Shown here: positions 1 through 64,000 of the stretch, one piece after another | Numbering within the stretch: the stretch's first letter is position 1 | Layout: every line of letters starts with the position of its first letter | Assembly (NCBI GenBank): GCA_965261345.1 | Contig: OZ253449.1 | Location: forward strand, 1,568,001 to 1,632,000 | Length of the DNA stretch: 64,000 bases | Reading direction: 5' to 3' | Origin: Chloroflexota bacterium | Lineage (GTDB): Bacteria > Chloroflexota > UBA11872 > VXNJ01 | Made by a program: the position numbers and the translations under genes | The notes under the pieces: model-generated | Databases searched by the model: none | What the model saw: the letters and a program-made list of their open reading frames with translations, nothing else | What the model was told of the DNA's origin: nothing

Positions 1-648
1 GTCGTTTAGCGCGGCTGTGCTCAAAGGCTGTTCCCCGGGATTGATAGGCTGCAGCCGCATGCTTTCGCCCGACGGCATGCGGTCTTGCCAGAGCGCTCAG
101 CTATCCTATCGCCGACCATCGGATTGCAAGATTTTTTCTTCAGCGTCAGGGACCATCCGGCAGCTTTGCACTTGCCATGCGGTAACGGTGCTGCCATCGT
201 CACCCGATAGTGTCGCCGCGCGCCCTTTACGAGCGACTACCGCGTGGCTGCCCGGGCTCGCCGGACGTCGATTAACAACCTTGTCGCAGGGCTCAGAATG
301 AGGTGGCTGGAATCAGCTGCAAATCCAGGTAATACGGCCGCGGGATTTTGTAATCCAGGGTGCGTCGGCGCCGCTAGATAGGTTTCTCTGCCACGTTCGC
401 CAATCGCTTGGCGACGATCGATGAGCACTTAACCCGTTGCATCAATCTAGATGCTCAGATATAAAAACGGAGAAGGGGTTATTGGGCGTTCCGCCGGCAA
501 TAGAGTATTTAAGTAATCGACCGATGCGACCAACCCCACCCATCCCAACTTACGGCAACGGCGCATTGCTGAAAGATCGATTTCGACGAGCGAGTGACGT
601 AGGTTTGCGGGCGAAGCGCGCCGGCGGATGCGAGGCAAGGCGAGGAAG

Positions 649-1122
649 ATGAACGGTCCGGAAGCATTCATGGCGCGCGCGATCGAGATCTCGCGCCGAC
701 AGGGGTTATCAGGGCGCGGCGGCCCGTTCGGGGCGGTTGTGGTCAGCAACGGACGGGTGATTGCCGAGGGGTGCAACCAGGTGACCTCGGGCATCGATCC
801 GACCGCGCACGCCGAGATCGTGGCGATCCGCGCCGCCTGCCGCAATCTCGGTCGCTTCGACCTGGCCGGGTGCGAGATCTATTCGAGCTGCGAACCCTGC
901 CCGATGTGCCTGGCGGCCATCTTCTGGGCGCGCCTGGACCGCGCCTACTTTGCCAACGACCGCGAAGATGCGGCGCGGATCGGATTCGACGATGCCGAGC
1001 TCTACCGCCAGATAACCCTGCCGGTAGATAGCCGCGCGATCCCCATGATCCACCTCCCCAGCCGTGAGGCGCTCGACGTCTTTAGCGCTTGGGAAGCCTT
1101 TCCCGACAAGGTCCCGTACTGA
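649..1122 (+). CDS. Nucleoside/guanine deaminase (cytidine-deaminase fold, GuaD-like)
   Basis: GGPFGAVVV, DPTAHAE and SCEPCPMC Zn motifs, GFDD near the C-terminus; ATG 649 preferred to the ORF start at 628. Confidence 0.85.
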   Translation: MNGPEAFMARAIEISRRQGLSGRGGPFGAVVVSNGRVIAEGCNQVTSGIDPTAHAEIVAIRAACRNLGRFDLAGCEIYSSCEPCPMCLAAIFWARLDRAYFANDREDAARIGFDDAELYRQITLPVDSRAIPMIHLPSREALDVFSAWEAFPDKVPY

Positions 1123-1662
1123 CGCTACGCGCGCCCCGACGGGCGGCGCTAGGCTGGAATTCCGCACCAGCAGTTGCGGAACGTCGCGCGATCAAGAATC
1201 TCGCCGATGCGGGCTTGAGCCCGAGGCAGATGCTCGGGATGGCGCAGCTGGAATCGACGGGGTCGGTCATCGGCGCCGTGAGCAGCAGCGACCAATTCCG
1301 AGTACAAGCCCACGGCACGGCCGCAGGTGCTGTGGAAGGCGCTAGAGCACGCCAAATCACATGGTCACTAAATGCGGGGCGATTGCCCGCCAGATTGAGG
1401 TTTCCCGCAACGCTGCGCGCTAAAAAGCCCGTGCTCGCACTCCACCATTGAACCGATGGCCGCAAATAATTGCGGGAAGCGGCCGAGAACGATCGCGGCC
1501 ATCCGGCCTGACAAAGTCGCTGAGCATCGACAGGAGTAGCCTAAAGCCTATGGTGATTAACACGCGCTGGCAACCGGGCAATCAGCGACCAACAGTTGAG
1601 CTTGACCTCAATCCGACTTCTAAACTAGTCTGATACCTAGTCTTTTGCCTTTGGAGCGAATC

Positions 1663-1923
1663 ATGAGCAAGAAATGGGCGGTCCAAGACGCCAAATCGAG
1701 GTTCAGCGAGTTCCTCGATACCACTCTTGCCGAAGGGCCGCAGATCGTGACCAAGCGAGGTGTGGAAACGGCAGTGCTCCTTCCCATTGAGCAGTGGCGG
1801 ATGCTGGAGCGGATGACCAGGCCGGACCTGAAGGAGTTGCTCCTCGCCTCGGAAGCGCGGACCGAGGACCTTGCACCGCCGCGCCGACGGCATCGCCACC
1901 GAACACCCTTGGTCGTCGAGTAG
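1663..1923 (+). CDS. Phd/YefM-family antitoxin
   Basis: W-x-x-QDAKSRFSE...GPQIVTKRG signature; lies directly upstream of a PIN toxin. Confidence 0.9.
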   Translation: MSKKWAVQDAKSRFSEFLDTTLAEGPQIVTKRGVETAVLLPIEQWRMLERMTRPDLKELLLASEARTEDLAPPRRRHRHRTPLVVE

Positions 1924-1930
1924 GCCCATC

Positions 1931-2344
1931 GTGTACCTTCTCGATACCAACGTGGTCTCGGAGCTGCGTCGGCCCCGTCCACATGGCGCTGTCCTGGATT
2001 GGATCTCGGATGTGCCTGCGGAACAGCTCTTCATGTCTGCAGTTACGGTTGGTGAGATACAGGCGGGGATCGAGATTACCCGCGAGCAGGATGCGGCTAA
2101 AGCGGCGGAGTTGGAAGCATGGTTGGACAAGGTTCTGGCCTGCTTCGGCGTATTGCCAATGGACGCACCCACATTCCGGGAGTGGGCACGGCTCATGCCC
2201 AGGAAGTCAGACACAATGACCGAAGACGCCATGATTGCTGCGACCGCCACTGTGCACCGGCTGACAGTGGTCACCGGCAACGTGAGCGACTTCGGGCAGT
2301 TTGGGGTTCAGTTGCAAAACCCCTTTGAAGGCGAGGCGCGATGA
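1931..2344 (+). CDS. vapC: VapC-family PIN-domain toxin
   Basis: YLLDTNVVSE, EIQAG, DAMIAATA and VT-x-N-x-x-DF PIN motifs; GTG start 7 nt after the antitoxin stop. Confidence 0.9.
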   Translation: MYLLDTNVVSELRRPRPHGAVLDWISDVPAEQLFMSAVTVGEIQAGIEITREQDAAKAAELEAWLDKVLACFGVLPMDAPTFREWARLMPRKSDTMTEDAMIAATATVHRLTVVTGNVSDFGQFGVQLQNPFEGEAR

Positions 2345-2635
2345 CCACGGCTCAGCGGGACCAGTTAATGGCAGGACAGACGATACCGGCGCAACCAATG
2401 TCTACGATGAGCGTACCTGATTTGCTGGATGGGAACTGGCTCGTTTCGCCCTTGCAGCGTCACGCTGGATGAACAATCAAGCCGAATTCCTGAACCAGGC
2501 GTTAGCCTTGTGATCGCCCGGTTATTTCTTATCCCACAATCGCTGCGTGTTGACAGAAATGGCTCAAAACTGACGGCGATTGAAGCGCCCTAATTACCTC
2601 CGTCAAATCGGACGGGCATTTCGAATTTCAGGCGG

Positions 2636-3769
2636 TTATTCAAGCGGAGCCAGGACCTTCCACGCGCAGTACTGGCGATTACGTCGGTTTTGTCCTACCT
2701 GAGCAATGATTTCCTTTTCCTGTAGTCGGGCAAAAGCCCTTTGCGCGGTCGCAAAAGCGACGTTCAATTTGATCGCTGCTTTTCCCACCGTCCAGAACGG
2801 GTTCTCGGCAAACAGCATCAGCGCCTTCTCCACTGTTGGTGCCGAATCACCTTTAACTTGCTTACGCCATTCTTCAAACAGACCGCTGATCGATCGGATG
2901 TACCCGACAGCTTGATCTGACTGCAGGCGAATGCCGCGCAGGAAATAAAGCAGCCACTCCTCCCATTCGCCACGTTCAGTAATCGCCTGGAGGCGATGGA
3001 TGTACTGGTTGCGCGTCGCATCAATATAGACGCTCAGATACAGCAACGGGGAAGGGATTATTTGGCGTTCCAGCAGCAGCAGCGCAATGAGCAATCGACC
3101 GATGCGACCATTCCCGTCCTTGAATGGATGAATCGCCTCGAACTGGGCGTGCGCAAGCGCAATGTGAATCAGCGGGGGAAGCCGATCGTCGTGTAAAAAA
3201 TTTTCCCACGCGTCCAGGCAGTCTGCAAGATCGGACGGCGGCGGCGGAACATAACTTGCCTCTTGCAGCGCGTCCCCGGGAGAGCCAATCCAGTTTTGAG
3301 CCTTACGAAACTCGCCGGGTCCAACGGATTCTGTCTTTTGCCCCGCCATTAGGCGTGCGTGCAATTCACGAACTAAGCGCAACGATACCGGGAGGGAATC
3401 CAAACGCTGCTGCCCGTATTCAAGGGCGGCTACGTAATTGGAAACTTCCCAATAATCCGCGGTTGGTTGGATGTTAGGGGAACCGGCTTCAATTGAAAAC
3501 AGCTCTCTAACTGAAGTCCGGGTGCCCTCGATGCGACTGGAAAAAACCGCCTCCGCGCGAATGAGTAACGGGATCAATCGAAGAGGATTGGCCCACCTCG
3601 ATCCCTCGCCGGCGAGTCTCCCAATAGCTAGGTCAGCGTGCGAGAGAGCAACGACCAAATCTTCACTCCAGGTAAGCGGTGGCGGAAGCGGAGCCGGAAT
3701 GAAGGCGTAGTAGCCATCCGGACAATACTGCTTGCGGCCATGCGCTGCGCGGGGCCTTGACTGAGTCAC
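2636..3769 (-). CDS. Fic-family protein with N-terminal inhibitory helix and C-terminal HTH
   Basis: HPFKDGNGRIGR Fic motif; SSRIEG inhibitory (S/T)xxxE(G/N) motif. Confidence 0.92.
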   Translation of the reverse strand: MTQSRPRAAHGRKQYCPDGYYAFIPAPLPPPLTWSEDLVVALSHADLAIGRLAGEGSRWANPLRLIPLLIRAEAVFSSRIEGTRTSVRELFSIEAGSPNIQPTADYWEVSNYVAALEYGQQRLDSLPVSLRLVRELHARLMAGQKTESVGPGEFRKAQNWIGSPGDALQEASYVPPPPSDLADCLDAWENFLHDDRLPPLIHIALAHAQFEAIHPFKDGNGRIGRLLIALLLLERQIIPSPLLYLSVYIDATRNQYIHRLQAITERGEWEEWLLYFLRGIRLQSDQAVGYIRSISGLFEEWRKQVKGDSAPTVEKALMLFAENPFWTVGKAAIKLNVAFATAQRAFARLQEKEIIAQVGQNRRNRQYCAWKVLAPLE

Positions 3770-4154
3770 TAAATCTGATTGCTCAGTTATCGAGCGTGAA
3801 AATAAAGAGGTTGCTTATTCTCGTATAGTGTGCGGAATGAAAATAAGCGACACGCTTGCCAGTGGGCAGCACCCCGGCCCGCCAACTTTTTGTTCGCGTT
3901 ACCCGAAAGCGAACATCCAAAGCGGCAGATCAATCTAAAAGCGTCCCAGTCCAATTGAGGCTGGTCACGGTTGGGCATTTTCACGGGCTTGAAAGATCTA
4001 GGTTTCCGTAGAAAAATGAGCCCATAGTCGGGGTCGCCATCAAGTGGCAAGCAGCGGGTCGTTTACAAACCCGAATTGATCGCCCCATGCCGACGCGAAG
4101 CTTGGCAAAGTAGGCTGATCTGGCGATCAATTTGCACTTTGAGGGAATTGGCAA

Positions 4155-4973
4155 TTGTCCAGCGCAATGAATAAGTTTGCGGATTCCTCGCGGCGGCTGA
4201 CGCAATCGCACGCATTCGAATTCGGCATCATCGCCGTCATCCTGCTCAATGCGGTGCTACTGGGAATCGGGACGTTGCCGGAGATGGATCGCAACTATGG
4301 CGAATTGATGGGTCGGGTTTACCAAGTAACGCTCGGGGTATTCATAGTCGAGGCGCTACTGAAGATGTACGCCGCCCGACCTCGTCTGGCCGGTTATTTT
4401 CGGGACGGGTGGAACGTCTTTGATTTCCTGGTGATAGTGTTTGCGTTGATTCCGGCGACCGGCCAATTCGCGGTGATCGCGCGGTTGGCGCGACTGCTGC
4501 GAGTGCTGCGCTTGGTTTCGTCGATCAAGGAATTGCGCCTCATCGTTGGCGCCTTGGTCCGCTCGATTCCCAGCGTAGGTCATGTCATGGTGCTGATGGG
4601 CATCATCGTCTACGTCTACGCCATCATCGGCTACCACCTCTTTGGGCAGCACGACCCCGAGAACTGGGGGAACCTGGGACTCGCATTCCTCTCGCTTTTC
4701 AACATCATCACGTTGGAGGGTTGGACGGTTCTCATGTACACCGCGATGGGATTTAGCGGGCTGGCTTGGATCTACTTTGTAAGTTTCATAGTTATCGGAA
4801 CCTTTGTGGTGGCAAATCTGTTCATCGCCATCATCATCAACAACTTGGATGAAGCCAAGATGGAGCGATTGCGCGAATTAGAGCGGCCGGTCTCGCGCGA
4901 AGAACTCCTGCGTGAAATCAGAACCACCCAGGATGCGTTGCGGCGGCTTGAAACCCGTATCGGCGATCACTAG
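4155..4973 (+). CDS. Ion transporter, bacterial voltage-gated Na+ channel-like (BacNav)
   Basis: 6-TM layout, WNVFDF in S3, S4 RLARLLRVLR, pore filter TLEGW, C-terminal coiled coil. Confidence 0.88.
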   Translation: MSSAMNKFADSSRRLTQSHAFEFGIIAVILLNAVLLGIGTLPEMDRNYGELMGRVYQVTLGVFIVEALLKMYAARPRLAGYFRDGWNVFDFLVIVFALIPATGQFAVIARLARLLRVLRLVSSIKELRLIVGALVRSIPSVGHVMVLMGIIVYVYAIIGYHLFGQHDPENWGNLGLAFLSLFNIITLEGWTVLMYTAMGFSGLAWIYFVSFIVIGTFVVANLFIAIIINNLDEAKMERLRELERPVSREELLREIRTTQDALRRLETRIGDH

Positions 4974-5353
4974 GCTGCCCGCGATCGCATTCGGTTGGAG
5001 CAGATCTTTGCAATGTACTTCCGGAGTTTGGGACGAATCACCTCACGAACCGTTCAATTTGCCGGCAACACTGGCAGGCAATGGGCTCTCGGGTAGACAT
5101 AATCGCTGTCAAAATTTGTAGCTTGACCCATTTGCGTCCGGGCTTGGTGAGAGCGGCTTGGTCAATTCTTCGGTGAGTGTTTTGGGACGATCTGGCTAAC
5201 GGCGACCGCCCCGGATCGCGCCCGCCAGAATGCCAGCAAACTCATTTGATCGTGATTTTTGATCTCTTAGCGATTAGGGGGCGCTAGTCCCGTAGGGGCA
5301 CAAGCCGCTGCGGAGCCGTGAACAACGCCGGTTACTTCTGCAGGGAACGTCAG

Positions 5354-6127
5354 TTACTTTTGCAGAGTTTTCTCCCGGATTATTTCCTCCTTCTCTAGCC
5401 CAGTCCGGTAACTGGGTACGTCAAATTCAAGCACCACGGCGTGATGGACGATTCGGTCGGCCGCCGCCGCGGTGGCCATCGGGTTGGGAAAGATCTTGCC
5501 CCATTCGCTAAAGACCAGGTTCGAGGTGATCCCAATCGAGCGCCGCTCGTAGCGCTCGGCGATCAACGTAAACAGCACCTCGGCCTCATCGGTCCCCTGC
5601 GGCAGGTAACCCAGATCGTCGATGATGATCAGGTCGATGTAGTCGAGCTTGCGCAACAGCCGGGGCAGTTCCAGGTCGCGCTTGGCCGCCAGAAGTTCCT
5701 GCACCAGCCGGTAGGCGGGTGCAAACAGCACCGATCGGCCGTTCTCGACCAGCTTGTGTCCGATCGCACACAGGGCATGGGTCTTGCCGGTCCCGGGCAG
5801 GCCGAAGGCCAGGACGTTGACGGCCCCGTCCAGGAACTGACCCTCGAGCAGGTCCTGGAGCTGGGCGCTGAGCGGCGGCGGCAGGTTCTGGCGATCGAAG
5901 TTGTCCCAGGTCTTCCCCGGCGGGAGCTTGGAGGACTTGCGCAGCCGGTCCACCCGGCGCTGGCGCCGATCGTCCATCTCCTGGCAGAAGACTTCGAGCA
6001 GGGTATCGAGCGCGTCGACATGACCGGCATCTACGAAGCGCTCAACCGCCTCGGTCCCGATCGTGGGCAGCCGCAGCTCCTTGCACATGAGCTTTATCTG
6101 CCGGGCGGCAACGGATGGCGCGGTCAT
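5354..6127 (-). CDS. istB: IS21 helper ATPase IstB
   Basis: Walker A GLPGTGKT, Walker B LIIIDDLGY, ITSN, DRIVHH. Confidence 0.95.
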   Translation of the reverse strand: MTAPSVAARQIKLMCKELRLPTIGTEAVERFVDAGHVDALDTLLEVFCQEMDDRRQRRVDRLRKSSKLPPGKTWDNFDRQNLPPPLSAQLQDLLEGQFLDGAVNVLAFGLPGTGKTHALCAIGHKLVENGRSVLFAPAYRLVQELLAAKRDLELPRLLRKLDYIDLIIIDDLGYLPQGTDEAEVLFTLIAERYERRSIGITSNLVFSEWGKIFPNPMATAAAADRIVHHAVVLEFDVPSYRTGLEKEEIIREKTLQK

Positions 6128-7613
6128 CGTCGGGCCCCGGTAAGCAAACGATCGTAGATTGCCAGGTCGGGTGTTGCCAGGGATGCCAGCTCGGGTATCG
6201 ACGGCGAGCGCGGCGCGACCAGATCGCGCACGTTCTGACAGTCGAAGCGCTCGCCCTTATCCAGGAGTCCGGCCAGGGCCCTGGCCACGTCGGCCTCCAT
6301 GGTTGTGGCCGCCAGTTGCAGGATGCGCAGGTAATTGACGTCGGCGCTGTGCTGACCGCGCCACCCCAGGAGCGCATCGTAGGCGCGGCGGAAGGTAAGG
6401 GTGGGGAAGAGCTGGTCGCGCCAGCGGTAGCGGGCAAATGCGCCCGGTTTCCTAACCAGCGAGGCGATTACGTGGCGGTAATTGACGCGGGCGCGCCGGG
6501 CGCCGCTGACGCGCTCGATGCGCTCGATGAAACTTCCCTTGTAGTAGACGTCCAGGTGCTCGGGGTAGAGACGGGCTTCCACCTTTTGCCCGATCAGGCG
6601 CGGTGGTACCGTGTAGGTGCGATTGGAGACCCTGATGGTGCTCCATTTGCGCACCCGAGCCTGGTACGTGACGTAATCGGGCAGGGGAGTCGGCGGTAGG
6701 GGCCGAAGGTGTGAGCGCTCAATCTCCGTCCTGGCCGCTGCCGCCCGGTTCTTTTTGTCGACTATCGCCAGCACGAAGTCCCGGTAGTCGCCGACGCAGT
6801 AAAAGTCCGAACTCCCGCGCAGCAGCAGCTCCTGCCGCAAAAGATTCTTCATCCGCCGGTGGGCCTGCTCCACGACCCCGTTCTCGTGCGCCTTGCGCGG
6901 ATTGGTGCGAGTTGACTTTAAGCCGTAGTGCTCCAGAAGCTGGCGATAGGTCCGGTTCAGGGTCCGGCCGCCGGTCTTCCGCAGCTCGTGGGTGACCGCC
7001 GAGAGGTTGTCGGAACGGATGATCTGCGGGGTCCCGCCCAGCTCGTAGAGAGCGTGCTGCAATCCCGACTTGAGGGACATGAAGCTCTCGGTCGAGGAAA
7101 GCTCGACGTAGCGCCAGCCGGAGTGGGAGAGCACGAACTCGAACAGGAGATGCGGGAAGGGCGTCCCGGCGATCGTCACCTCCAGCTTGCTGGCGCTGGT
7201 GAAGTCCAGCTGCGCCTCCCGGCCCGGCGGATGGACCTGGGGGAAGTAGACCTCCCGGTCGGGGCCTGAGAGCGCCCGCCAATCGCGGACCCGGCGCTGC
7301 AGGGTGCGCAGTTGTGCTGACGAGAACCGATCCGGGTACTTGCCGCAGAGCCGCTCCAGGATGGTGGTGGCCTGCAGTACCCCGTTGCGGTCGCTTTGCA
7401 GGAGCGGCACGACCTCCTCTTCCCATACCCCTCCGAAGGGATCGGGGTGGGTGCGCCAGTGGCGATCTTGCCTTTTGCTATCGGACGGGAGCTTCCCTTC
7501 GCGCCAGTTATGGCCCGAGCGCGCGCTCATCCCGGCCACCGCCGCGGCGGTGGCCATCTTCTTGCTTGCATCAGTTGCAGCCTCAGTAGTGTGACTTGTC
7601 GATCGGTGACCAA
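6124..7613 (-). pseudogene. istA: IS21 transposase IstA, apparent 1-nt frameshift near the N-terminus
   Basis: DDE core (QLDF, SDN, ENGVVE). The likely start TTG 7613 (GGAG RBS; MVTDRQVTLLR...) is out of frame with the main ORF, with the shift near 7565. Confidence 0.7.
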
Positions 7614-7912
7614 ATCGGCGTCTCCAGTCGGGAGATCTCCAATCAGTCATATCAATAGGGCTGCAAAAGTAACTGTCGTCAGTTCTGCAAAAGTAACTGC
7701 CGTCGAACAGAGCCGTCTAGGAATTGGGTGCGGGCGAGATTGAGCCTGATTCCCAACTGAACTCCGCGCCGCTCTAACGCTAGCGCTGCATGGATTGATC
7801 GGCGGGAAGGTTTGCCAGCGCCCGCGGCTCTATGATCTGCCCCAAGCTAGTGTCAAGATGTCAATATCGCCGGAAACTGCGCACCTAGGCATGACTTTCC
7901 CCGTGATCGGTT

Positions 7913-9576
7913 GGACGCGTCCCCTTAATTGGTGTAAGTAATCCCTTCCTCTACCAGGGATTGGACAACGACTGCCTGCAGGCAGTCGTTGTCGGCAAGG
8001 GCCGGAAATATCGGGGTCCTTTGCGGCTGGTGGGGTCCTTTGCGCTGCGCGACGGGCGATCGCCCGTCGCTGACGCCCATTGTTGCAGCAACGCCCCGGC
8101 GATCTCCGGTATTGGCGCGCTGGCGGGCAGGGTTTTGGGTAGGCGAACCCGGGGACCCCGAGACGCGCCCTTGCCGCCGGAGCGCCTCCGGGGCCCGCAG
8201 TCAGCTCAGAAGTTCGGGGCCGGCACCAGAGCGTAACCCGATCCGTCGTCTTCGGTGATCGCCACCACCCGGCCGATCATGTCCATGGACTCTTTGGACA
8301 TATAGCGGCGCTCGACGCAGAGCCATTCGTCGTTTTGTTCACACAGGATCGCCCCCACCAGGCGCACGACCGAGTCGTCGTCGGGGAAGAGCTGGACCAC
8401 CCTGGTGCGGCGCTTTAGCTCGGCTATCAGCCGCTCCAGAGGGTTGGTGGACCAGATCTTGCGCCAGTGCCCGGGCGGGAAGTTAAGCGAACGCGGTAAG
8501 CTCTGGCCTCGCGGTCGTCTACGTAATCGCCCAGGCGCGGATCCAGTTGCTCCATGGCGACGGCGAAGGCGTGGTAGGTGGAGACCGCGCGCTCGCGGTC
8601 GGGCTTAGGCAAAGATAGAGGCGAACGCGGCCATCGCCAGCCGCCGCTGCGAGGGCCTGACCCGTCGGGCGATGTTTCTGCCGAAGTGGATGCGGCAGGC
8701 CTGCCAGGCCGCATCGGGCAGGATTCTCTCCACCGCCGCGGCAATAGCGCTGTGGGCGTCGGATATGACCAGCTTCACGCCCCTGAGGCCGCGCTCTGTC
8801 AGGGAGCGCAGGAAATCCTCCCAGAAGACCTGGTCCTCGCCGCGGCCGACCTCAAGGCCCAGGAGCTCGCGCCGGCCGTCGTCGCACACCGCCATGGCGA
8901 TCGCCACCGCGCGCGAGCGCACCGCATGGCCCGAGCGGGCCTCTACATAGGTGGCGTCCACGTACAGGTAGGGGTAGCCGGCGCCGGAGAGATCGCGCTG
9001 GCGGAAGGCGCTCACCGTTTCGTCTAGCCCCTGGCAGATGCGCGAGACTTCCGACTTGGAAACGCCGCTGTGGATGCCCAGCGATTTGACCAGCTCGTCC
9101 ACCTTGCGGGTGGATACGCCTTCGATGTAGGCGGTCATCACGACCGCGTACAGGGCCCGGTCGATGCGACGCCGCCTCTCCACGAACTCGGGGTAGTAGC
9201 TGCCCGATCGGAGCTTGGGCAGGGCGATCGTTATGTCGCCGGCCTGGGTCGCGAGGGTGCGCTTGCGGGATCCGTTGCGCTGGTTCTTGCGCTCCCTGGT
9301 GCGCTCGTGCGGTCCGGCGCCGATGTGGGTTGCCGCGCCGGCGTCGATGAGCTCCTGGTAGCCGCGTTGAACGAGCTGGCGGACGAACTCACCGCTGTCG
9401 AAACCGTCAGCGGACAACTGGGTGATGAGGGACTGATAATCGAACTGGGCCATCGATGTGGCTCCTCTGCGAAGTAAGTGGAATGACTTCAGTAGAGGAT
9501 TGCACGATGGCCCTTTGTCATCGTGCTTGGGCTTACTTCAAGCTGTCGCTTTTACACCACTTCCTGGGACGCGATC
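7913..9576 (-). mobile_element. IS256-family insertion sequence with broken transposase
   Basis: 25-bp imperfect IRs (GGACGCGTCCCCTTAATTGGTGTAA / revcomp GATCGCGTCCCAGGAAGTGGTGTAA); 8-bp target duplication GATCGGTT (7905-7912 and 9577-9584). Confidence 0.9.
8206..9453 (-). pseudogene. IS256 transposase, frameshifted and partly deleted
   Basis: RNG..R.L.T..G, GVSTRKV, YLYVDAT, LVISDAH, WQACRIHF in 8605-9453; C-terminal FP...RLVGAIL piece in 8206-8400 in a different frame. Confidence 0.88.
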
Positions 9577-9705
9577 GATCGGTTGCTGATCCGCGGCAAT
9601 TGCAGGTCGGCAGGAATCAGTTGGTGTCGGTTCGCAATGTTTAAAAGGCGCCCCCGGCGCACGTGGGCAATCGCCTTATCTAACCAATAAAGAATCGCAA
9701 CGACC

Positions 9706-10674
9706 ATGCGCGTACTTCTAATTCCCGGCCTGACGATGTCTAAAGTCTCAAACGACCAGCTAGATAAAATCCGCTCCGCCGCCGGCCCCGGCGCCGAAGT
9801 CACGGTCGCCGACTCCCAAAAACACGCGTTGGAGTTAATTGACGGTGCCGACGTGTTGCTTGGAAGCCTTTCCAAGGAACTCTTTGCCAAGGCCAAGCGT
9901 CTCAAATGGGTCCACGCCATTGCGTCGGGCGTCGATGGTTATCTGTTCGACGATTTCAAGAACAGCGATGTCACGTTGACCGGCGAAAAGGGCCTGGTTG
10001 GCCCGCATCTGGCCGATCATGCGTTTGCCCTGCTGCTGGCACTTGCGCGATCGCTCAAACCGGCGATGCAATTGCGGGGACAAGCATGGGATTCACGGGT
10101 CGCGATGCGACGCGTAGCCTTCGAACTCTCCGGCCGAACGATGGGAATAGTCGGTTTTGGCGGCACCGGCCGCGCTATCGCCAGGCGAGCCGATGGATTC
10201 GAAATGGCAGTCCTGGCCGTCGATCTCTTGCCGGTTCCTGGAATGGAAATCGTCCCGGTGGTTGAGCCGTTGACGCAATTGGGGAAAATGCTTGCGGTAT
10301 CAGATGTAGTTGCCGTTTGTACGCCGCTCACATCTGAGACCTTTCACCTCTTTGACCGCGAAACTTTCGCCCTAATGAAACCGGGCTCAGTGATCGTCAA
10401 CGTCACCCGCGGTGAAATCATCGAGCTCGAAGCCGTAATCGAAGCAGTCGAGTCAGGCCATCTGCGCGGCGCGGCGCTCGATGTCGTCGAAGGCGAACCA
10501 CTGCCTTCCGATCACCGCGTTTTTGGAATCGAGAACATCGTCATGACGCCACACACCGCCGGTGCCTCGCAGCTTCGAATCGGGAGAAACATTGATCGTT
10601 TCTGCGAAAATCTGCGCCGCCTTCGCGACGGTTGCGAACTGGTAGGGATCGTCGATAAGCAGGCTGGTTTTTGA
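9706..10674 (+). CDS. D-2-hydroxyacid dehydrogenase family protein
   Basis: GIVGFGGTG Rossmann motif, NVTRG, ALDV..EP, TPHTAG. Confidence 0.92.
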   Translation: MRVLLIPGLTMSKVSNDQLDKIRSAAGPGAEVTVADSQKHALELIDGADVLLGSLSKELFAKAKRLKWVHAIASGVDGYLFDDFKNSDVTLTGEKGLVGPHLADHAFALLLALARSLKPAMQLRGQAWDSRVAMRRVAFELSGRTMGIVGFGGTGRAIARRADGFEMAVLAVDLLPVPGMEIVPVVEPLTQLGKMLAVSDVVAVCTPLTSETFHLFDRETFALMKPGSVIVNVTRGEIIELEAVIEAVESGHLRGAALDVVEGEPLPSDHRVFGIENIVMTPHTAGASQLRIGRNIDRFCENLRRLRDGCELVGIVDKQAGF

Positions 10675-10766
10675 TCTTGACCAACTAATGAGCGCACCGC
10701 CGCCGGCACGCTCGCGCTCAGATCAATTCGCGGTTATCGCGTGTCGAATTCTGCGATTCGGTCTTT

Positions 10767-11051
10767 TTATCCGTCCACAACCACCATGTTGATATTTGAG
10801 GACTTGGTCCGGATTTCACTCCACGCGGTTTATTCGGGTGAATCCAACCACTCCCTGGCCGCTTGGGCGATGGCAAACTCCAACTAAGCAATACGCTTAG
10901 GTTTCCAACTTCCCTTGATCACGGTAATTTCACCGCCGCGGGCGATGAATTTCCCGCCGTGGCCCTCAACCGTCGCGGTAACGCGTTCGAGAAATTCGCC
11001 GTAAAGCGCTCGGTCGGTGATTTCGACATCGACTATATCGAAGCCGGCCAT
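10767..11051 (-). pseudogene. DUF1330-family protein, disrupted
   Basis: HGGKFIARGG...GSWKPKR then stop; the remainder (LEF...REWLDSPE...MVVVDG) lies in another frame with a further stop. Confidence 0.75.
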
Positions 11052-11242
11052 GGTGCCTACCGGTTCTCTGGCCAATCATGGGCGTTAGCCCGCCCACCTG
11101 TTTTCAATTGTGTCCACCGCTCGCGCGAACCCCTTTTCAAATTCTGGTAGCCTGGCTCAGCTAAAGGATTTCGCAGATTCGGCCGGTGCCGTTGTGCAGC
11201 TTGAGGGCAGCCGGGAAATGGCTGTCGTGACCGGTGCGTATC

Positions 11243-12930
11243 CTAATGTCCGATCAGGCCAACCTGCGGGTGCGTCCAGGCCAGTTTTGAAAGCGTTTCC
11301 ATAAAGTGGGCGCGCGTGAGATGCATGTCCCAAACCGGTACGTCAATTACCATCGGCGCCGCAAGCTCGATCGCACTCGGAATCAATGAAACAAGGTCCA
11401 TTGGGTCCTTAGCGTGCATACCGATCGCGCCGAATGATTCGGCTAATTTGACCAGGTCTGGATTTACGAGATCGGTTTCGTAGGTCCCGTCGAACAGGTC
11501 ATCTAGTTCGCTGGCGACATTGCCGTAGGAGTCATTCCTAAACACGATCGTGACCACGTTGATTTTGTAGCGGACGGCGGTGGCGAGCTCGGTGGCATTG
11601 AAAAGGAATCCGCCATCGCCGCAAATTGCGAACGCGGGTTGGTGCGGTGCCGCCACCTTTGCTCCCAGGGCGGTTGGAAAGGAATATCCGAGGTTGAACG
11701 AATATCCCGAATCTATGTAGGTGTTTGGGTGGTTTACTTTGGAGTGAGTCCGGGCGTAATAACCAAATTGGCTAACGCCCCAAGCGACGTGAGCGTCGGA
11801 CGGAATCGCCTGATTGACGGCTTCTACGATCGGGTACTGAGGTTCCTTGAACCGAATGTCGTGATAGGCAATCAATTGGCGGGCCGCGGTCACCGCGTCG
11901 GCGGGCGAGGGGCAGTCACCGGCTACGGCTTCAACCAGATGCGGAGTCCAAGCTTTCAAAGTTGCCCGGGCGTCGCCGTGCAATGGAATTGCGTTGGCCT
12001 GCACCCGGGTGAGTTCGGAGTCATCAATATTGATGTTTATGAGGGTGGAGGACTCTCCGGCCGGGTTCCCCAATGAGAATCGCGTGCCAACCCCGATGAC
12101 CAGGTCGGAAGATTGCATCACGTCGTGTTGATCGTTGATCTCCTGTCGCTCGGCACTGGGGCTAATGCAAGAGCCGTAGCAGAGTGGGTGATTGTCAGGC
12201 AGCGATCCCTTGCCGCCAGGCGACGTAATCACCGGAATATCGGTTTTCTCAACCATTTCGCGCAGGGCCGCCTCCGCGCCGGATCGGATCACGCCACCAC
12301 CGGCAAAAATGAGTGGAAAGCTCGACTTGGCCACCAATGCGGCAGCGTCGCGGAGTTGGTCGGGGCTGGGGACAATGTGTGCGATCGGGGCCGGATTGGG
12401 CAATTGCACGTCGTCCCGTTCCACCCCCACTTCGGGCGGGAAATTTATCAATACCGGCCGTGGTCGACCGGTCCGCATTTGCCTGAATGCTTCCGTTACC
12501 ACTCCGGGAACATCGCCTGGAGTATTAACCTGCTGATGCCATTTGATCAATGGTTCGGCCACTCGCGATTGGCCCCAGATCTCGTGAACGGCGTCGAGCC
12601 GTTTGCTGATCTGCCGCCTCGGAATCTCGCTGGCGATGACCAGCACGGGCACCGAACGCGCAAACGGGGTAGTTAAGGCAGCAGCAGCGTTGTAGAGCCG
12701 GCTCCTGGGATTACCAAAACAACACCAGGTTTGCCCGATATTCGGGCGTACCCATCGGCCATGTGGACCGCACCCGCTTCGTGCCGGGTCGTGATCTTGC
12801 GAATGCGTGGTTCGTCACGCAGCGCGGCAATGATCCCGGACATGTGAATCCCCGGGATTCCGAATATGACCTCGGTTCCCTCCCGAACCAGGGATGCGAC
12901 CAAGGCTTCTCCACCGCTCAGTTTTGGCAT
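11243..12930 (-). pseudogene. Thiamine-diphosphate-dependent enzyme (acetolactate synthase large subunit-like), frameshifted
   Basis: N-terminus FGIPG...TRHE...MADGYAR; C-terminal ThDP motif GDGGFLF...RNDSYG; reading frame broken near 12670-12700. Confidence 0.85.
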
Positions 12931-13139
12931 TGTGGAACCCGGAAACTGTTCATCGTCGTTGGGGAGCACCCAGGAGGTAGTTGCGCGGATGAATCATTAC
13001 CGCCGCAGTTGGCCTTGCAGTTTACCGGAGCCGATGGATTGACGGCAGATTCGGACATTTCGAGAAATTTATTGCGCCCGTCATCGCCGAACTAGAACTG
13101 ACGCACCTCAACTAAAGTCAGCATCTTCATTGACCTGGC

Positions 13140-13525
13140 CCTTGTAAGGGGGTGCGAGAAGTCGCCCGACACCGCTGCGCCCGCCCGGCAGGGCCGCAAA
13201 TCCCGACCACTTCCCTGGGGCGCCGCAAGGATCGCTTTAGCGCCGGCCAGAGCAAGGCGTTACCGAGTCTTAAATTCCGTGGGGATCGGACCCAGCGCCG
13301 AGCGCTGGCTGATCCTTGCGGACCCGAGCGGCGCCGGACGCATTTGCCAGAAGCTCTCTGAACATCAGGACCATCGCCCACCTCGACGGCCGCTGGAAGA
13401 CCGACTGACCCTCGGGGATCGTCACTTAGCATTGGCGCTTTGGCTTCGGCTATGTCGCCGCAATTCTCCGCACACCGGATCCGGGCCGTTACCGTCTGCC
13501 CGACCGGTCCCGCTACCTGCAACAC
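13140..13525 (-). pseudogene. Possible degenerate transposase C-terminal remnant (IS5/IS1182-like)
   Basis: Weak RRR.G...NLR.L-like residue pattern and an IS-end-like GGGGTGCGAGAAGTC; heavily decayed. Confidence 0.25.
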
Positions 13526-13823
13526 GGTACTTTCCTCTGGCGGGGCTTTGGGATCGCCGCTAAAGGGGCACGGTGACCAAGGGGCTCGACGGGGTGGCGG
13601 CCCAACTTCTGGCCCTGCGCGGCTTCACAAAGCAGATTGATAACACCGAAAACCGATTCCGGCCAAGGCAATTAACCGCACCGGGCTAGCGATTTCTAGG
13701 CTGGCGAACGGAATCGCAAGGGATTCGAGCTTGCTCATCAATAATTATTCAACCAGTAGCAGAGATGAGCGCCATTTTCGAGAACCAGTTGGACTAAGCG
13801 TCCGGCGTTCGGGAGTTAGATAT

Positions 13824-15386
13824 ATGAAATTTAAAGATGCCGTTGATGCAATTGCGAAGTACCACGAATTGCATCGCATTGCCGGTGCGCACGTCGTCGA
13901 TCACCGCCGGCTCAATCCTGATGAATTGCGTGATGCGCTGCACAAAGTGAAACCGCAGTACGTCCACGAAGAAACAATCCGATCTAATTTCGAGCAGGCG
14001 CTATTCAAAGAAGAGAGCACCCAACTGCGAGTCCTCTCGCGATTGATCCTTGTTGACGTGCTACTGAACCAGTACGGATTCGAGTTGCCGTTTAACGAAA
14101 CCGAGGAATCGGTCATTGCATTCGAGCAGATGGTCGTCGACCGGTCCAATGAAATTGAACTGATCGATTTGGGGTGTGCAGGCAACACATCTACGCGATT
14201 TAACAACCTCAAGCTCTACGAATTCGTATTGGAAGTCGCTTGGCAAAATGACGATGACAAATCTCCTGACGAAGTCAATCTTCTGCGGAAGCTTCGGGAG
14301 CGATTAGCGGTCACCGAATCTGATCATCGACTGATGGAGGCAAAGCTCGGCAAGTACCCGAAATTGGAAAACTCGCTCCACGCACGGGACGAGATCGATG
14401 AAGCGCGTAGGTACCTGCACGGTCTTGGGCTGTTATTTGCAATTCGCCGCGATGACGATGTCGACGTGGACCTTGTCCCAGAAGAAGTTGCCGAGACGAT
14501 TAGAAGCTTGGTTAACCGACACATGCGGGACGAAGCCTACAGCCTGATGATGGCTGAGCGGCCGGTTCGGAAAAAGGCGCACCTACAGAGCGTCTTGGAA
14601 AAGAACGGTGTCGAATTCGGCAAATACGACACTCTGGAAACGTTGACTTCCCTAGTCGTTGACTACGTTCCGGCCGCAAAGGCAATCAGCAGCAATTCAC
14701 CACGCTACGGCTTATCTAATAAACAGCTTTCGTCCTGGTGCCGAGATCTCGGTGCGCCTGTCTACGGTACAACGGATGAAATGGTGGACCGGATAATCCG
14801 CCACTTTGACCGCCGACGGCCAGTGGTGGAGCATGAGGATGATGCACGGGCTACGTGGTATGACTACTACGAAGAATTGGCGACCCGCGATTACGGCACC
14901 CTCCGCTCTCAAGAAATCATTGCGAAAGACTTGGAAATCGAGTCGAAGTTTGAGGACGCGACCAAGTACCTCTTTTCTGAAAAGCTGAAGCACGCTCCCC
15001 TTAAACAACCTGGGTCGAACCATCCGGATGGGTTGCTCAGCCTCGGCTCGTTCTACCTAATGTGGGACAACAAGTCGAAAGAAACACCAGTAAACCTTCG
15101 CGACCACACAAAACAATTCGACGCATATATGGAGAGCGCGGAAAAACCGGTACCGATTTTCTTGGTGATCGGCCCCGCATTTACGAAAGATTCTGAATAC
15201 GAGGCAATCCGGTATCGCGCCGAGCATTTCGACCGGGCAATCACTTTGATAACCGCCGGCGAGTTGCGGGAATTGGCCGAGGAGTGGGCAAATTCCGACA
15301 ACAAACGCCGCGAAGAACCTTTTCCACTAGGGTTGCTGGGCGCCAACGGGCGGTATTCGCGAAATCAATTGGGAAAACTCGCCTAG
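13824..15386 (+). CDS. Hypothetical protein: TerB-like segment, SAP/HeH-like motifs, C-terminal PD-(D/E)xK nuclease
   Basis: GGGAG RBS; AWQNDDDKSPDEVNLLRKLRERL (TerB-like); LSNKQLSSWCRDLGAPVYGTTDEMVDRI (SAP-like); FE...HPDG...WDNK...QFDAY...FLVIGPAF (restriction-endonuclease fold). Confidence 0.7.
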   Translation: MKFKDAVDAIAKYHELHRIAGAHVVDHRRLNPDELRDALHKVKPQYVHEETIRSNFEQALFKEESTQLRVLSRLILVDVLLNQYGFELPFNETEESVIAFEQMVVDRSNEIELIDLGCAGNTSTRFNNLKLYEFVLEVAWQNDDDKSPDEVNLLRKLRERLAVTESDHRLMEAKLGKYPKLENSLHARDEIDEARRYLHGLGLLFAIRRDDDVDVDLVPEEVAETIRSLVNRHMRDEAYSLMMAERPVRKKAHLQSVLEKNGVEFGKYDTLETLTSLVVDYVPAAKAISSNSPRYGLSNKQLSSWCRDLGAPVYGTTDEMVDRIIRHFDRRRPVVEHEDDARATWYDYYEELATRDYGTLRSQEIIAKDLEIESKFEDATKYLFSEKLKHAPLKQPGSNHPDGLLSLGSFYLMWDNKSKETPVNLRDHTKQFDAYMESAEKPVPIFLVIGPAFTKDSEYEAIRYRAEHFDRAITLITAGELRELAEEWANSDNKRREEPFPLGLLGANGRYSRNQLGKLA

Positions 15387-15653
15387 GGTTGGCAACCAAT
15401 GCGAAAAACGAAATTTGTCGTGTCCGCGTTTTGGCGAAACTTCAATGCGCAAAAGGCTGAGCGTCAGACGATTCGTCGGATTGAGCCTGTGATCAACTGT
15501 CGCTACTGCACCCGATTGTCACGGGCATACACGCCGGTTCGGCACCGACTCGAATTTGCGAATGGACAGAGCGCCGCGCAGCCGACTGTATCTGAACCAA
15601 GCGTGTTACAAGGCTTGACCAGCATGACGCCGCCGCGATTGGAGAGGAACTAG

Positions 15654-17324
15654 TTGACTACATTCGCGCAGGCGACGAAGCTATGGCTGATCGCAATCCT
15701 TTTTGTGGCTCTCTCGCTGATTTTGGCAACCGGGGCGAATGCCAATAGCCCCGACTTTGCAATCGCTGGCGGTTGGTTTTTTACTCAAGGCGGAGGCGAC
15801 ACCGCCCGCTCCGACGATGGATTCGCCGTAATTGATGACGAGGGCGCAAAGTTCTGGACCGCGTTTCAAGCCAGTGGCGGCGTCGGGGCCGTTGGCTATC
15901 CTATTTCAGTCCGATTCCAATGGGATGGATTTGTAACCCAGGTCATGCAAAAAGCCGTTTTTCAATGGCGGCCGGAAACTGACAGCGTCGCCTTTGTAAA
16001 CGTTTTTGACGATCTCTCACGCCATGGCTTCGACGACCAACTGGCCACCCTCCTGGTCCCTGAACCAGAAGTGTTTAACGACGAGACTGGTCTCAGCTTC
16101 GGACAAATAATTGCCAAGCGCACGGCGCTTCTGGAACCCGAACCGGCGTTATTGGCCGTCTACCAAGCCGCCGCAGATCCGTTGCGCAATTACGGCTTGC
16201 CGCAATCCAGCGTTAGGCAATACGACGGATTGCGGGCAATCCGCCTGCAACGGGTGGTTCTACAAATCTGGACTAGCGACTTCCCCTGGGCCCAAGCGGG
16301 AACCGTAACCATTGCCAACGGTGGGGACCTGGCAAAGCAGCTGGGCCTATTTAGGGCGACAGGATCCGCGTTCGTGCCCATGTCGCCGCCGGGCTCGGAA
16401 CCAGGACTTGTGGAACCGAGCGAGCTAACAACTGCGCGGGAACTTTTGTCCGAAATCGCGATTGAAGCCGAGCGCGCTGACGGGTATAGCCGCGCCGACT
16501 GGCGCCACTGGAGCGACTTCGACGGCGATGGCTGCAATACCCGCTGCGAGGTACTAGCAGACGAGCGACGCCCAAATGGCGACTGGTATTCGGCCTTCGA
16601 CGGACAGGTAACTGACAATCCCTCGACCTTTGATATTGACCACATTGTTCCACTGGCGGAAGCACACGAATCAGGCGGCTGGGCCTGGGACGAAGAAACC
16701 CGGGAACTTTTTGCCAACGATCAGGAATACGCACATTCATTAATTGCCGTTTCGGCCAGCTCCAACCGCAGCAAGGGCAAGCGCGACCCAGCCGAATGGC
16801 TACCCTCAGCCGAAGGAGCCCATTGCTTCTATGCCGAGGCCTGGGTTGTCGTCAAATGGCGTTGGCAGCTCGGCGTTGACCAAACCGAACACGACGCATT
16901 GAAAGGGATCCTGGACGATTGCCCAGCAACTTCGCTAAGCGAAATTGCACCGCCGCAAGCGAGCCCCGCCACTTCGACCCCCACCATGGATCCCGCCACT
17001 TCGACCGGCACTATGAACCCCGGGACCACGTCGGCGCAAGTACAGATCGAATATTGCGATGCAAGCGCCGAACTGGTCCAGATCAGCGGTCCGGCAGGCT
17101 TTGATCTGGGTGGTTGGCAGATCAGCGACCAAGGTCCGCAGTTTAGCCACACGTTCAGTCCCGGAACGAATCTGCGCGACGACGGCAAGATATTGATCGC
17201 GTCCGGCCGCGCTACGGGCGATCTAAGACCCTGGGGCGGCCGCTTCGTCTGGAACAACGACGGCGATGTGGCCACACTCACCGACCCAACGGGTCGGGTG
17301 GTTGCCACGCGCGATTGCAGCTAA
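15654..17324 (+). CDS. Secreted nuclease: signal peptide, N-terminal domain, DUF1524/HNH-type domain, Pro/Thr linker, lamin-tail domain
   Basis: Hydrophobic signal ending ANA; DGDGCNTR, DIDHIVPL, AVSASSNRSKG, DPAEWLP; DLGGWQISD...VWNNDGD LTD motif. Confidence 0.82.
   Translation: MTTFAQATKLWLIAILFVALSLILATGANANSPDFAIAGGWFFTQGGGDTARSDDGFAVIDDEGAKFWTAFQASGGVGAVGYPISVRFQWDGFVTQVMQKAVFQWRPETDSVAFVNVFDDLSRHGFDDQLATLLVPEPEVFNDETGLSFGQIIAKRTALLEPEPALLAVYQAAADPLRNYGLPQSSVRQYDGLRAIRLQRVVLQIWTSDFPWAQAGTVTIANGGDLAKQLGLFRATGSAFVPMSPPGSEPGLVEPSELTTARELLSEIAIEAERADGYSRADWRHWSDFDGDGCNTRCEVLADERRPNGDWYSAFDGQVTDNPSTFDIDHIVPLAEAHESGGWAWDEETRELFANDQEYAHSLIAVSASSNRSKGKRDPAEWLPSAEGAHCFYAEAWVVVKWRWQLGVDQTEHDALKGILDDCPATSLSEIAPPQASPATSTPTMDPATSTGTMNPGTTSAQVQIEYCDASAELVQISGPAGFDLGGWQISDQGPQFSHTFSPGTNLRDDGKILIASGRATGDLRPWGGRFVWNNDGDVATLTDPTGRVVATRDCS
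16962..17042 (+). repeat. Three imperfect 27-bp tandem repeats encoding a Pro/Thr linker
   Basis: SPATSTPTM / DPATSTGTM / NPGTTSAQV; CCCGCCACTTCGACC occurs twice. Confidence 0.7.
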
Positions 17325-17796
17325 CCGCATCAGTCGGCGCGCTAGCTACAGATCTGACGTTAGTCTGCCACCGCAGGGCTCAACATTCCAGACCCGAGAT
17401 GTTGCTGATTCGATTGGGGCGTTACCGCTCATCAATTTGCGTCGAAGCCGACCAGATTACCGGAATCTGCACTTGGAGGGATCAATGGAGCCCGGTATGA
17501 CGCTGCGGCGGCTGTTCCGGTTCGTTCCCTGCGAGATGGGTTTCGGGATCGGGGCTAATTGGCTCAAGAACGCCTTCTGCGCCAATCCAATGCGATCTGT
17601 CGTCATCAGCATGTGGACGGCCACTGAGATCTGCCCGGACACGGACATCGGATGTGGCCGCCCTTGGCCGCCGTTGGGAAATTTTCATGGCCACTGGCCG
17701 GCTCCCCCTCATTGGTACCAGCGGGAATGTGAATAATCTGGTTCCAACGAAAGGGGACTGCAATGGCGAAGCGAAAGTACTCGCCCGAACAGATCA

Positions 17797-19723
17797 GAAC
17801 AGCCAGTCCAACTGGTACCAGGACAAGGAGTGAAAGTCTCCCGTGATGAAGGGCGAGAGCCAGCCCACATCAGCCCGCGAGCCGTGCGCGGGTAACCGCG
17901 AGGTTACCCGTGAAGCGTCGGTAGCGGGGCATGCGAGCCGGGCTATCGAGCGCCGAAATACCGGTTCGGAGCGCCGAGACCGTGATTCTGGTCGAAGGCA
18001 ACACCGACAGCGGCGATATTGGCAAGTCGCTGATCTGGGCTCCGCGGCGTCGAAGAACTCGCGCACGTATGCACGTCCATCCCCGGGACCTGGGAGACCT
18101 GTCCAGCGCCCCAACGCACTCGCAGCATTGGGGCCGCATCGGGAAGGAAGGAGTTTCGCAATCCGATGATGCACGATGTGCAGAAGTCTGATGCGGCCAT
18201 AGTACCTGCGAAGGCGGCGAACAATGGGGCGTAAAACCCCGGCGGAGCCGCCGGAGGAAAGGGCCGCAAGCAAGAGGAACGCGCCAGGCACCGGCACGGA
18301 CTACACCCAGGGGTGGGTTCCCGTGTCACCCGGAGCCGAACGCGTACGGCAACACGCCAAAGAGAACCCAGAGGGAAAACTCACCGCGCTCTTACACCAC
18401 ATAGACCTTGACGCGCTAAGGGATGCGTTCTACGGGCTAAAACCCAATGCCGCTCCCGGCGCCGACGGGATCACGTGGAGGATGTACGAGGAAAACCTGG
18501 AAGAGAAACTTCTCGACCTTAAAGACCGCGTGCACAAAGGAGCATACCGAGCGACCCCCGTCCTGCGGGTAGCGATACCCAAACCGGACGGCGGGAAGCG
18601 AGCGCTTGGAATCGCATCCATAGAGGACAAGATCCTGCAGCGGGCGGTGTGTCAACAGATCCTTGACCCGATCTATGAATCGGAGTTCGCCGGGTTCGCA
18701 TACGGGTTCCGGCCAAAAAGATCAGCGCACGACGCGCTGGACGCCCTGGCCTACGCCATCGAACGGAGAAAAGTCAACTGGATTCTTGACGCCGACATAA
18801 AAGGCTTCTTCGACCATCTCGACCGCGAGCGACTCATCTCGTTCCTGGGAGAGCGAATCGGAGACAACCGCGTCCTGCGCCTAATCCGCAAATGGCTGAG
18901 CACCGGAGTAATGGAAGCCGGAGAACTATCCGACAGCGTGCAGGGAACACCGCAAGGGGCGCCGATATCGCCGCTGCTTGCCAACGTGTACCTGCACAAA
19001 GTCCTGGACTCATGGTTTGCCAAGGAATGGCGACCCAAAAGCGCCAGCGGCGAGGTCTACATCGTCAGGTATGCCGATGACTTCGTCCTGGGATTTGAGT
19101 ACCGCAGCGATGCGGTCAGATTTGCAAAGGATTTGCGAGACAGGCTAGAAGAGTACGGATTAGAGCTTGCAGCCCACAAGACCCGCCTGATCGAGTTCGG
19201 CCGATACGCGATCGAGAATCGCCGCCAGCGTAACGACAGCCGTCCGGAGACTTTTGACTTCCTCGGCCTAACGCATTACTGCCGGACGATGAGCAACGGA
19301 AAGTTCGGACTGGGACGCAAGCCCATCGCCAAGCGCGTCAGACGCACCCTGAAGGCGATCAAAGAGAAGCTGCGTATGCGCATGCACGACGATCCCGCGC
19401 AGACCGGGCAATGGCTCGGGATGGTGCTGAACGGATGGCTCAACTATTACGCCGTCCCCACCAGTTATCCGTCCCTTTGTCGATTCCGCCAACGGCTGCA
19501 ATGGCATTGGAAACGCACCCTGCAGCGTCGCTCGGACAAAGATCGCACCACCTGGGAGCGCATCAGCCAGCTTTGCGACCAACTCTGGCCGCCCGTCCAA
19601 ATCCGCCACCCATGGCCCGCCCAGCGCTTTGCCGTTAGATACTCAAGCTAGGAGCCCGGTGCGTTAACGCGCACGCCGGGATCTGTACGGGGGGCATCGG
19701 GCAACCGGTGTTCCTACCGTGAA
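17797..19723 (+). ncRNA. Group II intron (IIB, bacterial class E/D-like) with non-canonical termini
   Basis: Boundaries from the intron-free IS3 copy (CAGATCA|TCAACAAG); DIII stem TGCGGCC 18192-18198 / GGCCGCA 18262-18268; DV GAGCCCGGTGCGTTAACGCGCACGCCGGGATC; DVI with bulged A19716. Confidence 0.9.
18323..19651 (+). CDS. ltrA: Group II intron reverse transcriptase/maturase without endonuclease domain
   Basis: APGADG, IPKPDGGKRALGI, YGFRP, DADIKGFFD, GTPQG, YADD, FDFLG, GWLNYY, C-terminal HPWP; ORF open from 18224, GTG 18323 is the likelier start. Confidence 0.93.
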   Translation: MSPGAERVRQHAKENPEGKLTALLHHIDLDALRDAFYGLKPNAAPGADGITWRMYEENLEEKLLDLKDRVHKGAYRATPVLRVAIPKPDGGKRALGIASIEDKILQRAVCQQILDPIYESEFAGFAYGFRPKRSAHDALDALAYAIERRKVNWILDADIKGFFDHLDRERLISFLGERIGDNRVLRLIRKWLSTGVMEAGELSDSVQGTPQGAPISPLLANVYLHKVLDSWFAKEWRPKSASGEVYIVRYADDFVLGFEYRSDAVRFAKDLRDRLEEYGLELAAHKTRLIEFGRYAIENRRQRNDSRPETFDFLGLTHYCRTMSNGKFGLGRKPIAKRVRRTLKAIKEKLRMRMHDDPAQTGQWLGMVLNGWLNYYAVPTSYPSLCRFRQRLQWHWKRTLQRRSDKDRTTWERISQLCDQLWPPVQIRHPWPAQRFAVRYSS

Positions 19724-21356
19724 TCAACAAGCTCCGGGCGATAGAGCTGGGCATCGCCCAGGGCGACACCGTCGAGCAGAGCTGCCGCAAGGCGGCGATC
19801 AACGTCCAGACCTATTACCGCTGGCGCTCCCGCTACGGCGGAATGACGATCGCCGAGGCCAAGGAAGCCAAGCGCCTGCGCGAGGAGAACACGCGCTTAA
19901 AGAAGGTGGTGGCCGACCAGGCCCTGGACATCCAGATCCTTCAATGAGAGGCCTTAAGGAAACTTCTAAGCCCGGAGCGGCGGCGCAAGTGCGTCGATCA
20001 CATCCGGGCGATCTTCAAGGTCTCCGAACGCAGGGCCTGCCGGGTGCTGGGCCAGCCCCGCCGCACCCAGCGCTACATCCCAAAACCCGATCCGGAAGAG
20101 GACAACCTCACCGCCGAGATCAGGATGCTTTCCCTCAAACACCCCCGCTATGGCTACAAGCGCATCACCGCCCTGCTTAAACACTCGGGCTGGAAACTGA
20201 ACCGCAAACGGGTATTGCGCATCTGGCGCGCGCAGGGCCTTAAGGTCCCGATCCGAAAGGTCAAGAAGTCGCGCCTCTGGCTGGAGAACGGACGCTCTAC
20301 GCGGCTTATGGCCGAGCGCCCGAATCACGTCTGGGCCTACGACTTTACTTAACCAGCGCACCGAGGACGGCAGACCGCTGCGGATCCTGACCGTGGTCGA
20401 TGAGTTCACCCGCGTGGCCTTAGCGGCCCGGGCGGCCCGATCCTTCCCTGCCGGGGACGTGATCGAGGTCATCGCGGATCTCATGCTCATCCACGGGGTC
20501 CCCGAGCACATCCGCTCTGACAACGGCCCCGAATTTACTGCCAAAGCGATAAGGCAATGGCTATCGGCAAACCAGGTCAAGACCGTCTACATCAAGCCCG
20601 GAGCACCATGGGAGAACGCCTATGCCGAATCCTTCATCTCCAGGGTGAGGGACGAACTCCTGGAGCGCGAGATCTTCTACACCCTCGAGGAGGCCAGGGT
20701 GATGCTGGAGCGCTTCCGGATCGACTACAACAGCGTGCGTCCGCACAGTGCGCTCGGCTACCTATCGCCCCTGGAAGCGATCGCGGCGGCGGCGTGATGG
20801 AGTACCTGCAAGTTGCAATCCGGCTGCTGCCGGCCGGCCTCATCGACGGCCTGGGGTCCGCCTTCGTGGGCGCTGCGGGCGCCTGCAAAATCAACCTCGC
20901 CGCCAACTCTCCTGCAGGAGAGTTGGCGGCACCCTCCCACAAGACAATGTCTCAAACCACCTGGTACCAAAACCGGGGACCTGCCAGCCACCAGCAGGCA
21001 GTTCCCGATGACCGTCCACAATCAGCATGGAAATTTCGGATGGTGCGGAGCGACGAATCAGATTCGAAGTCCGAATCCGATTACCGCTATTCGAGCGCAA
21101 TTCGAAGTTCCCCAGTTGAGGGACGTCGCGTCGCGCTGACCAGACCCAAACCCGGCAAGACTCATCCGTTTTTTGATACAAATCTTGGCGAAAGGCCACT
21201 ACATCGAGCGCCCGAGTCCGTCTGAGGAATCGCCGGTGGATGTGAAAGTTAGATCCGCCAACGGCGCAACAGCGTAAATTTCTCGAAGGTCGCTGCGACT
21301 GAATCAACACGCGTTCAAAATACTGTAAATGTATGAACTAGCCACAGTATTTCCAA

Positions 21357-21623
21357 ATGAAGAAGAACATCACTGTCGCAGTTGACGCAGAGTTGTATCG
21401 TCTAAACCGAATTAAAGCTGCCGAAACCGGGACAACCGTGACTTCAATGGTGCGCAATTTCCTGCATTGGAATGTGTACGGCCGGACCCCGAGTGGGGAA
21501 TTATCGGGCCACTATGATGACGTGCGCGCCATATTCGCGCTAGCAGATGCCAGTGAACATGAATTTGGCGTCGCAGACATGCTTCCGCGCGATCAACTGC
21601 ATGATCGAAATGCAGTTCGTTGA
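21357..21623 (+). CDS. RHH/CopG-like antitoxin
   Basis: KNITVAVDAEL...TTVTSMVRNFL; C-terminal RDQLHDR typical of VapB-like partners; overlaps the PIN gene. Confidence 0.75.
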   Translation: MKKNITVAVDAELYRLNRIKAAETGTTVTSMVRNFLHWNVYGRTPSGELSGHYDDVRAIFALADASEHEFGVADMLPRDQLHDRNAVR

Positions 21624-22047
21624 TACCAACATCCTCATTCAAGCGGTCGGCAAGCGCTGAAATGAGTTGGAGAAAAGGCAGGCGGCTCGACGAATACTCG
21701 AATCCGAAGATTTTGCAGTCTCGGTGCAAGTCTTGCAAGAGTTTTACGTTCAAATTGCGCGAACATCTAGCCCGGTCGGTATATCGCACGAATCAGCAAG
21801 CCGGATCATCGACGGGTTAATTGAATCTAGGGGTGTAAAGATCCAAACGAAAACCCTAAAGGTGTTGCGCTCGGCGCTAGCTTTTCGCGCTCGAATCGCA
21901 TTAAGTGCTTGGGATTGCACGATTTTGGCTGCGGCTCAAGCCTGCGGTTGCGAAGAGATATTATCCGAAGATTTCAGTCATCAGCTCGACTACGGCGGGA
22001 TGCGCGTGATCAACCCTTTCGTCGACCTATGTAGATCGTCCGCATGA
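21601..22047 (+). pseudogene. PIN-domain toxin with in-frame TGA at 21658-21660
   Basis: FVDTNILI...stop...SVQVLQEFY...WDCTILAAA...SEDF...NPF all in one frame. Confidence 0.85.
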
Positions 22048-22098
22048 TCGACTTCGCGTAACAGCCTTAGGAAATTCGACAACTACTGCGGCAATTGA

Positions 22099-22136
22099 CG
22101 CATTGACTCACTGTTTTTGTAATCGAAACAGGCCGT
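22099..22136 (+). repeat. Solo terminal inverted repeat of the ISNCY element
   Basis: First 34 bp are identical to the reverse complement of 34266-34299. Confidence 0.85.
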
Positions 22137-22418
22137 CAGTAGAGGGCGGCAAGATGGCCCTGCGCATCGTGTGCGCTTACATTTACAACCCGGTTGTTTT
22201 ACGCCACACTCCAGAGAACGTGATTCGGGGTGGTGGACGCACATTCACATTTACGCCGACCGCACCAAGGGCGTGAATCGTGATTTACCCGTCGCGAGTT
22301 GACATTAAATCCTCAATCGGCGCGAAAATAATGGGAAACGAAAAGAAAACCAAATCGTTGAAGTTCGCCTTTATCAGGAAGACAACACGAATGGGATAAG
22401 AAAAGAACAGGAAACGAA

Positions 22419-23651
22419 TTGAAAATGATTGGACAGACGAGCCATTACAGTACCCCTGACCATTGGGTTATCTATGAATTCAGTGCGATAGCATCAGCGC
22501 TTATTAAGGCTAAAACTGCTGCCGCTACCCTGAACCGGTTGCCGTACCTGCCGCAATGGATCGAGCAGGCACACGAAGAGCAACTGCGGTTAGAGGCGGC
22601 CGGAACAACTTTGATAGAAGGTGCCGTTTTCTCAGAGCGCGAAAAAGAAGAAGCACTTTCAGCCAATGCCGAGATGAGTAGCGTATTTAATCATTCTCAA
22701 AGGCAATTGAGGGCGGCCGATGCAACCTACCGTTGGATTCGAGAGCAACCAGCGGCGCGAAAAATCGACGCGAGATTCGTATTTGAATTTCACCACCAAC
22801 TTGTAACCGGTTGTGATGACGACCATTGCGAACCTGGCGCGCTGCGACGAACCGGTGCGGAAGCCACTTTTGGAATACCTAGGTGCAGGGGCGCGCGAGG
22901 AGGCGGCGAACTTGCTAACGCATTCGATGGACTAATGACGGCATTCGCTGGCGAGTTTCGACGGCATGATCGCATTGTGCAAGCGATGGCGGCTCACTAC
23001 CATCTCGGTGCCATGCACCCATTTGGCGACGGCAATGGTCGTACCGCGCGGGCATTGGAATCATTCATGCTGCGAGCGGCCGGCGTTAACGAAATGGTGA
23101 TGGTTAGTTTGTCAAATTACTACTACGAGCATGAAAATTCTTACTTTAAATCATTGGATGAATCTCGAAAACAGGGGCACAATCTGACCCCATTTCTCAT
23201 GTTCGCGCTTGACGCGGTTGAATCCCGCTGTAACGCCCTTGCGGATGAAATCGTCATCAACAACAAACGTATCCTCTACCGGGAATTTGCCAGGTCACTT
23301 TTCGGGCGATTACAGAGCCCCCGCCGACGAGCGATCGTTACCCGACAACTGCACATCATTGATGTTCTACTCGGATCCGACAGCATGGAACCCGACGAAT
23401 TGCTCTTAAAAGTCTGGATGCACTATGACGGCTTGAAGCACAAAATACGGGCGTTTGTCAGGGATTTGTCGGGGTTATTAAATCAATTTGCAATCGTGTA
23501 CAGGGATAACCAGTTGTCGGTGGACCTTGACTGGCCACTTAAAACCGCCGGATCGGACCGAATGCAGCAGTACGAACAAATGCCGGCAGCTGCAACCAGC
23601 GCGTTTCCTTCGATGGCGGAACTGTCAAAGTTGTTGGGTCGAAACCGTTGA
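22419..23651 (+). CDS. Fic-family protein
   Basis: HPFGDGNGRTAR; TTLIEG inhibitory motif. Confidence 0.9.
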   Translation: MKMIGQTSHYSTPDHWVIYEFSAIASALIKAKTAAATLNRLPYLPQWIEQAHEEQLRLEAAGTTLIEGAVFSEREKEEALSANAEMSSVFNHSQRQLRAADATYRWIREQPAARKIDARFVFEFHHQLVTGCDDDHCEPGALRRTGAEATFGIPRCRGARGGGELANAFDGLMTAFAGEFRRHDRIVQAMAAHYHLGAMHPFGDGNGRTARALESFMLRAAGVNEMVMVSLSNYYYEHENSYFKSLDESRKQGHNLTPFLMFALDAVESRCNALADEIVINNKRILYREFARSLFGRLQSPRRRAIVTRQLHIIDVLLGSDSMEPDELLLKVWMHYDGLKHKIRAFVRDLSGLLNQFAIVYRDNQLSVDLDWPLKTAGSDRMQQYEQMPAAATSAFPSMAELSKLLGRNR

Positions 23652-24095
23652 CAATTCGTGCCGATTGAATTCCCATTCGCGCGGTTTCCACTTCATTGGG
23701 CCCAGCCCGATTTCAGATCGATGATCTGCGCACGAATGGATCGCAGCAATGGTGCTTACAGGAGCGCTTGAGGTGGTATAGGAAACCTGGTTAAGTGGTC
23801 TCTAGTCCGCGGTTATGTGGTGTGGTTGCTCAGCGATTCGGTCAGAGGTTAAATGTCCAGGAAAAATGCCAGTCCTTCTTTAACAGAGGGCCCGACATTG
23901 AACCTGCAGCAACGCGCCCGGATTCAAGTCCTTCGATGCGTCCTGGCGCACCAGGTTACGGTCGCCTAAGCGTCCAATGTGCTCGACGTTTCCGAGCGCC
24001 ATATCTGGCTGGCGTTTGCTTTCCGTCTACAAGGAAGCAGCGGGAGGCGCGAATAGTATTCACCGATTCGAATCGTCCACGAAAAGAATCGGCAC

Positions 24096-25784
24096 CTACT
24101 CGCCGACGCCATCTGGTTGGTATCCAACCAACCAGGTGCTACCGGCCACGGCAACAAATCGCACGATGGCTTTGTGTCCATCGGCGTCTTGAAGGCCGAT
24201 TGGCTCCCTCAGTTCGAACGGCGCTGGTTGCGATTGGCATTCGTGGATAGCCACGTTTTGTGTGTACAAGTAGGTTCGACCAAGCGGATCCTTGATCGGA
24301 TTGAGCCGGCCTGATATTCCGGGCACCCGCCCTGTGCGGTCGTCAAAGATCACTGATCCTCCACCGGGGCACAGAGCAAGCTGCATCGTTAACGCATATT
24401 CTGACGGTACCCAGTCGAGCTCTACGGCGGCTGCGATCCCGTCGCCGGCTGCGAATACCATCATTTTTTGACCGAGATCGTGAAGTTGCAGGTTCGCCGT
24501 ACCATTACTGTCAGTGATTGCGGATCGGTAGGTTCCGTTCGGAAATAGCGCCGAAATGTGGACACCTGGGGCGGGGGAATTGTCAATCAGGGCCGTGACG
24601 CTTGACCCATCGCCCAGGCTTAGGCTGCGCAACTGGGTCCAGGGGGAGACTTCGACATCGTTGGCGCGGGAAGAAAAATCTCCCCCGTATACGATTGCCG
24701 TTTCAATGTGCTGGGACACGGAACTGAGATGTTGGGATACGCGCCTGACACCGCCAGCGCGGTTAGTAGGTAGGGTGGCGGACGATTTGCACTCGATGAC
24801 CGCCAGGCGATTTGGGTCGTCGATGACAAGATCAGCTTCCGCCCCATTGCTAGCCCGGTAATGGCCAAGGCCTTGTGCCAGGCCACTATTGGTACGGTGC
24901 TTGAGGATCTCGGATACGACCCAAGTCTCAAATAACGGACCCCTGAGCGGGTGCGTTCGCAACTGATCCACGGTCTTGATGCCCAGAAGGTAACAAACCA
25001 AGCCAGTGTCGATGAAATGAAGCTTTGGCATCTTTATTAGTCGTTTTCGGATGTTTGCGTGGTACGCTGACAGCCGATAAGCAATGTAGGCAATCTCTAG
25101 CATGCCGAACCAGGATTTCGCCGTCGGCTGCGTAATTCCGGCGTCGCTGGCCAGAGAGGACAAATTCAATAGTTGCGCTGTCCGACCAGCGCACAGTTGC
25201 ACAAACCGTCGAAAGTCCGATAGATCCCCGATGTTTCTAATTGACCTCACGTCCCGCTCCAAATAGGTGCTGACGTAGGAGCGGTACCAATCGGTCGGAT
25301 CTAGTGATTGGTCAAAGGTTCTCGGGTACCCGCCTGTCAGGATGGATTCGAACATATCCATAGGTGCGAGTCCAAAACGTGTGATTTCGCCGCGCGTTAG
25401 TGGCAGCAACTCGTGTACGGTTGTCCTGCCTGCGAGCGATTGCTGCACCGATTGCAGCAACGCAACGTTGTGCGATCCGGTAAGGACCCATTTCCCGGGT
25501 CGCGGATCCTGGTCAATCGACGGTTGAAGGTACGACAGCAATGCCGGTATGTTTTGCACTTCGTCGATGATCGCCCCGTCGGGGAATTGGGAAAGAAAAC
25601 CGCGAGGATCCGACTCGGCTAGAGCACGAACATCTGGGAATTCGAGATTTGCGTAAGGTAGGTGTGGAAATAATGCTCTGCAAAGGATTGTTTTGCCGCT
25701 TTGCCTTGGACCGGTCAGTGTCAATGTCGAGAATTGGGCCGCAGACTTTAATAGCAACGGTGAAATGTCACGATCGATCAACAA
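24096..25784 (-). CDS. AAA_14/DUF4143-type ATP-binding protein with ~170-aa extra C-terminal domain
   Basis: GPRQSGKT, IIDEVQ, LTGS, SLAGR, GGYP, YLERDVR, KLHFIDTGL, EADL...IECK; then a beta-rich extension. Confidence 0.85.
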   Translation of the reverse strand: MLIDRDISPLLLKSAAQFSTLTLTGPRQSGKTILCRALFPHLPYANLEFPDVRALAESDPRGFLSQFPDGAIIDEVQNIPALLSYLQPSIDQDPRPGKWVLTGSHNVALLQSVQQSLAGRTTVHELLPLTRGEITRFGLAPMDMFESILTGGYPRTFDQSLDPTDWYRSYVSTYLERDVRSIRNIGDLSDFRRFVQLCAGRTAQLLNLSSLASDAGITQPTAKSWFGMLEIAYIAYRLSAYHANIRKRLIKMPKLHFIDTGLVCYLLGIKTVDQLRTHPLRGPLFETWVVSEILKHRTNSGLAQGLGHYRASNGAEADLVIDDPNRLAVIECKSSATLPTNRAGGVRRVSQHLSSVSQHIETAIVYGGDFSSRANDVEVSPWTQLRSLSLGDGSSVTALIDNSPAPGVHISALFPNGTYRSAITDSNGTANLQLHDLGQKMMVFAAGDGIAAAVELDWVPSEYALTMQLALCPGGGSVIFDDRTGRVPGISGRLNPIKDPLGRTYLYTQNVAIHECQSQPAPFELREPIGLQDADGHKAIVRFVAVAGSTWLVGYQPDGVGE

Positions 25785-25909
25785 AGCCGATCTCCTATAG
25801 TATGCAAATCCAAAACGGCACTTGGATAAAGCATACTATTCCGACCTAGGCTGTGGGTTGGCGCAGGGCTTCTCACCCGGAGAGCCACCAGGTCCCGGGT
25901 CTTGCGCCT

Positions 25910-26254
25910 CCAACGGATCCGAGTTCAGATCACACCAGTTCAGGGAGATGGTTGCCGCCCTTAGCGCCCGCCAGAAGTTCATTCACGCCGGAAGGCCCCA
26001 GACCAACGGTTGCGTCGAACGGGTCCAAGGGACCATCCTTCAGGAGTGCTGGAAGCCGGCCTTTGCCCGTTACCTGGTCCCCAAGCAAACTGGATTAAGA
26101 CGCGAGTTGAACCGTTATCTGCGCTACTACAACCGCGATCGCGCTCACACCGGCAGGTGGAACCTGGGCAGGACCCCCGAAGCGGTCATCGGCAAGGGCA
26201 GAATCTATGCTTGAGAAACAGCGGGATGTGTCGCTAGATCTCCGAAACGGGACA
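25910..26254 (+). mobile_element. IS481-family transposase 3' fragment with right end
   Basis: NGSEF...RPQTNGCVER...YNRDRAH; end ...GAAACGGGACA. Confidence 0.75.
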
Positions 26255-27047
26255 GGCTAGTTGCCGAACTGCGCTTGGCCGGGGCGAGGACCATCACTTC
26301 CGCCAACGCCGTGTTAGATGAATTCGTTGAGCGCTTCAATGCTCGGTTCGCAGTACCCGCCAGGCAAGCAGATCAGGCTTATCGGGTCCTTGAACCAGAA
26401 CTGGATCTGGCCGCGGTCCTCTGCTTTAAACACTCCCGCCGGGTGGGCCGCGACAACACTGTCAAGTACAAGTGGAAGACCGTGCAGCTCCTGCCCGGAC
26501 TCGATCGACTTACCTACGCTGGCGCAACAGTGGAAGTGCTAGAGCATCCCGACGGCCAGCTGCGGGTGCGACACGAAGGGAAGGTTATCCCGATACAGCT
26601 GGCGGCGCCACGACCGGGGGCATTGCGCGCCGCGGGCGGTATGCTCGCCCCAACCCCCGATCTGGGGCGCACCGAAAAGATCCTTGCCGATACGGCCTTA
26701 AGCCGGGACCAACTGCTCAGCCTGGCGCGGCTCGAACCGGCAGAGCCAGCCGATGGCAATGGAATCCGCCATGAGCAACTTGACAAGCGCAAGCCAACCC
26801 GGCGGCAGTTGGCGCTCTGGAAGCCGGTACAGCACGCAAAGCTACAGGGGCACTCGCTGCTGCGGGCGATTGCCAGGCAATTGGGGGTCTCACGCAACAC
26901 CATACGCAAGTACACTCATGCGCTAACCCCGCCGATGAACCGATTGCCAGACAGGATCCAGGTCGCAAGTATCCGAGAGTGATCGCGGTCATCACCACTG
27001 ACATATTCGCTGGTCAATTGGACTGACATAGTCGCTGAGCTACGACA
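26255..27047 (+). mobile_element. ISNCY/IS1202-like transposase 3' fragment with right end
   Basis: AN..LDEFVERFNARFAVPA, RRVGRDNTV, C-terminal HTH; end with tandem CTGACATA-n-TCGCTG repeats terminating in ACA. Confidence 0.7.
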
Positions 27048-27096
27048 CAGAAGTGGGGAATTTCGGTGATCGTCAACACAATGATCCCAGGACAAG

Positions 27097-28154
27097 TTAC
27101 GCCGCCAGCAGCTTTTCGGCCCGCAGCAGGTTGGATAGCCCGGCCAGCAGCAGCAGGCGCTGGGTGTTCTTGTAGAGCCCGCGGTACCTGACCTTCCCGT
27201 TGCCGAACCAGCACTTGAGATCGTAGAACGGGTGCTCCACCCTGGCGCGCATCGATGACTTCGCCTGCTCGGCTCGCTCCTGGTCAGAATCCTTGTCGAG
27301 GAGTTTGCGCTTCCCCTTGCGCATGGCGATCCTGAACTCGACCTCCTCCTCCGGCAGCCTCTCCTCAATCCCCTGGTAACCGGCGTCTCCCCATACGGTC
27401 TTCTCTTTACCGGTGAGCAGGAATCCGGCCACATTCAGGTCGTGCACGTTGGCCGGGGTGGTGACAAGGGAGTGGACGATTCCCGATCCAGAGTCCACCC
27501 CGACATGGGCCTTCAGGCCGAAGCGCCACTGATTGCCCTTACTTGGCGGAACGCATCTCGGGATCGCGTTTCTTTGCGCGGTTCTTGGTCGAGGACGGCG
27601 CGGCGATGATGGTGGCGTCGACGATGGTTCCCTGCTGCAGCCGCACGCCCTTGGCGGCAAGGTGGTCGATGATGCGCTGGAAGATCTTTGCGGCCAGGCC
27701 GTTCTCCTCCAGGCGGCGACGGAAGTTGAGGATGGTGGTCTCGTCGGGCAACGGTCCATCCAATGCAAAGCCGCAGAATCGGCGCACCGACTCAATGTCG
27801 TAGAGAGCGTCCTCCATCGCTGGATCGGAGAGGTTATGGGTTATCTGCGCCACATGCACGCGCAGCATCTTTTCCAATGTGTAGGGACGGCGGCCGTTGC
27901 CGGCCGTGGGATATACGGGTCCAATCAGATCTTCCAGCTCTGACCAGGGGACCAGGCTGTCAAGGCGGTCAAGGAAGAGTTCGCGCCCGGTCTTGCGCTT
28001 CTTGCTCTCGAATGCGACGTCGGCGAAGGTGCGTTCGGACACGGTCGGGGTTCCAACTCTGCCAGATGTCATGTTCTGATTTTGGATCAGATATCCGATT
28101 CAGCCCAGAGCCGGATAGCCGGCCGGGGTTGGCGGAGACTAATTCAGAGTTGCC
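27097..28154 (-). mobile_element. IS5-family element, frameshifted transposase, one IR missing
   Basis: GRRPY, LSDPAMED, PDETTILNFR, VDATII, FGLKAH, GDAGY, RARVEHPF, RYRGL; frameshift ~27540; end GGCAACTCTGAATTAG next to a TTAG target. Confidence 0.88.
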
Positions 28155-28385
28155 TTAGGATTCCCGCTCAGATTCTCCGGTGATTCTCAGCATTTGCTGG
28201 GCGCGCTCAATTCGCTGACGGAGACTGTCTTGGAACTCGGGATCGCGTTTGCGATTTTCGATGTGCCCCGCAATAGCCATTCGAACAATCTGCACGACCG
28301 GCTTGCCTTCGACAGCCGCGACAGTATCCAATTCTTCCGCTTGCTCGGCCGAGAGGCGGACTGTCATTGCTTTCTGCGGATCCAT
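28155..28385 (-). CDS. Ribbon-helix-helix regulator / antitoxin-like protein
   Basis: KAMTVRL beta strand followed by two helices; divergent from the Ubl operon. Confidence 0.75.
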   Translation of the reverse strand: MDPQKAMTVRLSAEQAEELDTVAAVEGKPVVQIVRMAIAGHIENRKRDPEFQDSLRQRIERAQQMLRITGESERES

Positions 28386-28391
28386 GATCGA

Positions 28392-28451
28392 ATTTTCATC
28401 AATGGTTCGATGGTTGTCAAATGTCGGGCGATCATGATGTCTTGGTATACT
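28392..28451. promoter_or_regulatory. Back-to-back promoters of the RHH gene and the Ubl operon
   Basis: Minus strand: TTGACA 28420-28415, 17-bp spacer, GAAAAT 28397-28392. Plus strand: extended -10 TGgTATACT 28443-28451. Confidence 0.6.
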
Positions 28452-28489
28452 GGTGTCACTGGAGTTTGCCGCGGAGTTAGAAGGAAATC

Positions 28490-28801
28490 ATGACCACGAC
28501 CGAACAACCAGAGGCTACCGGGACGGCCACGCACAACGCGGAAAAACCCGAACCGAAGCTGTTTCATATCCAGATTGACCGTGAGCACTACAAGATCTCT
28601 GAGGAGAAGGTATCTGGCGCTGAGCTCCGTCGCGTGCCCTGTAACCCAATTCCCCCCGACCGCGACATCTTCCAGGTGGTGCCCGGTCACGACGACCGGA
28701 AGATCAAGGACGACGACACAGTAGAGGTCTACGACGGCCTTCGCTTCTTCACCGTGCCCAACACAATCAATCCGGGCGGCTCTACCGCCTGCATAGGCTG
28801 A
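28490..28801 (+). CDS. Ubiquitin-like (multi-ubiquitin family) beta-grasp protein
   Basis: FHIQIDREHY...VSGAELR...DIFQVVPG.DD.KI.DDDTVEV..GLRFFT pattern; ends NPGG-STACIG; AGAAGGA RBS. Confidence 0.82.
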   Translation: MTTTEQPEATGTATHNAEKPEPKLFHIQIDREHYKISEEKVSGAELRRVPCNPIPPDRDIFQVVPGHDDRKIKDDDTVEVYDGLRFFTVPNTINPGGSTACIG

Positions 28802-28814
28802 ACGAGGGCCGATC

Positions 28815-29207
28815 GTGACCCTACCTCAGGCAGACCGTGAATTCCTAGACGGCCTCGACATCGATTACGAAGTTGTCGGTGAATCTGGAATGATCTGTGT
28901 CGTCTTGAAGGGGTGGGAGTTGCCTGCAGGATTTGACCAAGAGATAGCGGATACCTTGATCCGGCTTGCGCCAGGGTACCCAGACATCCCCCCCGACATG
29001 TGGTGGCTCGATCCACCAGCGCGTCTTGCGGGCGGTGTGGATCCTCGCAACACGGGAGTGTATGAGGGATATCTCGGCCGTAAATGGCAGCGCTGGTCCA
29101 GACACCTCAATGCCGGACAGTGGAAGTCCGGTATCGACTGTCTGGAAACCTACGTTGCCCTGATTCGGCAGGAGTTGCAGCGGAGTGTTCCGGCGGGCGT
29201 GCGATGA
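28815..29207 (+). CDS. Prokaryotic E2/UBC-like protein (family E)
   Basis: LPAGF, L.PGYPD.PPDMWW.DP, WQRWSRH, W.SGID motifs. Confidence 0.85.
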   Translation: MTLPQADREFLDGLDIDYEVVGESGMICVVLKGWELPAGFDQEIADTLIRLAPGYPDIPPDMWWLDPPARLAGGVDPRNTGVYEGYLGRKWQRWSRHLNAGQWKSGIDCLETYVALIRQELQRSVPAGVR

Positions 29208-30586
29208 CCGTCACACTAGTCATTCCTCAGCCTATTGCTGATGAGCTATATCGGGCGACCACAGCAAAAATGGAAACAGCTGGCGTTCTTTTGGCCCGAT
29301 ATGCGGAAACACCAACAGGGAACATCCGGATGTTGGCGCGCCAAATCCTTTGGGTGAGTGAAGAGGCCTACCAGTTACGAAGCTCGTCGAAGCTGAGCAT
29401 TAGTTCGGAGGGATACGTTTACTCGCTCGCTGCTGCTGAAGCCGACCAGGCCGTGCCCATCTGGGTGCACACACACCCTGGAAGAAAGTCAACACCCACG
29501 CCTAGTAAATGCGACGAGTTTGTTGACAGACAGCTCGCCGACGTGTTCAGGCTCCGGTCAGGGAGTAATTTCTACGGTGCACTAGTACTTGCGATGGCCG
29601 GTAGTTGGCTTAGCTTTAGTGGACACATTGAGTCCCAAGATTTGCGCATCGAGATCGACCGTATCTGGGTAACCGGACGTCGGCTTGTGTTGGCGATCAA
29701 TGCGTCTGCAATATCACGGCCAATATCCAGGGATTTCGATCGCAACATTCGAGCTTTCGGCGGTCAAATTCAGCGAATGCTTGGAGACCTTTGCGTAGCA
29801 GTGGTCGGCTGTGGAGGAACGGGTTCCTCAGTAATCGAACAGCTGGCTCGGCTCGGCGTGCGCAATTTCATCTTGTTTGACCACAAGGCGTTGACGGACA
29901 GCAATGTAACCCGCGTATATGGCTCCAGTCGGTCAGATGTTGGTCGTCCGAAGGTAGACGTCTTGGCGGACCATGTTGCGCGAATCGCGCCGGATGCCCA
30001 AGTAGTAACTCAAAAGGCTGCGATCAATGAAGAGTCGGCCGCGAGGCAATTGCTAGATGCAGACGTGGTTTTTGGCTGCACCGATGACAACTCAGGTCGC
30101 CTGGTGTTGTCTCGTGTTGCCTCCTACCTAATGACGCCAATAATTGACTGCGGCGTATTGCTGAGTAGCGGAGACGGTGGTGGGATCGAAGGAATCGATG
30201 GCCGCGTCACATTGCTAGGGCCAGGCATGTCCTGCTTGGTTTGCCGGGGGAGGATCGATTTCCTCCGTGCGGCCGCCGAATCCCTCCCGACCGCAGAGCG
30301 CCAACTTCGCATTGATGAGGGGTATGCGCCTGCGCTTGTTGGCATCGAACCTGCAGTCGTTACGTTTACCACTAGCGTTGCGTCGGCAGCAGTAAGTGAA
30401 CTACTCGAACGGCTGATTCACTTCGGGCCCGAACCTGCCCCGTCTGAGATTCTGCTCCGCATGCACGAACGCGAAATATCCACTAACGACCAACAGCCTC
30501 TAGCTGGACACTATTGCCATCCAGATGCCGGCAAGCTTGGTTTTGGAAATGCCGAGCCTTTCCTGGAGCAGGCGTGGGACCGGTAA
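29204..30586 (+). CDS. JAB/JAMM peptidase fused to ThiF/E1-like adenylation enzyme
   Basis: ATGA overlap with the E2 stop; E...HTHP-x8-SxxD JAMM motif; VGCGGTGS, SNVTR, GRPKV, GCTD...R, CLVC. Confidence 0.88.
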   Translation: MTVTLVIPQPIADELYRATTAKMETAGVLLARYAETPTGNIRMLARQILWVSEEAYQLRSSSKLSISSEGYVYSLAAAEADQAVPIWVHTHPGRKSTPTPSKCDEFVDRQLADVFRLRSGSNFYGALVLAMAGSWLSFSGHIESQDLRIEIDRIWVTGRRLVLAINASAISRPISRDFDRNIRAFGGQIQRMLGDLCVAVVGCGGTGSSVIEQLARLGVRNFILFDHKALTDSNVTRVYGSSRSDVGRPKVDVLADHVARIAPDAQVVTQKAAINEESAARQLLDADVVFGCTDDNSGRLVLSRVASYLMTPIIDCGVLLSSGDGGGIEGIDGRVTLLGPGMSCLVCRGRIDFLRAAAESLPTAERQLRIDEGYAPALVGIEPAVVTFTTSVASAAVSELLERLIHFGPEPAPSEILLRMHEREISTNDQQPLAGHYCHPDAGKLGFGNAEPFLEQAWDR

Positions 30587-30875
30587 AGATATTCGTTGCT
30601 TGGTGGCATTCGCTGCCGCTCCCATGGCGGGTATGGCGCATTGTTGGCCGAGTCGGTGACGGAGATGCAATTCCGCTCTGGTTGCCATATGGAGGTGTAG
30701 TTCTAGTTGGACGGATGCGCCGGCCGACATGGGCCGCTCTCGATTGTCCGTGCCGCACAGGCCATAGGCTCCTTCTAAACCTGGACGGGGATCGGCACCC
30801 TTCGTGGACAATCGGCTCGCTAACGCCACTGACAATCATGCCAAGCATCGATTCAGTGACCCCTGAGCGTCGCTG
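30574..30875 (+). pseudogene. DUF6527-like small metal-binding protein, 3' end cut by an IS
   Basis: GGAG RBS + GTG; W..LDCPCRTGH.L.LNL...HPSW...LT..PSI...RRC, then reads into the IS inverted repeat. Confidence 0.72.
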
Positions 30876-30957
30876 CGCATTGACTCACTGTTTTTGTAAC
30901 CCAAACAGGGCCGTTGCCTCACTAGATTTGTAACCCAAATCCACAGGGAGGCAACCG

Positions 30958-32515
30958 ATGCGAGGAAAGAAGCTGAGCCGGGCGGTGCGGAAGGAGCTGC
31001 TAGCGGCCTTAAGGGGCCGCTATGCGAGGGCGTCCAAGATCGACAAGGGCGGAATCCTTAACGAGTTCGTGGCTCTATCTGGCCACAACCGCAAATACGC
31101 AACCCGATTGCTGGGCAATGCTGCAAGCCCTGCTCCGGCACCGCCCACCAAGTCCTCATACCGCATCTACGACGAGGCCGTCAGGGACTCCTTGATCATC
31201 CTTAAGGGAAGCGGCCGATCGGATCTGCGGCAAACGGTTGCAAGCGATATTGCCCAGCCTGATCGAATCACTGGAAGGGCATGGCCACCTGCAGCTTGAT
31301 CTGGACCTTAAAAGCAAGCTCTTCGCGATCAGCCCGGCATCGATCGATCGCCTCCTCAAACCAGTCCGCAAGACCGCCGGCAGCAGTCGACGGCGTCACC
31401 CCCGCCGCCGCAACCGTCATCACGCCAAGGTCCCGATCCGGACGTTTGCCGATTGGCATGGCCCCGACCCCGGCTACCTGGAAATAGATCTGGTGGCCCA
31501 CTGTGGTGGCAACATGGCCGGGAGCTTCATCCAGTCCCTGTCGGTTACCGATGTGTGCTCGGGCTGGGTGGAGGCAGTCCCGCTGCTGGCAAGGGAGCAG
31601 ACGCTTGTGACCGAGGCGCTTGAGGTTATAGGCGGGCGGGTACCGGTGCCAATACTTGGAATCGATACTGACAACGACAGCGCCTTTATCTCCCAGACCC
31701 TTATCGATTACTGCCAAGAGCGTGAAATCGAGTTCACCCGCTCACGCGCCTACCGCTCCAACGATCAGGCCTACATCGAACAGAAGAACGGCGCCGTAAT
31801 CAGACGCTTTGCCGGTTACGAGCGCTTTGCCGGCCTCATCGCCGGACAGACCCTGGCCCGACTCTTTGCCTTAGTTGGTCTCTACACCAATTTCTTCCAA
31901 CCGTCTTTCAAACTGATCTCCAAGCAGCGCTATGGAGCCAGAACCCAAAAGCGCTACGACCGTCCGCTAACTCCCTGCCAGCGCCTGCTCGATCACCCCG
32001 CCGTTGCCGAAAAGGTCAAGGAGGGGTTGCGCGCTACGCGCTTGCAACTGGATCCGCTCTTGCTCCTTAGCGAGATCCGCCAGGCCCAGTCGGCCCTGGC
32101 CACATTGGCATCGCCCGAGGAAAGAAGCAAGGTGCAAAAGGATGATCTGTCGCAGTTCCTGGCCAAGCTCTCTCATCTGTGGCGCGAGGGCGATGCAAAT
32201 CCGACCCGCCGTCCAAAACGAAAGCGCCGCAGGTGGTGGCGGACTTGCCCCGACCCCCTAGAGCACGTCTGGCCCGCGGCGCTTACCTACCTGCAGGATC
32301 ATCCCGACGCCAGCGGCATGCAGATCCTGAAAGTGCTCATGCGTGATCACCCCGACGCCGTCGGGCCCAAGCAGCTGCGGACGTTGCAGCGAAGGCTCAA
32401 GCAATGGCGGTCGGTGATGGCCAAAGAGCTTGTATACGGAGTCGTAAACGGTGCTGATGGTGCGGTTGAGAACGCCGAAATCGTAAGTGAAATCGCGCCA
32501 ATCGGAGTCAAATAA
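30958..32515 (+). pseudogene. ISNCY DDE/rve transposase, frameshift near 31205
   Basis: KGGILNEF...NRKYATRLL; EAADRICGKRL split over frames; EIDLVAHCG, DTDNDSAF, TRSRAYRSND...EQKN. Confidence 0.85.
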
Positions 32516-32763
32516 ACGGTCCCAAATTTCGGTTACATTTTTTGGTGAGGCAACGGGCCGGACAAAGTAACTGTCGCGGATCAGCTCCTGATCGCCCTTA
32601 ACTCGGTGGCCGGCCGCGGCGAGCCCTGGCGGGAGCAGGCGCCCGCGTAGCCGGCCGCGATATCCGGAGCGACCCCGGCGCGGGGAGCACCCGGTTGGCC
32701 GGCTCCCCCTCATTGGTACCAGAGGGAATGTGAATAATCTGGTTCCAACGAAAGGGGACTGCA

Positions 32764-33042
32764 ATGGCGAAGCGAAAGTACTCGCCCGAACAGATCATCA
32801 ACAAGCTCCGGGCCATAGAGCTGGGCGTCGCCCAGGGCGACACCGTCGAGCAGAGCTGCCGCAAGGCGGCGATCAACGTCCAGACGTATTACCGCTGGCG
32901 CTCCCGCTACGGCGGGATGACGCTCGCCGAGGCCAAGGAGAACAAGCGCCTGCGCGAGGAGAACAAGCGCTTAAAACACGCGGTGGCCGATCTAACGCTC
33001 GACAACCAGATCCTGAAAGAGACGGCCTCGGGAAACTTCTAA
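32764..33042 (+). CDS. IS3 transposase OrfA
   Basis: KYSPEQII...TYYRWR..YGG HTH and leucine zipper. Confidence 0.92.
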   Translation: MAKRKYSPEQIINKLRAIELGVAQGDTVEQSCRKAAINVQTYYRWRSRYGGMTLAEAKENKRLREENKRLKHAVADLTLDNQILKETASGNF

Positions 33043-33869
33043 GCCCGGAGCGGCGGCGCAAGTGCGTCGACCACGTCCGGGCCAAGTTCCCGGTGTCTGA
33101 ACGAAGAGCCTGCCGGGTGCTGGGCCAATCGCGCCGCACCCAGCGCTACATCCCAAAACCCGATCCGGAAGAGGACAACCTCACCGCCGAGATCAGGATG
33201 CTTTCCCTCAAGCACCCCCGCTATGGCTACAAGCGCATCACCGCCCTGCTTAAACACTCGGGCTGGAAACTGAACCGCAAACGGGTATTGCGCATCTGGC
33301 GCGCGCAGGGCCTTAAGGTCCCGATCCGAAAGGTCAAGAAGTCGCGCCTCTGGCTGGAGAACGGACGCTCTACGCGGCTTATGGCCGAGCGCCCGAATCA
33401 CGTCTGGGCCTACGACTTTACCTACGAGCGCACCGAGGACGGCAGACCACTGCGGATCCTTACCGTGGTCGATGAGTTCACCCGCGTGGCCTTAGCGGCC
33501 CGGGCGGCCCGATCCTTCCCTGCCCGGGACGTGATCGAGACAATCGCCGACCTCATGCTCATCCACGGGGTCCCCGAGCACATCCGCTCTGACAACGGCC
33601 CCGAATTTACCGCCAAAGCGATAAGGCAATGGCTATCTGGCAACAGCGTCAAGACCGTCTACATAAAGCCCGGAGCGCCCTGGGAGAACGCCTATGCGGA
33701 ATCGTTCATATCCAAGCTCCGCGACGAGCTCCTGGACCGCGAGATATTCTTCACCCTCGAAGAAGCCAGGGTGATGCTGGAGCGCTTCCGGATCGACTAC
33801 AACACCGTGCGCCCGCACTCGGCGCTCGGCTACCTGGCGCCCCTGGAAGCGATCGAGGCGGCGGCGTGA
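33030..33869 (+). CDS. IS3 transposase OrfB (-1 frameshift fusion)
   Basis: YGYKRI, VWAYDF, SDNGPEF, PWENAYAESF, YNTVRPHSALGY. Confidence 0.9.
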   Translation, partial: GKLLSPERRRKCVDHVRAKFPVSERRACRVLGQSRRTQRYIPKPDPEEDNLTAEIRMLSLKHPRYGYKRITALLKHSGWKLNRKRVLRIWRAQGLKVPIRKVKKSRLWLENGRSTRLMAERPNHVWAYDFTYERTEDGRPLRILTVVDEFTRVALAARAARSFPARDVIETIADLMLIHGVPEHIRSDNGPEFTAKAIRQWLSGNSVKTVYIKPGAPWENAYAESFISKLRDELLDREIFFTLEEARVMLERFRIDYNTVRPHSALGYLAPLEAIEAAA

Positions 33870-34320
33870 TGGATCAACTTCCGGTTGCAATCCGGCTGCT
33901 GCTGGCCGGCCTCATCGACGGCCCGGCGTCCGTCTTCGTGGGTGCTACGGGCGGCCGCAATATCAGCTTCGCCGCCAGCTCTCCTGCAGGAGAGCTGGCG
34001 GCACCCTCCCACAAGACAATGTCTCAAACCACCTGGTACCAAAACCGGGGACCTGCCACGGTGATCTGAAGCCAATCTGCTTTTTGTCAACGCCGGGCAA
34101 GGCGCCCGGCAAGGTCCCTGGCGAAGCCGTACCCAGCGCATGGGTCTTTGCAGGGTATGCGCCTGGCAAAGGGAGCTGATTTCACTCCTCCCTTATCTCC
34201 CGGACCCTCTCTGATCCCACCCCGGCGGGTTTGACTTTTGACACGGTTGCTAATGAGGCAACGGCCCTGTTTCGATTACAAAAACAGTGAGTCAATGCGC
34301 GCGGCAAAAGTAGTTGTCGT

Positions 34321-34557
34321 CTACCGGCAAAACTGGGTTTCGCCGTTCACCTGTTGACTCATGCAGAACTCGATCGCGGCGACCGGGTCGGAGTAGCCCA
34401 TGGGGAAGTGCCTGTCTTCGTATACCTCGACAAGGTCGACGAGCACATCGAGCTCCTCCCCCTCGGGCGTACTTTCGCGGGCATCCATGAGCGCCGCGAC
34501 CCGCGCAAGGGCAGCTAGGTAGTCGGCTTCAGTGCGGATGGGCTTAACGTTGACCAT
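34321..34557 (-). pseudogene. higA: HigA-type antitoxin truncated before its HTH
   Basis: KPIRTEADY.AAL...ELDVLVDLVEVYE...DPVAAIEF, then ends. Confidence 0.75.
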
Positions 34558-34559
34558 TG

Positions 34560-34854
34560 CTTCACCTTCTCGTGCATTGATGCGGTTGTATTAGGCATGT
34601 GTCCCCGTGAAGCGGGCGTACGCTGTCTGGTACCGATAGTTGATCTCAACGATCAGGCGGTATTCGTTTCCTCTGATGTTGAAGACGACCCGGTTGCCGC
34701 CAACGATGTTGGCCTTGGAGAATCTTGCCTCGACCTTCGCCGGCGTGTCCCAGTCCTCGTCCTTGACGGTGCGATTCGATGATCGCAGCGGTTCCTCGGC
34801 CTGCGGGGAGCCGGCGACTATCTCCAGTATCCCCAATTCGTGCATGGCGCGCAC
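34560..34854 (-). pseudogene. higB: HigB-type toxin, degenerate
   Basis: NRVVFNIRGNEYRLIV...GTHA followed by TAA where the conserved E would be; N-terminus eroded. Confidence 0.78.
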
Positions 34855-35089
34855 GGATGGGATGGTGGTCGCAGGATCGGCAAAACAATATCATTTTGGC
34901 ATTAGACATAATTGGGCTTAGTTCTAGTGTTTGCCCGTTTCAGGCTGAATCTAGTACGGCCACCGAGCCGATTTGTTGGCGTGGATTGGTCTAAATGGCC
35001 TCGGGTTCTGCGCTGGCGGTCGCCAATCTGCACAGATCGAACGAACCTAACTGATTTAGCATTCGCGGCGAAATCGCCTGAGCGCGTTG

Positions 35090-36475
35090 TTAGCTCTCAG
35101 TTGGCTTGCGGGCTTCGCTGGATGGTCGGGCCGGATTGCCGTACACCGTAACTCCGCTCGGAACATTGCGGGTCACCACCGAACCGGCGCCAATTACCGC
35201 GTCCGCGCCGATTTCGAGCGGCGCTACCAACGAGCAATTGGAACCCACGAAGGCTTTCTCGCCGATCGTGGTGGGATGTTTGTCTATGCCGTCGAAATTG
35301 CAGGTGATGGTGCCGGCGCCGATTATGCAGTCGCGCCCGATGTTGGCATCACCGACGTAACAGAGGTGCCCAATGAGGGTGCCTGGACCGATGTAGGAAT
35401 TCTTGATTTCCACGCAATTGCCAACGTGGGCACTGGAGCCGATATACGTACCTTCGCGCACAAGGGCGTTGGGTCCGATTGACACGTTACTCTCACCGCC
35501 GGCCTGGTTGACCCGCGAGGAAATGATCGAACAGTTGTTTCCAAATTCGCTGTTGAAGATGCTGGAATTCGGGCCGATCTGGCAACTTTCGCCAAAGATC
35601 GACTTGCCGGTGATTTCCACGTTGGGCTCAATTACGGTTCCGGGACCGATTTCGACATCGGGTCCGATCCGTACCGCACCCAGATCGCGGATTCGAACTC
35701 CCTGGGCACAGAGCTTCCGCGCGCGCCGGCGAAAGTAGGCCATTTCGGCTAGCGAAAGTGATTCAAGGTTGTCACAGCCCATGCCCTCGGATAGATCACA
35801 GATTTGCCGGTCCACGATGCGTTGGCCGTTGTCGCTAGCGATTCGAACCAGGTCGGTCAGATATATTTCGCCGCTTTCTGGATCTGGGCCTATCCTCTCG
35901 ATCTGGCCCTGGATCCAGTCGGCGCGCAGGATCATAGCCCCGCAATTTACCTCCCGAATCGCAAGTTGAGCGGGCGTGCAACTTGCGGCTTCGCGAATCT
36001 GGCAAATCTCGCCGTTATGACGGATGATGCGCCCGCGCGATCCAGGTGCTGCGTCGAGGGCGGTGGTAAGTCCGATGACTGCGTTTTGGTGCTCAACGTC
36101 GCCGATTAGATCAGTGATTGACCGCGCAGTCAGAAGCGGATTGTCAACGAAGAGTATCGCGATGAATTCGACTGACTCAAATATGCTCTCCTCGGCTGCC
36201 AACAGCGCGGCCCCGGTTCCGGCCAGGGTTGGATCCTGGATTACGATTTCGTGCGGGAAGTGCTGCTCTCCCAGGCCTGGTTGATCGCCCCGCCGAACGA
36301 CAACGACCTGCCGAGGATCGATTTCAATGCACGTCCTAAACAGGTGCTCGATCATCGCAATCCCGGCCAGGTTGGTGAGCGCCTTGTCGGCGTCTGGGCC
36401 CATCCGGGTTCCCCGGCCGGCAGCTAGGATCACGACCGCCCAATTGGAATTGGCGGGGGTTAGTGGGTAGGGCAT
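35090..36475 (-). CDS. glmU: Bifunctional UDP-GlcNAc pyrophosphorylase / glucosamine-1-P acetyltransferase
   Basis: ILAAGRGTRM...K, GEIYLTD, hexapeptide repeats, GNCVEIK, GAGTITCNFDG. Confidence 0.9.
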   Translation of the reverse strand: MPYPLTPANSNWAVVILAAGRGTRMGPDADKALTNLAGIAMIEHLFRTCIEIDPRQVVVVRRGDQPGLGEQHFPHEIVIQDPTLAGTGAALLAAEESIFESVEFIAILFVDNPLLTARSITDLIGDVEHQNAVIGLTTALDAAPGSRGRIIRHNGEICQIREAASCTPAQLAIREVNCGAMILRADWIQGQIERIGPDPESGEIYLTDLVRIASDNGQRIVDRQICDLSEGMGCDNLESLSLAEMAYFRRRARKLCAQGVRIRDLGAVRIGPDVEIGPGTVIEPNVEITGKSIFGESCQIGPNSSIFNSEFGNNCSIISSRVNQAGGESNVSIGPNALVREGTYIGSSAHVGNCVEIKNSYIGPGTLIGHLCYVGDANIGRDCIIGAGTITCNFDGIDKHPTTIGEKAFVGSNCSLVAPLEIGADAVIGAGSVVTRNVPSGVTVYGNPARPSSEARKPTES

Positions 36476-36566
36476 TTGGTGCGTTTGGGGATTGAAATTG
36501 TCTGCAGAACCATGCGGTTGGGACAAATGTCGCAAGACACGAGCCATCTGCTCGATTTGGCCTTAA

Positions 36567-37442
36567 TTATCTGGGCGTGGGCTTGCGAAGTTCGAGGTCT
36601 TCCAATTGCCAGTGGCCACGTGGCCGCCCTAGCCAAGTCCAGTAGCCATTATTGGCCAATTCCTGTTTGACGATCATCGCCGATTGCCGGGATTGGAACA
36701 GTCCAAAGCATGTGGGCCCACTACCGGAGAGCTGGCAAAGTCGGGTACTGGCGGCGAGGATTTCCAAGATCGGTTCAATCGAGGAGCATAAGCGGATAGC
36801 GGTGGCCTGCAGTCCATTGGTCATCAGGTCCCAATCAGGTCGTCCGCGCGTGATTGAATCGGCCAGGGTACGCGTTCGCTCGCCGTCGGAAAATTCGTTT
36901 GCTCTCAACTCAGCGTAGACGCTGGGCGTTGAAAGTTCGAGGTTGGGATTGGCCAACACAATCCACGAATCAGGAGTCGGCAGGGAGCGCGAAATGATCT
37001 CGCCGCGGCCACTGATTAAGGCGCAGCCGCCAGTTAGAAAGAATGTTACATCGGAACCCAGTCGGCGGCAGATTGCAGTCAACTCGATGTGACCGAGACG
37101 GATGCCACTTTCGCGATTAACGGCCAACAATGTGATTGCCGCATCGCTGCTTCCACCGCCCAAGCCGGCGGCCGATGGAATAAATTTTGCTACCCGGGCG
37201 GAAAGTCCAAAGTCGCACTTTGCGCGGCTCTCTAAGTTCCGGATGGCCGCATCGGTTAGCGGGGTGGACGTAAATCTACAGTTCGGCTGACTGTTGGGTT
37301 TGTAATCGGGCGAGTGCGAAATCTCAACCTCATCGCATAAATCGATTGCCTGCATAATCGAAACTATTTCGTGGAATCGGTCGGCGCGGCGCCCAACTAT
37401 TTCTAAGCCGAAATTGATTTTGGCCGGAGCGTGAATTTTCAT
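36567..37442 (-). CDS. ispE: 4-diphosphocytidyl-2-C-methyl-D-erythritol kinase
   Basis: APAKIN, AGLGGGSSDAA, LGSDV, LSGSGPT. Confidence 0.93.
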   Translation of the reverse strand: MKIHAPAKINFGLEIVGRRADRFHEIVSIMQAIDLCDEVEISHSPDYKPNSQPNCRFTSTPLTDAAIRNLESRAKCDFGLSARVAKFIPSAAGLGGGSSDAAITLLAVNRESGIRLGHIELTAICRRLGSDVTFFLTGGCALISGRGEIISRSLPTPDSWIVLANPNLELSTPSVYAELRANEFSDGERTRTLADSITRGRPDWDLMTNGLQATAIRLCSSIEPILEILAASTRLCQLSGSGPTCFGLFQSRQSAMIVKQELANNGYWTWLGRPRGHWQLEDLELRKPTPR

Positions 37443-37867
37443 TTGCCGTCCAGACCCAGTGGTGCAGGGTCGATGTTTAATAAATCAAGGGCCTGACGTT
37501 CGAGATTGCGCATCCGATGGGTCGAATCGGATTCGGCGTGGTGGAATCCGAGCGCGTGCAGGGTGCCGTGGACCGCCAGATAGATTAGCTCGCATCGTAG
37601 ATCCCAGCCTCTTATCGCAGCGTCCTCTGCCGCAATCTTCGGGCAGATGGCAATGTCGCCACCCGATGGCGTGCCAAAAGTGAGGATATTGGTTGGACCG
37701 GGCTTACCCTTGAACTCCGCGTGCAGATTGGCGATGTGCGCTGGACCGACAAATCTGATGGTGATTTCCTGACCTTCGACTGCGATGAGTTGCCCGACTG
37801 AATTGATCGCCTTGGCGATGGAATCAGAATCAACCCCGGCCGGAGCATTTTCGACACTTATGTGCAA
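37439..37867 (-). CDS. ybeY: rRNA maturation endoribonuclease YbeY
   Basis: PTNILTF, GDIAIC, HGTLHALGFHH; start approximate because the ORF-track start overlaps the tRNA. Confidence 0.85.
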   Translation of the reverse strand: MHISVENAPAGVDSDSIAKAINSVGQLIAVEGQEITIRFVGPAHIANLHAEFKGKPGPTNILTFGTPSGGDIAICPKIAAEDAAIRGWDLRCELIYLAVHGTLHALGFHHAESDSTHRMRNLERQALDLLNIDPAPLGLDGK

Positions 37868-37903
37868 TTGGCGCAGAAGGTATTCGGGATTGGAGCAAAG
37901 ACT

Positions 37904-37978
<75 letters not shown>

Positions 37979-38056
37979 TCGAAAAGGATTATCCGAGCTT
38001 GGCAGAATCCCGGCGTTGGCTTGCGACTGGGGCCGGGTATTTGCCCGCAATTCAGG

Positions 38057-38097
38057 AATAAAGAATGGGCACCTCCCCTTTAAAGGGGAGGTGCCCA
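38057..38097 (-). terminator. Intrinsic terminator after the secreted LRR-like gene
   Basis: Perfect palindrome TGGGCACCTCCCCTTT/AAAGGGGAGGTGCCCA (38066-38097) followed by TTCTTTATT on the minus strand. Confidence 0.8.
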
Positions 38098-38146
38098 ATT
38101 TCAACTTGAACGATTTTCCGTTCAGGTCGACACAACGGTTTCCGGA

Positions 38147-39895
38147 CTAATCGTCGTCAGTAACGGCAACGACTGCAATGTCTTTGAGGTCTCCGGCGTT
38201 ATCCGGGTTCGCAGGCGCTTCGGTACCAGTCGCGGTGTCGAAGAGGAAGAGCCAAGTGTTTCGCTCACCCTTGTCTTCGCTGTCATCAGGGAGAATCTTG
38301 ACCGCAAACCGTGCCGCTTTGGAATTGTCTTCACCGGATCCCGCTCCGCGGTCGGCAATTGTCGGTCCCTGGATCGGGTTGGCTTGTCCGTCGCCAAACG
38401 CGGCGAAGTCAACTTTGTTACCCAAGATGTACGATGTCGTCGCCGCGTTGGTCAGAACAAAGATGTGTTCCCCCTCTACTCCGGCATAGAGACCAGCGTC
38501 CAAACCACTTGTAGTCCCTTCGCCCGCATCATTGGTGTCATCAGTCAAGATGATCACTTGCTGCGGCTCTTGATCACTAAAAATGTGAGCGGGAATAGTG
38601 CTCGGCGTCAAGTTTCCGACTTGATCGACATCGTCGTCGGGAGAAGTGTTCTTGCCAAACGTAATCTGCACGCTGTTGCCATCGGCGCTCCCAACGCCAG
38701 CGAAAATGCCGGACGGGAGACTTCGTGCGCCCACGATGTGCAACGTGGTAAGCCCCTTCAATCCTTCGAAATCGCCGGCGACCAGATCTTCGATCGGCTC
38801 GAGATCAAGGTCGTCGTCGTCTATTACTAGTGAAGTGAAGGCGCCTAAGTCGCGCAATGTCAAGTCATCGCACTTGGTGTGGGCACCAAAAGTGGCGTCG
38901 ACACCATCATCATCGGCTTTGTCGAGGATTTCGGCTTCGACATCTTCGCTGCGGTCGCAGACTGACGTAGACGGCGCGTCAGCGTCAAGCACAGTGATGT
39001 CGGCTTTGTCGTTAGCCAATTCGTATCCAGTTGTGGCACCGGTGATGCCAGCGTTGATCTCGATCGTGAAATCCCACTCGTCCGAGTTGTCGTTGTCTTT
39101 GTCAACCGTGAAGGGCAAGTAAAAGATTCGGTTATCGCTTACAGAGTTGATCTCTGTCGGTCGTGATGCGGCAGCACCAGTACCGAACTTGATCAATTGG
39201 AGGTGGCTTCCACTCATGAACTCATTGGTGTCGAAATCTTCGGTGGCATCGCGTCCAGTTATCGTAAATGAGGGTGCAAGGACCGTGGCGTTGGAATCGA
39301 ACGTGAGATCAGGTAACGCGAACGCGATATAGCTGGGGGAACCTTCGGTAACCGTGTATTCGGTGTCCTGGAACCCGGCAACAGGGGAATCAGCGCTCAA
39401 TATCACAGCGGCCGTGGGCGGTATGTTCTTAAAGTCGACATCGTCGATCATGAGCGGGTTGCCCGTCAAGTCAATGTACTTGACAGTCGCCGGGATCGCT
39501 GGGTCATTCGCGCCCACGTTGTTGTCGTTAAGGAACACTTTGAGTTTGTCGGCGTCATCGTCGGATATCGCGAATTCAGTTAGGGAGCGATCATCGTTTG
39601 CGCTCAAATCCCAAGTGTCCTCTTCAAAGTCGGCGGCCGCCAACTGTTCCTCAGTTGCAGGGATGAGAGTGTCGCACTGTTGCGCACTTGCGTCTTGGCG
39701 TTCAAGGAGCATTTCAAGGAGTACCGGCGACAGATCGCACAGCTTTGCGTCCGGCGCAGCGAATGCGGGCCTCGAAGGCGCCAATGCAATGGCGGCAACA
39801 AGTACCGCCAACGCGAACGCCACCAATATTGGTAGGGCGCCCGCCAAAGTAATCCGATTGGAAAGAGTCAAAATGACCTCCAGCTTTTGCGGCAC
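38147..39895 (-). CDS. Secreted acidic protein with LRR-cap/LRR-like and Calx-beta-like segments
   Basis: Signal peptide ending AFA; LCDLS...QCD and VCDRS...KCD caps; GDFEGLKGLTTL...SLPSGIFAG; GFQDTEYTVTEG. Confidence 0.65.
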   Translation of the reverse strand: MPQKLEVILTLSNRITLAGALPILVAFALAVLVAAIALAPSRPAFAAPDAKLCDLSPVLLEMLLERQDASAQQCDTLIPATEEQLAAADFEEDTWDLSANDDRSLTEFAISDDDADKLKVFLNDNNVGANDPAIPATVKYIDLTGNPLMIDDVDFKNIPPTAAVILSADSPVAGFQDTEYTVTEGSPSYIAFALPDLTFDSNATVLAPSFTITGRDATEDFDTNEFMSGSHLQLIKFGTGAAASRPTEINSVSDNRIFYLPFTVDKDNDNSDEWDFTIEINAGITGATTGYELANDKADITVLDADAPSTSVCDRSEDVEAEILDKADDDGVDATFGAHTKCDDLTLRDLGAFTSLVIDDDDLDLEPIEDLVAGDFEGLKGLTTLHIVGARSLPSGIFAGVGSADGNSVQITFGKNTSPDDDVDQVGNLTPSTIPAHIFSDQEPQQVIILTDDTNDAGEGTTSGLDAGLYAGVEGEHIFVLTNAATTSYILGNKVDFAAFGDGQANPIQGPTIADRGAGSGEDNSKAARFAVKILPDDSEDKGERNTWLFLFDTATGTEAPANPDNAGDLKDIAVVAVTDDD

Positions 39896-40088
39896 GCCAA
39901 CCCGGGCGGGCCATGTCGGTTTGATTTACACATCCAACAGATCGCAAATTGCGAAACGCTGCAAATGCGCGACTTCTGATGTCGTATATGTTAACCGCGC
40001 CGCAATGGCGGGCGTTATGCGCGCGCTGATATCGGACTTGCGGCGCACCGCGCGGGCCATTCCTCTACGGTTGAATACTGCGAAAACG

Positions 40089-40310
40089 CTAGAACGCGTA
40101 TTCGGAATTTGCGATCCGGGCCGCTTTGATTGTGGCCCTCCTGGCTTTGCGCGCCCTGGCGGCTTGTTTCTTCTTGCGCCGGACACTGGGTTTCTCAAAA
40201 TACTTGCGGCGGCGCGATTCGGTCAGGATCCCGTGTTGTTGCACGCGCTTATTGAACCGGCGCAGCCCGGCTTCGAATGATTCTTTGCTTTCTAGGTTTA
40301 CGTGTGACAT
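40089..40310 (-). CDS. rpsU: 30S ribosomal protein S21
   Basis: ESFEAGLRRF...YFEKPS. Confidence 0.93.
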   Translation of the reverse strand: MSHVNLESKESFEAGLRRFNKRVQQHGILTESRRRKYFEKPSVRRKKKQAARARKARRATIKAARIANSEYAF

Positions 40311-40477
40311 TTGGCCTCTCGATTTATCAATTTATTCCTTCGCATGATTAGCTTGTGCAAATTTAAGGATTTGCCGATTCTCCGAAACGCTGGCTCAATT
40401 GCGCCAGCCACGTTCTGTTTGGAACCCGATTCTATGAACGGTCGACGGGGCCGGAATTTGGCACTGGTCGTTCCGCT

Positions 40478-41479
40478 TTGATTCTCAATCTGGATGGACC
40501 GATCGCATTCACCATCGCCTGCGTGGTGGCCGTGGCCGCATCGCCATTGATGATCCGAATTGGCACTTCTCTGGGCGTGTTGGACCTGCCTGGTCCGGAT
40601 CGATTGCATCTGAGGCCTGTAGTCCGGCTGGGAGGATTGGCCATTTTCCCGGCATTTTCGATTGCATTGTTTGCGACTGCTGCAGATCCTGGGCAATTTG
40701 TCGGGATTGGAGTTTGCGGGGCGGCAATTACCGCGGTCGGACTGGCCGACGATATATGGCAATTGCGGCCGTTGGCAAAACTGGCAGGCCAGACCGCCGT
40801 GGCGTTGGCGGCGGTTGGGGTAGGAGTGCACATTGCCGGAATTAGCAATCCGTTGGGCGGGATCATTGAACTGCCAACGCCGGTGGGTGGGGTGCTGACA
40901 GTTTTTTGGTTAGTTGGAATGATGAACGCCGTCAACCTGCTAGATGGCCTGGACGGATTAGCGCCCGGAGTTGTATTGGTCGCCGCATCCATAATGGCGA
41001 TCCTTTCGGCGCAATTGGGAGGTGGCCAATTAGTCCTGTTTGGCATAGCGCTTGTGGGAGCTATCTCGGGATTCCTCCCCTTTAACGCATACCAAGCGCG
41101 GCTGATCCTGGGGGATTCCGGTTCACAACTGCTCGGGTTTTTGATCGGCACGCTGGCCGTTCTCGGGCAGGCCAAGATCGGAACCGCACTGCTTGTGCTG
41201 GGAATTCCGATCCTTGATGTTGCCTGGACCATTACGCGGCGCAGACTCAGTGGACGCGGAATAACGGCTCGCGATACCGAGCACCTCCATCACCGCCTGC
41301 TTGCCGTAGGCCTCACGCGCACGCAGGTAACTGTGGTTTATGTATGCCTTTGCTCCGGATTTGGCGCGGCGGCGCTTTTTCTTGAACGAATCGAAAAAGT
41401 TATCGGTCTTGCGGCGCTGGCAATCGTTACCGCCGCACTGCTTTTCATCGGATCACGCGGGAAGCACCGAAGCCGGTGA
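40478..41479 (+). CDS. MraY/WecA-family polyprenyl-phosphate GlcNAc-1-P transferase
   Basis: GLADD, NAVNLLDGLDGL, LGDSGS, HLHHRLL. Confidence 0.9.
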   Translation: MILNLDGPIAFTIACVVAVAASPLMIRIGTSLGVLDLPGPDRLHLRPVVRLGGLAIFPAFSIALFATAADPGQFVGIGVCGAAITAVGLADDIWQLRPLAKLAGQTAVALAAVGVGVHIAGISNPLGGIIELPTPVGGVLTVFWLVGMMNAVNLLDGLDGLAPGVVLVAASIMAILSAQLGGGQLVLFGIALVGAISGFLPFNAYQARLILGDSGSQLLGFLIGTLAVLGQAKIGTALLVLGIPILDVAWTITRRRLSGRGITARDTEHLHHRLLAVGLTRTQVTVVYVCLCSGFGAAALFLERIEKVIGLAALAIVTAALLFIGSRGKHRSR

Positions 41480-41759
41480 CCAATCCGGAGTCCGACCGGG
41501 TTGATCATTGCCAGCAAAAACGATTCGCGGTCACGGCAATTTCAATTTCTGGCCACGGCGCCTTATATAAATTTCAAGTGCCACTTAGGAGTTGACGTCC
41601 GAAGGGAAATTGAAGGCTCATTCCCTTAAATAGACGAAACCGCGATAAAGCCTGGACTCGAATGGCAAATTCCGTTTGCAATTGATCGATTGGCCGGTCG
41701 CTACAGAGGTTGCTTAAAATCGCCCGGCCCGCCAGAAGAAGATTCGCGCACATCTACCC

Positions 41760-42050
41760 ATGAAAACCGGTATCCATCCGCAGCTGTACGATACCCACGT
41801 AACGTGCTCTTGCGGCAACTCGTTTTTGACGCGTGCAACAGTCGAGCGCCTGCAATTGGACATCTGTTCGAATTGCCATCCGTTTTTTACAGGAGCGCAG
41901 AAATTGGTCGACACTCAGGGCCAGGTTGAGCGGTTCCAACAGCGGTTGAATAAGTCGGGTTCCCGTGGTAGCGGCCCCGACAACCGACGATCAGATCTGA
42001 CCGAGGATGATCCGGATTCAAGCGTGGTGGTCGACGCCGCGGCCAGCTGA
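41760..42050 (+). CDS. rpmE: 50S ribosomal protein L31 (Zn-binding type)
   Basis: MKTGIHP, CSCG, CSNCHPFFTG. Confidence 0.95.
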   Translation: MKTGIHPQLYDTHVTCSCGNSFLTRATVERLQLDICSNCHPFFTGAQKLVDTQGQVERFQQRLNKSGSRGSGPDNRRSDLTEDDPDSSVVVDAAAS

Positions 42051-42138
42051 CTGCCAAGGCCTCTACCCTCCAATCCAAGCCAGCAAAGGCTCGGCCAGCC
42101 CAATTCGCCCGTTGGGTAATTTGATTGACTGACCCATC

Positions 42139-43089
42139 ATGAAGGCGACCGCCTACGGCGGCCAGGCAGTCATTGAAGGCGTGATGATGCGCAGCCGATC
42201 GCAATCGGCTACCGCGGTACGCGCGCCTGATGGGTCAATCGTGGTTGAGAGTTCGCCGATTGTCCCTGGGAGATTGGCGCGATCGATGCGCCGCATTCCA
42301 GTCCTTAGAGGGACATTTGCCCTCTGGGACGTATTCGTCTTGGGGGCCCGATCACTTGCGTTCTCAGCGCAAGTGGCAATTGCGGATCCCGAAGATGCCG
42401 ATTCTGACCAATCAGAATCAAAGGGTTACATCGCGCTAATGCTCGCCCTGGGTTTGGGCCTTGGGATTGCGCTGTTTTTTCTGGCTCCGTTGTTTTTGGC
42501 GTCGCTGGCCGACCGCTGGATCGAATCGGACTTTGCCAGCAACGCGGCGGAAGGGCTAATCCGCATTGCGGTTGTGGTCGGATACCTGGCGGCAATTGGA
42601 TTGTTGCCGGACATCTATCGCACGCTTCAATATCACGGTGCCGAGCACAAGACCGTGAACGCAATCGAGGCTCGCCTGCCGCTGACGGTTGAAAACGTCC
42701 AGGCCCAGAGCCTGTTACACCCGCGCTGTGGCACCAGCTTCCTGCTCTTGGTGGTCGTAATTTCAATCATCGGATTCGCGTTGCTGGGCCGACCGGAGAT
42801 CTGGATTCGCCTGGGATCGCGAATCGTACTTATCCCGATCGCTGCCGGGATTGCCTTCGAGGTCATCACCCTGCTGGCAAAGCATCGGGACCGTATCTGG
42901 GCCAAGACCTTGATCGCACCCGGGTTTTGGCTACAGGGCTTAACCACCCGCCGGCCGGATGCTGCCCAGTGTGCGGTGGCGATTGCCGCGATCGCTCCAG
43001 TATTGACCGATGTCGATCGCAATTTACTGGTTCCAGAGATTGAAAAGTCGCCGGCGTCCGGCGATGCTGTGAATCTGCCAACCGCTTAA
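42139..43089 (+). CDS. DUF1385 membrane protein
   Basis: GGQAVIEGVMMR, YHGAEHK, HPRCGTSF; usual position between rpmE and prfA. Confidence 0.9.
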   Translation: MKATAYGGQAVIEGVMMRSRSQSATAVRAPDGSIVVESSPIVPGRLARSMRRIPVLRGTFALWDVFVLGARSLAFSAQVAIADPEDADSDQSESKGYIALMLALGLGLGIALFFLAPLFLASLADRWIESDFASNAAEGLIRIAVVVGYLAAIGLLPDIYRTLQYHGAEHKTVNAIEARLPLTVENVQAQSLLHPRCGTSFLLLVVVISIIGFALLGRPEIWIRLGSRIVLIPIAAGIAFEVITLLAKHRDRIWAKTLIAPGFWLQGLTTRRPDAAQCAVAIAAIAPVLTDVDRNLLVPEIEKSPASGDAVNLPTA

Positions 43090-44178
43090 ATGGACCATCC
43101 TTTAACCGACACATTTACCAATATCAGGTCTCGCAATTCCCTCATCGAGCGGGAGTTGTCCGACCCGGCGACCGCACGGTCGCGTCAAAAAATGACCGAA
43201 CTGGGCAGGGAGCATTCCGATCTTGCGGCAAAGCTGGAATTGATTGATCGAATCGAATCGATTTCAATTCAGCTCGAATCCAACGCGCAGTTGGCGGAGA
43301 CAGATGAGGATCCTGAGATTCGGGAGTTGGCACTGGCTGAAAACGCGGAGTTGGAAGTTGCACGATCGCAGATTAGTGACCAGCTGGCGCTGCTGCTGGC
43401 CCCGCGCGATCCGATGGATGAACGTGATGTCATCGTCGAGATCAGGGCCGGCACTGGCGGTGAGGAGGCCTCGCTGTTTGCCGGCCAACTGCTAAGGATG
43501 TACCAGCGATTTGCCGAGCGCCGGGGACTGGCGTTCGAGGAAATGGGAATCAATCTGTCGCAATCGGGCGGCGTGAAAGAAGCGATCGTGGCGGTGCGTG
43601 GCAAGGGGGCCTTCCGCCAGCTCAAATTTGAGCGTGGTGTTCATCGGGTCCAACGCGTACCAGTGACCGAATCGTCAGGACGGATCCACACCTCGGCCGC
43701 CTCGGTCGCGGTTCTGCCCGAGGCTGAGGAGATCGAGGTAGAGATAGATCCCGAGGAGCTGCGAATCGACGTGTTCCGCTCTTCTGGGCACGGTGGTCAA
43801 TCAGTAAATACCACCGACTCGGCGGTCCGCATAACCCACCTGCCCACCGGGATAACGGTTTCGATGCAGGACGAAAAATCACAACACAAAAATCGAGCCA
43901 AAGCCCTGCGAATCCTCCGGTCGCGTTTGCTTGACCGCGAACGCGAAATTCAGCAAGCCGAACGTGGCGCCAATCGCCGTGACCAGATCGGATCGGGCGA
44001 TCGCAGCGCCAAAATGCGCACCTATAACTTCCCTCAGGACCGCCTCACCGATCACCGCATAGGTTTTTCGCTACACGGCCTGGACGCGATCTTCGACGGG
44101 CGACTAGAGGGTCTACTGTCCGAACTTGAAAAAACCGATCACGCCGAGCGATTAGCGGCGTTAGGTAAGAACGATTGA
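43090..44178 (+). CDS. prfA: Peptide chain release factor 1
   Basis: GTGGEEA, PVT, GGQ, RTYNFPQ. Confidence 0.96.
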   Translation: MDHPLTDTFTNIRSRNSLIERELSDPATARSRQKMTELGREHSDLAAKLELIDRIESISIQLESNAQLAETDEDPEIRELALAENAELEVARSQISDQLALLLAPRDPMDERDVIVEIRAGTGGEEASLFAGQLLRMYQRFAERRGLAFEEMGINLSQSGGVKEAIVAVRGKGAFRQLKFERGVHRVQRVPVTESSGRIHTSAASVAVLPEAEEIEVEIDPEELRIDVFRSSGHGGQSVNTTDSAVRITHLPTGITVSMQDEKSQHKNRAKALRILRSRLLDREREIQQAERGANRRDQIGSGDRSAKMRTYNFPQDRLTDHRIGFSLHGLDAIFDGRLEGLLSELEKTDHAERLAALGKND

Positions 44179-45044
44179 CCATCGCCGAGGCATTGCGACA
44201 TGGGAGAGAGGCCCTGCAATTCCTCGGACCAGAGACAGCCGCCCGCGATTCGCAGATCCTGCTCGAACATGCCAGCGGACTTAGTCCTTGGGAACTGATC
44301 GTTGACGGGGACTGTCAAGTCTCACTGCACGCCGAATCGCGTTACGAAAAATCTGTCACGACCCGGGCGATCGGCGTTCCGGTCGAATACTTGATAAGGT
44401 CGACGGGATTTTTCGGCCTCGACCTTGCAGTAGAGACTGGCGTTTACATCCCCAAACCGGAAACCGAGCATTTGGTTGAGGCCGCGTTGGGAATACTTGG
44501 CACCCCGCAGCTGGCTGATATGACCTGGGGGCAATCTGCTCAGACGGCCTTGGTCCACGAAGTCGGAACCGGCAGCGGCGCGATATCAATAGCGATTGCC
44601 CGTCACGCTCCGAATGTCCAAATTTCCGCCAGCGATATATCCGCCAGGGCACTTGAGATCGCCGCGCAAAACGCGAAATCCCATGGGACAGGCGACCATA
44701 TCATGTTTCGTCGCGGTGATCTGCAACTCCCGCTGCCGGGGCAACCTGACATGGTGTTGGCAAATCTCCCGTATATAGATATAGGTAGTTGCGGCCAACT
44801 GTCGACTGAGGTACTGAGCCAGCCGCGAGCGGCGCTGCTGGCCGGCCAAGCCGGATTGGCGACGATCCGACGGCTGGTGGAAAGTCTTCGCATAAAACCT
44901 GGAGGGCACGTGCTGCTTGAGATCGGCTACGACCAGGAATATTCGCTCAGGCGAATGTGCAAATCCCACCCAAATCTTTGCTACCTACGAACGGTCAAGG
45001 ACCTTGCGGGCCACGATCGGGTTGCCGTTATTGCTGCCGGCTAG
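44175..45044 (+). CDS. prmC: Release factor glutamine methyltransferase
   Basis: IPKPETE, VGTGSG, NLPY, EIGYDQ, KDLAGHDR. Confidence 0.93.
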   Translation: MTIAEALRHGREALQFLGPETAARDSQILLEHASGLSPWELIVDGDCQVSLHAESRYEKSVTTRAIGVPVEYLIRSTGFFGLDLAVETGVYIPKPETEHLVEAALGILGTPQLADMTWGQSAQTALVHEVGTGSGAISIAIARHAPNVQISASDISARALEIAAQNAKSHGTGDHIMFRRGDLQLPLPGQPDMVLANLPYIDIGSCGQLSTEVLSQPRAALLAGQAGLATIRRLVESLRIKPGGHVLLEIGYDQEYSLRRMCKSHPNLCYLRTVKDLAGHDRVAVIAAG

Positions 45045-45124
45045 TCGCGATGGGACTACACTGCATTACCGGTGTTTAGAGTCCCAAATACAGAGGTGGA
45101 AATCGTCGCCATACATGGTTTTGA

Positions 45125-46702
<1,578 letters not shown>

Positions 46703-46922
46703 CGTTGGATTGTGGCCGCCGCCCGCATCAATCGTGATTTCCGGTGCGCGGCGCAGGATTGGCAGGATCGAAATTTTTCAATTGCTGTTTCTGGTCGACA
46801 TTTGGAAAAAATCGCCCGCGACGGCAGAACTGCCCACTTACAGAGTTTTCTAAAATCGTTCTTCATCTGCCCGGTTGGGCATGTGTTCTCCTCCTCCTGT
46901 TGATCTGTGCCCAGGATTCCCC

Positions 46923-47384
46923 ATGCCGCCGTCAGTCATTCTTACGCCGAATGGCAAGCTCCAACTCGAAGCCGAGCTGGATACGTTGCTGACCGTCCGT
47001 CGCCCCCAGATTTCGCGGCGAATCGAGGAGCACCAGCGATCTGGCGAACACGAGGGTGGTGGCGAGCACGACATTGCCAAGGATGAGCTGGCCAGGGTCG
47101 AAGGCCGGATTGAAGAAATCCGCGAAATCCTAAATACGGCCACCATCATCGATCAGCATGACTCGACCCGGGTATCGGTCGGGGGTTCGGTCCAGGTACG
47201 CGACGATCAGGGCGGTGAACGCACGTTTACTATCGTCGGTTCGGCCGAGATTGACCCGGTCAACGGCAGGATCTCCAATGATTCGCCCGCCGCCCGCGCC
47301 CTGCTCGGCGCCCAGTCCGGCGACGTGGTCGAATACCGGGCTCCCGGGCGGAAGATCCGCCTCGAGGTGCTTAAGGTCTGGTAG
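46923..47384 (+). CDS. greA: GreA/GreB-family transcription elongation factor
   Basis: LT..G...L..EL, FTIVGSAE.DP..GRIS..SP...ALLG; upstream of lysS; atypical coiled-coil tip. Confidence 0.85.
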   Translation: MPPSVILTPNGKLQLEAELDTLLTVRRPQISRRIEEHQRSGEHEGGGEHDIAKDELARVEGRIEEIREILNTATIIDQHDSTRVSVGGSVQVRDDQGGERTFTIVGSAEIDPVNGRISNDSPAARALLGAQSGDVVEYRAPGRKIRLEVLKVW

Positions 47385-47395
47385 CGCCCGGCCAG

Positions 47396-48868
47396 GTGGC
47401 TGCCACCGAACCCGACCTCGGGACCCAAGATCGACTGATCGCCGAGCGCCGGCGAAAGCTCGAGCTCGTAAGCAATCCGTACCCCGATGGATTCAAAGCA
47501 ACCCACAGCCTGGCCGACGTGCACTCGTTATGGCAACGCGACGGCATGTTGCCCGCCAGCCGGGTCGCCGGACGACTGACCCGGATTTCGAGCTTTGGTG
47601 GTGGCACGTTCGCCGACATTGACTCGGACGGCGCACGATTGCAGCTGCTGCTCTCGCGCAAGGTGCTGGGAGCGATCGAATACGACGAGGTGCTGGCATG
47701 GGCGGACGTTGGCGACATCGTCGGGGTCAGTGGCGAGATGTTTGCCACCCGCACCGGCCAACCGACCCTGCGGGTGGCCGAGGTTGAGCTGCTGGCCAAG
47801 GCGCTTCGCCCGCTGCCGGAGAAATTTCATGGGTTACGTGACGTGCAGACCCGTTACCGACATCGCCACCTCGACCTGATTGCCAATGAGGGTTCGCGTC
47901 GAATATTTAAGGCCCGTACCCAGATCCTGCGCCAGGTCCGCTCCTTCCTGGACGAGCACGGATTTCTGGAGGTCGAAACCCCGACCTTACAACCGATATA
48001 CGGCGGTGCGGCGGCTCAACCATTTACCACCCATTACAACGCCTTGGCGCGTGAATTTTTCCTGCGGATTTCAAACGAGCTGTACTTAAAAAGGCTGGTT
48101 GTGGGAGGAATAGAGCGGGTCTATGAGATCTGCAAGGACTTTCGCAACGAGGGGATCGATAGGACGCACGGTCCCGAATTTACGATGCTGGAGTGTTATC
48201 AGGCCTTTGCCGATTACCGCGACATGATGGAGATAACTGAGCAATTGGTCGCCCGGTCGGCCCACGCGGTCCTGGGTTCGCATGTGGTCAAAGGAGACGA
48301 CGATGCCGAACCGTTGGATTTGTCGCCTCCCTGGCCGCGGGTCAGATTTCGCGATGCGGTGCTTGCCGCCACCGACATTGACATCGAAAAATTTGATAGC
48401 GCCGAGGGGCTGGCCTCTGCAGCGGCCGCCAGGGGACTTAACACTGATCCAGCCCAGGGTGTCGGCAAGGTCTATGACCAAATCCTTGATCAGGCGGTTG
48501 CCCCGGATATCCACAATCCGATCTTCATTTACGAATTTCCGCTCGAATTTGCCCCGCTTGCCAAGCGGGTTCCCGGTTCGGATCGCTACGTTGCCAAGGT
48601 CGAGGCGTTTGCTCGCGGAATGGAAATTGCCAACGGTTACACCGAGCTGACCGATCCGGATGAACAGCGACGCCGGTTTTTGGATCAGCACATGGGCGAC
48701 CCCGACGCTCAACCGATCGATGAAGACTTTATTGCCGCGCTTGAGCAGGGCATGCCTCCGACCGGCGGATTGGGTCTGGGTATCGATCGCCTGGTAATGC
48801 TCGTCACCGGCGCCCGGCACTTTCGCGAAGTGGTCCTTTTTCCACAACTTAGGCCCGAAGGCGATTAG
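47396..48868 (+). CDS. lysS: Lysyl-tRNA synthetase (class II)
   Basis: LPEKFHGL, EVETP, FRNEG, PEFTMLE, GMPPTGGLGLGIDRL. Confidence 0.96.
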   Translation: MAATEPDLGTQDRLIAERRRKLELVSNPYPDGFKATHSLADVHSLWQRDGMLPASRVAGRLTRISSFGGGTFADIDSDGARLQLLLSRKVLGAIEYDEVLAWADVGDIVGVSGEMFATRTGQPTLRVAEVELLAKALRPLPEKFHGLRDVQTRYRHRHLDLIANEGSRRIFKARTQILRQVRSFLDEHGFLEVETPTLQPIYGGAAAQPFTTHYNALAREFFLRISNELYLKRLVVGGIERVYEICKDFRNEGIDRTHGPEFTMLECYQAFADYRDMMEITEQLVARSAHAVLGSHVVKGDDDAEPLDLSPPWPRVRFRDAVLAATDIDIEKFDSAEGLASAAAARGLNTDPAQGVGKVYDQILDQAVAPDIHNPIFIYEFPLEFAPLAKRVPGSDRYVAKVEAFARGMEIANGYTELTDPDEQRRRFLDQHMGDPDAQPIDEDFIAALEQGMPPTGGLGLGIDRLVMLVTGARHFREVVLFPQLRPEGD

Positions 48869-48871
48869 CGG

Positions 48872-50149
48872 TTGTTCTCGCTTCGCTACCTTCGAGATAA
48901 CCGAGAGCAGGTCGGCGCCGGGCTGGCGGCCAAGGGATATCCGGCCGACGCGCTTGAAGCGATCCTCGAACTTGACCGCCGGCGCCGCCAGGTCCTGGTC
49001 AAGCAGGAACAGTTGCGCCACATCGTGCGATCAACCTCGCGCGCGATCGGGGCGGCGGAAAGTTCTGAGGAATCGGCCGAACTGATCGCAAAAACCCGGG
49101 CGGCATCGGCAGAGTTGGGCCCGCTTGACGATCAAATCGCCCAAATCGGCATGCAACTTGACGATGCCGTCTTGGGACTGCCCAACATCCCGCACGAGTC
49201 CGCTCCGTCGGGCCGGAACGCTTCCGAAAACGTCGTGATCTGCTCCGGTGGGACCAAACGGACGTTCGATTTCGAGCCCTTGACCCACGTCGAATTGGCC
49301 GAATCACTCGGGCTGATTGATTTTGCCCGGGCCGCCAAGCTGGCCGGATCGGGTTTCTGGCTGCACTTTGGGGTCTCGGCCCGCCTGCAGCGCACGCTTT
49401 CTAATTGGATGCTCGATCTGCACACCCAAGACCACGGTTACACCGAGGTCTATCCGCCGGCGCTGGTCCGCGATTCGGCCCTTATCGGGACCGGGCAGTT
49501 GCCCAAGTTTGCCCACGACCAATACCACCTAGAAGATGACCGCCTCTGGCTTATCCCTACCGCCGAGGTCCCGCTCACCAATATCCATGCCAACGAGGTG
49601 CTTTCGGAAGAAGATCTACCGATCAGCTTTGCCGCCCATACGCCCTGTTTTAGGCGCGAAGCCGGGGCTGCCGGTACCGACACTCGCGGTTTGCTTCGGG
49701 TCCATCAGTTCGACAAGGTGGAGTTGGTTCGAATTAGCTCGCCCGATACTGGGTTCACCGAACTGGAGGAGGTTTTGGCCCACGCCCTCAAACCGGTACA
49801 GCTGCTCGATCTTCCGTACCGGGTGATTGAACTTTGTACCGGCGACCTCTCCTCGGCCAGCGCCAAGACCTATGACATCGAGCTGTGGGCTCCGGCCGCG
49901 CGGCGCTGGCTCGAGGTCTCGTCGGTTTCCTGCTTTGGCCAATACCAGTCGCGTCGCATGAACCTGCGTTGCCGCAAGGGATCTGGTGGGCCGATGCGGC
50001 ACCCTTATACCATCAACGGCTCGGGTGTTGCTCTCCCGCGCTTGACCGTGGCGCTGATGGAGAACTGCCAGCTGGCCGATGGGACGATCGAGTTACCAGG
50101 TGTTCTGGCAGAGCGCCTTGGCCAATCAAAAATTACTTCGCGCGTCTAA
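48872..50149 (+). CDS. serS: Seryl-tRNA synthetase
   Basis: TGQLPKF, LIPTAEVP, FRREAG, RVHQFDKVE, NGSG. Confidence 0.96.
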   Translation: MFSLRYLRDNREQVGAGLAAKGYPADALEAILELDRRRRQVLVKQEQLRHIVRSTSRAIGAAESSEESAELIAKTRAASAELGPLDDQIAQIGMQLDDAVLGLPNIPHESAPSGRNASENVVICSGGTKRTFDFEPLTHVELAESLGLIDFARAAKLAGSGFWLHFGVSARLQRTLSNWMLDLHTQDHGYTEVYPPALVRDSALIGTGQLPKFAHDQYHLEDDRLWLIPTAEVPLTNIHANEVLSEEDLPISFAAHTPCFRREAGAAGTDTRGLLRVHQFDKVELVRISSPDTGFTELEEVLAHALKPVQLLDLPYRVIELCTGDLSSASAKTYDIELWAPAARRWLEVSSVSCFGQYQSRRMNLRCRKGSGGPMRHPYTINGSGVALPRLTVALMENCQLADGTIELPGVLAERLGQSKITSRV

Positions 50150-51246
50150 AGCTCGGGAATCGGGGCTATCGAATCGGTTTTGGTTATATATAGCTCCAGG
50201 ACCTTGAATGACCCCATCTGAATTGGATCGAGCAGGCGCATGACCGCTTCGCGCTCTTCCTCATAGCGCTTGCGGGCAAGGCCTGACCTTTTCTGTAGCG
50301 TCGGCAGGTAATCGCCGATTCCAAGGTCGATTAGGTATTCGGCCTGGGTGCACAGCGGGTCCGATGTAAATCCTAAGGATTGGGCAATTGCGCTAACTTC
50401 GTCGAAATTAACGTGAGCGGTAAGGTCCTGCCGGCCGGGTTCGAAGAGCAGGTCGGTGACAACTTTCATTCCCCGATAGGCGAGCGCGGTTCCTGACCCG
50501 AGGCGCTGCGAATGGACCTGGGCAGCGCTTCCTCCATAGTCGATTAGGATCACCAGCGCTTGATCGGAAAGCTCGCCGATTTGCCGGATTGCCATCGGAA
50601 GACCTGGCCGAAACTCGATCACCCCGCCATTCGGAGTGGAGCCGGCCCAGCGACGGGCGTATTGCTCCAGGGCCGGATCGGACGGGCGGTCAACGAATGC
50701 GAGCTCCTGGCCTGGTCCGGTCCCGACGCACACTTCGACCCAGTCGTCCCCGGCGCGCCGCGCCAGGCGAAACGGCAGGGCGTCAAGGAATTCGTTGGCG
50801 ATAACGACCCGGCAAGGCCTGCGGCCTGCCTCCTCCATAGCAGCGACGAATCGCGCCGCCGGGTGGGCGATCTGGGCCTGCCGTCGTCGCGCCGGACTGA
50901 TTTCAATCCCCACCCATTGCAGCGCCTGGCCCCACGGCAACCCCCCGCTGATTCGAATAACATGACCGGCCAGGGTACCGCGGCCCGATCCGAGATCGAC
51001 CACCGAGAACTTATCTGGGCAACCAAGCTCACGCCAGGCCCGATCCAGCCGGCGGACGAGCATGGCCGCAAACAGCGGGTGGGTCTCGACCGCGGTTCGA
51101 AAATCATTCTCCGGTTGGCCGCCACCCATGTAATAGCCGTAGCGCGGATCGTAAAGCGCGGCGGCCATGAATTTGTCAAAACCGATCGGACCACTGGCGG
51201 CAATTTCGGCCAGCAGCTGGTTTTTTAAGCCGGAGGGAACCCTCAC
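50146..51246 (-). CDS. SAM-dependent methyltransferase, MidA/NDUFAF7 family
   Basis: FM.AALY.P..GYY, DLGSGRGTL, ANEFLDALP, IDYG, PGRQDLTAHVNF. Confidence 0.9.
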   Translation of the reverse strand: MRVPSGLKNQLLAEIAASGPIGFDKFMAAALYDPRYGYYMGGGQPENDFRTAVETHPLFAAMLVRRLDRAWRELGCPDKFSVVDLGSGRGTLAGHVIRISGGLPWGQALQWVGIEISPARRRQAQIAHPAARFVAAMEEAGRRPCRVVIANEFLDALPFRLARRAGDDWVEVCVGTGPGQELAFVDRPSDPALEQYARRWAGSTPNGGVIEFRPGLPMAIRQIGELSDQALVILIDYGGSAAQVHSQRLGSGTALAYRGMKVVTDLLFEPGRQDLTAHVNFDEVSAIAQSLGFTSDPLCTQAEYLIDLGIGDYLPTLQKRSGLARKRYEEEREAVMRLLDPIQMGSFKVLELYITKTDSIAPIPEL

Positions 51247-53252
51247 GCCATTCGGGTTATGACGAGGGTTCCATGGCGGTCAACGGAGGCCAGCCAACCG
51301 GGCGGAACCACAGTGGTGCAATCGGCCTGGAGAACGATCGCCGGGCCTAAAAACTCCTGCCCGGCGCCAAGCTGGACACGTTCAAAGATGTTGGTATCTA
51401 GGAAACGGTCGCCAAACCGGGTCCTGGCCTGTCCGACCGGGTCCGGGTCACCCGGTTTTTCGGCCACTGCCGGGGGGATCGGCGATGGGGTGGGAATGAT
51501 CGCATCGAGCCGGATCGCAACGATCTGGACCTCGCGATCGGGAATCGAATAGGAGTAGCGTTGATCGTGAAGGCGGTGGAATCCGTCGATTGAATCAGTC
51601 AGCGCCCCCAGTCGATAAGGGATGGTCAGTTCAAATGACTGGCCCACGTAGCGAAGATCGAGCGCGAAGGAAAGTTCCGGATCACCATCGCCGGCCAGAT
51701 CGTTGCGTGCGGTCGCGGTCAGCTGCCTTCCGACCATTTCTAGGTCTGCTTCGGCTTGGGCATTTGCGGAAAGCATGACGGTGCGCGAGTAGGAGCGCAC
51801 CCGGTCGGCTACCAACGCTCCCAGAGCCGAGAGCACCCCGGGATGGGTGGGCGCCAGCACAGTACGGATCTGCAGCCGTGAGGCCAGTTCGCAGGCGTGC
51901 AGCGGGCCGGCTCCGCCGAATGCCACCAGCGCGAAATCGCGCGGGTCGTAGCCGCGTTCGATCGTTATTAGCCGCAGCGCACTCTCCATGTTGGCGTCGG
52001 CCAGGGCGATGATCGCGTCGGCAACCTCGTCCGGCTCCAGCCTGGGCCCGGGCATCTGGTCGGAAAGCGAACCGACCGCCGCGTTGGCCAGATCGAAATC
52101 CAGTTCGAGCTGCCCGGCCAACCGCACCTTGGCCGGCAATCGCCCCAGGACCACATTGGCATCGGAGACGGTTGGCAGCTTGCCGCCGCGGGCGTACGCC
52201 GCCGGTCCAGGGACAGAACCGGCAGATTGCGGTCCAACCTGGAGGGCGCCGCCTTCATCGACCCAGGCGATCGAGCCGCCACCGGCGCCAACGGTGTGAA
52301 TGTCAATCATGTCGACCGCGATCGGGACTTGCCCAACCACTCCGGCGGTCGTGTGCAGGGGTCCGCCCGGACAGAGCGACACGTCGGTTGAGGTTCCACC
52401 CATATCAAAGGTGACGATATTGGCAAATCCGGCCGCGGCCGCCGCCCAGACCGCTCCGGTGGCCCCACCGGCCGGGCCCGAGAGTACGGTGCGGACCGGC
52501 AATCGACCAGTTTCCGGCGGGGTCAGCAGGCCTCCGTTGGACTGGACGATCCAAAGCGGCCCCGGGGCTTTGGATTCGAGTGTGGTTAGATAGCGCTCGA
52601 CCGGAAGCGCAAGGTAGGCGTTGGCGGCCACCGTCGCGGTGCGCTCATATTCCCTAAATTCGGGCAGGACCTGCGAGGAAATGCTCACTCGCTGGAGCCC
52701 GGCAGATAGCAACGCATCGGCGACCGCGCGCTCGTTTTGCGGGTTGGCGTACGAATGGAGCAAACAGACAGCAACCGCCTCGACCCCGAGCGAGATCAAT
52801 TCTTTGGCAAGATCCGCTAGATCTTCCCGCTTCGGCGAGATTTCGACCTGGCCGCGGGCATTGGTACGTTCGTTGACCTCGAATCGAAGCTGGCGCGGGA
52901 TGAGTGGCTTGGGTATCTCCGGCTCAATGGCGTATAGCTGCGGCCGGTTCTGGCGACCGATTTCGAGGACATCGGCAAAACCCTTTGTGGTCACCAGCGC
53001 GGCCCGGCAACCCTTGCGCTCCAGTAGGGCATTGGTTGCCACGGTCGAGCCGTGCAGGATCGCTGATGGCGCGGTCAGGCCAAGCTTGGCGATGCCGTCG
53101 AGGACCCCGGCGGCTGGGTCCGGGGTGGTGCTGGGCACCTTGGCGATGACCGGACCGTGGGATCCGATTGCGATCAGATCGGTAAACGTACCGCCGACAT
53201 CGACCCCGATCCGCGAAAAGGAGCCCTTGGTCGCCGCCGAGGTTAACGCCAA
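51243..53252 (-). CDS. Hydantoinase/oxoprolinase family, subunit A
   Basis: DVGGTFTD, ATNALLE, FREYER, SGPAGG, DMGGTSTD, GAGGGS, FGGAGPLH. Confidence 0.93.
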   Translation of the reverse strand: MALTSAATKGSFSRIGVDVGGTFTDLIAIGSHGPVIAKVPSTTPDPAAGVLDGIAKLGLTAPSAILHGSTVATNALLERKGCRAALVTTKGFADVLEIGRQNRPQLYAIEPEIPKPLIPRQLRFEVNERTNARGQVEISPKREDLADLAKELISLGVEAVAVCLLHSYANPQNERAVADALLSAGLQRVSISSQVLPEFREYERTATVAANAYLALPVERYLTTLESKAPGPLWIVQSNGGLLTPPETGRLPVRTVLSGPAGGATGAVWAAAAAGFANIVTFDMGGTSTDVSLCPGGPLHTTAGVVGQVPIAVDMIDIHTVGAGGGSIAWVDEGGALQVGPQSAGSVPGPAAYARGGKLPTVSDANVVLGRLPAKVRLAGQLELDFDLANAAVGSLSDQMPGPRLEPDEVADAIIALADANMESALRLITIERGYDPRDFALVAFGGAGPLHACELASRLQIRTVLAPTHPGVLSALGALVADRVRSYSRTVMLSANAQAEADLEMVGRQLTATARNDLAGDGDPELSFALDLRYVGQSFELTIPYRLGALTDSIDGFHRLHDQRYSYSIPDREVQIVAIRLDAIIPTPSPIPPAVAEKPGDPDPVGQARTRFGDRFLDTNIFERVQLGAGQEFLGPAIVLQADCTTVVPPGWLASVDRHGTLVITRMA

Positions 53253-53411
53253 TTCAACTCGCTAGCAGATGTCGGCGTTTGGGGCTTGGGTCAGGAGTGG
53301 GTCGCGACGGGCGGTGCAATGTTATCTGCGGTCTTGTTGGGAATAAAATTTCGGGTGCTTTCAGTCAGTTATTTTCCCCACTTGCCGCGCAGCAAATGGT
53401 TTAGGACCTGA

Positions 53412-53792
53412 TTGCCCAGTTACGTCGGACCGGCCATGATGGCCTTTTTGATCGGTGCCTTCGCGGTAGGCAGCCTCGTCGGGGCGGGTGTTCTGCGACC
53501 TCATCGCGACGTTGGCGCCAAGCTCGAGGCTTACGAATCCGGGATGCCGGCCACCGGCGATACCCGGGGTCGGCATCAGATCAAGTTCTACATGGTGGCG
53601 ATGCTGTTTGTTGCCTTTGATCTGGAACTGGTGTTTCTCTACCCGTGGGCGGTGCACTTTGCCTCGCTTACCGAAACCGGCGCAAAGCTTTACATGGCCG
53701 GACTGATGACCTTGTTCGTGGCATTTTTGGCAGTGGCCGATCTGGTGGCGTGGAAGTTGGGCGTATTCGACTGGGCCGTCTACGAGGAATAA
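53412..53792 (+). CDS. nuoA: NADH-quinone oxidoreductase subunit A
   Basis: YESG, FY.VAMLFVAFDLE..FLYPWA. Confidence 0.93.
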   Translation: MPSYVGPAMMAFLIGAFAVGSLVGAGVLRPHRDVGAKLEAYESGMPATGDTRGRHQIKFYMVAMLFVAFDLELVFLYPWAVHFASLTETGAKLYMAGLMTLFVAFLAVADLVAWKLGVFDWAVYEE

Positions 53793-53795
53793 CCG

Positions 53796-54374
53796 TTGGA
53801 TACCTCCGAAATACTTCTGCCCACCGCCCGCACCCCGCAACTTGATTCAGAGGGTTTGGCTGCGGCGGTTCGGCGGGCGCTGCCGGACATTGGCGATGGT
53901 GAACTCTGGTGGTACCGCGGCGACCTAAATGTTCGGGTTCCGCTTGAGCGAATGCACGCCTCGCTTGCCGCCTTGCGCGATGCTGACGGCCTCCAAATGC
54001 GATTTCTGGCCTCACTGACCGCGGTGCACTGGCCAGAGCGCGAGCTGGAATTTGAGCTGGTCTACCACCTGCGCTCACTTTCCCTAAATCTTTTCCTCGT
54101 CCTCAAATCGGATGTTGCGATGTCCGAATCGGTTCCCACCGCATCAGACCTGTTCCTGACCGCCGACTGGCAGGAGCGCGAATGCTACGACATGTTCGGG
54201 ATTGAATTTGCCGACCATCCCGATCTGCGGCGCATACTTATGCCGCAACCCTATCCGTGGTTCCCGCTGCGAAAGGGTTTTCCGCTCGAAGGTCCCGACT
54301 TTCCGGTCGACGGCTACCAAACCGATGCCCTGGGCAAGGTCGAAGGCGACGATTTCTGGATGGACAATCCGTGA
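53796..54374 (+). CDS. nuoC: NADH-quinone oxidoreductase subunit C
   Basis: ADWQERECYDMFGIEF..HPDLRRIL, PLRK.FP. Confidence 0.93.
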   Translation: MDTSEILLPTARTPQLDSEGLAAAVRRALPDIGDGELWWYRGDLNVRVPLERMHASLAALRDADGLQMRFLASLTAVHWPERELEFELVYHLRSLSLNLFLVLKSDVAMSESVPTASDLFLTADWQERECYDMFGIEFADHPDLRRILMPQPYPWFPLRKGFPLEGPDFPVDGYQTDALGKVEGDDFWMDNP

Positions 54375-55630
54375 GCCTGCAGATGCGCGGCAGCCACCAG
54401 CCGCTGCCCCCGCGGATGGCCGATGTGCCCTCCGACCGCATGCTGCTAAATATTGGTCCCCAGCACCCATCGACCCACGGAGTTCTGCGGGTGGTCGCCC
54501 AGGTGGCCGGCGAGACGGTCGAAAAGGCCGACTGCGACATCGGTTACCTGCACCGCGGGGTCGAAAAACTGATTGAATCACGCCTTTATTACCAGGGCAT
54601 GGTCTACACCGACCGCACCGATTACACGGCCGCCCCGGCCAACAACCTGGGCTATCTGATGGCGGTGGAAAAGCTCCTAGGGATCGAGGACCAGATCCCC
54701 GAACGGGCCCATTACCTGCGGATGATCGTAATGGAACTTGCCCGCATCTACGGACACATGATCTGGATTGGCACCCACAGCCTGGATATGGGCGCCATGA
54801 CGATGTTTCTATACGCCTTCCGCGAGCGCGAAAAGATCTCGGGTCTCTTCGAAGAGGGCTGCGGCGCTCGGCTGACCACCAATTACATGCGCGCCGGCGG
54901 TGTCGGCCGCCACGATGATCCGCCGGGCTGGCTCGAGCACGTCGAGGAATTTGCCAACGGATTTACGGTCGATGAATTCGACACGATCCTTACCAATAAC
55001 GAGATCTACCAGATGCGCACCCGCGGGGTGGGCATCTTGGAACCGGAAAAAGCGGTCAGTTATGGGGTGACCGGCCCCTCGCTGCGCGGTTCGGGCGTCG
55101 ACTGGGATCTGCGCCGCAACCGCCCCTATGCCCGCTACGATCAGGTCGATTTCGAGGTTCCGGTGTTTGACGGCTGCGACGTGTACTCGCGCTACCTGGT
55201 CCGGCTAAACGAGTTGTTCCAATCGCGCGCGATTATTCTCCAGTGCGTGGAACGGGCCCGGCAACTGGCCGGAGCGCCGGTCAATGCCAACAACGCCAGT
55301 GTCGTCTGGCCGGAAATCGAACGCGTGTCCGGTTGGGAACCGGCCGGCATGCGCGGCGACATGGAGGCGATGATCAATCACTTCAAGTTGGTCATCGAGG
55401 GCTATTCACCACCGCCGGGTGATTGTTACCTTGCGGTTGAATCGCCAAAGGGTGAGCTGGGCTTCTATTTCGTTTCCGACGGATCGGGAATCCCCTACCG
55501 CTGCCATATTCGCTCGCCCTCGTTCGTCAATCTTTCCTCGCTTACCGAAATGGTCGAGGGTGAATTGATCGCCGACCTGGTCGCCTGCATTGGCAGCATC
55601 GATATCGTCCTGGGCGAAGTGGACCGCTAG
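54371..55630 (+). CDS. nuoD: NADH-quinone oxidoreductase subunit D
   Basis: GPQHPSTHGVLR, GYLHRG.EK, ESPKGE, GEVDR; GTGA overlap with nuoC. Confidence 0.95.
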   Translation: MSLQMRGSHQPLPPRMADVPSDRMLLNIGPQHPSTHGVLRVVAQVAGETVEKADCDIGYLHRGVEKLIESRLYYQGMVYTDRTDYTAAPANNLGYLMAVEKLLGIEDQIPERAHYLRMIVMELARIYGHMIWIGTHSLDMGAMTMFLYAFREREKISGLFEEGCGARLTTNYMRAGGVGRHDDPPGWLEHVEEFANGFTVDEFDTILTNNEIYQMRTRGVGILEPEKAVSYGVTGPSLRGSGVDWDLRRNRPYARYDQVDFEVPVFDGCDVYSRYLVRLNELFQSRAIILQCVERARQLAGAPVNANNASVVWPEIERVSGWEPAGMRGDMEAMINHFKLVIEGYSPPPGDCYLAVESPKGELGFYFVSDGSGIPYRCHIRSPSFVNLSSLTEMVEGELIADLVACIGSIDIVLGEVDR

Positions 55631-55633
55631 ATC

Positions 55634-58087
55634 ATGGCCGTAAACGCACCACCGGCAACGGTCACGCTCACGATCGATGGCAAATCCGTAACCGTTCCCA
55701 GGGGTAAGACCGTTCTCCAGGCCGCCAACATCGCCGGGATCAAGGTCCCGACCCTGTGCAATCACGAGATCCTCGAACCGGTTGGCGCCTGCCGGATGTG
55801 CGTGGTCGAGATCTCGCCCGGCCCGCCGCGCCCGATGGCCTCGTGTACAACCCCGGCGGCCGACGGCATGACGGTTCAGACTAACACCGACGCGATGCAG
55901 CATATCCGGCGCCAAACGATCGAACTGTTGCTCCAGCACCACCCGCTCGACTGCCCCTACTGCGATCAGTCGGGGACCTGCGAACTTCAGGATGAGACGT
56001 TCGGATTAAACATCTGGAACAGCCCGTTTGAGACGGTTGCCAAGGCTTTCCCCGAGGAAAACCTCAACGAAGTGATCATGATCAATCACAACCGCTGCAT
56101 CCTCTGCTACCGATGCGTGCGGGTCTGTGACGAACAGATGGGGGTGCACGCCCTCGACGTTTCCGATCGTGGATCAAAGTCCTTCATCGTCACCGCCCAG
56201 CACAAATTCATGGATTGTGAACGCTGCGGGATGTGCGTGGAGGTGTGCCCGGTTGGGGCGGTGCTCTCGCGTCCGTTCAAGCACGCCGCCCGGGCCTGGC
56301 AGACCGTCCAGACCCAGACTACTTGCCCGCACTGTTCGGTTGGCTGCCAACTCCAACTAGAAACCCGCAAAGGCCAAGCGCTGCGCGCCCGGGCCCGCCC
56401 GGTTACTCAGCCCAATGAAGGGATCCTCTGCGGCAAGGGATTCTTTGGCTGGGAACACGTCAACGATCCCGACCGAATCACCAGCCCGATGATCCGCCGC
56501 GCCGGCGAGCTTACCCCGGTCGGCTGGCCCGAGGCGATCGAGCACGTCGGCGATATGCTGCTCGATATCGCCCGGCGCGAGGGTCCTGAATCGATCGCCC
56601 TCATCGGCGGCAACGAAATCTCGGTCGAGGACGCCTACACGCTTGCCCGCTTCGGACGCTCGGCCCTCGGGACGCCAAACATCTACCAGGCCGAATCCGG
56701 GTTCGCTCTCACCGCCGACGTGATTGAGCGAAATCTTGGGAGCGCCGCGCTCTTCCCTGACCAGGACGTGGTGCTAAATTCCGACTTTGCGCTTGTCTTT
56801 GGCGCCGACGTAAACGGCACCCACAACGTCTTAGCGGCCCACATGAAGGCCGCCGCCCGGAAGGGCCAGATGGCCTACGCCACCGCCTTTAGGGTTGGAT
56901 CGGGCCTGGACATATTTGCCCAGCGCAAGGTCAGAGTAAAACCCGGCATGGAAGCCGATTTCCTCTACGCCCTGGCCAACCCGACCGCCGCCGCAGCGGC
57001 CGGGCTGGATCTAGAACCCGGCGAGCTTTCCGGATTGGCCCAATCGCTAGCCAAGGCCGAGCGCCCGTTCTTAATCTGGGACACCGGTGCCTGGATGCGC
57101 GGTCGAGAGGCCGAGATCGCAATCGCGGCCTGCCGGCTGGTCAAATCGCTCGGACTCAAACTCTGTCCCCTGCCTGAAACCGCCAACGCCGCCGGGGTCT
57201 GGCAGGTTGGGCTCTGCCCCGAGCTTCTGCCGGGCCGCTTCCAGGCCGATTCGGCCGAAGCCCAAGAAAAACTAAGCGCAACCTGGAACAGCCCATCGGC
57301 CGGAGTGGGAAAGAGTTTCAACCAAGCCATCGCCGACGAGGGCCTGGCCGCGGCCTACCTGGTCGGACTCGAAGACCCGAGCCAACTTCCTGGTGGAATC
57401 GCCAGCGCCGCGGCCCTCGAGGCGGCGCGATTAGTCATCGTCCAGGCAACCCATTCGGGGGCGCTGACCGAAATCGCCGACGTGGTCCTCCCGGGCGCGC
57501 TGCCGGCCGAAAAGGACGGGCACCTGGTCTCGTTTGAGGGACGCGCCAATCCATTGCAGGTGGCCCTGCCACCGCCGGGCGAGGCCCGCCCCGATTGGGA
57601 GATCACCGCCCGCCTGGCCGCTTATCTTGGATTTGATTTTGGCCACCGCAATGCCGAATCACTCTGGGGCGAGTTGGCAATATTTGGTTGCGCCCAGGTG
57701 CACCCGGCGCCGGCGATGGCCGGAGCGGGCATCGGCAACGGCCATCTGCCGGGGCCGACCGCCGATCTGCCCCTGATCCTGGCCAACGAGACCAATTTGT
57801 TTACCGGCAGCAAGAATCTGCGCCGCGGCGAAACATTACCTGAGATCTATTCCGATTGCGTTGAAATCGGGCCGTCCGATGCCGATTGGCTCGGCCTGGC
57901 CGATGCCGATCGGGCCACCCTGCGTTCGGTTTCGGGATCGCTTGAGGTGGACGTAAAGGTGAGCGAACGGGTCCCGGCCGGAGTCGTCTACCTGGCCGAC
58001 GGCCTGGCCGCTGCGGCCAGCGAGCGCCTCTATTCCGATGGCGCCGACGGCCGACCGGTATCGCTGCGTAAGGGGCCTGGCGCCTAG
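55634..58087 (+). CDS. nuoG: NADH-quinone oxidoreductase subunit G
   Basis: [2Fe-2S] GACRMC, HPLDCPYC, CILCYRCVRVC, CERCGMCVEVCP, CPHCSVGC; molybdopterin-fold C-terminus. Confidence 0.88.
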   Translation: MAVNAPPATVTLTIDGKSVTVPRGKTVLQAANIAGIKVPTLCNHEILEPVGACRMCVVEISPGPPRPMASCTTPAADGMTVQTNTDAMQHIRRQTIELLLQHHPLDCPYCDQSGTCELQDETFGLNIWNSPFETVAKAFPEENLNEVIMINHNRCILCYRCVRVCDEQMGVHALDVSDRGSKSFIVTAQHKFMDCERCGMCVEVCPVGAVLSRPFKHAARAWQTVQTQTTCPHCSVGCQLQLETRKGQALRARARPVTQPNEGILCGKGFFGWEHVNDPDRITSPMIRRAGELTPVGWPEAIEHVGDMLLDIARREGPESIALIGGNEISVEDAYTLARFGRSALGTPNIYQAESGFALTADVIERNLGSAALFPDQDVVLNSDFALVFGADVNGTHNVLAAHMKAAARKGQMAYATAFRVGSGLDIFAQRKVRVKPGMEADFLYALANPTAAAAAGLDLEPGELSGLAQSLAKAERPFLIWDTGAWMRGREAEIAIAACRLVKSLGLKLCPLPETANAAGVWQVGLCPELLPGRFQADSAEAQEKLSATWNSPSAGVGKSFNQAIADEGLAAAYLVGLEDPSQLPGGIASAAALEAARLVIVQATHSGALTEIADVVLPGALPAEKDGHLVSFEGRANPLQVALPPPGEARPDWEITARLAAYLGFDFGHRNAESLWGELAIFGCAQVHPAPAMAGAGIGNGHLPGPTADLPLILANETNLFTGSKNLRRGETLPEIYSDCVEIGPSDADWLGLADADRATLRSVSGSLEVDVKVSERVPAGVVYLADGLAAAASERLYSDGADGRPVSLRKGPGA

Positions 58088-59089
58088 ATGGACGGCTGGG
58101 ATGTTCTCATCCTGCTGATCAAGGGCGTGGTCGTAATGGCCGTGTTCGTCACCAGCCCGATGATCTGGGTACTGGCCGAACGCAAGTACCTGGGTCGAAT
58201 CCAGTCTCGCTATGGACCCAACCGGGTGGGCCCCTGGGGAATGTTGCAAACGATCGTCGACGGACTAAAGCTTGGGACCAAGGAAGACATCATCCCGCCC
58301 TGGGGCGATAAGGCCGTATTCTGGCTGGCCCCACTGTTTATGCTCGTGCCGGCCGCCGCCGCCTGGGCGGTTATCCCACTCGGTCCGCAGGTGGAAATCG
58401 GACGCACGATCCATCTCTGGATAACCGACATGAACGTGGCCCTGCTTTTTGTTTTGGCGCTGGGCTCGCTCAATGCCTACGGCCCGGTGATGTCGGGTTG
58501 GTCGTCCAATTCCAAATACGCCCACTTCGGGGCCCTGCGCTCGTCGGCGCAGATCATCTCCTACGAGATCTCACTGGGCCTTGCGGTGCTGGGGGTCCTA
58601 ATGTACGCTGGTTCGTTCTCACTCATCGACATCGTCGAGTCGCAATCACACATGTGGCACATCGTCCCTCAGATGCTCGGATTTTTGATCTTCCTGGTGT
58701 CGATAGTGGCCGAAACCAATCGCGTTCCCTTCGACCTGCCCGAGGCCGAAACCGAAATCGTGGCCGGATATCACGTTGAGTACTCGGGAATGCGCTGGGC
58801 CTTTTTCTTCATGGCCGAGTACGCCAACATGCTCCTCGGGTCATTTTTGGTGGCGGTACTGTTCCTGGGCGGATGGCACGGCTGGACGATCCCCGGGCTC
58901 GAGGGCATTTCCGGGGTCATCTGGATTGTTGCCAAGGCCGTAACCGTCATGTTCCTGTTCATACTGCTGCGGGGTACCCTGCCGCGGCTTCGCTACGACC
59001 AACTGATGGCGTTTTGCTGGAAGATACTGCTTCCAGCCGGTGTGATTAACCTGGCTTTGGCCACGGTATTGCGGATTTTTTGGAGCTAG
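58088..59089 (+). CDS. nuoH: NADH-quinone oxidoreductase subunit H
   Basis: ERK...Q.RYGPN, SYE, AETNRVPFDLPEAE, RLRYDQ. Confidence 0.96.
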   Translation: MDGWDVLILLIKGVVVMAVFVTSPMIWVLAERKYLGRIQSRYGPNRVGPWGMLQTIVDGLKLGTKEDIIPPWGDKAVFWLAPLFMLVPAAAAWAVIPLGPQVEIGRTIHLWITDMNVALLFVLALGSLNAYGPVMSGWSSNSKYAHFGALRSSAQIISYEISLGLAVLGVLMYAGSFSLIDIVESQSHMWHIVPQMLGFLIFLVSIVAETNRVPFDLPEAETEIVAGYHVEYSGMRWAFFFMAEYANMLLGSFLVAVLFLGGWHGWTIPGLEGISGVIWIVAKAVTVMFLFILLRGTLPRLRYDQLMAFCWKILLPAGVINLALATVLRIFWS

Positions 59090-59098
59090 GAATAACAC

Positions 59099-59548
59099 AT
59101 GTTTGGTAAGGGAATGCTCCTCGGCATGGCCAAGATCTTCTCGGCTGGCTTCCGCAAACCGGTCACCTATCTTTATCCCGAGCAGCCTCGCCCGGTGGCC
59201 GAGCGCTTCCGCGGCATGGTCGGAATGCGGCGCGACGAGGTCACCGACCTGCTCTCATGTGTTGGCTGCGGGCTCTGCGAGACCGCCTGCCCCAACGACG
59301 TGATTCGCATCGACACCTCCGAGGCCGATGACGGGACCCGGTGGGTCGAGCGCTATGAATTCGACCTGGGTCGCTGCATCTACTGCTACCTGTGCATCGA
59401 GGCCTGCCCGGTGGACGCGCTCCAAGTTACCCACGCCTACCACACGGTTACCCCTGACCGGGCGGAACTTGTAATTACCGCCGACAGGATGATGGAGATG
59501 TGGGAAGACTCCGACCAACAGCTCTACCCGCACCATTGGGAAAAGTAG
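59099..59548 (+). CDS. nuoI: NADH-quinone oxidoreductase subunit I
   Basis: YPEQ...RFRG, two CxxCxxCxxxCP motifs. Confidence 0.94.
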   Translation: MFGKGMLLGMAKIFSAGFRKPVTYLYPEQPRPVAERFRGMVGMRRDEVTDLLSCVGCGLCETACPNDVIRIDTSEADDGTRWVERYEFDLGRCIYCYLCIEACPVDALQVTHAYHTVTPDRAELVITADRMMEMWEDSDQQLYPHHWEK

Positions 59549-59552
59549 GGCC

Positions 59553-60176
59553 GTGACCGAGACCGCGTTCGTCTATCTGTCGGTGGTCGCCGTCCTCAGC
59601 GGGGCCGCCACAGTGTTTCTGCGCAGCCCGATCCACTCGGCCCTGGCCCTGGTGCTGACCGTTTTCCACGTGGCCGGGCTGCTGGTGATCATGGGATCCG
59701 GGTTTCTGGGCGTGCTAAATGTCCTCGTCTACGCAGGCGCGATCATCGTTTTATTCCTGTTTACGATGATGCTGCTAAATCTTCACCAGCAGGAGGACGA
59801 GCGCTATCTGCACCGCTATCAGACCTGGCTGGGAATCCCGCTCGGCGGGTTGCTGCTAATCGAAGCGGTCTGGGTTGCCGCCGCCCAGGCCAATCCACTT
59901 CCAGACCAGCAGGGTTTCTACTCGCCGGCTGCAATCGATGCCGCCGGGGGATCGGCCCGTGCCGCTGCCGAGGTGATCTTCTCCCAATATGCTTTGCCCT
60001 TTGAGGTGGCCGGGGTGCTTTTAATGGCTGCCTCGATTGCCGGATTGGTGCTGGCTCGCCGGGCATCGGATGATGGGGAAGTTGCCGATGAAGTCGATCT
60101 AATAACCGATGCGGCCGGGGCTGAGTACGTGGCCGCGCTGGAAGGCGATCATGCCGGATCGGAAGCTGGACATTGA
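59553..60176 (+). CDS. nuoJ: NADH-quinone oxidoreductase subunit J
   Basis: VYAGAIIVLFLF..M, Y.LPFE. Confidence 0.93.
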   Translation: MTETAFVYLSVVAVLSGAATVFLRSPIHSALALVLTVFHVAGLLVIMGSGFLGVLNVLVYAGAIIVLFLFTMMLLNLHQQEDERYLHRYQTWLGIPLGGLLLIEAVWVAAAQANPLPDQQGFYSPAAIDAAGGSARAAAEVIFSQYALPFEVAGVLLMAASIAGLVLARRASDDGEVADEVDLITDAAGAEYVAALEGDHAGSEAGH

Positions 60177-60478
60177 GCCTGGCGCTTTCCTCCTACCTGG
60201 TGGTCGGGGCGATCCTCTTCTCGCTCGGGGCAGTCGGCGTCCTTGTTCGGCGCAACATCATCGTCGTTTTTCTCTCGGTCGAGCTGATGCTCCAGGGCGC
60301 AATCCTTACCATCGGCGCTTTTGCGGTCTACAACTTCGACATGGCCGGTTACATGCTGGTGCTCTTGACCCTTACGATCGCCGCCGCCGAGGCGGTCGTG
60401 GGCCTGGCGATCCTGGTCGCGCTCTCACGCCAGATCTCTGGTTTCTTCGTTGACCGGCTCTCGAGCCTGAGGGGCTAA
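60173..60478 (+). CDS. nuoK: NADH-quinone oxidoreductase subunit K
   Basis: RRN...SVELML, AAAEAVVGLA, C-terminal LRG. Confidence 0.94.
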   Translation: MSLALSSYLVVGAILFSLGAVGVLVRRNIIVVFLSVELMLQGAILTIGAFAVYNFDMAGYMLVLLTLTIAAAEAVVGLAILVALSRQISGFFVDRLSSLRG

Positions 60479-60491
60479 GAGCCAAGACTTT

Positions 60492-62396
60492 ATGGCGCAG
60501 ATTGCCTGGTTGATTCCCGCCCTGCCGCTGGCCGCATTCCTAATCAACGGGGTCTTTGGGCCACGCTTTCTGGGACGCATCGCCGGAGTGATCGCCTCGT
60601 TGGCGATCGGGGCCTCGTTTGTTGTAGTTGTGGCGCTGTGGATTGATCTTCCATCAGAAGGCTCGCCCGATCGCCAACAGGAGCTCTACCGCTGGGTGGC
60701 CTCGGGCGATCTCGTGGTCAGCATAGGCTTCCTGCTAGATGAGCTCGCGGTCGTGATGCTGCTGGTCGTTACCGGCGTCAGCTTCCTCGTCCACGTCTAT
60801 TCGACCGCCTACATGGCCCACGACCCCGCCCACGCGCGCTTTTTCGTATGGCTGCCGCTGTTCGTCTTCTCGATGATCCTGCTGGTGATGGCCGACAACT
60901 TCCTGCTCCTGTTTGTCTTCTGGGAAATGGTTGGTGTCTGTTCCTATCTCCTGATTGGTTTCTGGCATCGTCGCAACAGCGCCAACGACGCCGCGATCAA
61001 GGCTTTTGTCACCAACCGGATCGGCGACTTCGGATTCGCTGGTGGGGTGTTTTTGGTCTTTTGGACTTTCGGGACGCTCGACTACCTCTCGGTTCATGCT
61101 CAGGTATCCCAGGCCTCGGCCGGGGTGTTGCTGGCGATCGCCCTGCTGCTGTTTGTGGGAGCGATGGGCAAGTCGGCCCAGTTTCCGCTCCACGTCTGGC
61201 TGCCGGACGCGATGGAGGGCCCCACCCCGGTTTCGGCGCTAATCCACGCCGCCACCATGGTCACCGCCGGGGTCTACATGGTCGCCCGCCACTCGGTAAT
61301 CTTTGAAGCTTCCGGTGATGCGCTCATCATCGTGGGGGCGACTGGGGCCTTCACCGCCCTGCTGGCGGCCACGATCGGCTGTGTCCAGACCGACATCAAA
61401 CGGGTGCTGGCCTATTCGACCGTCTCGCAGCTGGGACTAATGTTTTTGGGGCTCGGCGCCGGGGTCTATGCGGCGGCGATATTCCACCTGGTAACCCACG
61501 CGTTCTTCAAGGCCCTGCTGTTTCTTGGCTCCGGCTCGGTCATCCATGCGATGGACGATGAGCAGGACATGCGCAGCTACGGCGGCCTGGCCCGTAAATT
61601 GCCCTGGACCTACGTGACCTTTTTGATCGGCGGCCTGGCCCTTGCGGCGATATTCCCGCTGGCGGGCTTTTGGAGCAAGGATGAGCTGGTGGCCTCGGCT
61701 TTTGCCGCCGGCGCCTCGGCCGATGGCAACTGGTGGTACCTGGTTTTCTTTGCCGCCGGGCTTTTGACCTCGCTGCTGACCGCCTTCTACACGATCCGGA
61801 TGATCGTGCTCACCTTTCACGGCCGTCCGCGCGACCAGAAGCTGCACGACCATGCCCATGAATCACCGGTCGCGATGGTCGCCCCGCTGGTGATCCTGGC
61901 CGCCCTGGCGATAGTGGCCGGCGGTCTGCTCGGTTTTCCACCCGAGCACGGGGCGATCCACGAGTACCTCGGGGTCGTCCTGCACTCGGTCCACTTCGAT
62001 CTGACCGGTGACGAGACGCTCACCGTACTGATTGCTTTAGCTTCCACTGCGGTAGCGGCCGGCGGAGCCGCCCTGGCGGTTGCCGCCTACGGCCGCGGAG
62101 TTGTTTCGCCACAGAAACTGGCGCGCTTTTTTCCGGGTTTCTACCGCCTGGCCAGTGAGAAGTACTATCTTGACCACATAACCGACCAGGTGGTGGTGGC
62201 CGGGACCCGCACCAGCGCATTCTTCCTCTGGGGGATCGATGCGCGGGTGGTCGATGGGATCGTAAACCTTATTGGCTGGCTGGTTCGGGCGATCGCCGCG
62301 GTCTCGCGTCGCCTCCAGACCGGCCAGGTCCAAAACTACGCCCTACTGGTGCTAATCGGCGTCGTGGCCGTCGTCGGCTCGCTGCTCCTGGCATGA
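60492..62396 (+). CDS. nuoL: NADH-quinone oxidoreductase subunit L
   Basis: NRIGD, GKSAQFPLHVWLPDAMEGPTPVSALIHAATMV, HAFFKALLF. Confidence 0.96.
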   Translation: MAQIAWLIPALPLAAFLINGVFGPRFLGRIAGVIASLAIGASFVVVVALWIDLPSEGSPDRQQELYRWVASGDLVVSIGFLLDELAVVMLLVVTGVSFLVHVYSTAYMAHDPAHARFFVWLPLFVFSMILLVMADNFLLLFVFWEMVGVCSYLLIGFWHRRNSANDAAIKAFVTNRIGDFGFAGGVFLVFWTFGTLDYLSVHAQVSQASAGVLLAIALLLFVGAMGKSAQFPLHVWLPDAMEGPTPVSALIHAATMVTAGVYMVARHSVIFEASGDALIIVGATGAFTALLAATIGCVQTDIKRVLAYSTVSQLGLMFLGLGAGVYAAAIFHLVTHAFFKALLFLGSGSVIHAMDDEQDMRSYGGLARKLPWTYVTFLIGGLALAAIFPLAGFWSKDELVASAFAAGASADGNWWYLVFFAAGLLTSLLTAFYTIRMIVLTFHGRPRDQKLHDHAHESPVAMVAPLVILAALAIVAGGLLGFPPEHGAIHEYLGVVLHSVHFDLTGDETLTVLIALASTAVAAGGAALAVAAYGRGVVSPQKLARFFPGFYRLASEKYYLDHITDQVVVAGTRTSAFFLWGIDARVVDGIVNLIGWLVRAIAAVSRRLQTGQVQNYALLVLIGVVAVVGSLLLA

Positions 62397-62404
62397 GTAT
62401 CTAG

Positions 62405-63862
62405 ATGCCTGAAGCCTCCGCGCCACCGCTGCTTTCGCTGAGCCTGTGGCTACCGCTGGCCGGCGCGGTGGTGGTTTGGATGATGCGCACGCGCCAGGCC
62501 GCCACCGCCGCCGCCTTGTTTTTCTCGCTGCTAACGCTCGGCGCCATTTTGATGGTGGTGTTTGGTTTCGACAGCCAGGTTGCCGGTTACCAATTTGCCG
62601 AGCAGCGCGAGTGGATTCCCCAGTTCGGCTTGCAATACAAGCTGGGGGTGGACGGAATATCAATCCTGATGCTGCTCCTGACCGGTTTACTAACGCCGAT
62701 CGTAATCGGCGTCTCCTGGCTCTCGATCTCCGACCGCACCCGTGAATACATGGCGGCGATGCTGCTGCTGGAAACCGGGATGGTCGGCGTCTTTATCTCG
62801 CTCGATCTGGTCCTCTTCTACGTGTTCTGGGAAGTGGTCCTGATTCCGATGTACCTGATCATCGGGGTCTGGGGCGGACCGCGCCGGATCTACGCGGCGA
62901 TCAAGTTTTTCCTGTTCACCTTCGTGGGCTCGGTGCTGATGCTGGTGGCCATCATTGCCATCGGGCTCGACGCAGGTTCATTCGACATCGAAGCGCTGCC
63001 CAACATCGGGATCACCCAATCGTTGCAGTTCTGGGTGTTTATTGCCTTCTTTGCCGCGTTCGCGATCAAGATCCCGATGTTTCCATTCCACACCTGGCTG
63101 CCTGATGCGCATGTTGAGGCCCCCACCGGTGGCAGCGTGATCCTGGCCGGGGTGCTGCTAAAGATGGGCGGCTACGGCTTCCTGCGGCTAGTGCTGCCGC
63201 TCAGCCCGCAGGCGGTCGACGAATTCCGGGTGGCGGTGATCGTGCTCTCGGTGGTGGGGATCATCTATGGCGCGATGGTGGCGATGTCGCAGCGAGACGT
63301 GAAAAAACTGATCGCCTACTCTTCGGTTTCGCACATGGGTTTCGTAACTCTTGGCATCTTTTCGGGAAATCAGCAGGCCTTAGATGGGGCGATCATCCAG
63401 ATGTTCTCGCACGGCCTGATCACCGGCGCGCTTTTCCTCTGCGTTGGTGTGGTCTACGATCGCACCCACACCCGCCAGTTCTCCGACCTGGGCGGGTTGG
63501 CCGAACGCCTGCCGGTGTTTGCCGCAGTGCTTGGCTTTTTCACCCTGGCCTCGCTGGGCCTGCCGACGATGAGCGGGTTCGTGGGTGAGTTCCTGGTGCT
63601 GATAGGGGCCTTCGGCTATTCCTACCTGGCCGGATTCGGCGCGCTGGTGGGGGTGATCCTGGCCGCCGCCTACATGCTCTGGATGTACAAGCGGCTAATG
63701 CTCGGCACCGTCAACGACAACTTTGCCGGAATAACTGACCTAAATCGCATCGAAGGCGCGGCTCTGGCCCCGCTGGCAGGGCTGGTGCTCTGGGTCGGGA
63801 TCGCACCCGATCCCTTCGTTGCGATGCTCTCCGTGGCCACCGGCCAGCTGCTGGGTCCCTAA
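62405..63862 (+). CDS. nuoM: NADH-quinone oxidoreductase subunit M
   Basis: FYVFWE, PFHTWLPDAHVEAP, LLKMG, AYSSVSHMG. Confidence 0.96.
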   Translation: MPEASAPPLLSLSLWLPLAGAVVVWMMRTRQAATAAALFFSLLTLGAILMVVFGFDSQVAGYQFAEQREWIPQFGLQYKLGVDGISILMLLLTGLLTPIVIGVSWLSISDRTREYMAAMLLLETGMVGVFISLDLVLFYVFWEVVLIPMYLIIGVWGGPRRIYAAIKFFLFTFVGSVLMLVAIIAIGLDAGSFDIEALPNIGITQSLQFWVFIAFFAAFAIKIPMFPFHTWLPDAHVEAPTGGSVILAGVLLKMGGYGFLRLVLPLSPQAVDEFRVAVIVLSVVGIIYGAMVAMSQRDVKKLIAYSSVSHMGFVTLGIFSGNQQALDGAIIQMFSHGLITGALFLCVGVVYDRTHTRQFSDLGGLAERLPVFAAVLGFFTLASLGLPTMSGFVGEFLVLIGAFGYSYLAGFGALVGVILAAAYMLWMYKRLMLGTVNDNFAGITDLNRIEGAALAPLAGLVLWVGIAPDPFVAMLSVATGQLLGP

Positions 63863-63863
63863 G

Positions 63864-64000
63864 ATGCCGTACGAATGGTCTGAAATTGGCCGCATCGGCC
63901 CCGAGTTGATTTTGGTGGCGGTGGCCAGCACCACCCCGCTGATGTGGGTATTTTCGGGACGCGACAACCGCTGGGCTTACATGGTCCTGGCGTTGCTGGG
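63864..64000 (+). CDS. nuoN: Probable NADH-quinone oxidoreductase subunit N (5' part, runs off the window)
   Basis: ATG 1 nt after the nuoM stop; hydrophobic start with PELIL motif. Confidence 0.7.
   Translation, partial: MPYEWSEIGRIGPELILVAVASTTPLMWVFSGRDNRWAYMVLALL

What the first reader, a model, noticed from the sequence alone, without database searches (positions are those of the whole stretch)
17797..19723. Group II intron with non-canonical ends (GAACAG...GAA) and a compensatory gamma-gamma' pair
The intron-free IS3 copy at ~32790 gives the exon junction CAGATCA|TCAACAAG. The intron therefore starts GAACAG instead of GUGYG and ends AA instead of AY. The J2/3 linker before DIII reads UGA (18189-18191) rather than RGA, so gamma (U) can still pair with the terminal A. 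This covariation argues for an evolved variant, not decay. DV, the DVI bulged A (19716, 8th from the end) and the YADD RT ORF are intact. The altered 5' end would disturb the normal epsilon/lambda contacts, so splicing or insertion may work differently (inference). A 7-nt complement of the 5' exon (TGATCTG, 18031-18037) exists, but I cannot place it at the canonical EBS1.
Basis: partly seen in the sequence, partly recalled or inferred. Interest (0 to 1): 0.75.

Follow-up and report, generated by a model that had tools for sequence, protein, structure and literature searches.

The report
Mobile group II intron, non-canonical ends
A family of self-splicing, self-copying introns in one bacterial genus has swapped the near-universal intron start signal for a different one yet still appears to spread, so it is a natural test of how much that signal is needed.

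Summary
Window 17797-19723 (+) is a complete group II intron inside an IS3 transposase gene. It starts GAACAG and ends GAA. J2/3 reads UGA, so gamma U18189 can pair with the last base A19723.

These ends are a lineage trait, not a local mutation. All 15 copies examined in four genomes of one Chloroflexota genus start GA(A/U)C(A/G)G. Of 13 copies with a 3' end examined, 12 end GAA. Seven exact empty IS3 sites fix the boundaries. In 13 of 15 copies an EBS1 loop, with 8 different words, pairs for 6 or more bp with the exon bases directly upstream. Two copies are about 100% identical at different sites, and RT dN/dS is 0.16-0.32. So the lineage is or recently was mobile.

The sister clade (RT about 50% identical, mostly Acidobacteriota) starts GUGCG and mostly ends AC with gamma G. 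The terminal-A/gamma-U pair also arose separately inside that canonical clade, so it is ordinary covariation.

The real departure is at the 5' end: G3 is replaced by A, and the single strand has one extra base. No compensating change was found at the candidate epsilon' site. Splicing was not observed, because no RNA data were available. Verdict: a new variant of a known kind, of moderate interest.

The parts
17785..17790 (+). IBS2 (ccgaac) in the IS3 5' exon
   Evidence: It is complementary to GUUCGG at 17964-17969. Read by eye, not tested.
17792..17796 (+). IBS1 (gauca), the last bases of the 5' exon
   Evidence: Five contiguous pairs with UGAUU at 17983-17987, anchored at exon position -1.
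17797..17802 (+). 5' terminal motif GAACAG in place of GUGYG
   Evidence: Empty sites. The same start occurs in 15 of 15 copies: 12 GAACAG, 2 GAACGG and 1 GAUCGG.
17803..17815 (+). Local hairpin CCAGU-CCA-ACUGG directly after the 5' motif, closed by G17802 and U17816
   Evidence: The stem covaries across relatives: CCGG/CCGG, CCGA/UCGG, GACC/GGUC, GCCC/GGGC.
17797..18079 (+). Domain I. The closing stem pairs GGAC 17821-17824 with GUCC 18075-18078.
   Evidence: RF02005 at 164 bits. The stem covaries: AUGGAC/GUCCAU in L003, CAUUGGAC/GUCCAAUG in L007, CAUGUUGU/ACAACAUG in the sisters.
17913..17916 (+). AAGC, candidate lambda'/epsilon' (inferred by position and conservation)
   Evidence: GAAGCGU is invariant in the in-group and the sisters, and AAGCGU in the far relatives. 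No C-to-U change is seen here.
17964..17969 (+). EBS2 (GUUCGG)
   Evidence: It lies in the internal loop upstream of the EBS1 hairpin. Other copies carry AAGAA, which matches uucuu in their own exons.
17982..17989 (+). EBS1 loop GUGAUUCU of the hairpin GACC...GGUC (17978-17993)
   Evidence: 13 of 15 copies have 6 or more bp anchored at exon -1, with 8 different EBS1 words. This copy pairs for only 5 bp, one base out of the usual register.
18052..18052 (+). Candidate EBS3 (the R in GUCRAAGA)
   Evidence: A goes with IBS3 U in L002 and L009. G goes with IBS3 C in L003, L004, L007, L008, L012 and L092. L001 has G.U. L005 and L006 are exceptions and have foreign 3' flanks.
18080..18188 (+). Domain II
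   Evidence: The basal helix pairs at 8 of 11 positions here, against 9-10 of 11 in L002-L005 and L007-L009. The loop motif CUCGCA is in-group specific.
18189..18191 (+). J2/3 UGA, with gamma = U18189
   Evidence: the motif is GUC-NGA followed by the DIII stem. N covaries with the last intron base across 27 copies.
18192..18268 (+). Domain III (UGCGGCC...GGCCGCA)
   Evidence: The AUAGUACC and GAACAA motifs are conserved.
18224..19651 (+). IEP ORF (RT/maturase with no endonuclease domain detected), lying in DIV. The true start codon is uncertain because the listed ATG lies inside DIII.
19652..19683 (+). Domain V. The AGC triad is at 19653-19655. G19654 faces A19681 instead of U.
   Evidence: alignment. 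The G.A is shared with the sister clade.
19687..19720 (+). Domain VI with bulged branch candidate A19716
19721..19723 (+). 3' tail GAA. The penultimate A19722 is retained. gamma' = A19723.
19724..19724 (+). IBS3 (t), the first base of the 3' exon
32784..32811 (+). Empty homing site in a second IS3 copy, junction at 32797|32798

Best explanation
This is a functional or recently functional retromobile group II intron. It has an IIB-type ribozyme with EBS1, EBS2 and EBS3, and an RT/maturase without an endonuclease domain. It is most likely related to bacterial class F.

It belongs to a lineage confined, as far as searched, to one Chloroflexota genus. In that lineage the 5' consensus GUGYG has been replaced by GAAC(A/G)G, and the 3' AY by AA.

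Shown: the boundaries, the conservation of both ends in all copies, the site-specific EBS-IBS matches, the gamma-gamma' U-A pair, and the intact DV, DVI branch A and RT.

Inferred: splicing still follows the normal two-step branching route. G1 and the penultimate A are both kept. The 5' exon is held by EBS1 and EBS2, and the 3' site by gamma-gamma' and EBS3. The epsilon contact is weakened, with C4 still able to pair but A3 facing an unchanged C. The shortfall is presumably made up by the maturase or by the extra 5' hairpin.
For: Boundaries: there are 7 exact empty IS3 sites and 2 with 3 mismatches, plus 2 empty IS110-type sites with 2 mismatches for L007.

Copies: the genome has 9 full-length copies at 72-100% identity. 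Six of the 9 have an ORF of 475 aa or more with YADD. L003 and L004 are about 100% identical at different sites.

Ends: 15 of 15 in-group copies in 4 genomes lack G3, with 14 A and 1 U. In contrast, 26 of 26 out-group loci with a readable 5' end have GCG at positions 3-5. Of the 13 in-group copies with a 3' end examined, 12 end GAA.

EBS1: 13 of 15 copies have 6 or more bp anchored at exon position -1, with 8 different words.

gamma-gamma': 25 of 27 copies form a Watson-Crick pair, comprising 14 U-A, 9 G-C and 2 A-U. One has a U.G wobble and one a U/U mismatch.

Phylogeny: in the RT tree the in-group (10 rows) is one clade with SH-aLRT 100. It is sister to the GUGCG clade plus L026, again with support 100.

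Selection: dN/dS is 0.16-0.32 for the 5 in-group pairs with dS of 0.5 or more.

Protein: the IEP reaches the TIGR04416 equivalog cut-off.
Against: No RNA evidence exists. Neither splicing nor a lariat was observed, and no RNA run holds the sequence.

DV-DVI scores below Rfam's gathering threshold, 31.9 against 40 bits.

No compensating change was found for A3. Position 3 is the only fixed substitution at an unpaired, universally conserved column of DI-DIII. The other four fixed substitutions lie in helices (read by eye), and there is a 5-nt in-group insertion in the DII loop. Disrupting epsilon-epsilon' strongly reduces splicing in model introns (PMC8637638, passages read).

Three of the 9 copies have broken ORFs.

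The window's own copy is a mosaic. Its EBS1 pairs for only 5 bp and out of the usual register, so this particular copy may splice poorly.

The class F assignment was not tested against named reference introns.
Confidence: 0.78

Rival explanations
1. The altered 5' end has changed the chemistry. The intron uses a 5'-terminal insertion or shifted-site arrangement, like that of some mitochondrial rRNA introns and C.te.I1. It would then splice mainly by hydrolysis, or through an altered first step, rather than by normal branching.
For: Judged by pairing partner, the in-group has one more base in the 5' single strand than its sisters: GAACR+G against GUGC+G. The candidate epsilon' is not compensated. 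Lineages with extra 5' bases and altered splicing are on record (PMC4424553 and PMC4024640, passages read). One class F intron, Ge.ur.I1-1, formed a circular rather than a lariat intron in vitro (PMC3753933, passages read).
Against: The bulged A, the long DVI, G1 and the penultimate A are all kept. EBS2 is kept as well, whereas those other lineages lost both EBS2 and the branch motif. No remnant GUGYG lies downstream of the start. Precise full-length insertions at many sites fit complete reverse splicing by a lariat, although that is inference.
Confidence: 0.12
2. The copies are decaying relics. The odd ends are neutral damage inherited from a single dead founder and multiplied at the DNA level together with their IS hosts.
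For: Several copies sit in IS3 or IS110-type elements that are themselves repeated. Three of 9 ORFs are broken. The G010 copy is frameshifted and has further end changes, GAUCGG...GAG. The copies are recombinant mosaics.
Against: EBS1 differs between copies and matches each copy's own exon. The insertion sites include non-IS sites and the RT ORF of another intron copy. Seven intron-free copies of the same IS3 site exist. RT dN/dS is 0.16-0.32. The ends stay constant while the rest of the intron has diverged to 72% identity.
Confidence: 0.06
3. The boundaries are wrong or the region is misassembled, and the true intron has canonical ends.
For: None was found. The only ambiguity is a one-base slide caused by the repeated A.
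Against: The same ends occur in 9 copies on a single-contig genome and in 3 other genomes. Exact empty sites exist. EBS1 is anchored at exon position -1.
Confidence: 0.02

Closest known systems
Sister clade found here: GUGCG...AC introns of Acidobacteriota and other MAGs (L014-L025, L042). They are probably of the So.us.I2 type, bacterial class F.
   Same: They share the domain layout and the hairpin directly after the 5' motif. They also share the AAGCGU, GAAGGCAACA and GUCGAAGA motifs and the DV G.A pair. The DVI sequence CCUACCGCGA is the same. Lengths are about 1.9 kb, and the RT is 50-53% identical.
   Different: The sisters start GUGCG and mostly end AC with gamma G. The in-group starts GAACRG and ends AA with gamma U. 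It also carries an extra DII loop motif, CUCGCA.
Bacterial class F / IIF group II introns (Ge.ur.I1, Pe.th.I2, So.us.I2; Simon 2008 as cited in PMC3552965; Nagy 2013, PMC3753933)
   Same: The IEP is an RT/maturase without a D/En region, the RNA is IIB-like, and the D6 stem is long and structured (passages read; here).
   Different: Published members are described with a GUGYG 5' site and an AC 3' site. Membership was not tested here against reference sequences.
Introns with shifted 5' splice sites (C.te.I1; fungal mitochondrial rRNA IIB1 introns)
   Same: In both cases the 5' junction is not directly followed by GUGYG (PMC4424553 and PMC4024640, passages read).
   Different: Those introns keep a GUGYG 1-33 nt downstream. 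They lost EBS2, the branch A and the RT, and they are not retromobile. Here the motif itself is replaced, and the RT, EBS2 and branch A are all kept.

Membership tests
Group II intron (ribozyme plus IEP retroelement) | Domain I fold with exon-binding sites | tested here: met
   RF02005 at 164 bits against a gathering score of 49. EBS1 covaries with the 5' exon in 13 of 15 copies.
Group II intron (ribozyme plus IEP retroelement) | Domain V with the AGC triad and a 2-nt bulge; domain VI with a bulged A | tested here: met
   The alignment shows these features at 19650-19723. The score of 31.9 bits is below the gathering score of 40, partly because of a G.A pair in the triad helix and a non-GNRA loop.
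Group II intron (ribozyme plus IEP retroelement) | RT/maturase ORF in domain IV | tested here: met
   TIGR04416 at 342.7 bits against a cut-off of 300. RVT_1 at E 2.4e-36. YADD is present.
Group II intron (ribozyme plus IEP retroelement) | Consensus ends 5' GUGYG ... AY 3'. These are characteristic of 'the vast majority' (PMC4424553) but are not strictly defining. | tested here: not met
   The ends are GAACAG...AA here, and the same holds for all in-group copies.
Group II intron (ribozyme plus IEP retroelement) | gamma-gamma' Watson-Crick pair between J2/3 and the last intron base | tested here: met
   U18189 pairs with A19723. Across the copies compared, 25 of 27 form a Watson-Crick pair.
Group II intron (ribozyme plus IEP retroelement) | 2-bp epsilon-epsilon' pairing of the GC near the 5' end with its complement in DI | tested here: inconclusive
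   Positions 3-4 read AC, and the candidate epsilon' GC (17915-17916) is unchanged. The identity of epsilon' is inferred, not shown.
IIB-type RNA / bacterial class F | EBS2 is present, and the 3' exon is recognised by a single EBS3-IBS3 pair | tested here: inconclusive
   EBS2 words match the exons. The candidate EBS3 R tracks IBS3 Y in 8 of 11 distinct copies. L001 has a G.U pair, and the two exceptions have rearranged flanks.
IIB-type RNA / bacterial class F | IEP lacks the D/En domain | tested here: met
   Only RVT_1 was found in Pfam, with no HNH or endonuclease hit. The protein is 475 aa.
IIB-type RNA / bacterial class F | RT groups with named class F members in a phylogeny | not tested
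   No reference sequences of named introns were at hand. The link rests only on the host taxa of the sister clade (Solibacteraceae, Bryobacteraceae) and on passages in PMC3552965.

The most novel reading that the evidence does not exclude
A retromobile group II intron lineage has rewired how its 5' end is docked in the active site. It does without the canonical G3-C epsilon pair and without U2. It may use the extra 5' base, the adjacent hairpin or the maturase instead. This would show that GUGYG is not mechanistically required for branching and reverse splicing in vivo.
Probability: 0.3. Interest if true: 0.7.

Novelty: new variant of a known kind. Interest (0 to 1): 0.5.

Why it matters
The 5' GUGYG motif and its epsilon and lambda contacts are treated as essential for placing the 5' splice site (PMC7641739 and PMC8637638, passages read). 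They are also used as parallels to the spliceosomal GU and the U6 contacts (PMC4424553).

A lineage that is still spreading with GAACRG is a natural set of mutants. Its close GUGCG sisters would serve as controls. It could show which of these contacts can be dispensed with, and what replaces them.

There is also a practical point. Boundary-finding tools based on the consensus ends may miss such introns. The terminal AA with gamma U is simply a textbook covariation.

Tried and rejected
- RNA evidence: no RNA holder was listed for window:17600-19900.
None matched the intron 5' HMM, so all were chance hits and the scan says nothing about distribution.
- Phylum sample: BLAST of the 5' 434 nt against a 401-genome sample of the phylum gave hits in 8 genomes. 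Only the 4 genomes of genus g1 had near-full-length hits. The other 4 were short, weak matches that I did not use.
- Partner for the new 5' bases: UGUUC in DVI of L001-L006 is complementary to GAACA. It does not covary in L007 or L008, so I rejected it. This was read by eye.
- TGATCTG at 18031-18037 was rejected as EBS1.
- Literature: searches found no report of a bacterial group II intron lineage with such ends. The library holds only CC-licensed PMC papers and bioRxiv. Simon et al. 2008 and the Zimmerly intron database were not seen. Supplementary tables of PMC3552965, which list intron boundaries, could not be read and may bear on the novelty claim.
- The L026/L027 5' boundary (AUGCG or GAUGCG) could not be resolved, because both copies share the same 5' flank.

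Full report
**What is there.** Window 17797-19723 (+) is a 1927-nt insertion in the first codons of an IS3-family orfA. A second IS3 copy in the window reads straight through the site...gaacagatca|tcaacaag..., with the junction at 32797|32798. The genome has 7 exact copies of the 28-nt empty junction and 2 more with 3 mismatches.

The insertion has the parts of a group II intron:
- Domain I: RF02005 at 17833-18059, 164 bits against a gathering score of 49.
- DV-DVI: RF00029 at 19650-19723, 31.9 bits, below the gathering score of 40.
- ORF: 475 aa with YADD. It reaches the TIGR04416 group II RT/maturase cut-off, 342.7 against 300 bits. In Pfam it shows only RVT_1, with no endonuclease domain.

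The intron starts GAACAG and ends GAA. The bulged A19716 is the 8th base from the end. UGA at 18189-18191 precedes the DIII stem.

**The ends are a lineage trait.** The genome, a single 2.39-Mb contig, holds 9 full-length copies at 72-100% identity. It also holds a 120-nt 5' fragment. All copies start GAAC(A/G)G and end CCGYGAA.

Copies in three other genomes of the same Chloroflexota genus have the same ends. In total 15 copies were examined: 12 start GAACAG, 2 GAACGG and 1 GAUCGG. Of 13 with a 3' end examined, 12 end GAA. The exception is a frameshifted copy in G010 that ends GAG.

In a 401-genome sample of the phylum, near-full-length matches to the ribozyme's 5' part were found only in this genus, in 4 of its 5 genomes counting the window's own. 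This means not found in the genomes searched. It does not mean absent.

**The splice sites are where the DNA boundaries are.** The hairpin GAGACC[loop]GGUCGAAGGCAAC carries EBS1. In 13 of 15 copies the loop pairs for 6 or more contiguous bp, G.U allowed, with the exon bases that end exactly at position -1. Eight different EBS1 words match eight different exons, for example GUAAGC/gcuuac, UUAGGC/gccuaa and UAGAAUG/cauucua.

An internal loop just upstream supplies EBS2: GUUCGG/ccgaac here, and AAGAA/uucuu in the IS110-site copies. A purine in GUCRAAGA tracks the first 3' exon base and is a candidate EBS3. This is an IIB-type recognition scheme.

**The lineage is or recently was active.**
- L003 and L004 are about 100% identical at two different sites.
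- Six of the 9 copies keep a full ORF.
- RT dN/dS is 0.16-0.32 between the 5 pairs with dS of 0.5 or more.
- One copy in G098 sits inside the RT ORF of another copy, with a matching EBS1.
- The ends stay fixed while the rest of the element has diverged to 72% identity.

**Relatives and direction of change.** The nearest out-group has an RT 50-53% identical and comes mostly from Acidobacteriota MAGs. It has the same architecture but starts GUGCG and mostly ends AC.

In the RT tree the GAACRG copies (10 rows) form one clade with SH-aLRT 100, on a long branch. That clade is sister to the GUGCG clade plus one Dehalococcoidia element, again with support 100.

All 26 out-group loci with a readable 5' end have GCG at positions 3-5. 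Position 2 varies among them (GUGCG, GAGCG, GCGCG, AUGCG). So A at position 2 is not unusual. The loss of G3 is.

By pairing partner, the G that closes the small hairpin after the motif is G5 in the out-group and G6 in the in-group. The in-group single strand is therefore one base longer, GAACR against GUGC.

**gamma-gamma'.** The base before GA in J2/3 covaries with the last intron base:

| gamma - last base | Copies |
|---|---|
| U-A | 12 in-group copies, plus L014 and L025 |
| G-C | 9 sisters |
| A-U | L026 and L027 |
| U.G wobble | L092 |
| U/U mismatch | L020, whose 5' end could not be located |

That is 25 Watson-Crick pairs out of 27. L014 and L025 start GUGCG and are nested inside the sister clade. 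The U-A state therefore arose at least twice, independently of the 5' change. It is the expected behaviour of a Watson-Crick tertiary pair (PMC4424553, passage read).

**The 5' end.** Reviews describe a 2-bp epsilon-epsilon' pairing of the conserved GC near the 5' end with its complement in DI. They also describe a lambda contact tying this pairing to DV. Both are said to be needed to place the 5' end, and their disruption strongly reduces splicing (PMC8637638, PMC7641739 and PMC4424553, passages read).

I compared 11 in-group sequences, 10 sisters and 7 more distant sequences over DI-DIII. Position 3 is the only fixed substitution at an unpaired, universally conserved column. The other four fixed substitutions lie in helices as I read them. 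There is also a 5-nt in-group insertion in the DII loop.

The conserved AAGCGU motif at 17913-17918 is my candidate for lambda'/epsilon', judged by position. It is unchanged. So C4 can still pair, and A3 faces an unchanged C. This step is inference, because epsilon' was not identified experimentally or by covariation. G1 and the penultimate A, which interact in the second step, are kept.

**Likely mechanism.** The most probable route is normal branching and reverse splicing with a weakened or re-made epsilon contact, helped by the maturase. A change of pathway cannot be excluded, for example towards hydrolysis or circle formation. The latter was seen in vitro for one class F intron (PMC3753933).

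**The window's own copy.** L001 is a mosaic. The middle of its DI is of the L003 type and the rest is of the L002 type. Its EBS1 pairs for only 5 bp with the IS3 exon and out of the usual register. Its DII basal helix pairs at 8 of 11 positions, against 9-10 of 11 in L002-L005 and L007-L009. This copy may therefore be a poorer splicer than L003 or L004.

**Limits.**
- No RNA data were available.
- The class F assignment is not tested.
- Named reference introns, the Zimmerly database and paper supplements were not available.
- The literature searches cover only an open-access subset.

**Verdict.** This is a real, lineage-wide, apparently mobile variant of a known kind of element. The 3' AA with gamma U is ordinary covariation. 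The replacement of GUGYG by GAACRG without visible compensation is the interesting part.

Noticed in passing
window 19654 and 19681; also L011-L025: In domain V the G of the AGC triad faces A instead of the usual U (GAGCC...GGAUC). This holds for the in-group and for the GUGCG sister clade. More distant relatives such as L047, L071 and L074 have GGUUC. It partly explains the sub-threshold RF00029 score.
   Followed up: partly
L013 (OZ244573.1) and L090 (G098): This is a nested intron (twintron). A GAACAG copy sits inside the RT coding region (...PETFDFLGL...) of another copy, and its EBS1 UUAGGC matches the exon gccuaa.
   Followed up: partly
L005 (genome 873300-875232) and L006 (genome 113729-115657): These copies have an IS3 5' exon but unrelated 3' flanks. 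L006 shares caccga with the L003/L004 site. This points to recombination between intron copies that rearranged the genome. L006 also has a mismatched DII basal helix, pairing at 6 of 11 positions.
   Followed up: partly
genome 1299453-1299575 (+), outside the window: A 120-nt 5' fragment of an L008-type intron (GAACGG...) lies in an IS110-type site. It is cut off after GAAGCGU.
   Followed up: no
window about 18117-18124 (DII loop): The loop motif CUCGCA is conserved in 10 of 11 in-group sequences and absent from the sister clade. It could be a tertiary-contact or protein-binding site.
   Followed up: no
L010 (genome 1304921-1305035, minus strand): This is the DV-DVI end of a second, different group II intron type, 72% identical over 118 nt. 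It too ends ...CCGCGAA.
   Followed up: no
window 37907-37978 (-): A tRNA gene (RF00005, 62.7 bits).
   Followed up: no
L092 (G010): A degenerate copy with a frameshifted RT. It starts GAUCGG and ends GAG, so gamma forms a U.G wobble. Its EBS1 UGAAAU still matches the exon auuuca.
   Followed up: partly

Follow-up and report, generated by a model that had tools for sequence, protein, structure and literature searches.

Gene content of the locus

The 64,000-nucleotide window, i.e. the whole stretch of DNA from a Chloroflexota genome that was analyzed, contains four closely packed genes and a fifth one that diverges from them:

28155-28385, minus strand: RHH gene, 76 aa, divergent from bubA (AF2, Foldseek, homologues)
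28490-28801, plus strand: bubA, ubiquitin-like protein (Ubl), 103 aa (Pfam Multi_ubiq, AF2, Foldseek)
28815-29207, plus strand: bubB, family-E E2, 130 aa (Pfam Prok-E2_E)
29204-30586, plus strand: bubCD, JAB/JAMM-E1 fusion (Pfam ThiF; Prok-JAB weak)
30574-30874, plus strand: bubE', truncated DUF6527 gene with a GTG start at 30574 (Pfam, alignment of 76 homologues, IS boundary)

A 13-nt gap separates bubA from bubB, bubB and bubCD share an ATGA overlap, and bubCD overlaps the fourth ORF by 13 nt; these ORF coordinates agree exactly with the positions and junctions given in an earlier note on this DNA. A first profile search of genome contigs, with the single BubCD protein as the query, returned no relatives, and a second contig scan, with alignment A1 as the query, yielded 80 homologous loci; the loci or sequences entering each count below differ. 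The order RHH / A B CD E is seen again in most of the 80 loci, across many phyla, so the arrangement is not due to chance. Operons of this 6E/DUF6527 kind correspond to Type I Bub of Ye et al. (bioRxiv 10.1101/2024.11.21.623953), a recently described conjugation pathway that works without catalytic cysteines.

The Ubl, E2 and JAB-E1 proteins

BubA scores 32.9 bits against Multi_ubiq in Pfam (cut-off 24.5). Since a sequence search of the PDB gave no significant match for this protein (the best was a multi-ubiquitin protein, E 0.9), a comparison of folds was needed: the AF2 model is a single beta-grasp Ubl with a disordered N-terminus (residues 1-24) and a core (25-90) of pLDDT >90, which Foldseek superposes on multi-ubiquitin structures, Citrobacter BubA among them (rmsd 1.7 A over 72 columns, E 1.9e-4), in agreement with the single-domain Ubl of the earlier note. 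An I-N-P-G motif ends at Gly96 (28775-28777) and is followed by a 7-residue tail, GSTACIG. Gly96 is kept in 77/77 homologues and I-N-P-G in 76-77 of the 77, and the tails beyond the glycine vary from 0 to ~26 residues. The bubA and bubB genes lie in different frames and are separate in 75/76 homologous loci (72 called separate, and 3 called fused but with a stop codon in the tail); in the one true fusion, locus L044, the reading frame of the BubA tail runs on into that of BubB; the published BubAB fusion has this form too and is cleaved by BubCD after the Gly (Ye et al., bioRxiv 10.1101/2024.11.21.623953). With the two genes split in 75/76 loci, a single-base frameshift is rejected as the origin of this arrangement.

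BubB matches Prok-E2_E with 119.7 bits in Pfam (cut-off 25, 8e-35), and its best PDB match is Citrobacter BubB (9eae_C, E 3.9e-7), with an identical QRWSRH segment that holds Ser95 and His97; a conserved Cys is absent. Asp61, conserved in 76/77 homologues, and Ser95 and His97, each in 77/77, correspond to D299, S333 and H335 of the Citrobacter protein, the Asp-Ser spacing being 34 residues in both.

BubCD consists of a JAB/JAMM peptidase domain (~1-165) and an E1 adenylation domain (~175-460), which score in Pfam 19.4 bits against Prok-JAB, under the cut-off of 25, and 114.9 bits against ThiF (cut-off 28.1, 4e-33), respectively. The best PDB match is Citrobacter BubCD (9ea4, E 6e-28); the E1 domains are ~30% identical, and the alignment of the JAB domains is weak (7.2 bits). 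Counted in this alignment, with a 2-residue chain offset, Tyr374, Arg237 and Glu24 correspond to Y370, R227 and E28 of the Citrobacter enzyme. Glu24, His89, His91, Asp104, Arg237 and Tyr374 are invariant among the 25 sequences of alignment A1; Tyr374 lies on the crossover loop, and residues 348-383 are devoid of Cys. Thus, the published catalytic residues are all present (BubA Gly96; BubB Asp61/Ser95/His97; BubCD Glu24/His89/His91/Asp104/Tyr374), and the Pfam assignments, together with Citrobacter BubCD and BubB as the best PDB relatives, bear out the proposal that this is a Bub-type Ubl-E2-JAB/E1-DUF6527 operon.

A small Ubl encoded next to an E1 domain could alternatively be a ThiS/MoaD-type sulfur carrier, on which the ThiF-like enzyme would form a thiocarboxylate for the synthesis of cofactors. 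The E1 domain does match ThiF and MoeB models, all far under the NCBIfam cut-offs, and aligns with solved MoeB and ThiF proteins at E 1e-12 to 1e-10; but the operon also encodes a JAB domain and an E2-fold protein that has the Ser/His/Asp triad of Bub, BubCD has no rhodanese or sulfurtransferase match in Pfam or NCBIfam, the Ubl is structurally closest to multi-ubiquitin proteins, thiamine and Moco genes are absent beside the operon among the ORFs scanned, and the operon is a mobile one that 30 relatives lack. We give this alternative almost no credence.

The truncated bubE gene and the insertion sequences

The operon is flanked and interrupted by mobile elements:

27079-28157, minus strand: IS5-like element with DDE_Tnp_1 and DUF772 ORFs (Pfam, second genomic copy)
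30875-32583, plus strand: rve-type IS, ORFs 30958-31299 and 31238-32515, interrupting bubE (genomic copies, Pfam rve)
32584-34300, minus strand: inverted 352-bp fragment of a related IS, in two pieces, 32584-32695 and 34059-34300 (Pfam HTH_Tnp_1, rve, rve_3)
32696-34058: IS3-family element, splitting the inverted 352-bp fragment

BubE' scores 32.7 bits against the Pfam DUF6527 profile (cut-off 23.6) and covers only positions 2-51 of 63. It retains the W-rich N-terminal extension, Cys58, Cys60, His64, Pro90-Ser91 and the first base of the Cys101 codon. Among the 76 homologues, Cys58, Cys60 and His64 are each conserved in 76 and Cys101 in 75; HF or HY directly follows this last Cys in 75/76, with a median of 19 residues past the Cys. 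Compared with these homologues, bubE' is short of the conserved His and ~19 further residues. Other genomic copies of the interrupting IS match the same span (89-99.7% identity), which places the boundary at 30875 and confirms that the fourth gene is broken, as had been suspected; the IS contributes the final 59 nt that had been counted to the fourth ORF (30875-30933), and with them a false tail, ALTHCFCNPNRAVASLDL, and the stop codon. By chance, this tail puts a His four residues after Cys101, so the truncated BubE may have some residual activity.

The rest of bubE could not be traced. Beyond the IS cluster, no plausible continuation was found in any frame; what comes next is the terminal part of a small ORF that neighbors higB and lies on the opposite strand. 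PF20137 occurs only once in the genome. A target-site duplication could not be defined for the bubE-cutting IS, whose right flank is another IS fragment, and none was found at its other copies. The IS5-like element has a second genomic copy, 98.6% identical over 1080 nt; its end abuts or overlaps the stop codon of the RHH gene.

According to Ye et al. (bioRxiv 10.1101/2024.11.21.623953), DUF6527/BubE is a Ser-His peptidase that removes BubA conjugates: conjugates are lost upon co-expression of BubE, and the activity requires both the Ser and the His. In the gene described here, Cys58, Cys60, His64 and Ser91 are present and the coding sequence stops at 30874, ahead of that His. The earlier note had envisaged a complete and self-contained four-gene tagging pathway with the DUF6527 protein as an E3, adaptor or substrate. 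Translational coupling of the four genes and the near-invariant metal-binding pattern of DUF6527 (Cys58/Cys60/His64 in 76/76, Cys101 in 75/76) agree with such a role, and target recognition was likewise guessed by Iyer et al. 2006 (PMC1779556), to go by the description of these operons there; nevertheless, the published Ser/His-dependent peptidase activity, with the loss of conjugates in the presence of BubE, displaces this role, bubE is truncated here, and a sixth gene, found in 63/75 homologous loci, is missing from this genome. A self-contained pathway of this kind is therefore very improbable.

The RHH gene and its candidate operator

In sequence comparisons, the product of the divergent gene stays below all family cut-offs of Pfam and NCBIfam: 16.6 bits for RHH_1 (cut-off 20.5), 18.1 for DUF6290 (27), 20.5 for RelB-like (50), with ParD also under its cut-off; the best match of a PDB profile search is the CopG-family protein 6iya (E 0.056). 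The AF2 monomer (pLDDT 87) has helices at 13-26, 30-46 and 49-75, and its top Foldseek matches are mostly RHH proteins (CopA(SO), ParG, CopG, Arc, AtaR; probability <=0.99, all E>0.1), including the CopG-DNA and Arc-operator complexes. Homologues with 53-75% identity are encoded in 62/77 evaluable loci, one of them, on a plasmid, annotated as ‘ribbon-helix-helix protein, CopG family’; hence, the regulator is not foreign to such systems, contrary to what had been supposed. It is a probable repressor of the bub operon. The intergenic region has the following features:

28392-28420, minus strand: RHH promoter-like site (TTGACA, 17 nt, GAAAAT; 10/12 matches)
28435-28458, plus strand: three tandem 8-bp boxes, TGATGTCT, TGGTATAC and TGGTGTCA, candidate RHH operator over the bubA -10

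With only 6 nt between the promoter-like site and the ATG, the RHH mRNA is probably leaderless. The complementary sequence TTGTCAA is found exactly in 53/63 RHH-bearing regions and in 0/15 RHH-less ones. The three boxes are degenerate copies of a TGGTATC repeat of the clade, at least two of which (1 mismatch allowed) are present in 48/63 RHH-bearing regions vs 0/15 RHH-less regions, with a mean of 2.17 boxes vs 0.33 in shuffled sequences; the commonest offsets from TTGTCA are +21 and +29. Of the local boxes, the one at +21 deviates from the repeat at 2 positions, and just two stay within 1 mismatch; both the promoter and the candidate operator of bubA are degenerate here compared with the consensus of the clade. 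From their co-occurrence with the RHH gene, the TGGTATC-like boxes are a candidate binding site of the RHH protein.

A sixth gene in related loci

A gene for a ClpP-like, SDH-type serine protease (PF01972) is coupled or adjacent to bubE in 63/75 homologous loci; the three clade members scanned all match PF01972, with 48.6-60.4 bits. The protease is present in 59 of the 60 RHH-bearing loci (adjacent in 57 and further downstream in 2), which argues that it is needed. Searching this genome by tblastn with 53 members as queries detected no homologue at E<=1e-3. In addition, anti-phage dCTP deaminase genes occupy the same operon position in some members of the clade. A Bub subtype with RHH and SDH protease appears to be undescribed in the main texts of the Bub papers searched, and their Table S1 may list RHH or extra genes.

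These observations could be combined into a broader, tentative reading that we consider unlikely as a whole, in which the locus is what decay has left of a six-gene Bub subtype not yet described, widespread over phyla and plasmids and with a defense role, to which the dCTP deaminase genes of some members would point. An RHH protein with metbox-like tandem 8-bp operators would replace the DNA-damage regulators of Bub, its conserved third helix would sense a Bub component, and the ClpP-fold SDH protease, translationally coupled to bubE, would link Ubl tagging to proteolysis: either tagged proteins would be degraded, or the protease would be an effector under the control of the tag.

The losses from this locus can also be seen in a milder light, as those of a remnant that still works and is under selection, the disappearance of BubE and the protease having removed only the off-switch so that conjugation continues or is inducible. 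RHH, BubA, BubB and BubCD have indeed lost none of the residues that their alignments show as invariant, Citrobacter BubA, BubB and BubCD have been published to conjugate in E. coli without BubE, and the cut in bubE may be recent, as the IS copies are 89-99.7% identical to one another. On the other side, the intactness of the other genes may just mirror this recency, the bubA promoter and operator are degenerate, and the retention of the SDH protease in 59/60 RHH-bearing loci argues that it is needed. We consider a working remnant less likely than not.

Probable horizontal origin and neighborhood

No orthologue of the operon was found in 30 relatives, the only matches being to the E1 in 3 of them (29-34% identical), and homologues occur on 52 plasmid records, so a horizontal origin is indicated. 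In the phage collection, no BubCD homologue was detected at E<=1e-10. The neighbors include a GmrSD_C-domain protein, Fic, an AAA_14/DUF4143 ATPase, HigB and many IS copies. PADLOC called no system among the five proteins of the locus: only its Cap2-type ‘E1-E2’ models matched the E1 domain, and the other four proteins had no match. The designation ‘defense island’ holds only loosely.

Interpretation

Taken together, we estimate a probability of about 85% that the locus is a Type I-like Bub operon that was horizontally acquired and later eroded by insertion sequences. It is a damaged member of the known Bub family, not a new system: the core features of the family are found here and the bubE gene is cut, so it is a broken member rather than a different family. 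The term self-contained does not apply, with bubE short of its conserved His and the sixth gene absent. Tagging is probably impaired here, or can at any rate no longer be reversed.

On the model of the homologous Citrobacter system (Ye et al.), an RHH dimer on the tandem 8-bp TGGTATC-like boxes at the bubA promoter would keep the operon off. On expression, the JAB domain of BubCD would cut the 7-residue tail of BubA and expose Gly96, which the E1 domain would adenylate before taking BubA onto Tyr374 as an oxyester. BubB would then accept BubA on Ser95, aided by His97 and Asp61, and pass it to target lysines. Where relatives have the system intact, conjugates would be stripped by BubE, a Ser-His peptidase that binds zinc, and the SDH-type protease gene follows bubE. 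Here, where the IS cuts bubE just ahead of the conserved His and the sixth gene is missing, all that would be left is the regulator and the half that conjugates.

For this genome, the operon is a foreign acquisition already broken by IS expansion, and annotation of the locus as a complete pathway should be avoided. It adds nothing on the chemistry of Bub. Its value lies in the clade to which it leads, a large Bub clade with another putative regulator, an RHH protein with a recognizable candidate operator; the RHH protein, the coupled ClpP-like protease and the dCTP deaminase of this clade are concrete handles on the purpose of Bub tagging. The role and targets of Bub were described as open in the earlier note, in agreement with the 2024 preprints and a 2026 EMBO J paper.

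Comparison with known systems

The closest characterized system is the Type I Bub of Citrobacter sp. RHBSTW-00271, comprising BubAB, BubCD and BubE (Ye, Gong, Chambers, Corbett, bioRxiv 10.1101/2024.11.21.623953; PDB 9ea4, 9eae, 9eav). Both have a JAB domain fused to an E1 whose crossover loop carries a Tyr and lacks Cys, an E2 with Asp/Ser/His, a Ubl with a conserved Gly that is predicted here to need trimming, and the DUF6527 gene in the last position. All Type I operons are stated to fuse BubA to BubB (Ye et al., bioRxiv 10.1101/2024.11.21.623953), whereas here bubA is a separate gene with a short tail, 13 nt ahead of bubB, and encodes one beta-grasp domain instead of the three of Citrobacter BubA. 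The third zinc ligand is apparently His64 here and a Cys in Citrobacter BubE, as read from the residue pattern and not from a sequence alignment, and in BubE of the clade, unlike in that of Citrobacter, a His directly follows the last Cys. Finally, the probable regulator is an RHH protein, compared with CapW, CapH+CapP or CapK+CapS in known Bub, the clade has the extra SDH-type protease gene, and bubE is truncated in this locus.

Operon type 6e in Table 1 of Iyer, Burroughs and Aravind 2006 (PMC1779556) includes fused and unfused Ubl-E2 forms. It is described there with a polyUbl or solo Ubl, a Cys-less E2/RWD-like protein, a JAB-E1 fusion and a small metal-binding protein, all in common with our locus, and, as far as this description goes, with neither an RHH nor a ClpP-like protease; the functions it assigns (inactive E2, zinc-finger target recognizer) have since been superseded.

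Type II Bub and Bil are likewise Ubl conjugation operons of mobile or defense loci. Type II Bub (BubA, BubBD, BubE) shares BubE and the oxyester chemistry, but its E2 and E1 are fused and it has no JAB; Bil employs Cys thioesters and an IAD-AAD-CYS E1. Neither architecture matches the locus described here.

The RHH repressors CopG, Arc and Mnt act on tandem short boxes, and MetJ on 8-bp metboxes. As with these, a small, probable RHH protein is encoded divergently from the operon that it would control, and the tandem 8-bp pseudo-palindromic candidate boxes overlap the -10. The protein differs from CopG, Arc, Mnt and MetJ in that its sequence similarity lies below the family cut-offs and in its extra conserved C-terminal helix (49-75), in which it resembles antitoxins of the AtaR/KacA type.

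Operon layout and family assignment

The window locus belongs to a known family, as a broken copy. Sequence and comparison establish the families and catalytic residues of its products, that bubE is truncated, that a sixth gene is absent, and that the RHH gene co-occurs with upstream boxes. The genes and the mobile elements around them are arranged as follows.

27079-28157, minus strand: IS5-like element, abutting the RHH stop codon
28155-28385, minus strand: RHH ORF, 76 aa, divergent from bubA
28490-28801, plus strand: bubA (Ubl), 103 aa
28815-29207, plus strand: bubB (family-E E2), 130 aa, 13-nt gap after bubA
29204-30586, plus strand: bubCD (JAB-E1 fusion), 460 aa counted from ATG, ATGA overlap with bubB
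30574-30933, plus strand: fourth ORF, bubE (DUF6527), GTG start, 13-nt overlap with bubCD
30875-32583, plus strand: IS with rve transposase; other genomic copies match the same span at 89-99.7% identity
after 32583, minus strand: inverted fragment (352 bp) of a related IS, interrupted by an IS3-family element at 32696-34058

An earlier note, made from the sequence alone, had given the same positions, gap and overlaps, which the ORF calls bear out, and had likened the layout to Bub-type operons, rightly so in view of the Pfam families and of the best solved relatives in the PDB, Citrobacter BubCD (9ea4, E 6e-28) and BubB (9eae_C, E 3.9e-7). In Pfam, BubA matches Multi_ubiq (32.9 bits, curated cut-off 24.5), BubB matches Prok-E2_E (119.7 bits, cut-off 25), BubCD matches ThiF (114.9 bits, cut-off 28.1) and the fourth ORF matches DUF6527 (32.7 bits, cut-off 23.6), the last match stopping at profile position 51 of 63. 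The JAB match of BubCD is weak (19.4 bits, cut-off 25), and all RHH-type matches of the 76-aa protein fall under the cut-off. Among the window proteins, PADLOC recognized the E1 domain alone, via Cap2-type models.

Catalytic residues and proposed chemistry

The 6E/DUF6527 operons have been renamed Bub in two preprints from one laboratory (10.1101/2024.11.21.623953; 10.1101/2024.11.21.623966). In the main text of the former, by Ye et al., Type I Bub has three products, BubE (DUF6527) among them: BubCD cuts behind a conserved Gly, which it then adenylates and holds on the crossover-loop tyrosine Y370; the carrier residue of BubB is the serine S333, with H335 and D299; and BubE, a Ser-His peptidase with bound zinc, strips conjugates. 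This published role does not support the earlier proposal that the DUF6527 protein is an E3 or adaptor. When the PDB alignments are counted through, allowing for a shift of two residues in the deposited chain, Tyr374, Arg237 and Glu24 of the window BubCD correspond to Citrobacter Y370, R227 and E28, and Asp61, Ser95 and His97 of BubB to D299, S333 and H335; the BubB motif QRWSRH is identical in the two. Glu24, His89, His91, Asp104 and Tyr374 are invariant across the 25 BubCD sequences of alignment A1, and BubCD residues 348-383 contain no Cys.

Comparison of the BubA sequence with the PDB yielded nothing significant. In a model derived from 43 sequences, residues 25-90 form a confident core (pLDDT >90); the top structural match of the model is the Citrobacter multi-ubiquitin protein 9d59 (E 1.9e-4, rmsd 1.7 Å over 72 columns), the other best matches including the Methylobacterium BilA Ubl (8u38), E. 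coli Type II BubA (9cd2) and BubA in complex with BubCD (9ea8_B). As far as the predicted model shows, the check for a fold other than beta-grasp was negative. The conserved part of BubA is closed by I-N-P-G, with the Gly present in 77/77 homologues, and the tail beyond it varies from 0 to about 26 residues. By analogy with the cleavage of the BubAB linker in Citrobacter, the JAB domain would remove the window tail, GSTACIG; by homology, Gly96 of BubA would then be adenylated, BubA would be held as a Tyr374 oxyester and subsequently as a Ser95 oxyester, and it would be transferred to target lysines, from which an intact BubE would deconjugate it. Separately, the BubA of four homologous loci (L008, L014, L016, L019) shows two tandem beta-grasp matches.

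Disruption by insertion sequences

Because the rve-type IS occupies 30875-32583, bubE stops at 30874, keeping one base of the Cys101 codon, the first; the remainder of the fourth ORF, ALTHCFCNPNRAVASLDL, is IS sequence. Cys58, Cys60, His64 and Pro90 are present in 76/76 BubE homologues, and Ser91 and Cys101 in 75/76 each; directly after the Cys, 75/76 homologues have HF or HY, and they continue for a median of 19 residues past the Cys. By position, the His after Cys101 of the homologues would correspond to the published catalytic His. PF20137 occurs once in the genome, and a tblastn search with 53 members found no homologue of the sixth-gene protease in it at E<=1e-3. With bubE truncated and the sixth gene missing, the description of the operon as self-contained is not supported. 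Since the IS5-like element abuts the RHH stop codon and the rve IS cuts bubE, a 2.7-kb module is left bracketed by IS ends.

Genomic copies of the bubE-cutting IS have two left-end forms: in some, GCGCATTGACTC is preceded by a 25-nt terminal inverted repeat (TGA[AT]C..CGAC...), and others, that at window 30875 included, have GCGCATTGACTC as their first bases, next to unrelated flanks. None of these copies shows a visible target duplication. Past the IS cluster come a small ORF and then a HigB-family toxin gene on the other strand (34321-34890, minus strand; PF09907, E 1.2e-23). The 78-aa partner ORF of HigB is without a Pfam match, and its C-terminus may be altered, because its stop codon lies within the terminal repeat of the inverted IS fragment.

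Downstream genes in the clade

Clustering of downstream ORFs in homologous loci brought out a sixth gene, on the same strand 3' of bubE, whose product has roughly 300-320 aa; 18/53 collected ORFs have an ATGA-type overlap with the bubE stop codon. Each of the three scanned members hits PF01972 (ClpP-like SDH-type serine proteinases; 48.6-60.4 bits, cut-off 31.3); the NCBIfam equivalog model is matched only in part, PADLOC returned nothing for the protein, and in the ESM Atlas every neighbour belongs to an SDH_protease cluster. In a census with a local HMM, covering 75 loci with bubE and at least 1000 nt downstream, the protease gene stands next to bubE, translationally coupled to it, in 63, lies further downstream in 2 and is missing from 10; for the RHH-bearing loci (n=60) the figures are 57 adjacent and 2 further downstream. 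Its coordinates include L003:5733-6680, L007:5733-6671 and L036:5667-6611. In loci L004 and L028 it lies 1.4-1.7 kb past bubE, suggesting that an insertion has come between them. The PF01972 model covers only the N-terminal half; the C-terminal ~130 residues are clade-specific and conserved, with His255, Trp283 and Trp287 invariant (alignment A3).

A protein of about 535 aa forms a blastp cluster of 12 loci, where its gene belongs to the same operon and follows that of the protease or, in L029 and L030, follows bubE directly. Both members scanned (2/2) match dCMP_cyt_deam_1, and the L030 protein matches the NCBIfam anti-phage dCTP deaminase model NF041025 (402 bits vs 400) and PADLOC dCTPase (6e-136). 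The gene spans L030:5721-7331 and L031:6716-8320.

RHH gene and candidate operator

A divergent RHH homologue, 53-75% identical, is found <600 nt from bubA in 62/77 evaluable loci. The model of the window protein (46 sequences, pLDDT 87) has helices at 13-26, 30-46 and 49-75, and its best Foldseek matches are RHH proteins, namely CopA(SO) 6iya, ParG, CopG-DNA, Arc-operator and AtaR; since probabilities reach 0.99 yet every E-value is >0.1, the predicted RHH fold is likely, not proven.

TTGTCAA occurs exactly in 53/63 RHH-bearing intergenic regions versus 0/15 RHH-less ones, and its minus-strand reading, TTGACA, is that of a consensus -35. The window has GAAAAT 17 nt past TTGACA (10/12 matches); as this stops 6 nt short of the RHH start codon, the RHH mRNA is probably leaderless. 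TGGTATC boxes are spaced 8 bp, most commonly at offsets +21 and +29 from TTGTCA, and at least two boxes (one mismatch allowed) are present in 48/63 RHH-bearing regions versus 0/15 RHH-less ones, the mean being 2.17 versus 0.33 in shuffles. They overlie the would-be bubA -10 (TATCNT, 18 nt past TTGTCA); those of the window are degenerate (28435 TGATGTC, 28443 TGGTATA, 28451 TGGTGTC). The pattern is that of a repressor operator, from which we infer that the RHH protein may bind and repress at the boxes.

Distribution and genomic context

At E<=1e-10, BubCD has 2359 relatives among 8000 candidates scored, the best 119 non-self matches being 62-73% identical and 458-463 aa long. A scan with the A1 profile, one genome per species, confirmed 189 relatives, and 80 loci were kept, from Dehalococcoidia, Acidobacteriota, Alpha- and Gammaproteobacteria, Actinomycetota, Planctomycetota, Gemmatimonadota, Nitrospirota and others; most share the gene order of the window (tblastn, five window proteins). 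With the query used, no orthologue was found in 30 relatives (6 of the same genus), three of which have 29-34% identical E1 matches and nothing closer. Homologues occur on 52 plasmid records, seven of them 49-56% identical, and the annotation of one plasmid copy reads CopG-family RHH, multiubiquitin, E2/UBC, ThiF, DUF6527 and hypothetical; phage records contain no BubCD homologue (E<=1e-10).

Fourteen homologous loci (L077:2320-2898 and 13 others) have a Fic family gene of about 190 aa upstream of the RHH gene, as does the Phenylobacterium plasmid (L082:1931-2515), where it is convergent with the RHH gene. The window has an upstream island at 13731-25784, with transposase-gene fragments beyond it.

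15654-17324: GmrSD_C and lamin-tail-domain protein
18224-19651: reverse transcriptase (RVT_1)
22419-23651: Fic protein, 410 aa, 4.5 kb upstream
23795-24250: weak RES-like ORF
24096-25784: AAA_14/DUF4143 ATPase
from about 25822: transposase-gene fragments (rve_3)

Comparison with known Bub operons

The main texts of the two Bub preprints (10.1101/2024.11.21.623953; 10.1101/2024.11.21.623966) contain neither 'ribbon' and 'RHH' nor 'Clp', 'SDH' and 'downstream'; 'ribbon-helix-helix' and 'RHH' are absent from the 2026 EMBO J CapK+CapS paper (PMC13373217), and a wider literature search gave no 'ribbon-helix-helix' among the matches listed. The subtype with the RHH gene, operator boxes and SDH-type protease thus looks undescribed in the main texts searched; supplementary tables may list such genes. 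In several of the 15 RHH-less loci, upstream ORFs resemble, by eye from translations, an HTH protein and an ImmA-like peptidase, and a peptidase-like upstream ORF is common to nine loci, eight RHH-less and the RHH-bearing L049. The HTH and peptidase pair is reminiscent of the CapH+CapP regulators, assigned to 31% of Bub operons in the main text of Ye et al. (10.1101/2024.11.21.623953).

According to the same text, BubA and BubB are fused in all Type I operons, and Table 1 of Iyer et al. 2006 (PMC1779556) contains both fused and unfused forms. In the window clade, bubA and bubB were called separate in 72/76 loci having both; three further loci called fused have a stop codon in the printed tail, and L044 (about 3357-4001) alone has an in-frame fusion through the tail. 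Unfused BubA and BubB are therefore the rule, so that, in contrast to the Type I Bub operons of Ye et al., the clade of the window keeps the two genes separate.
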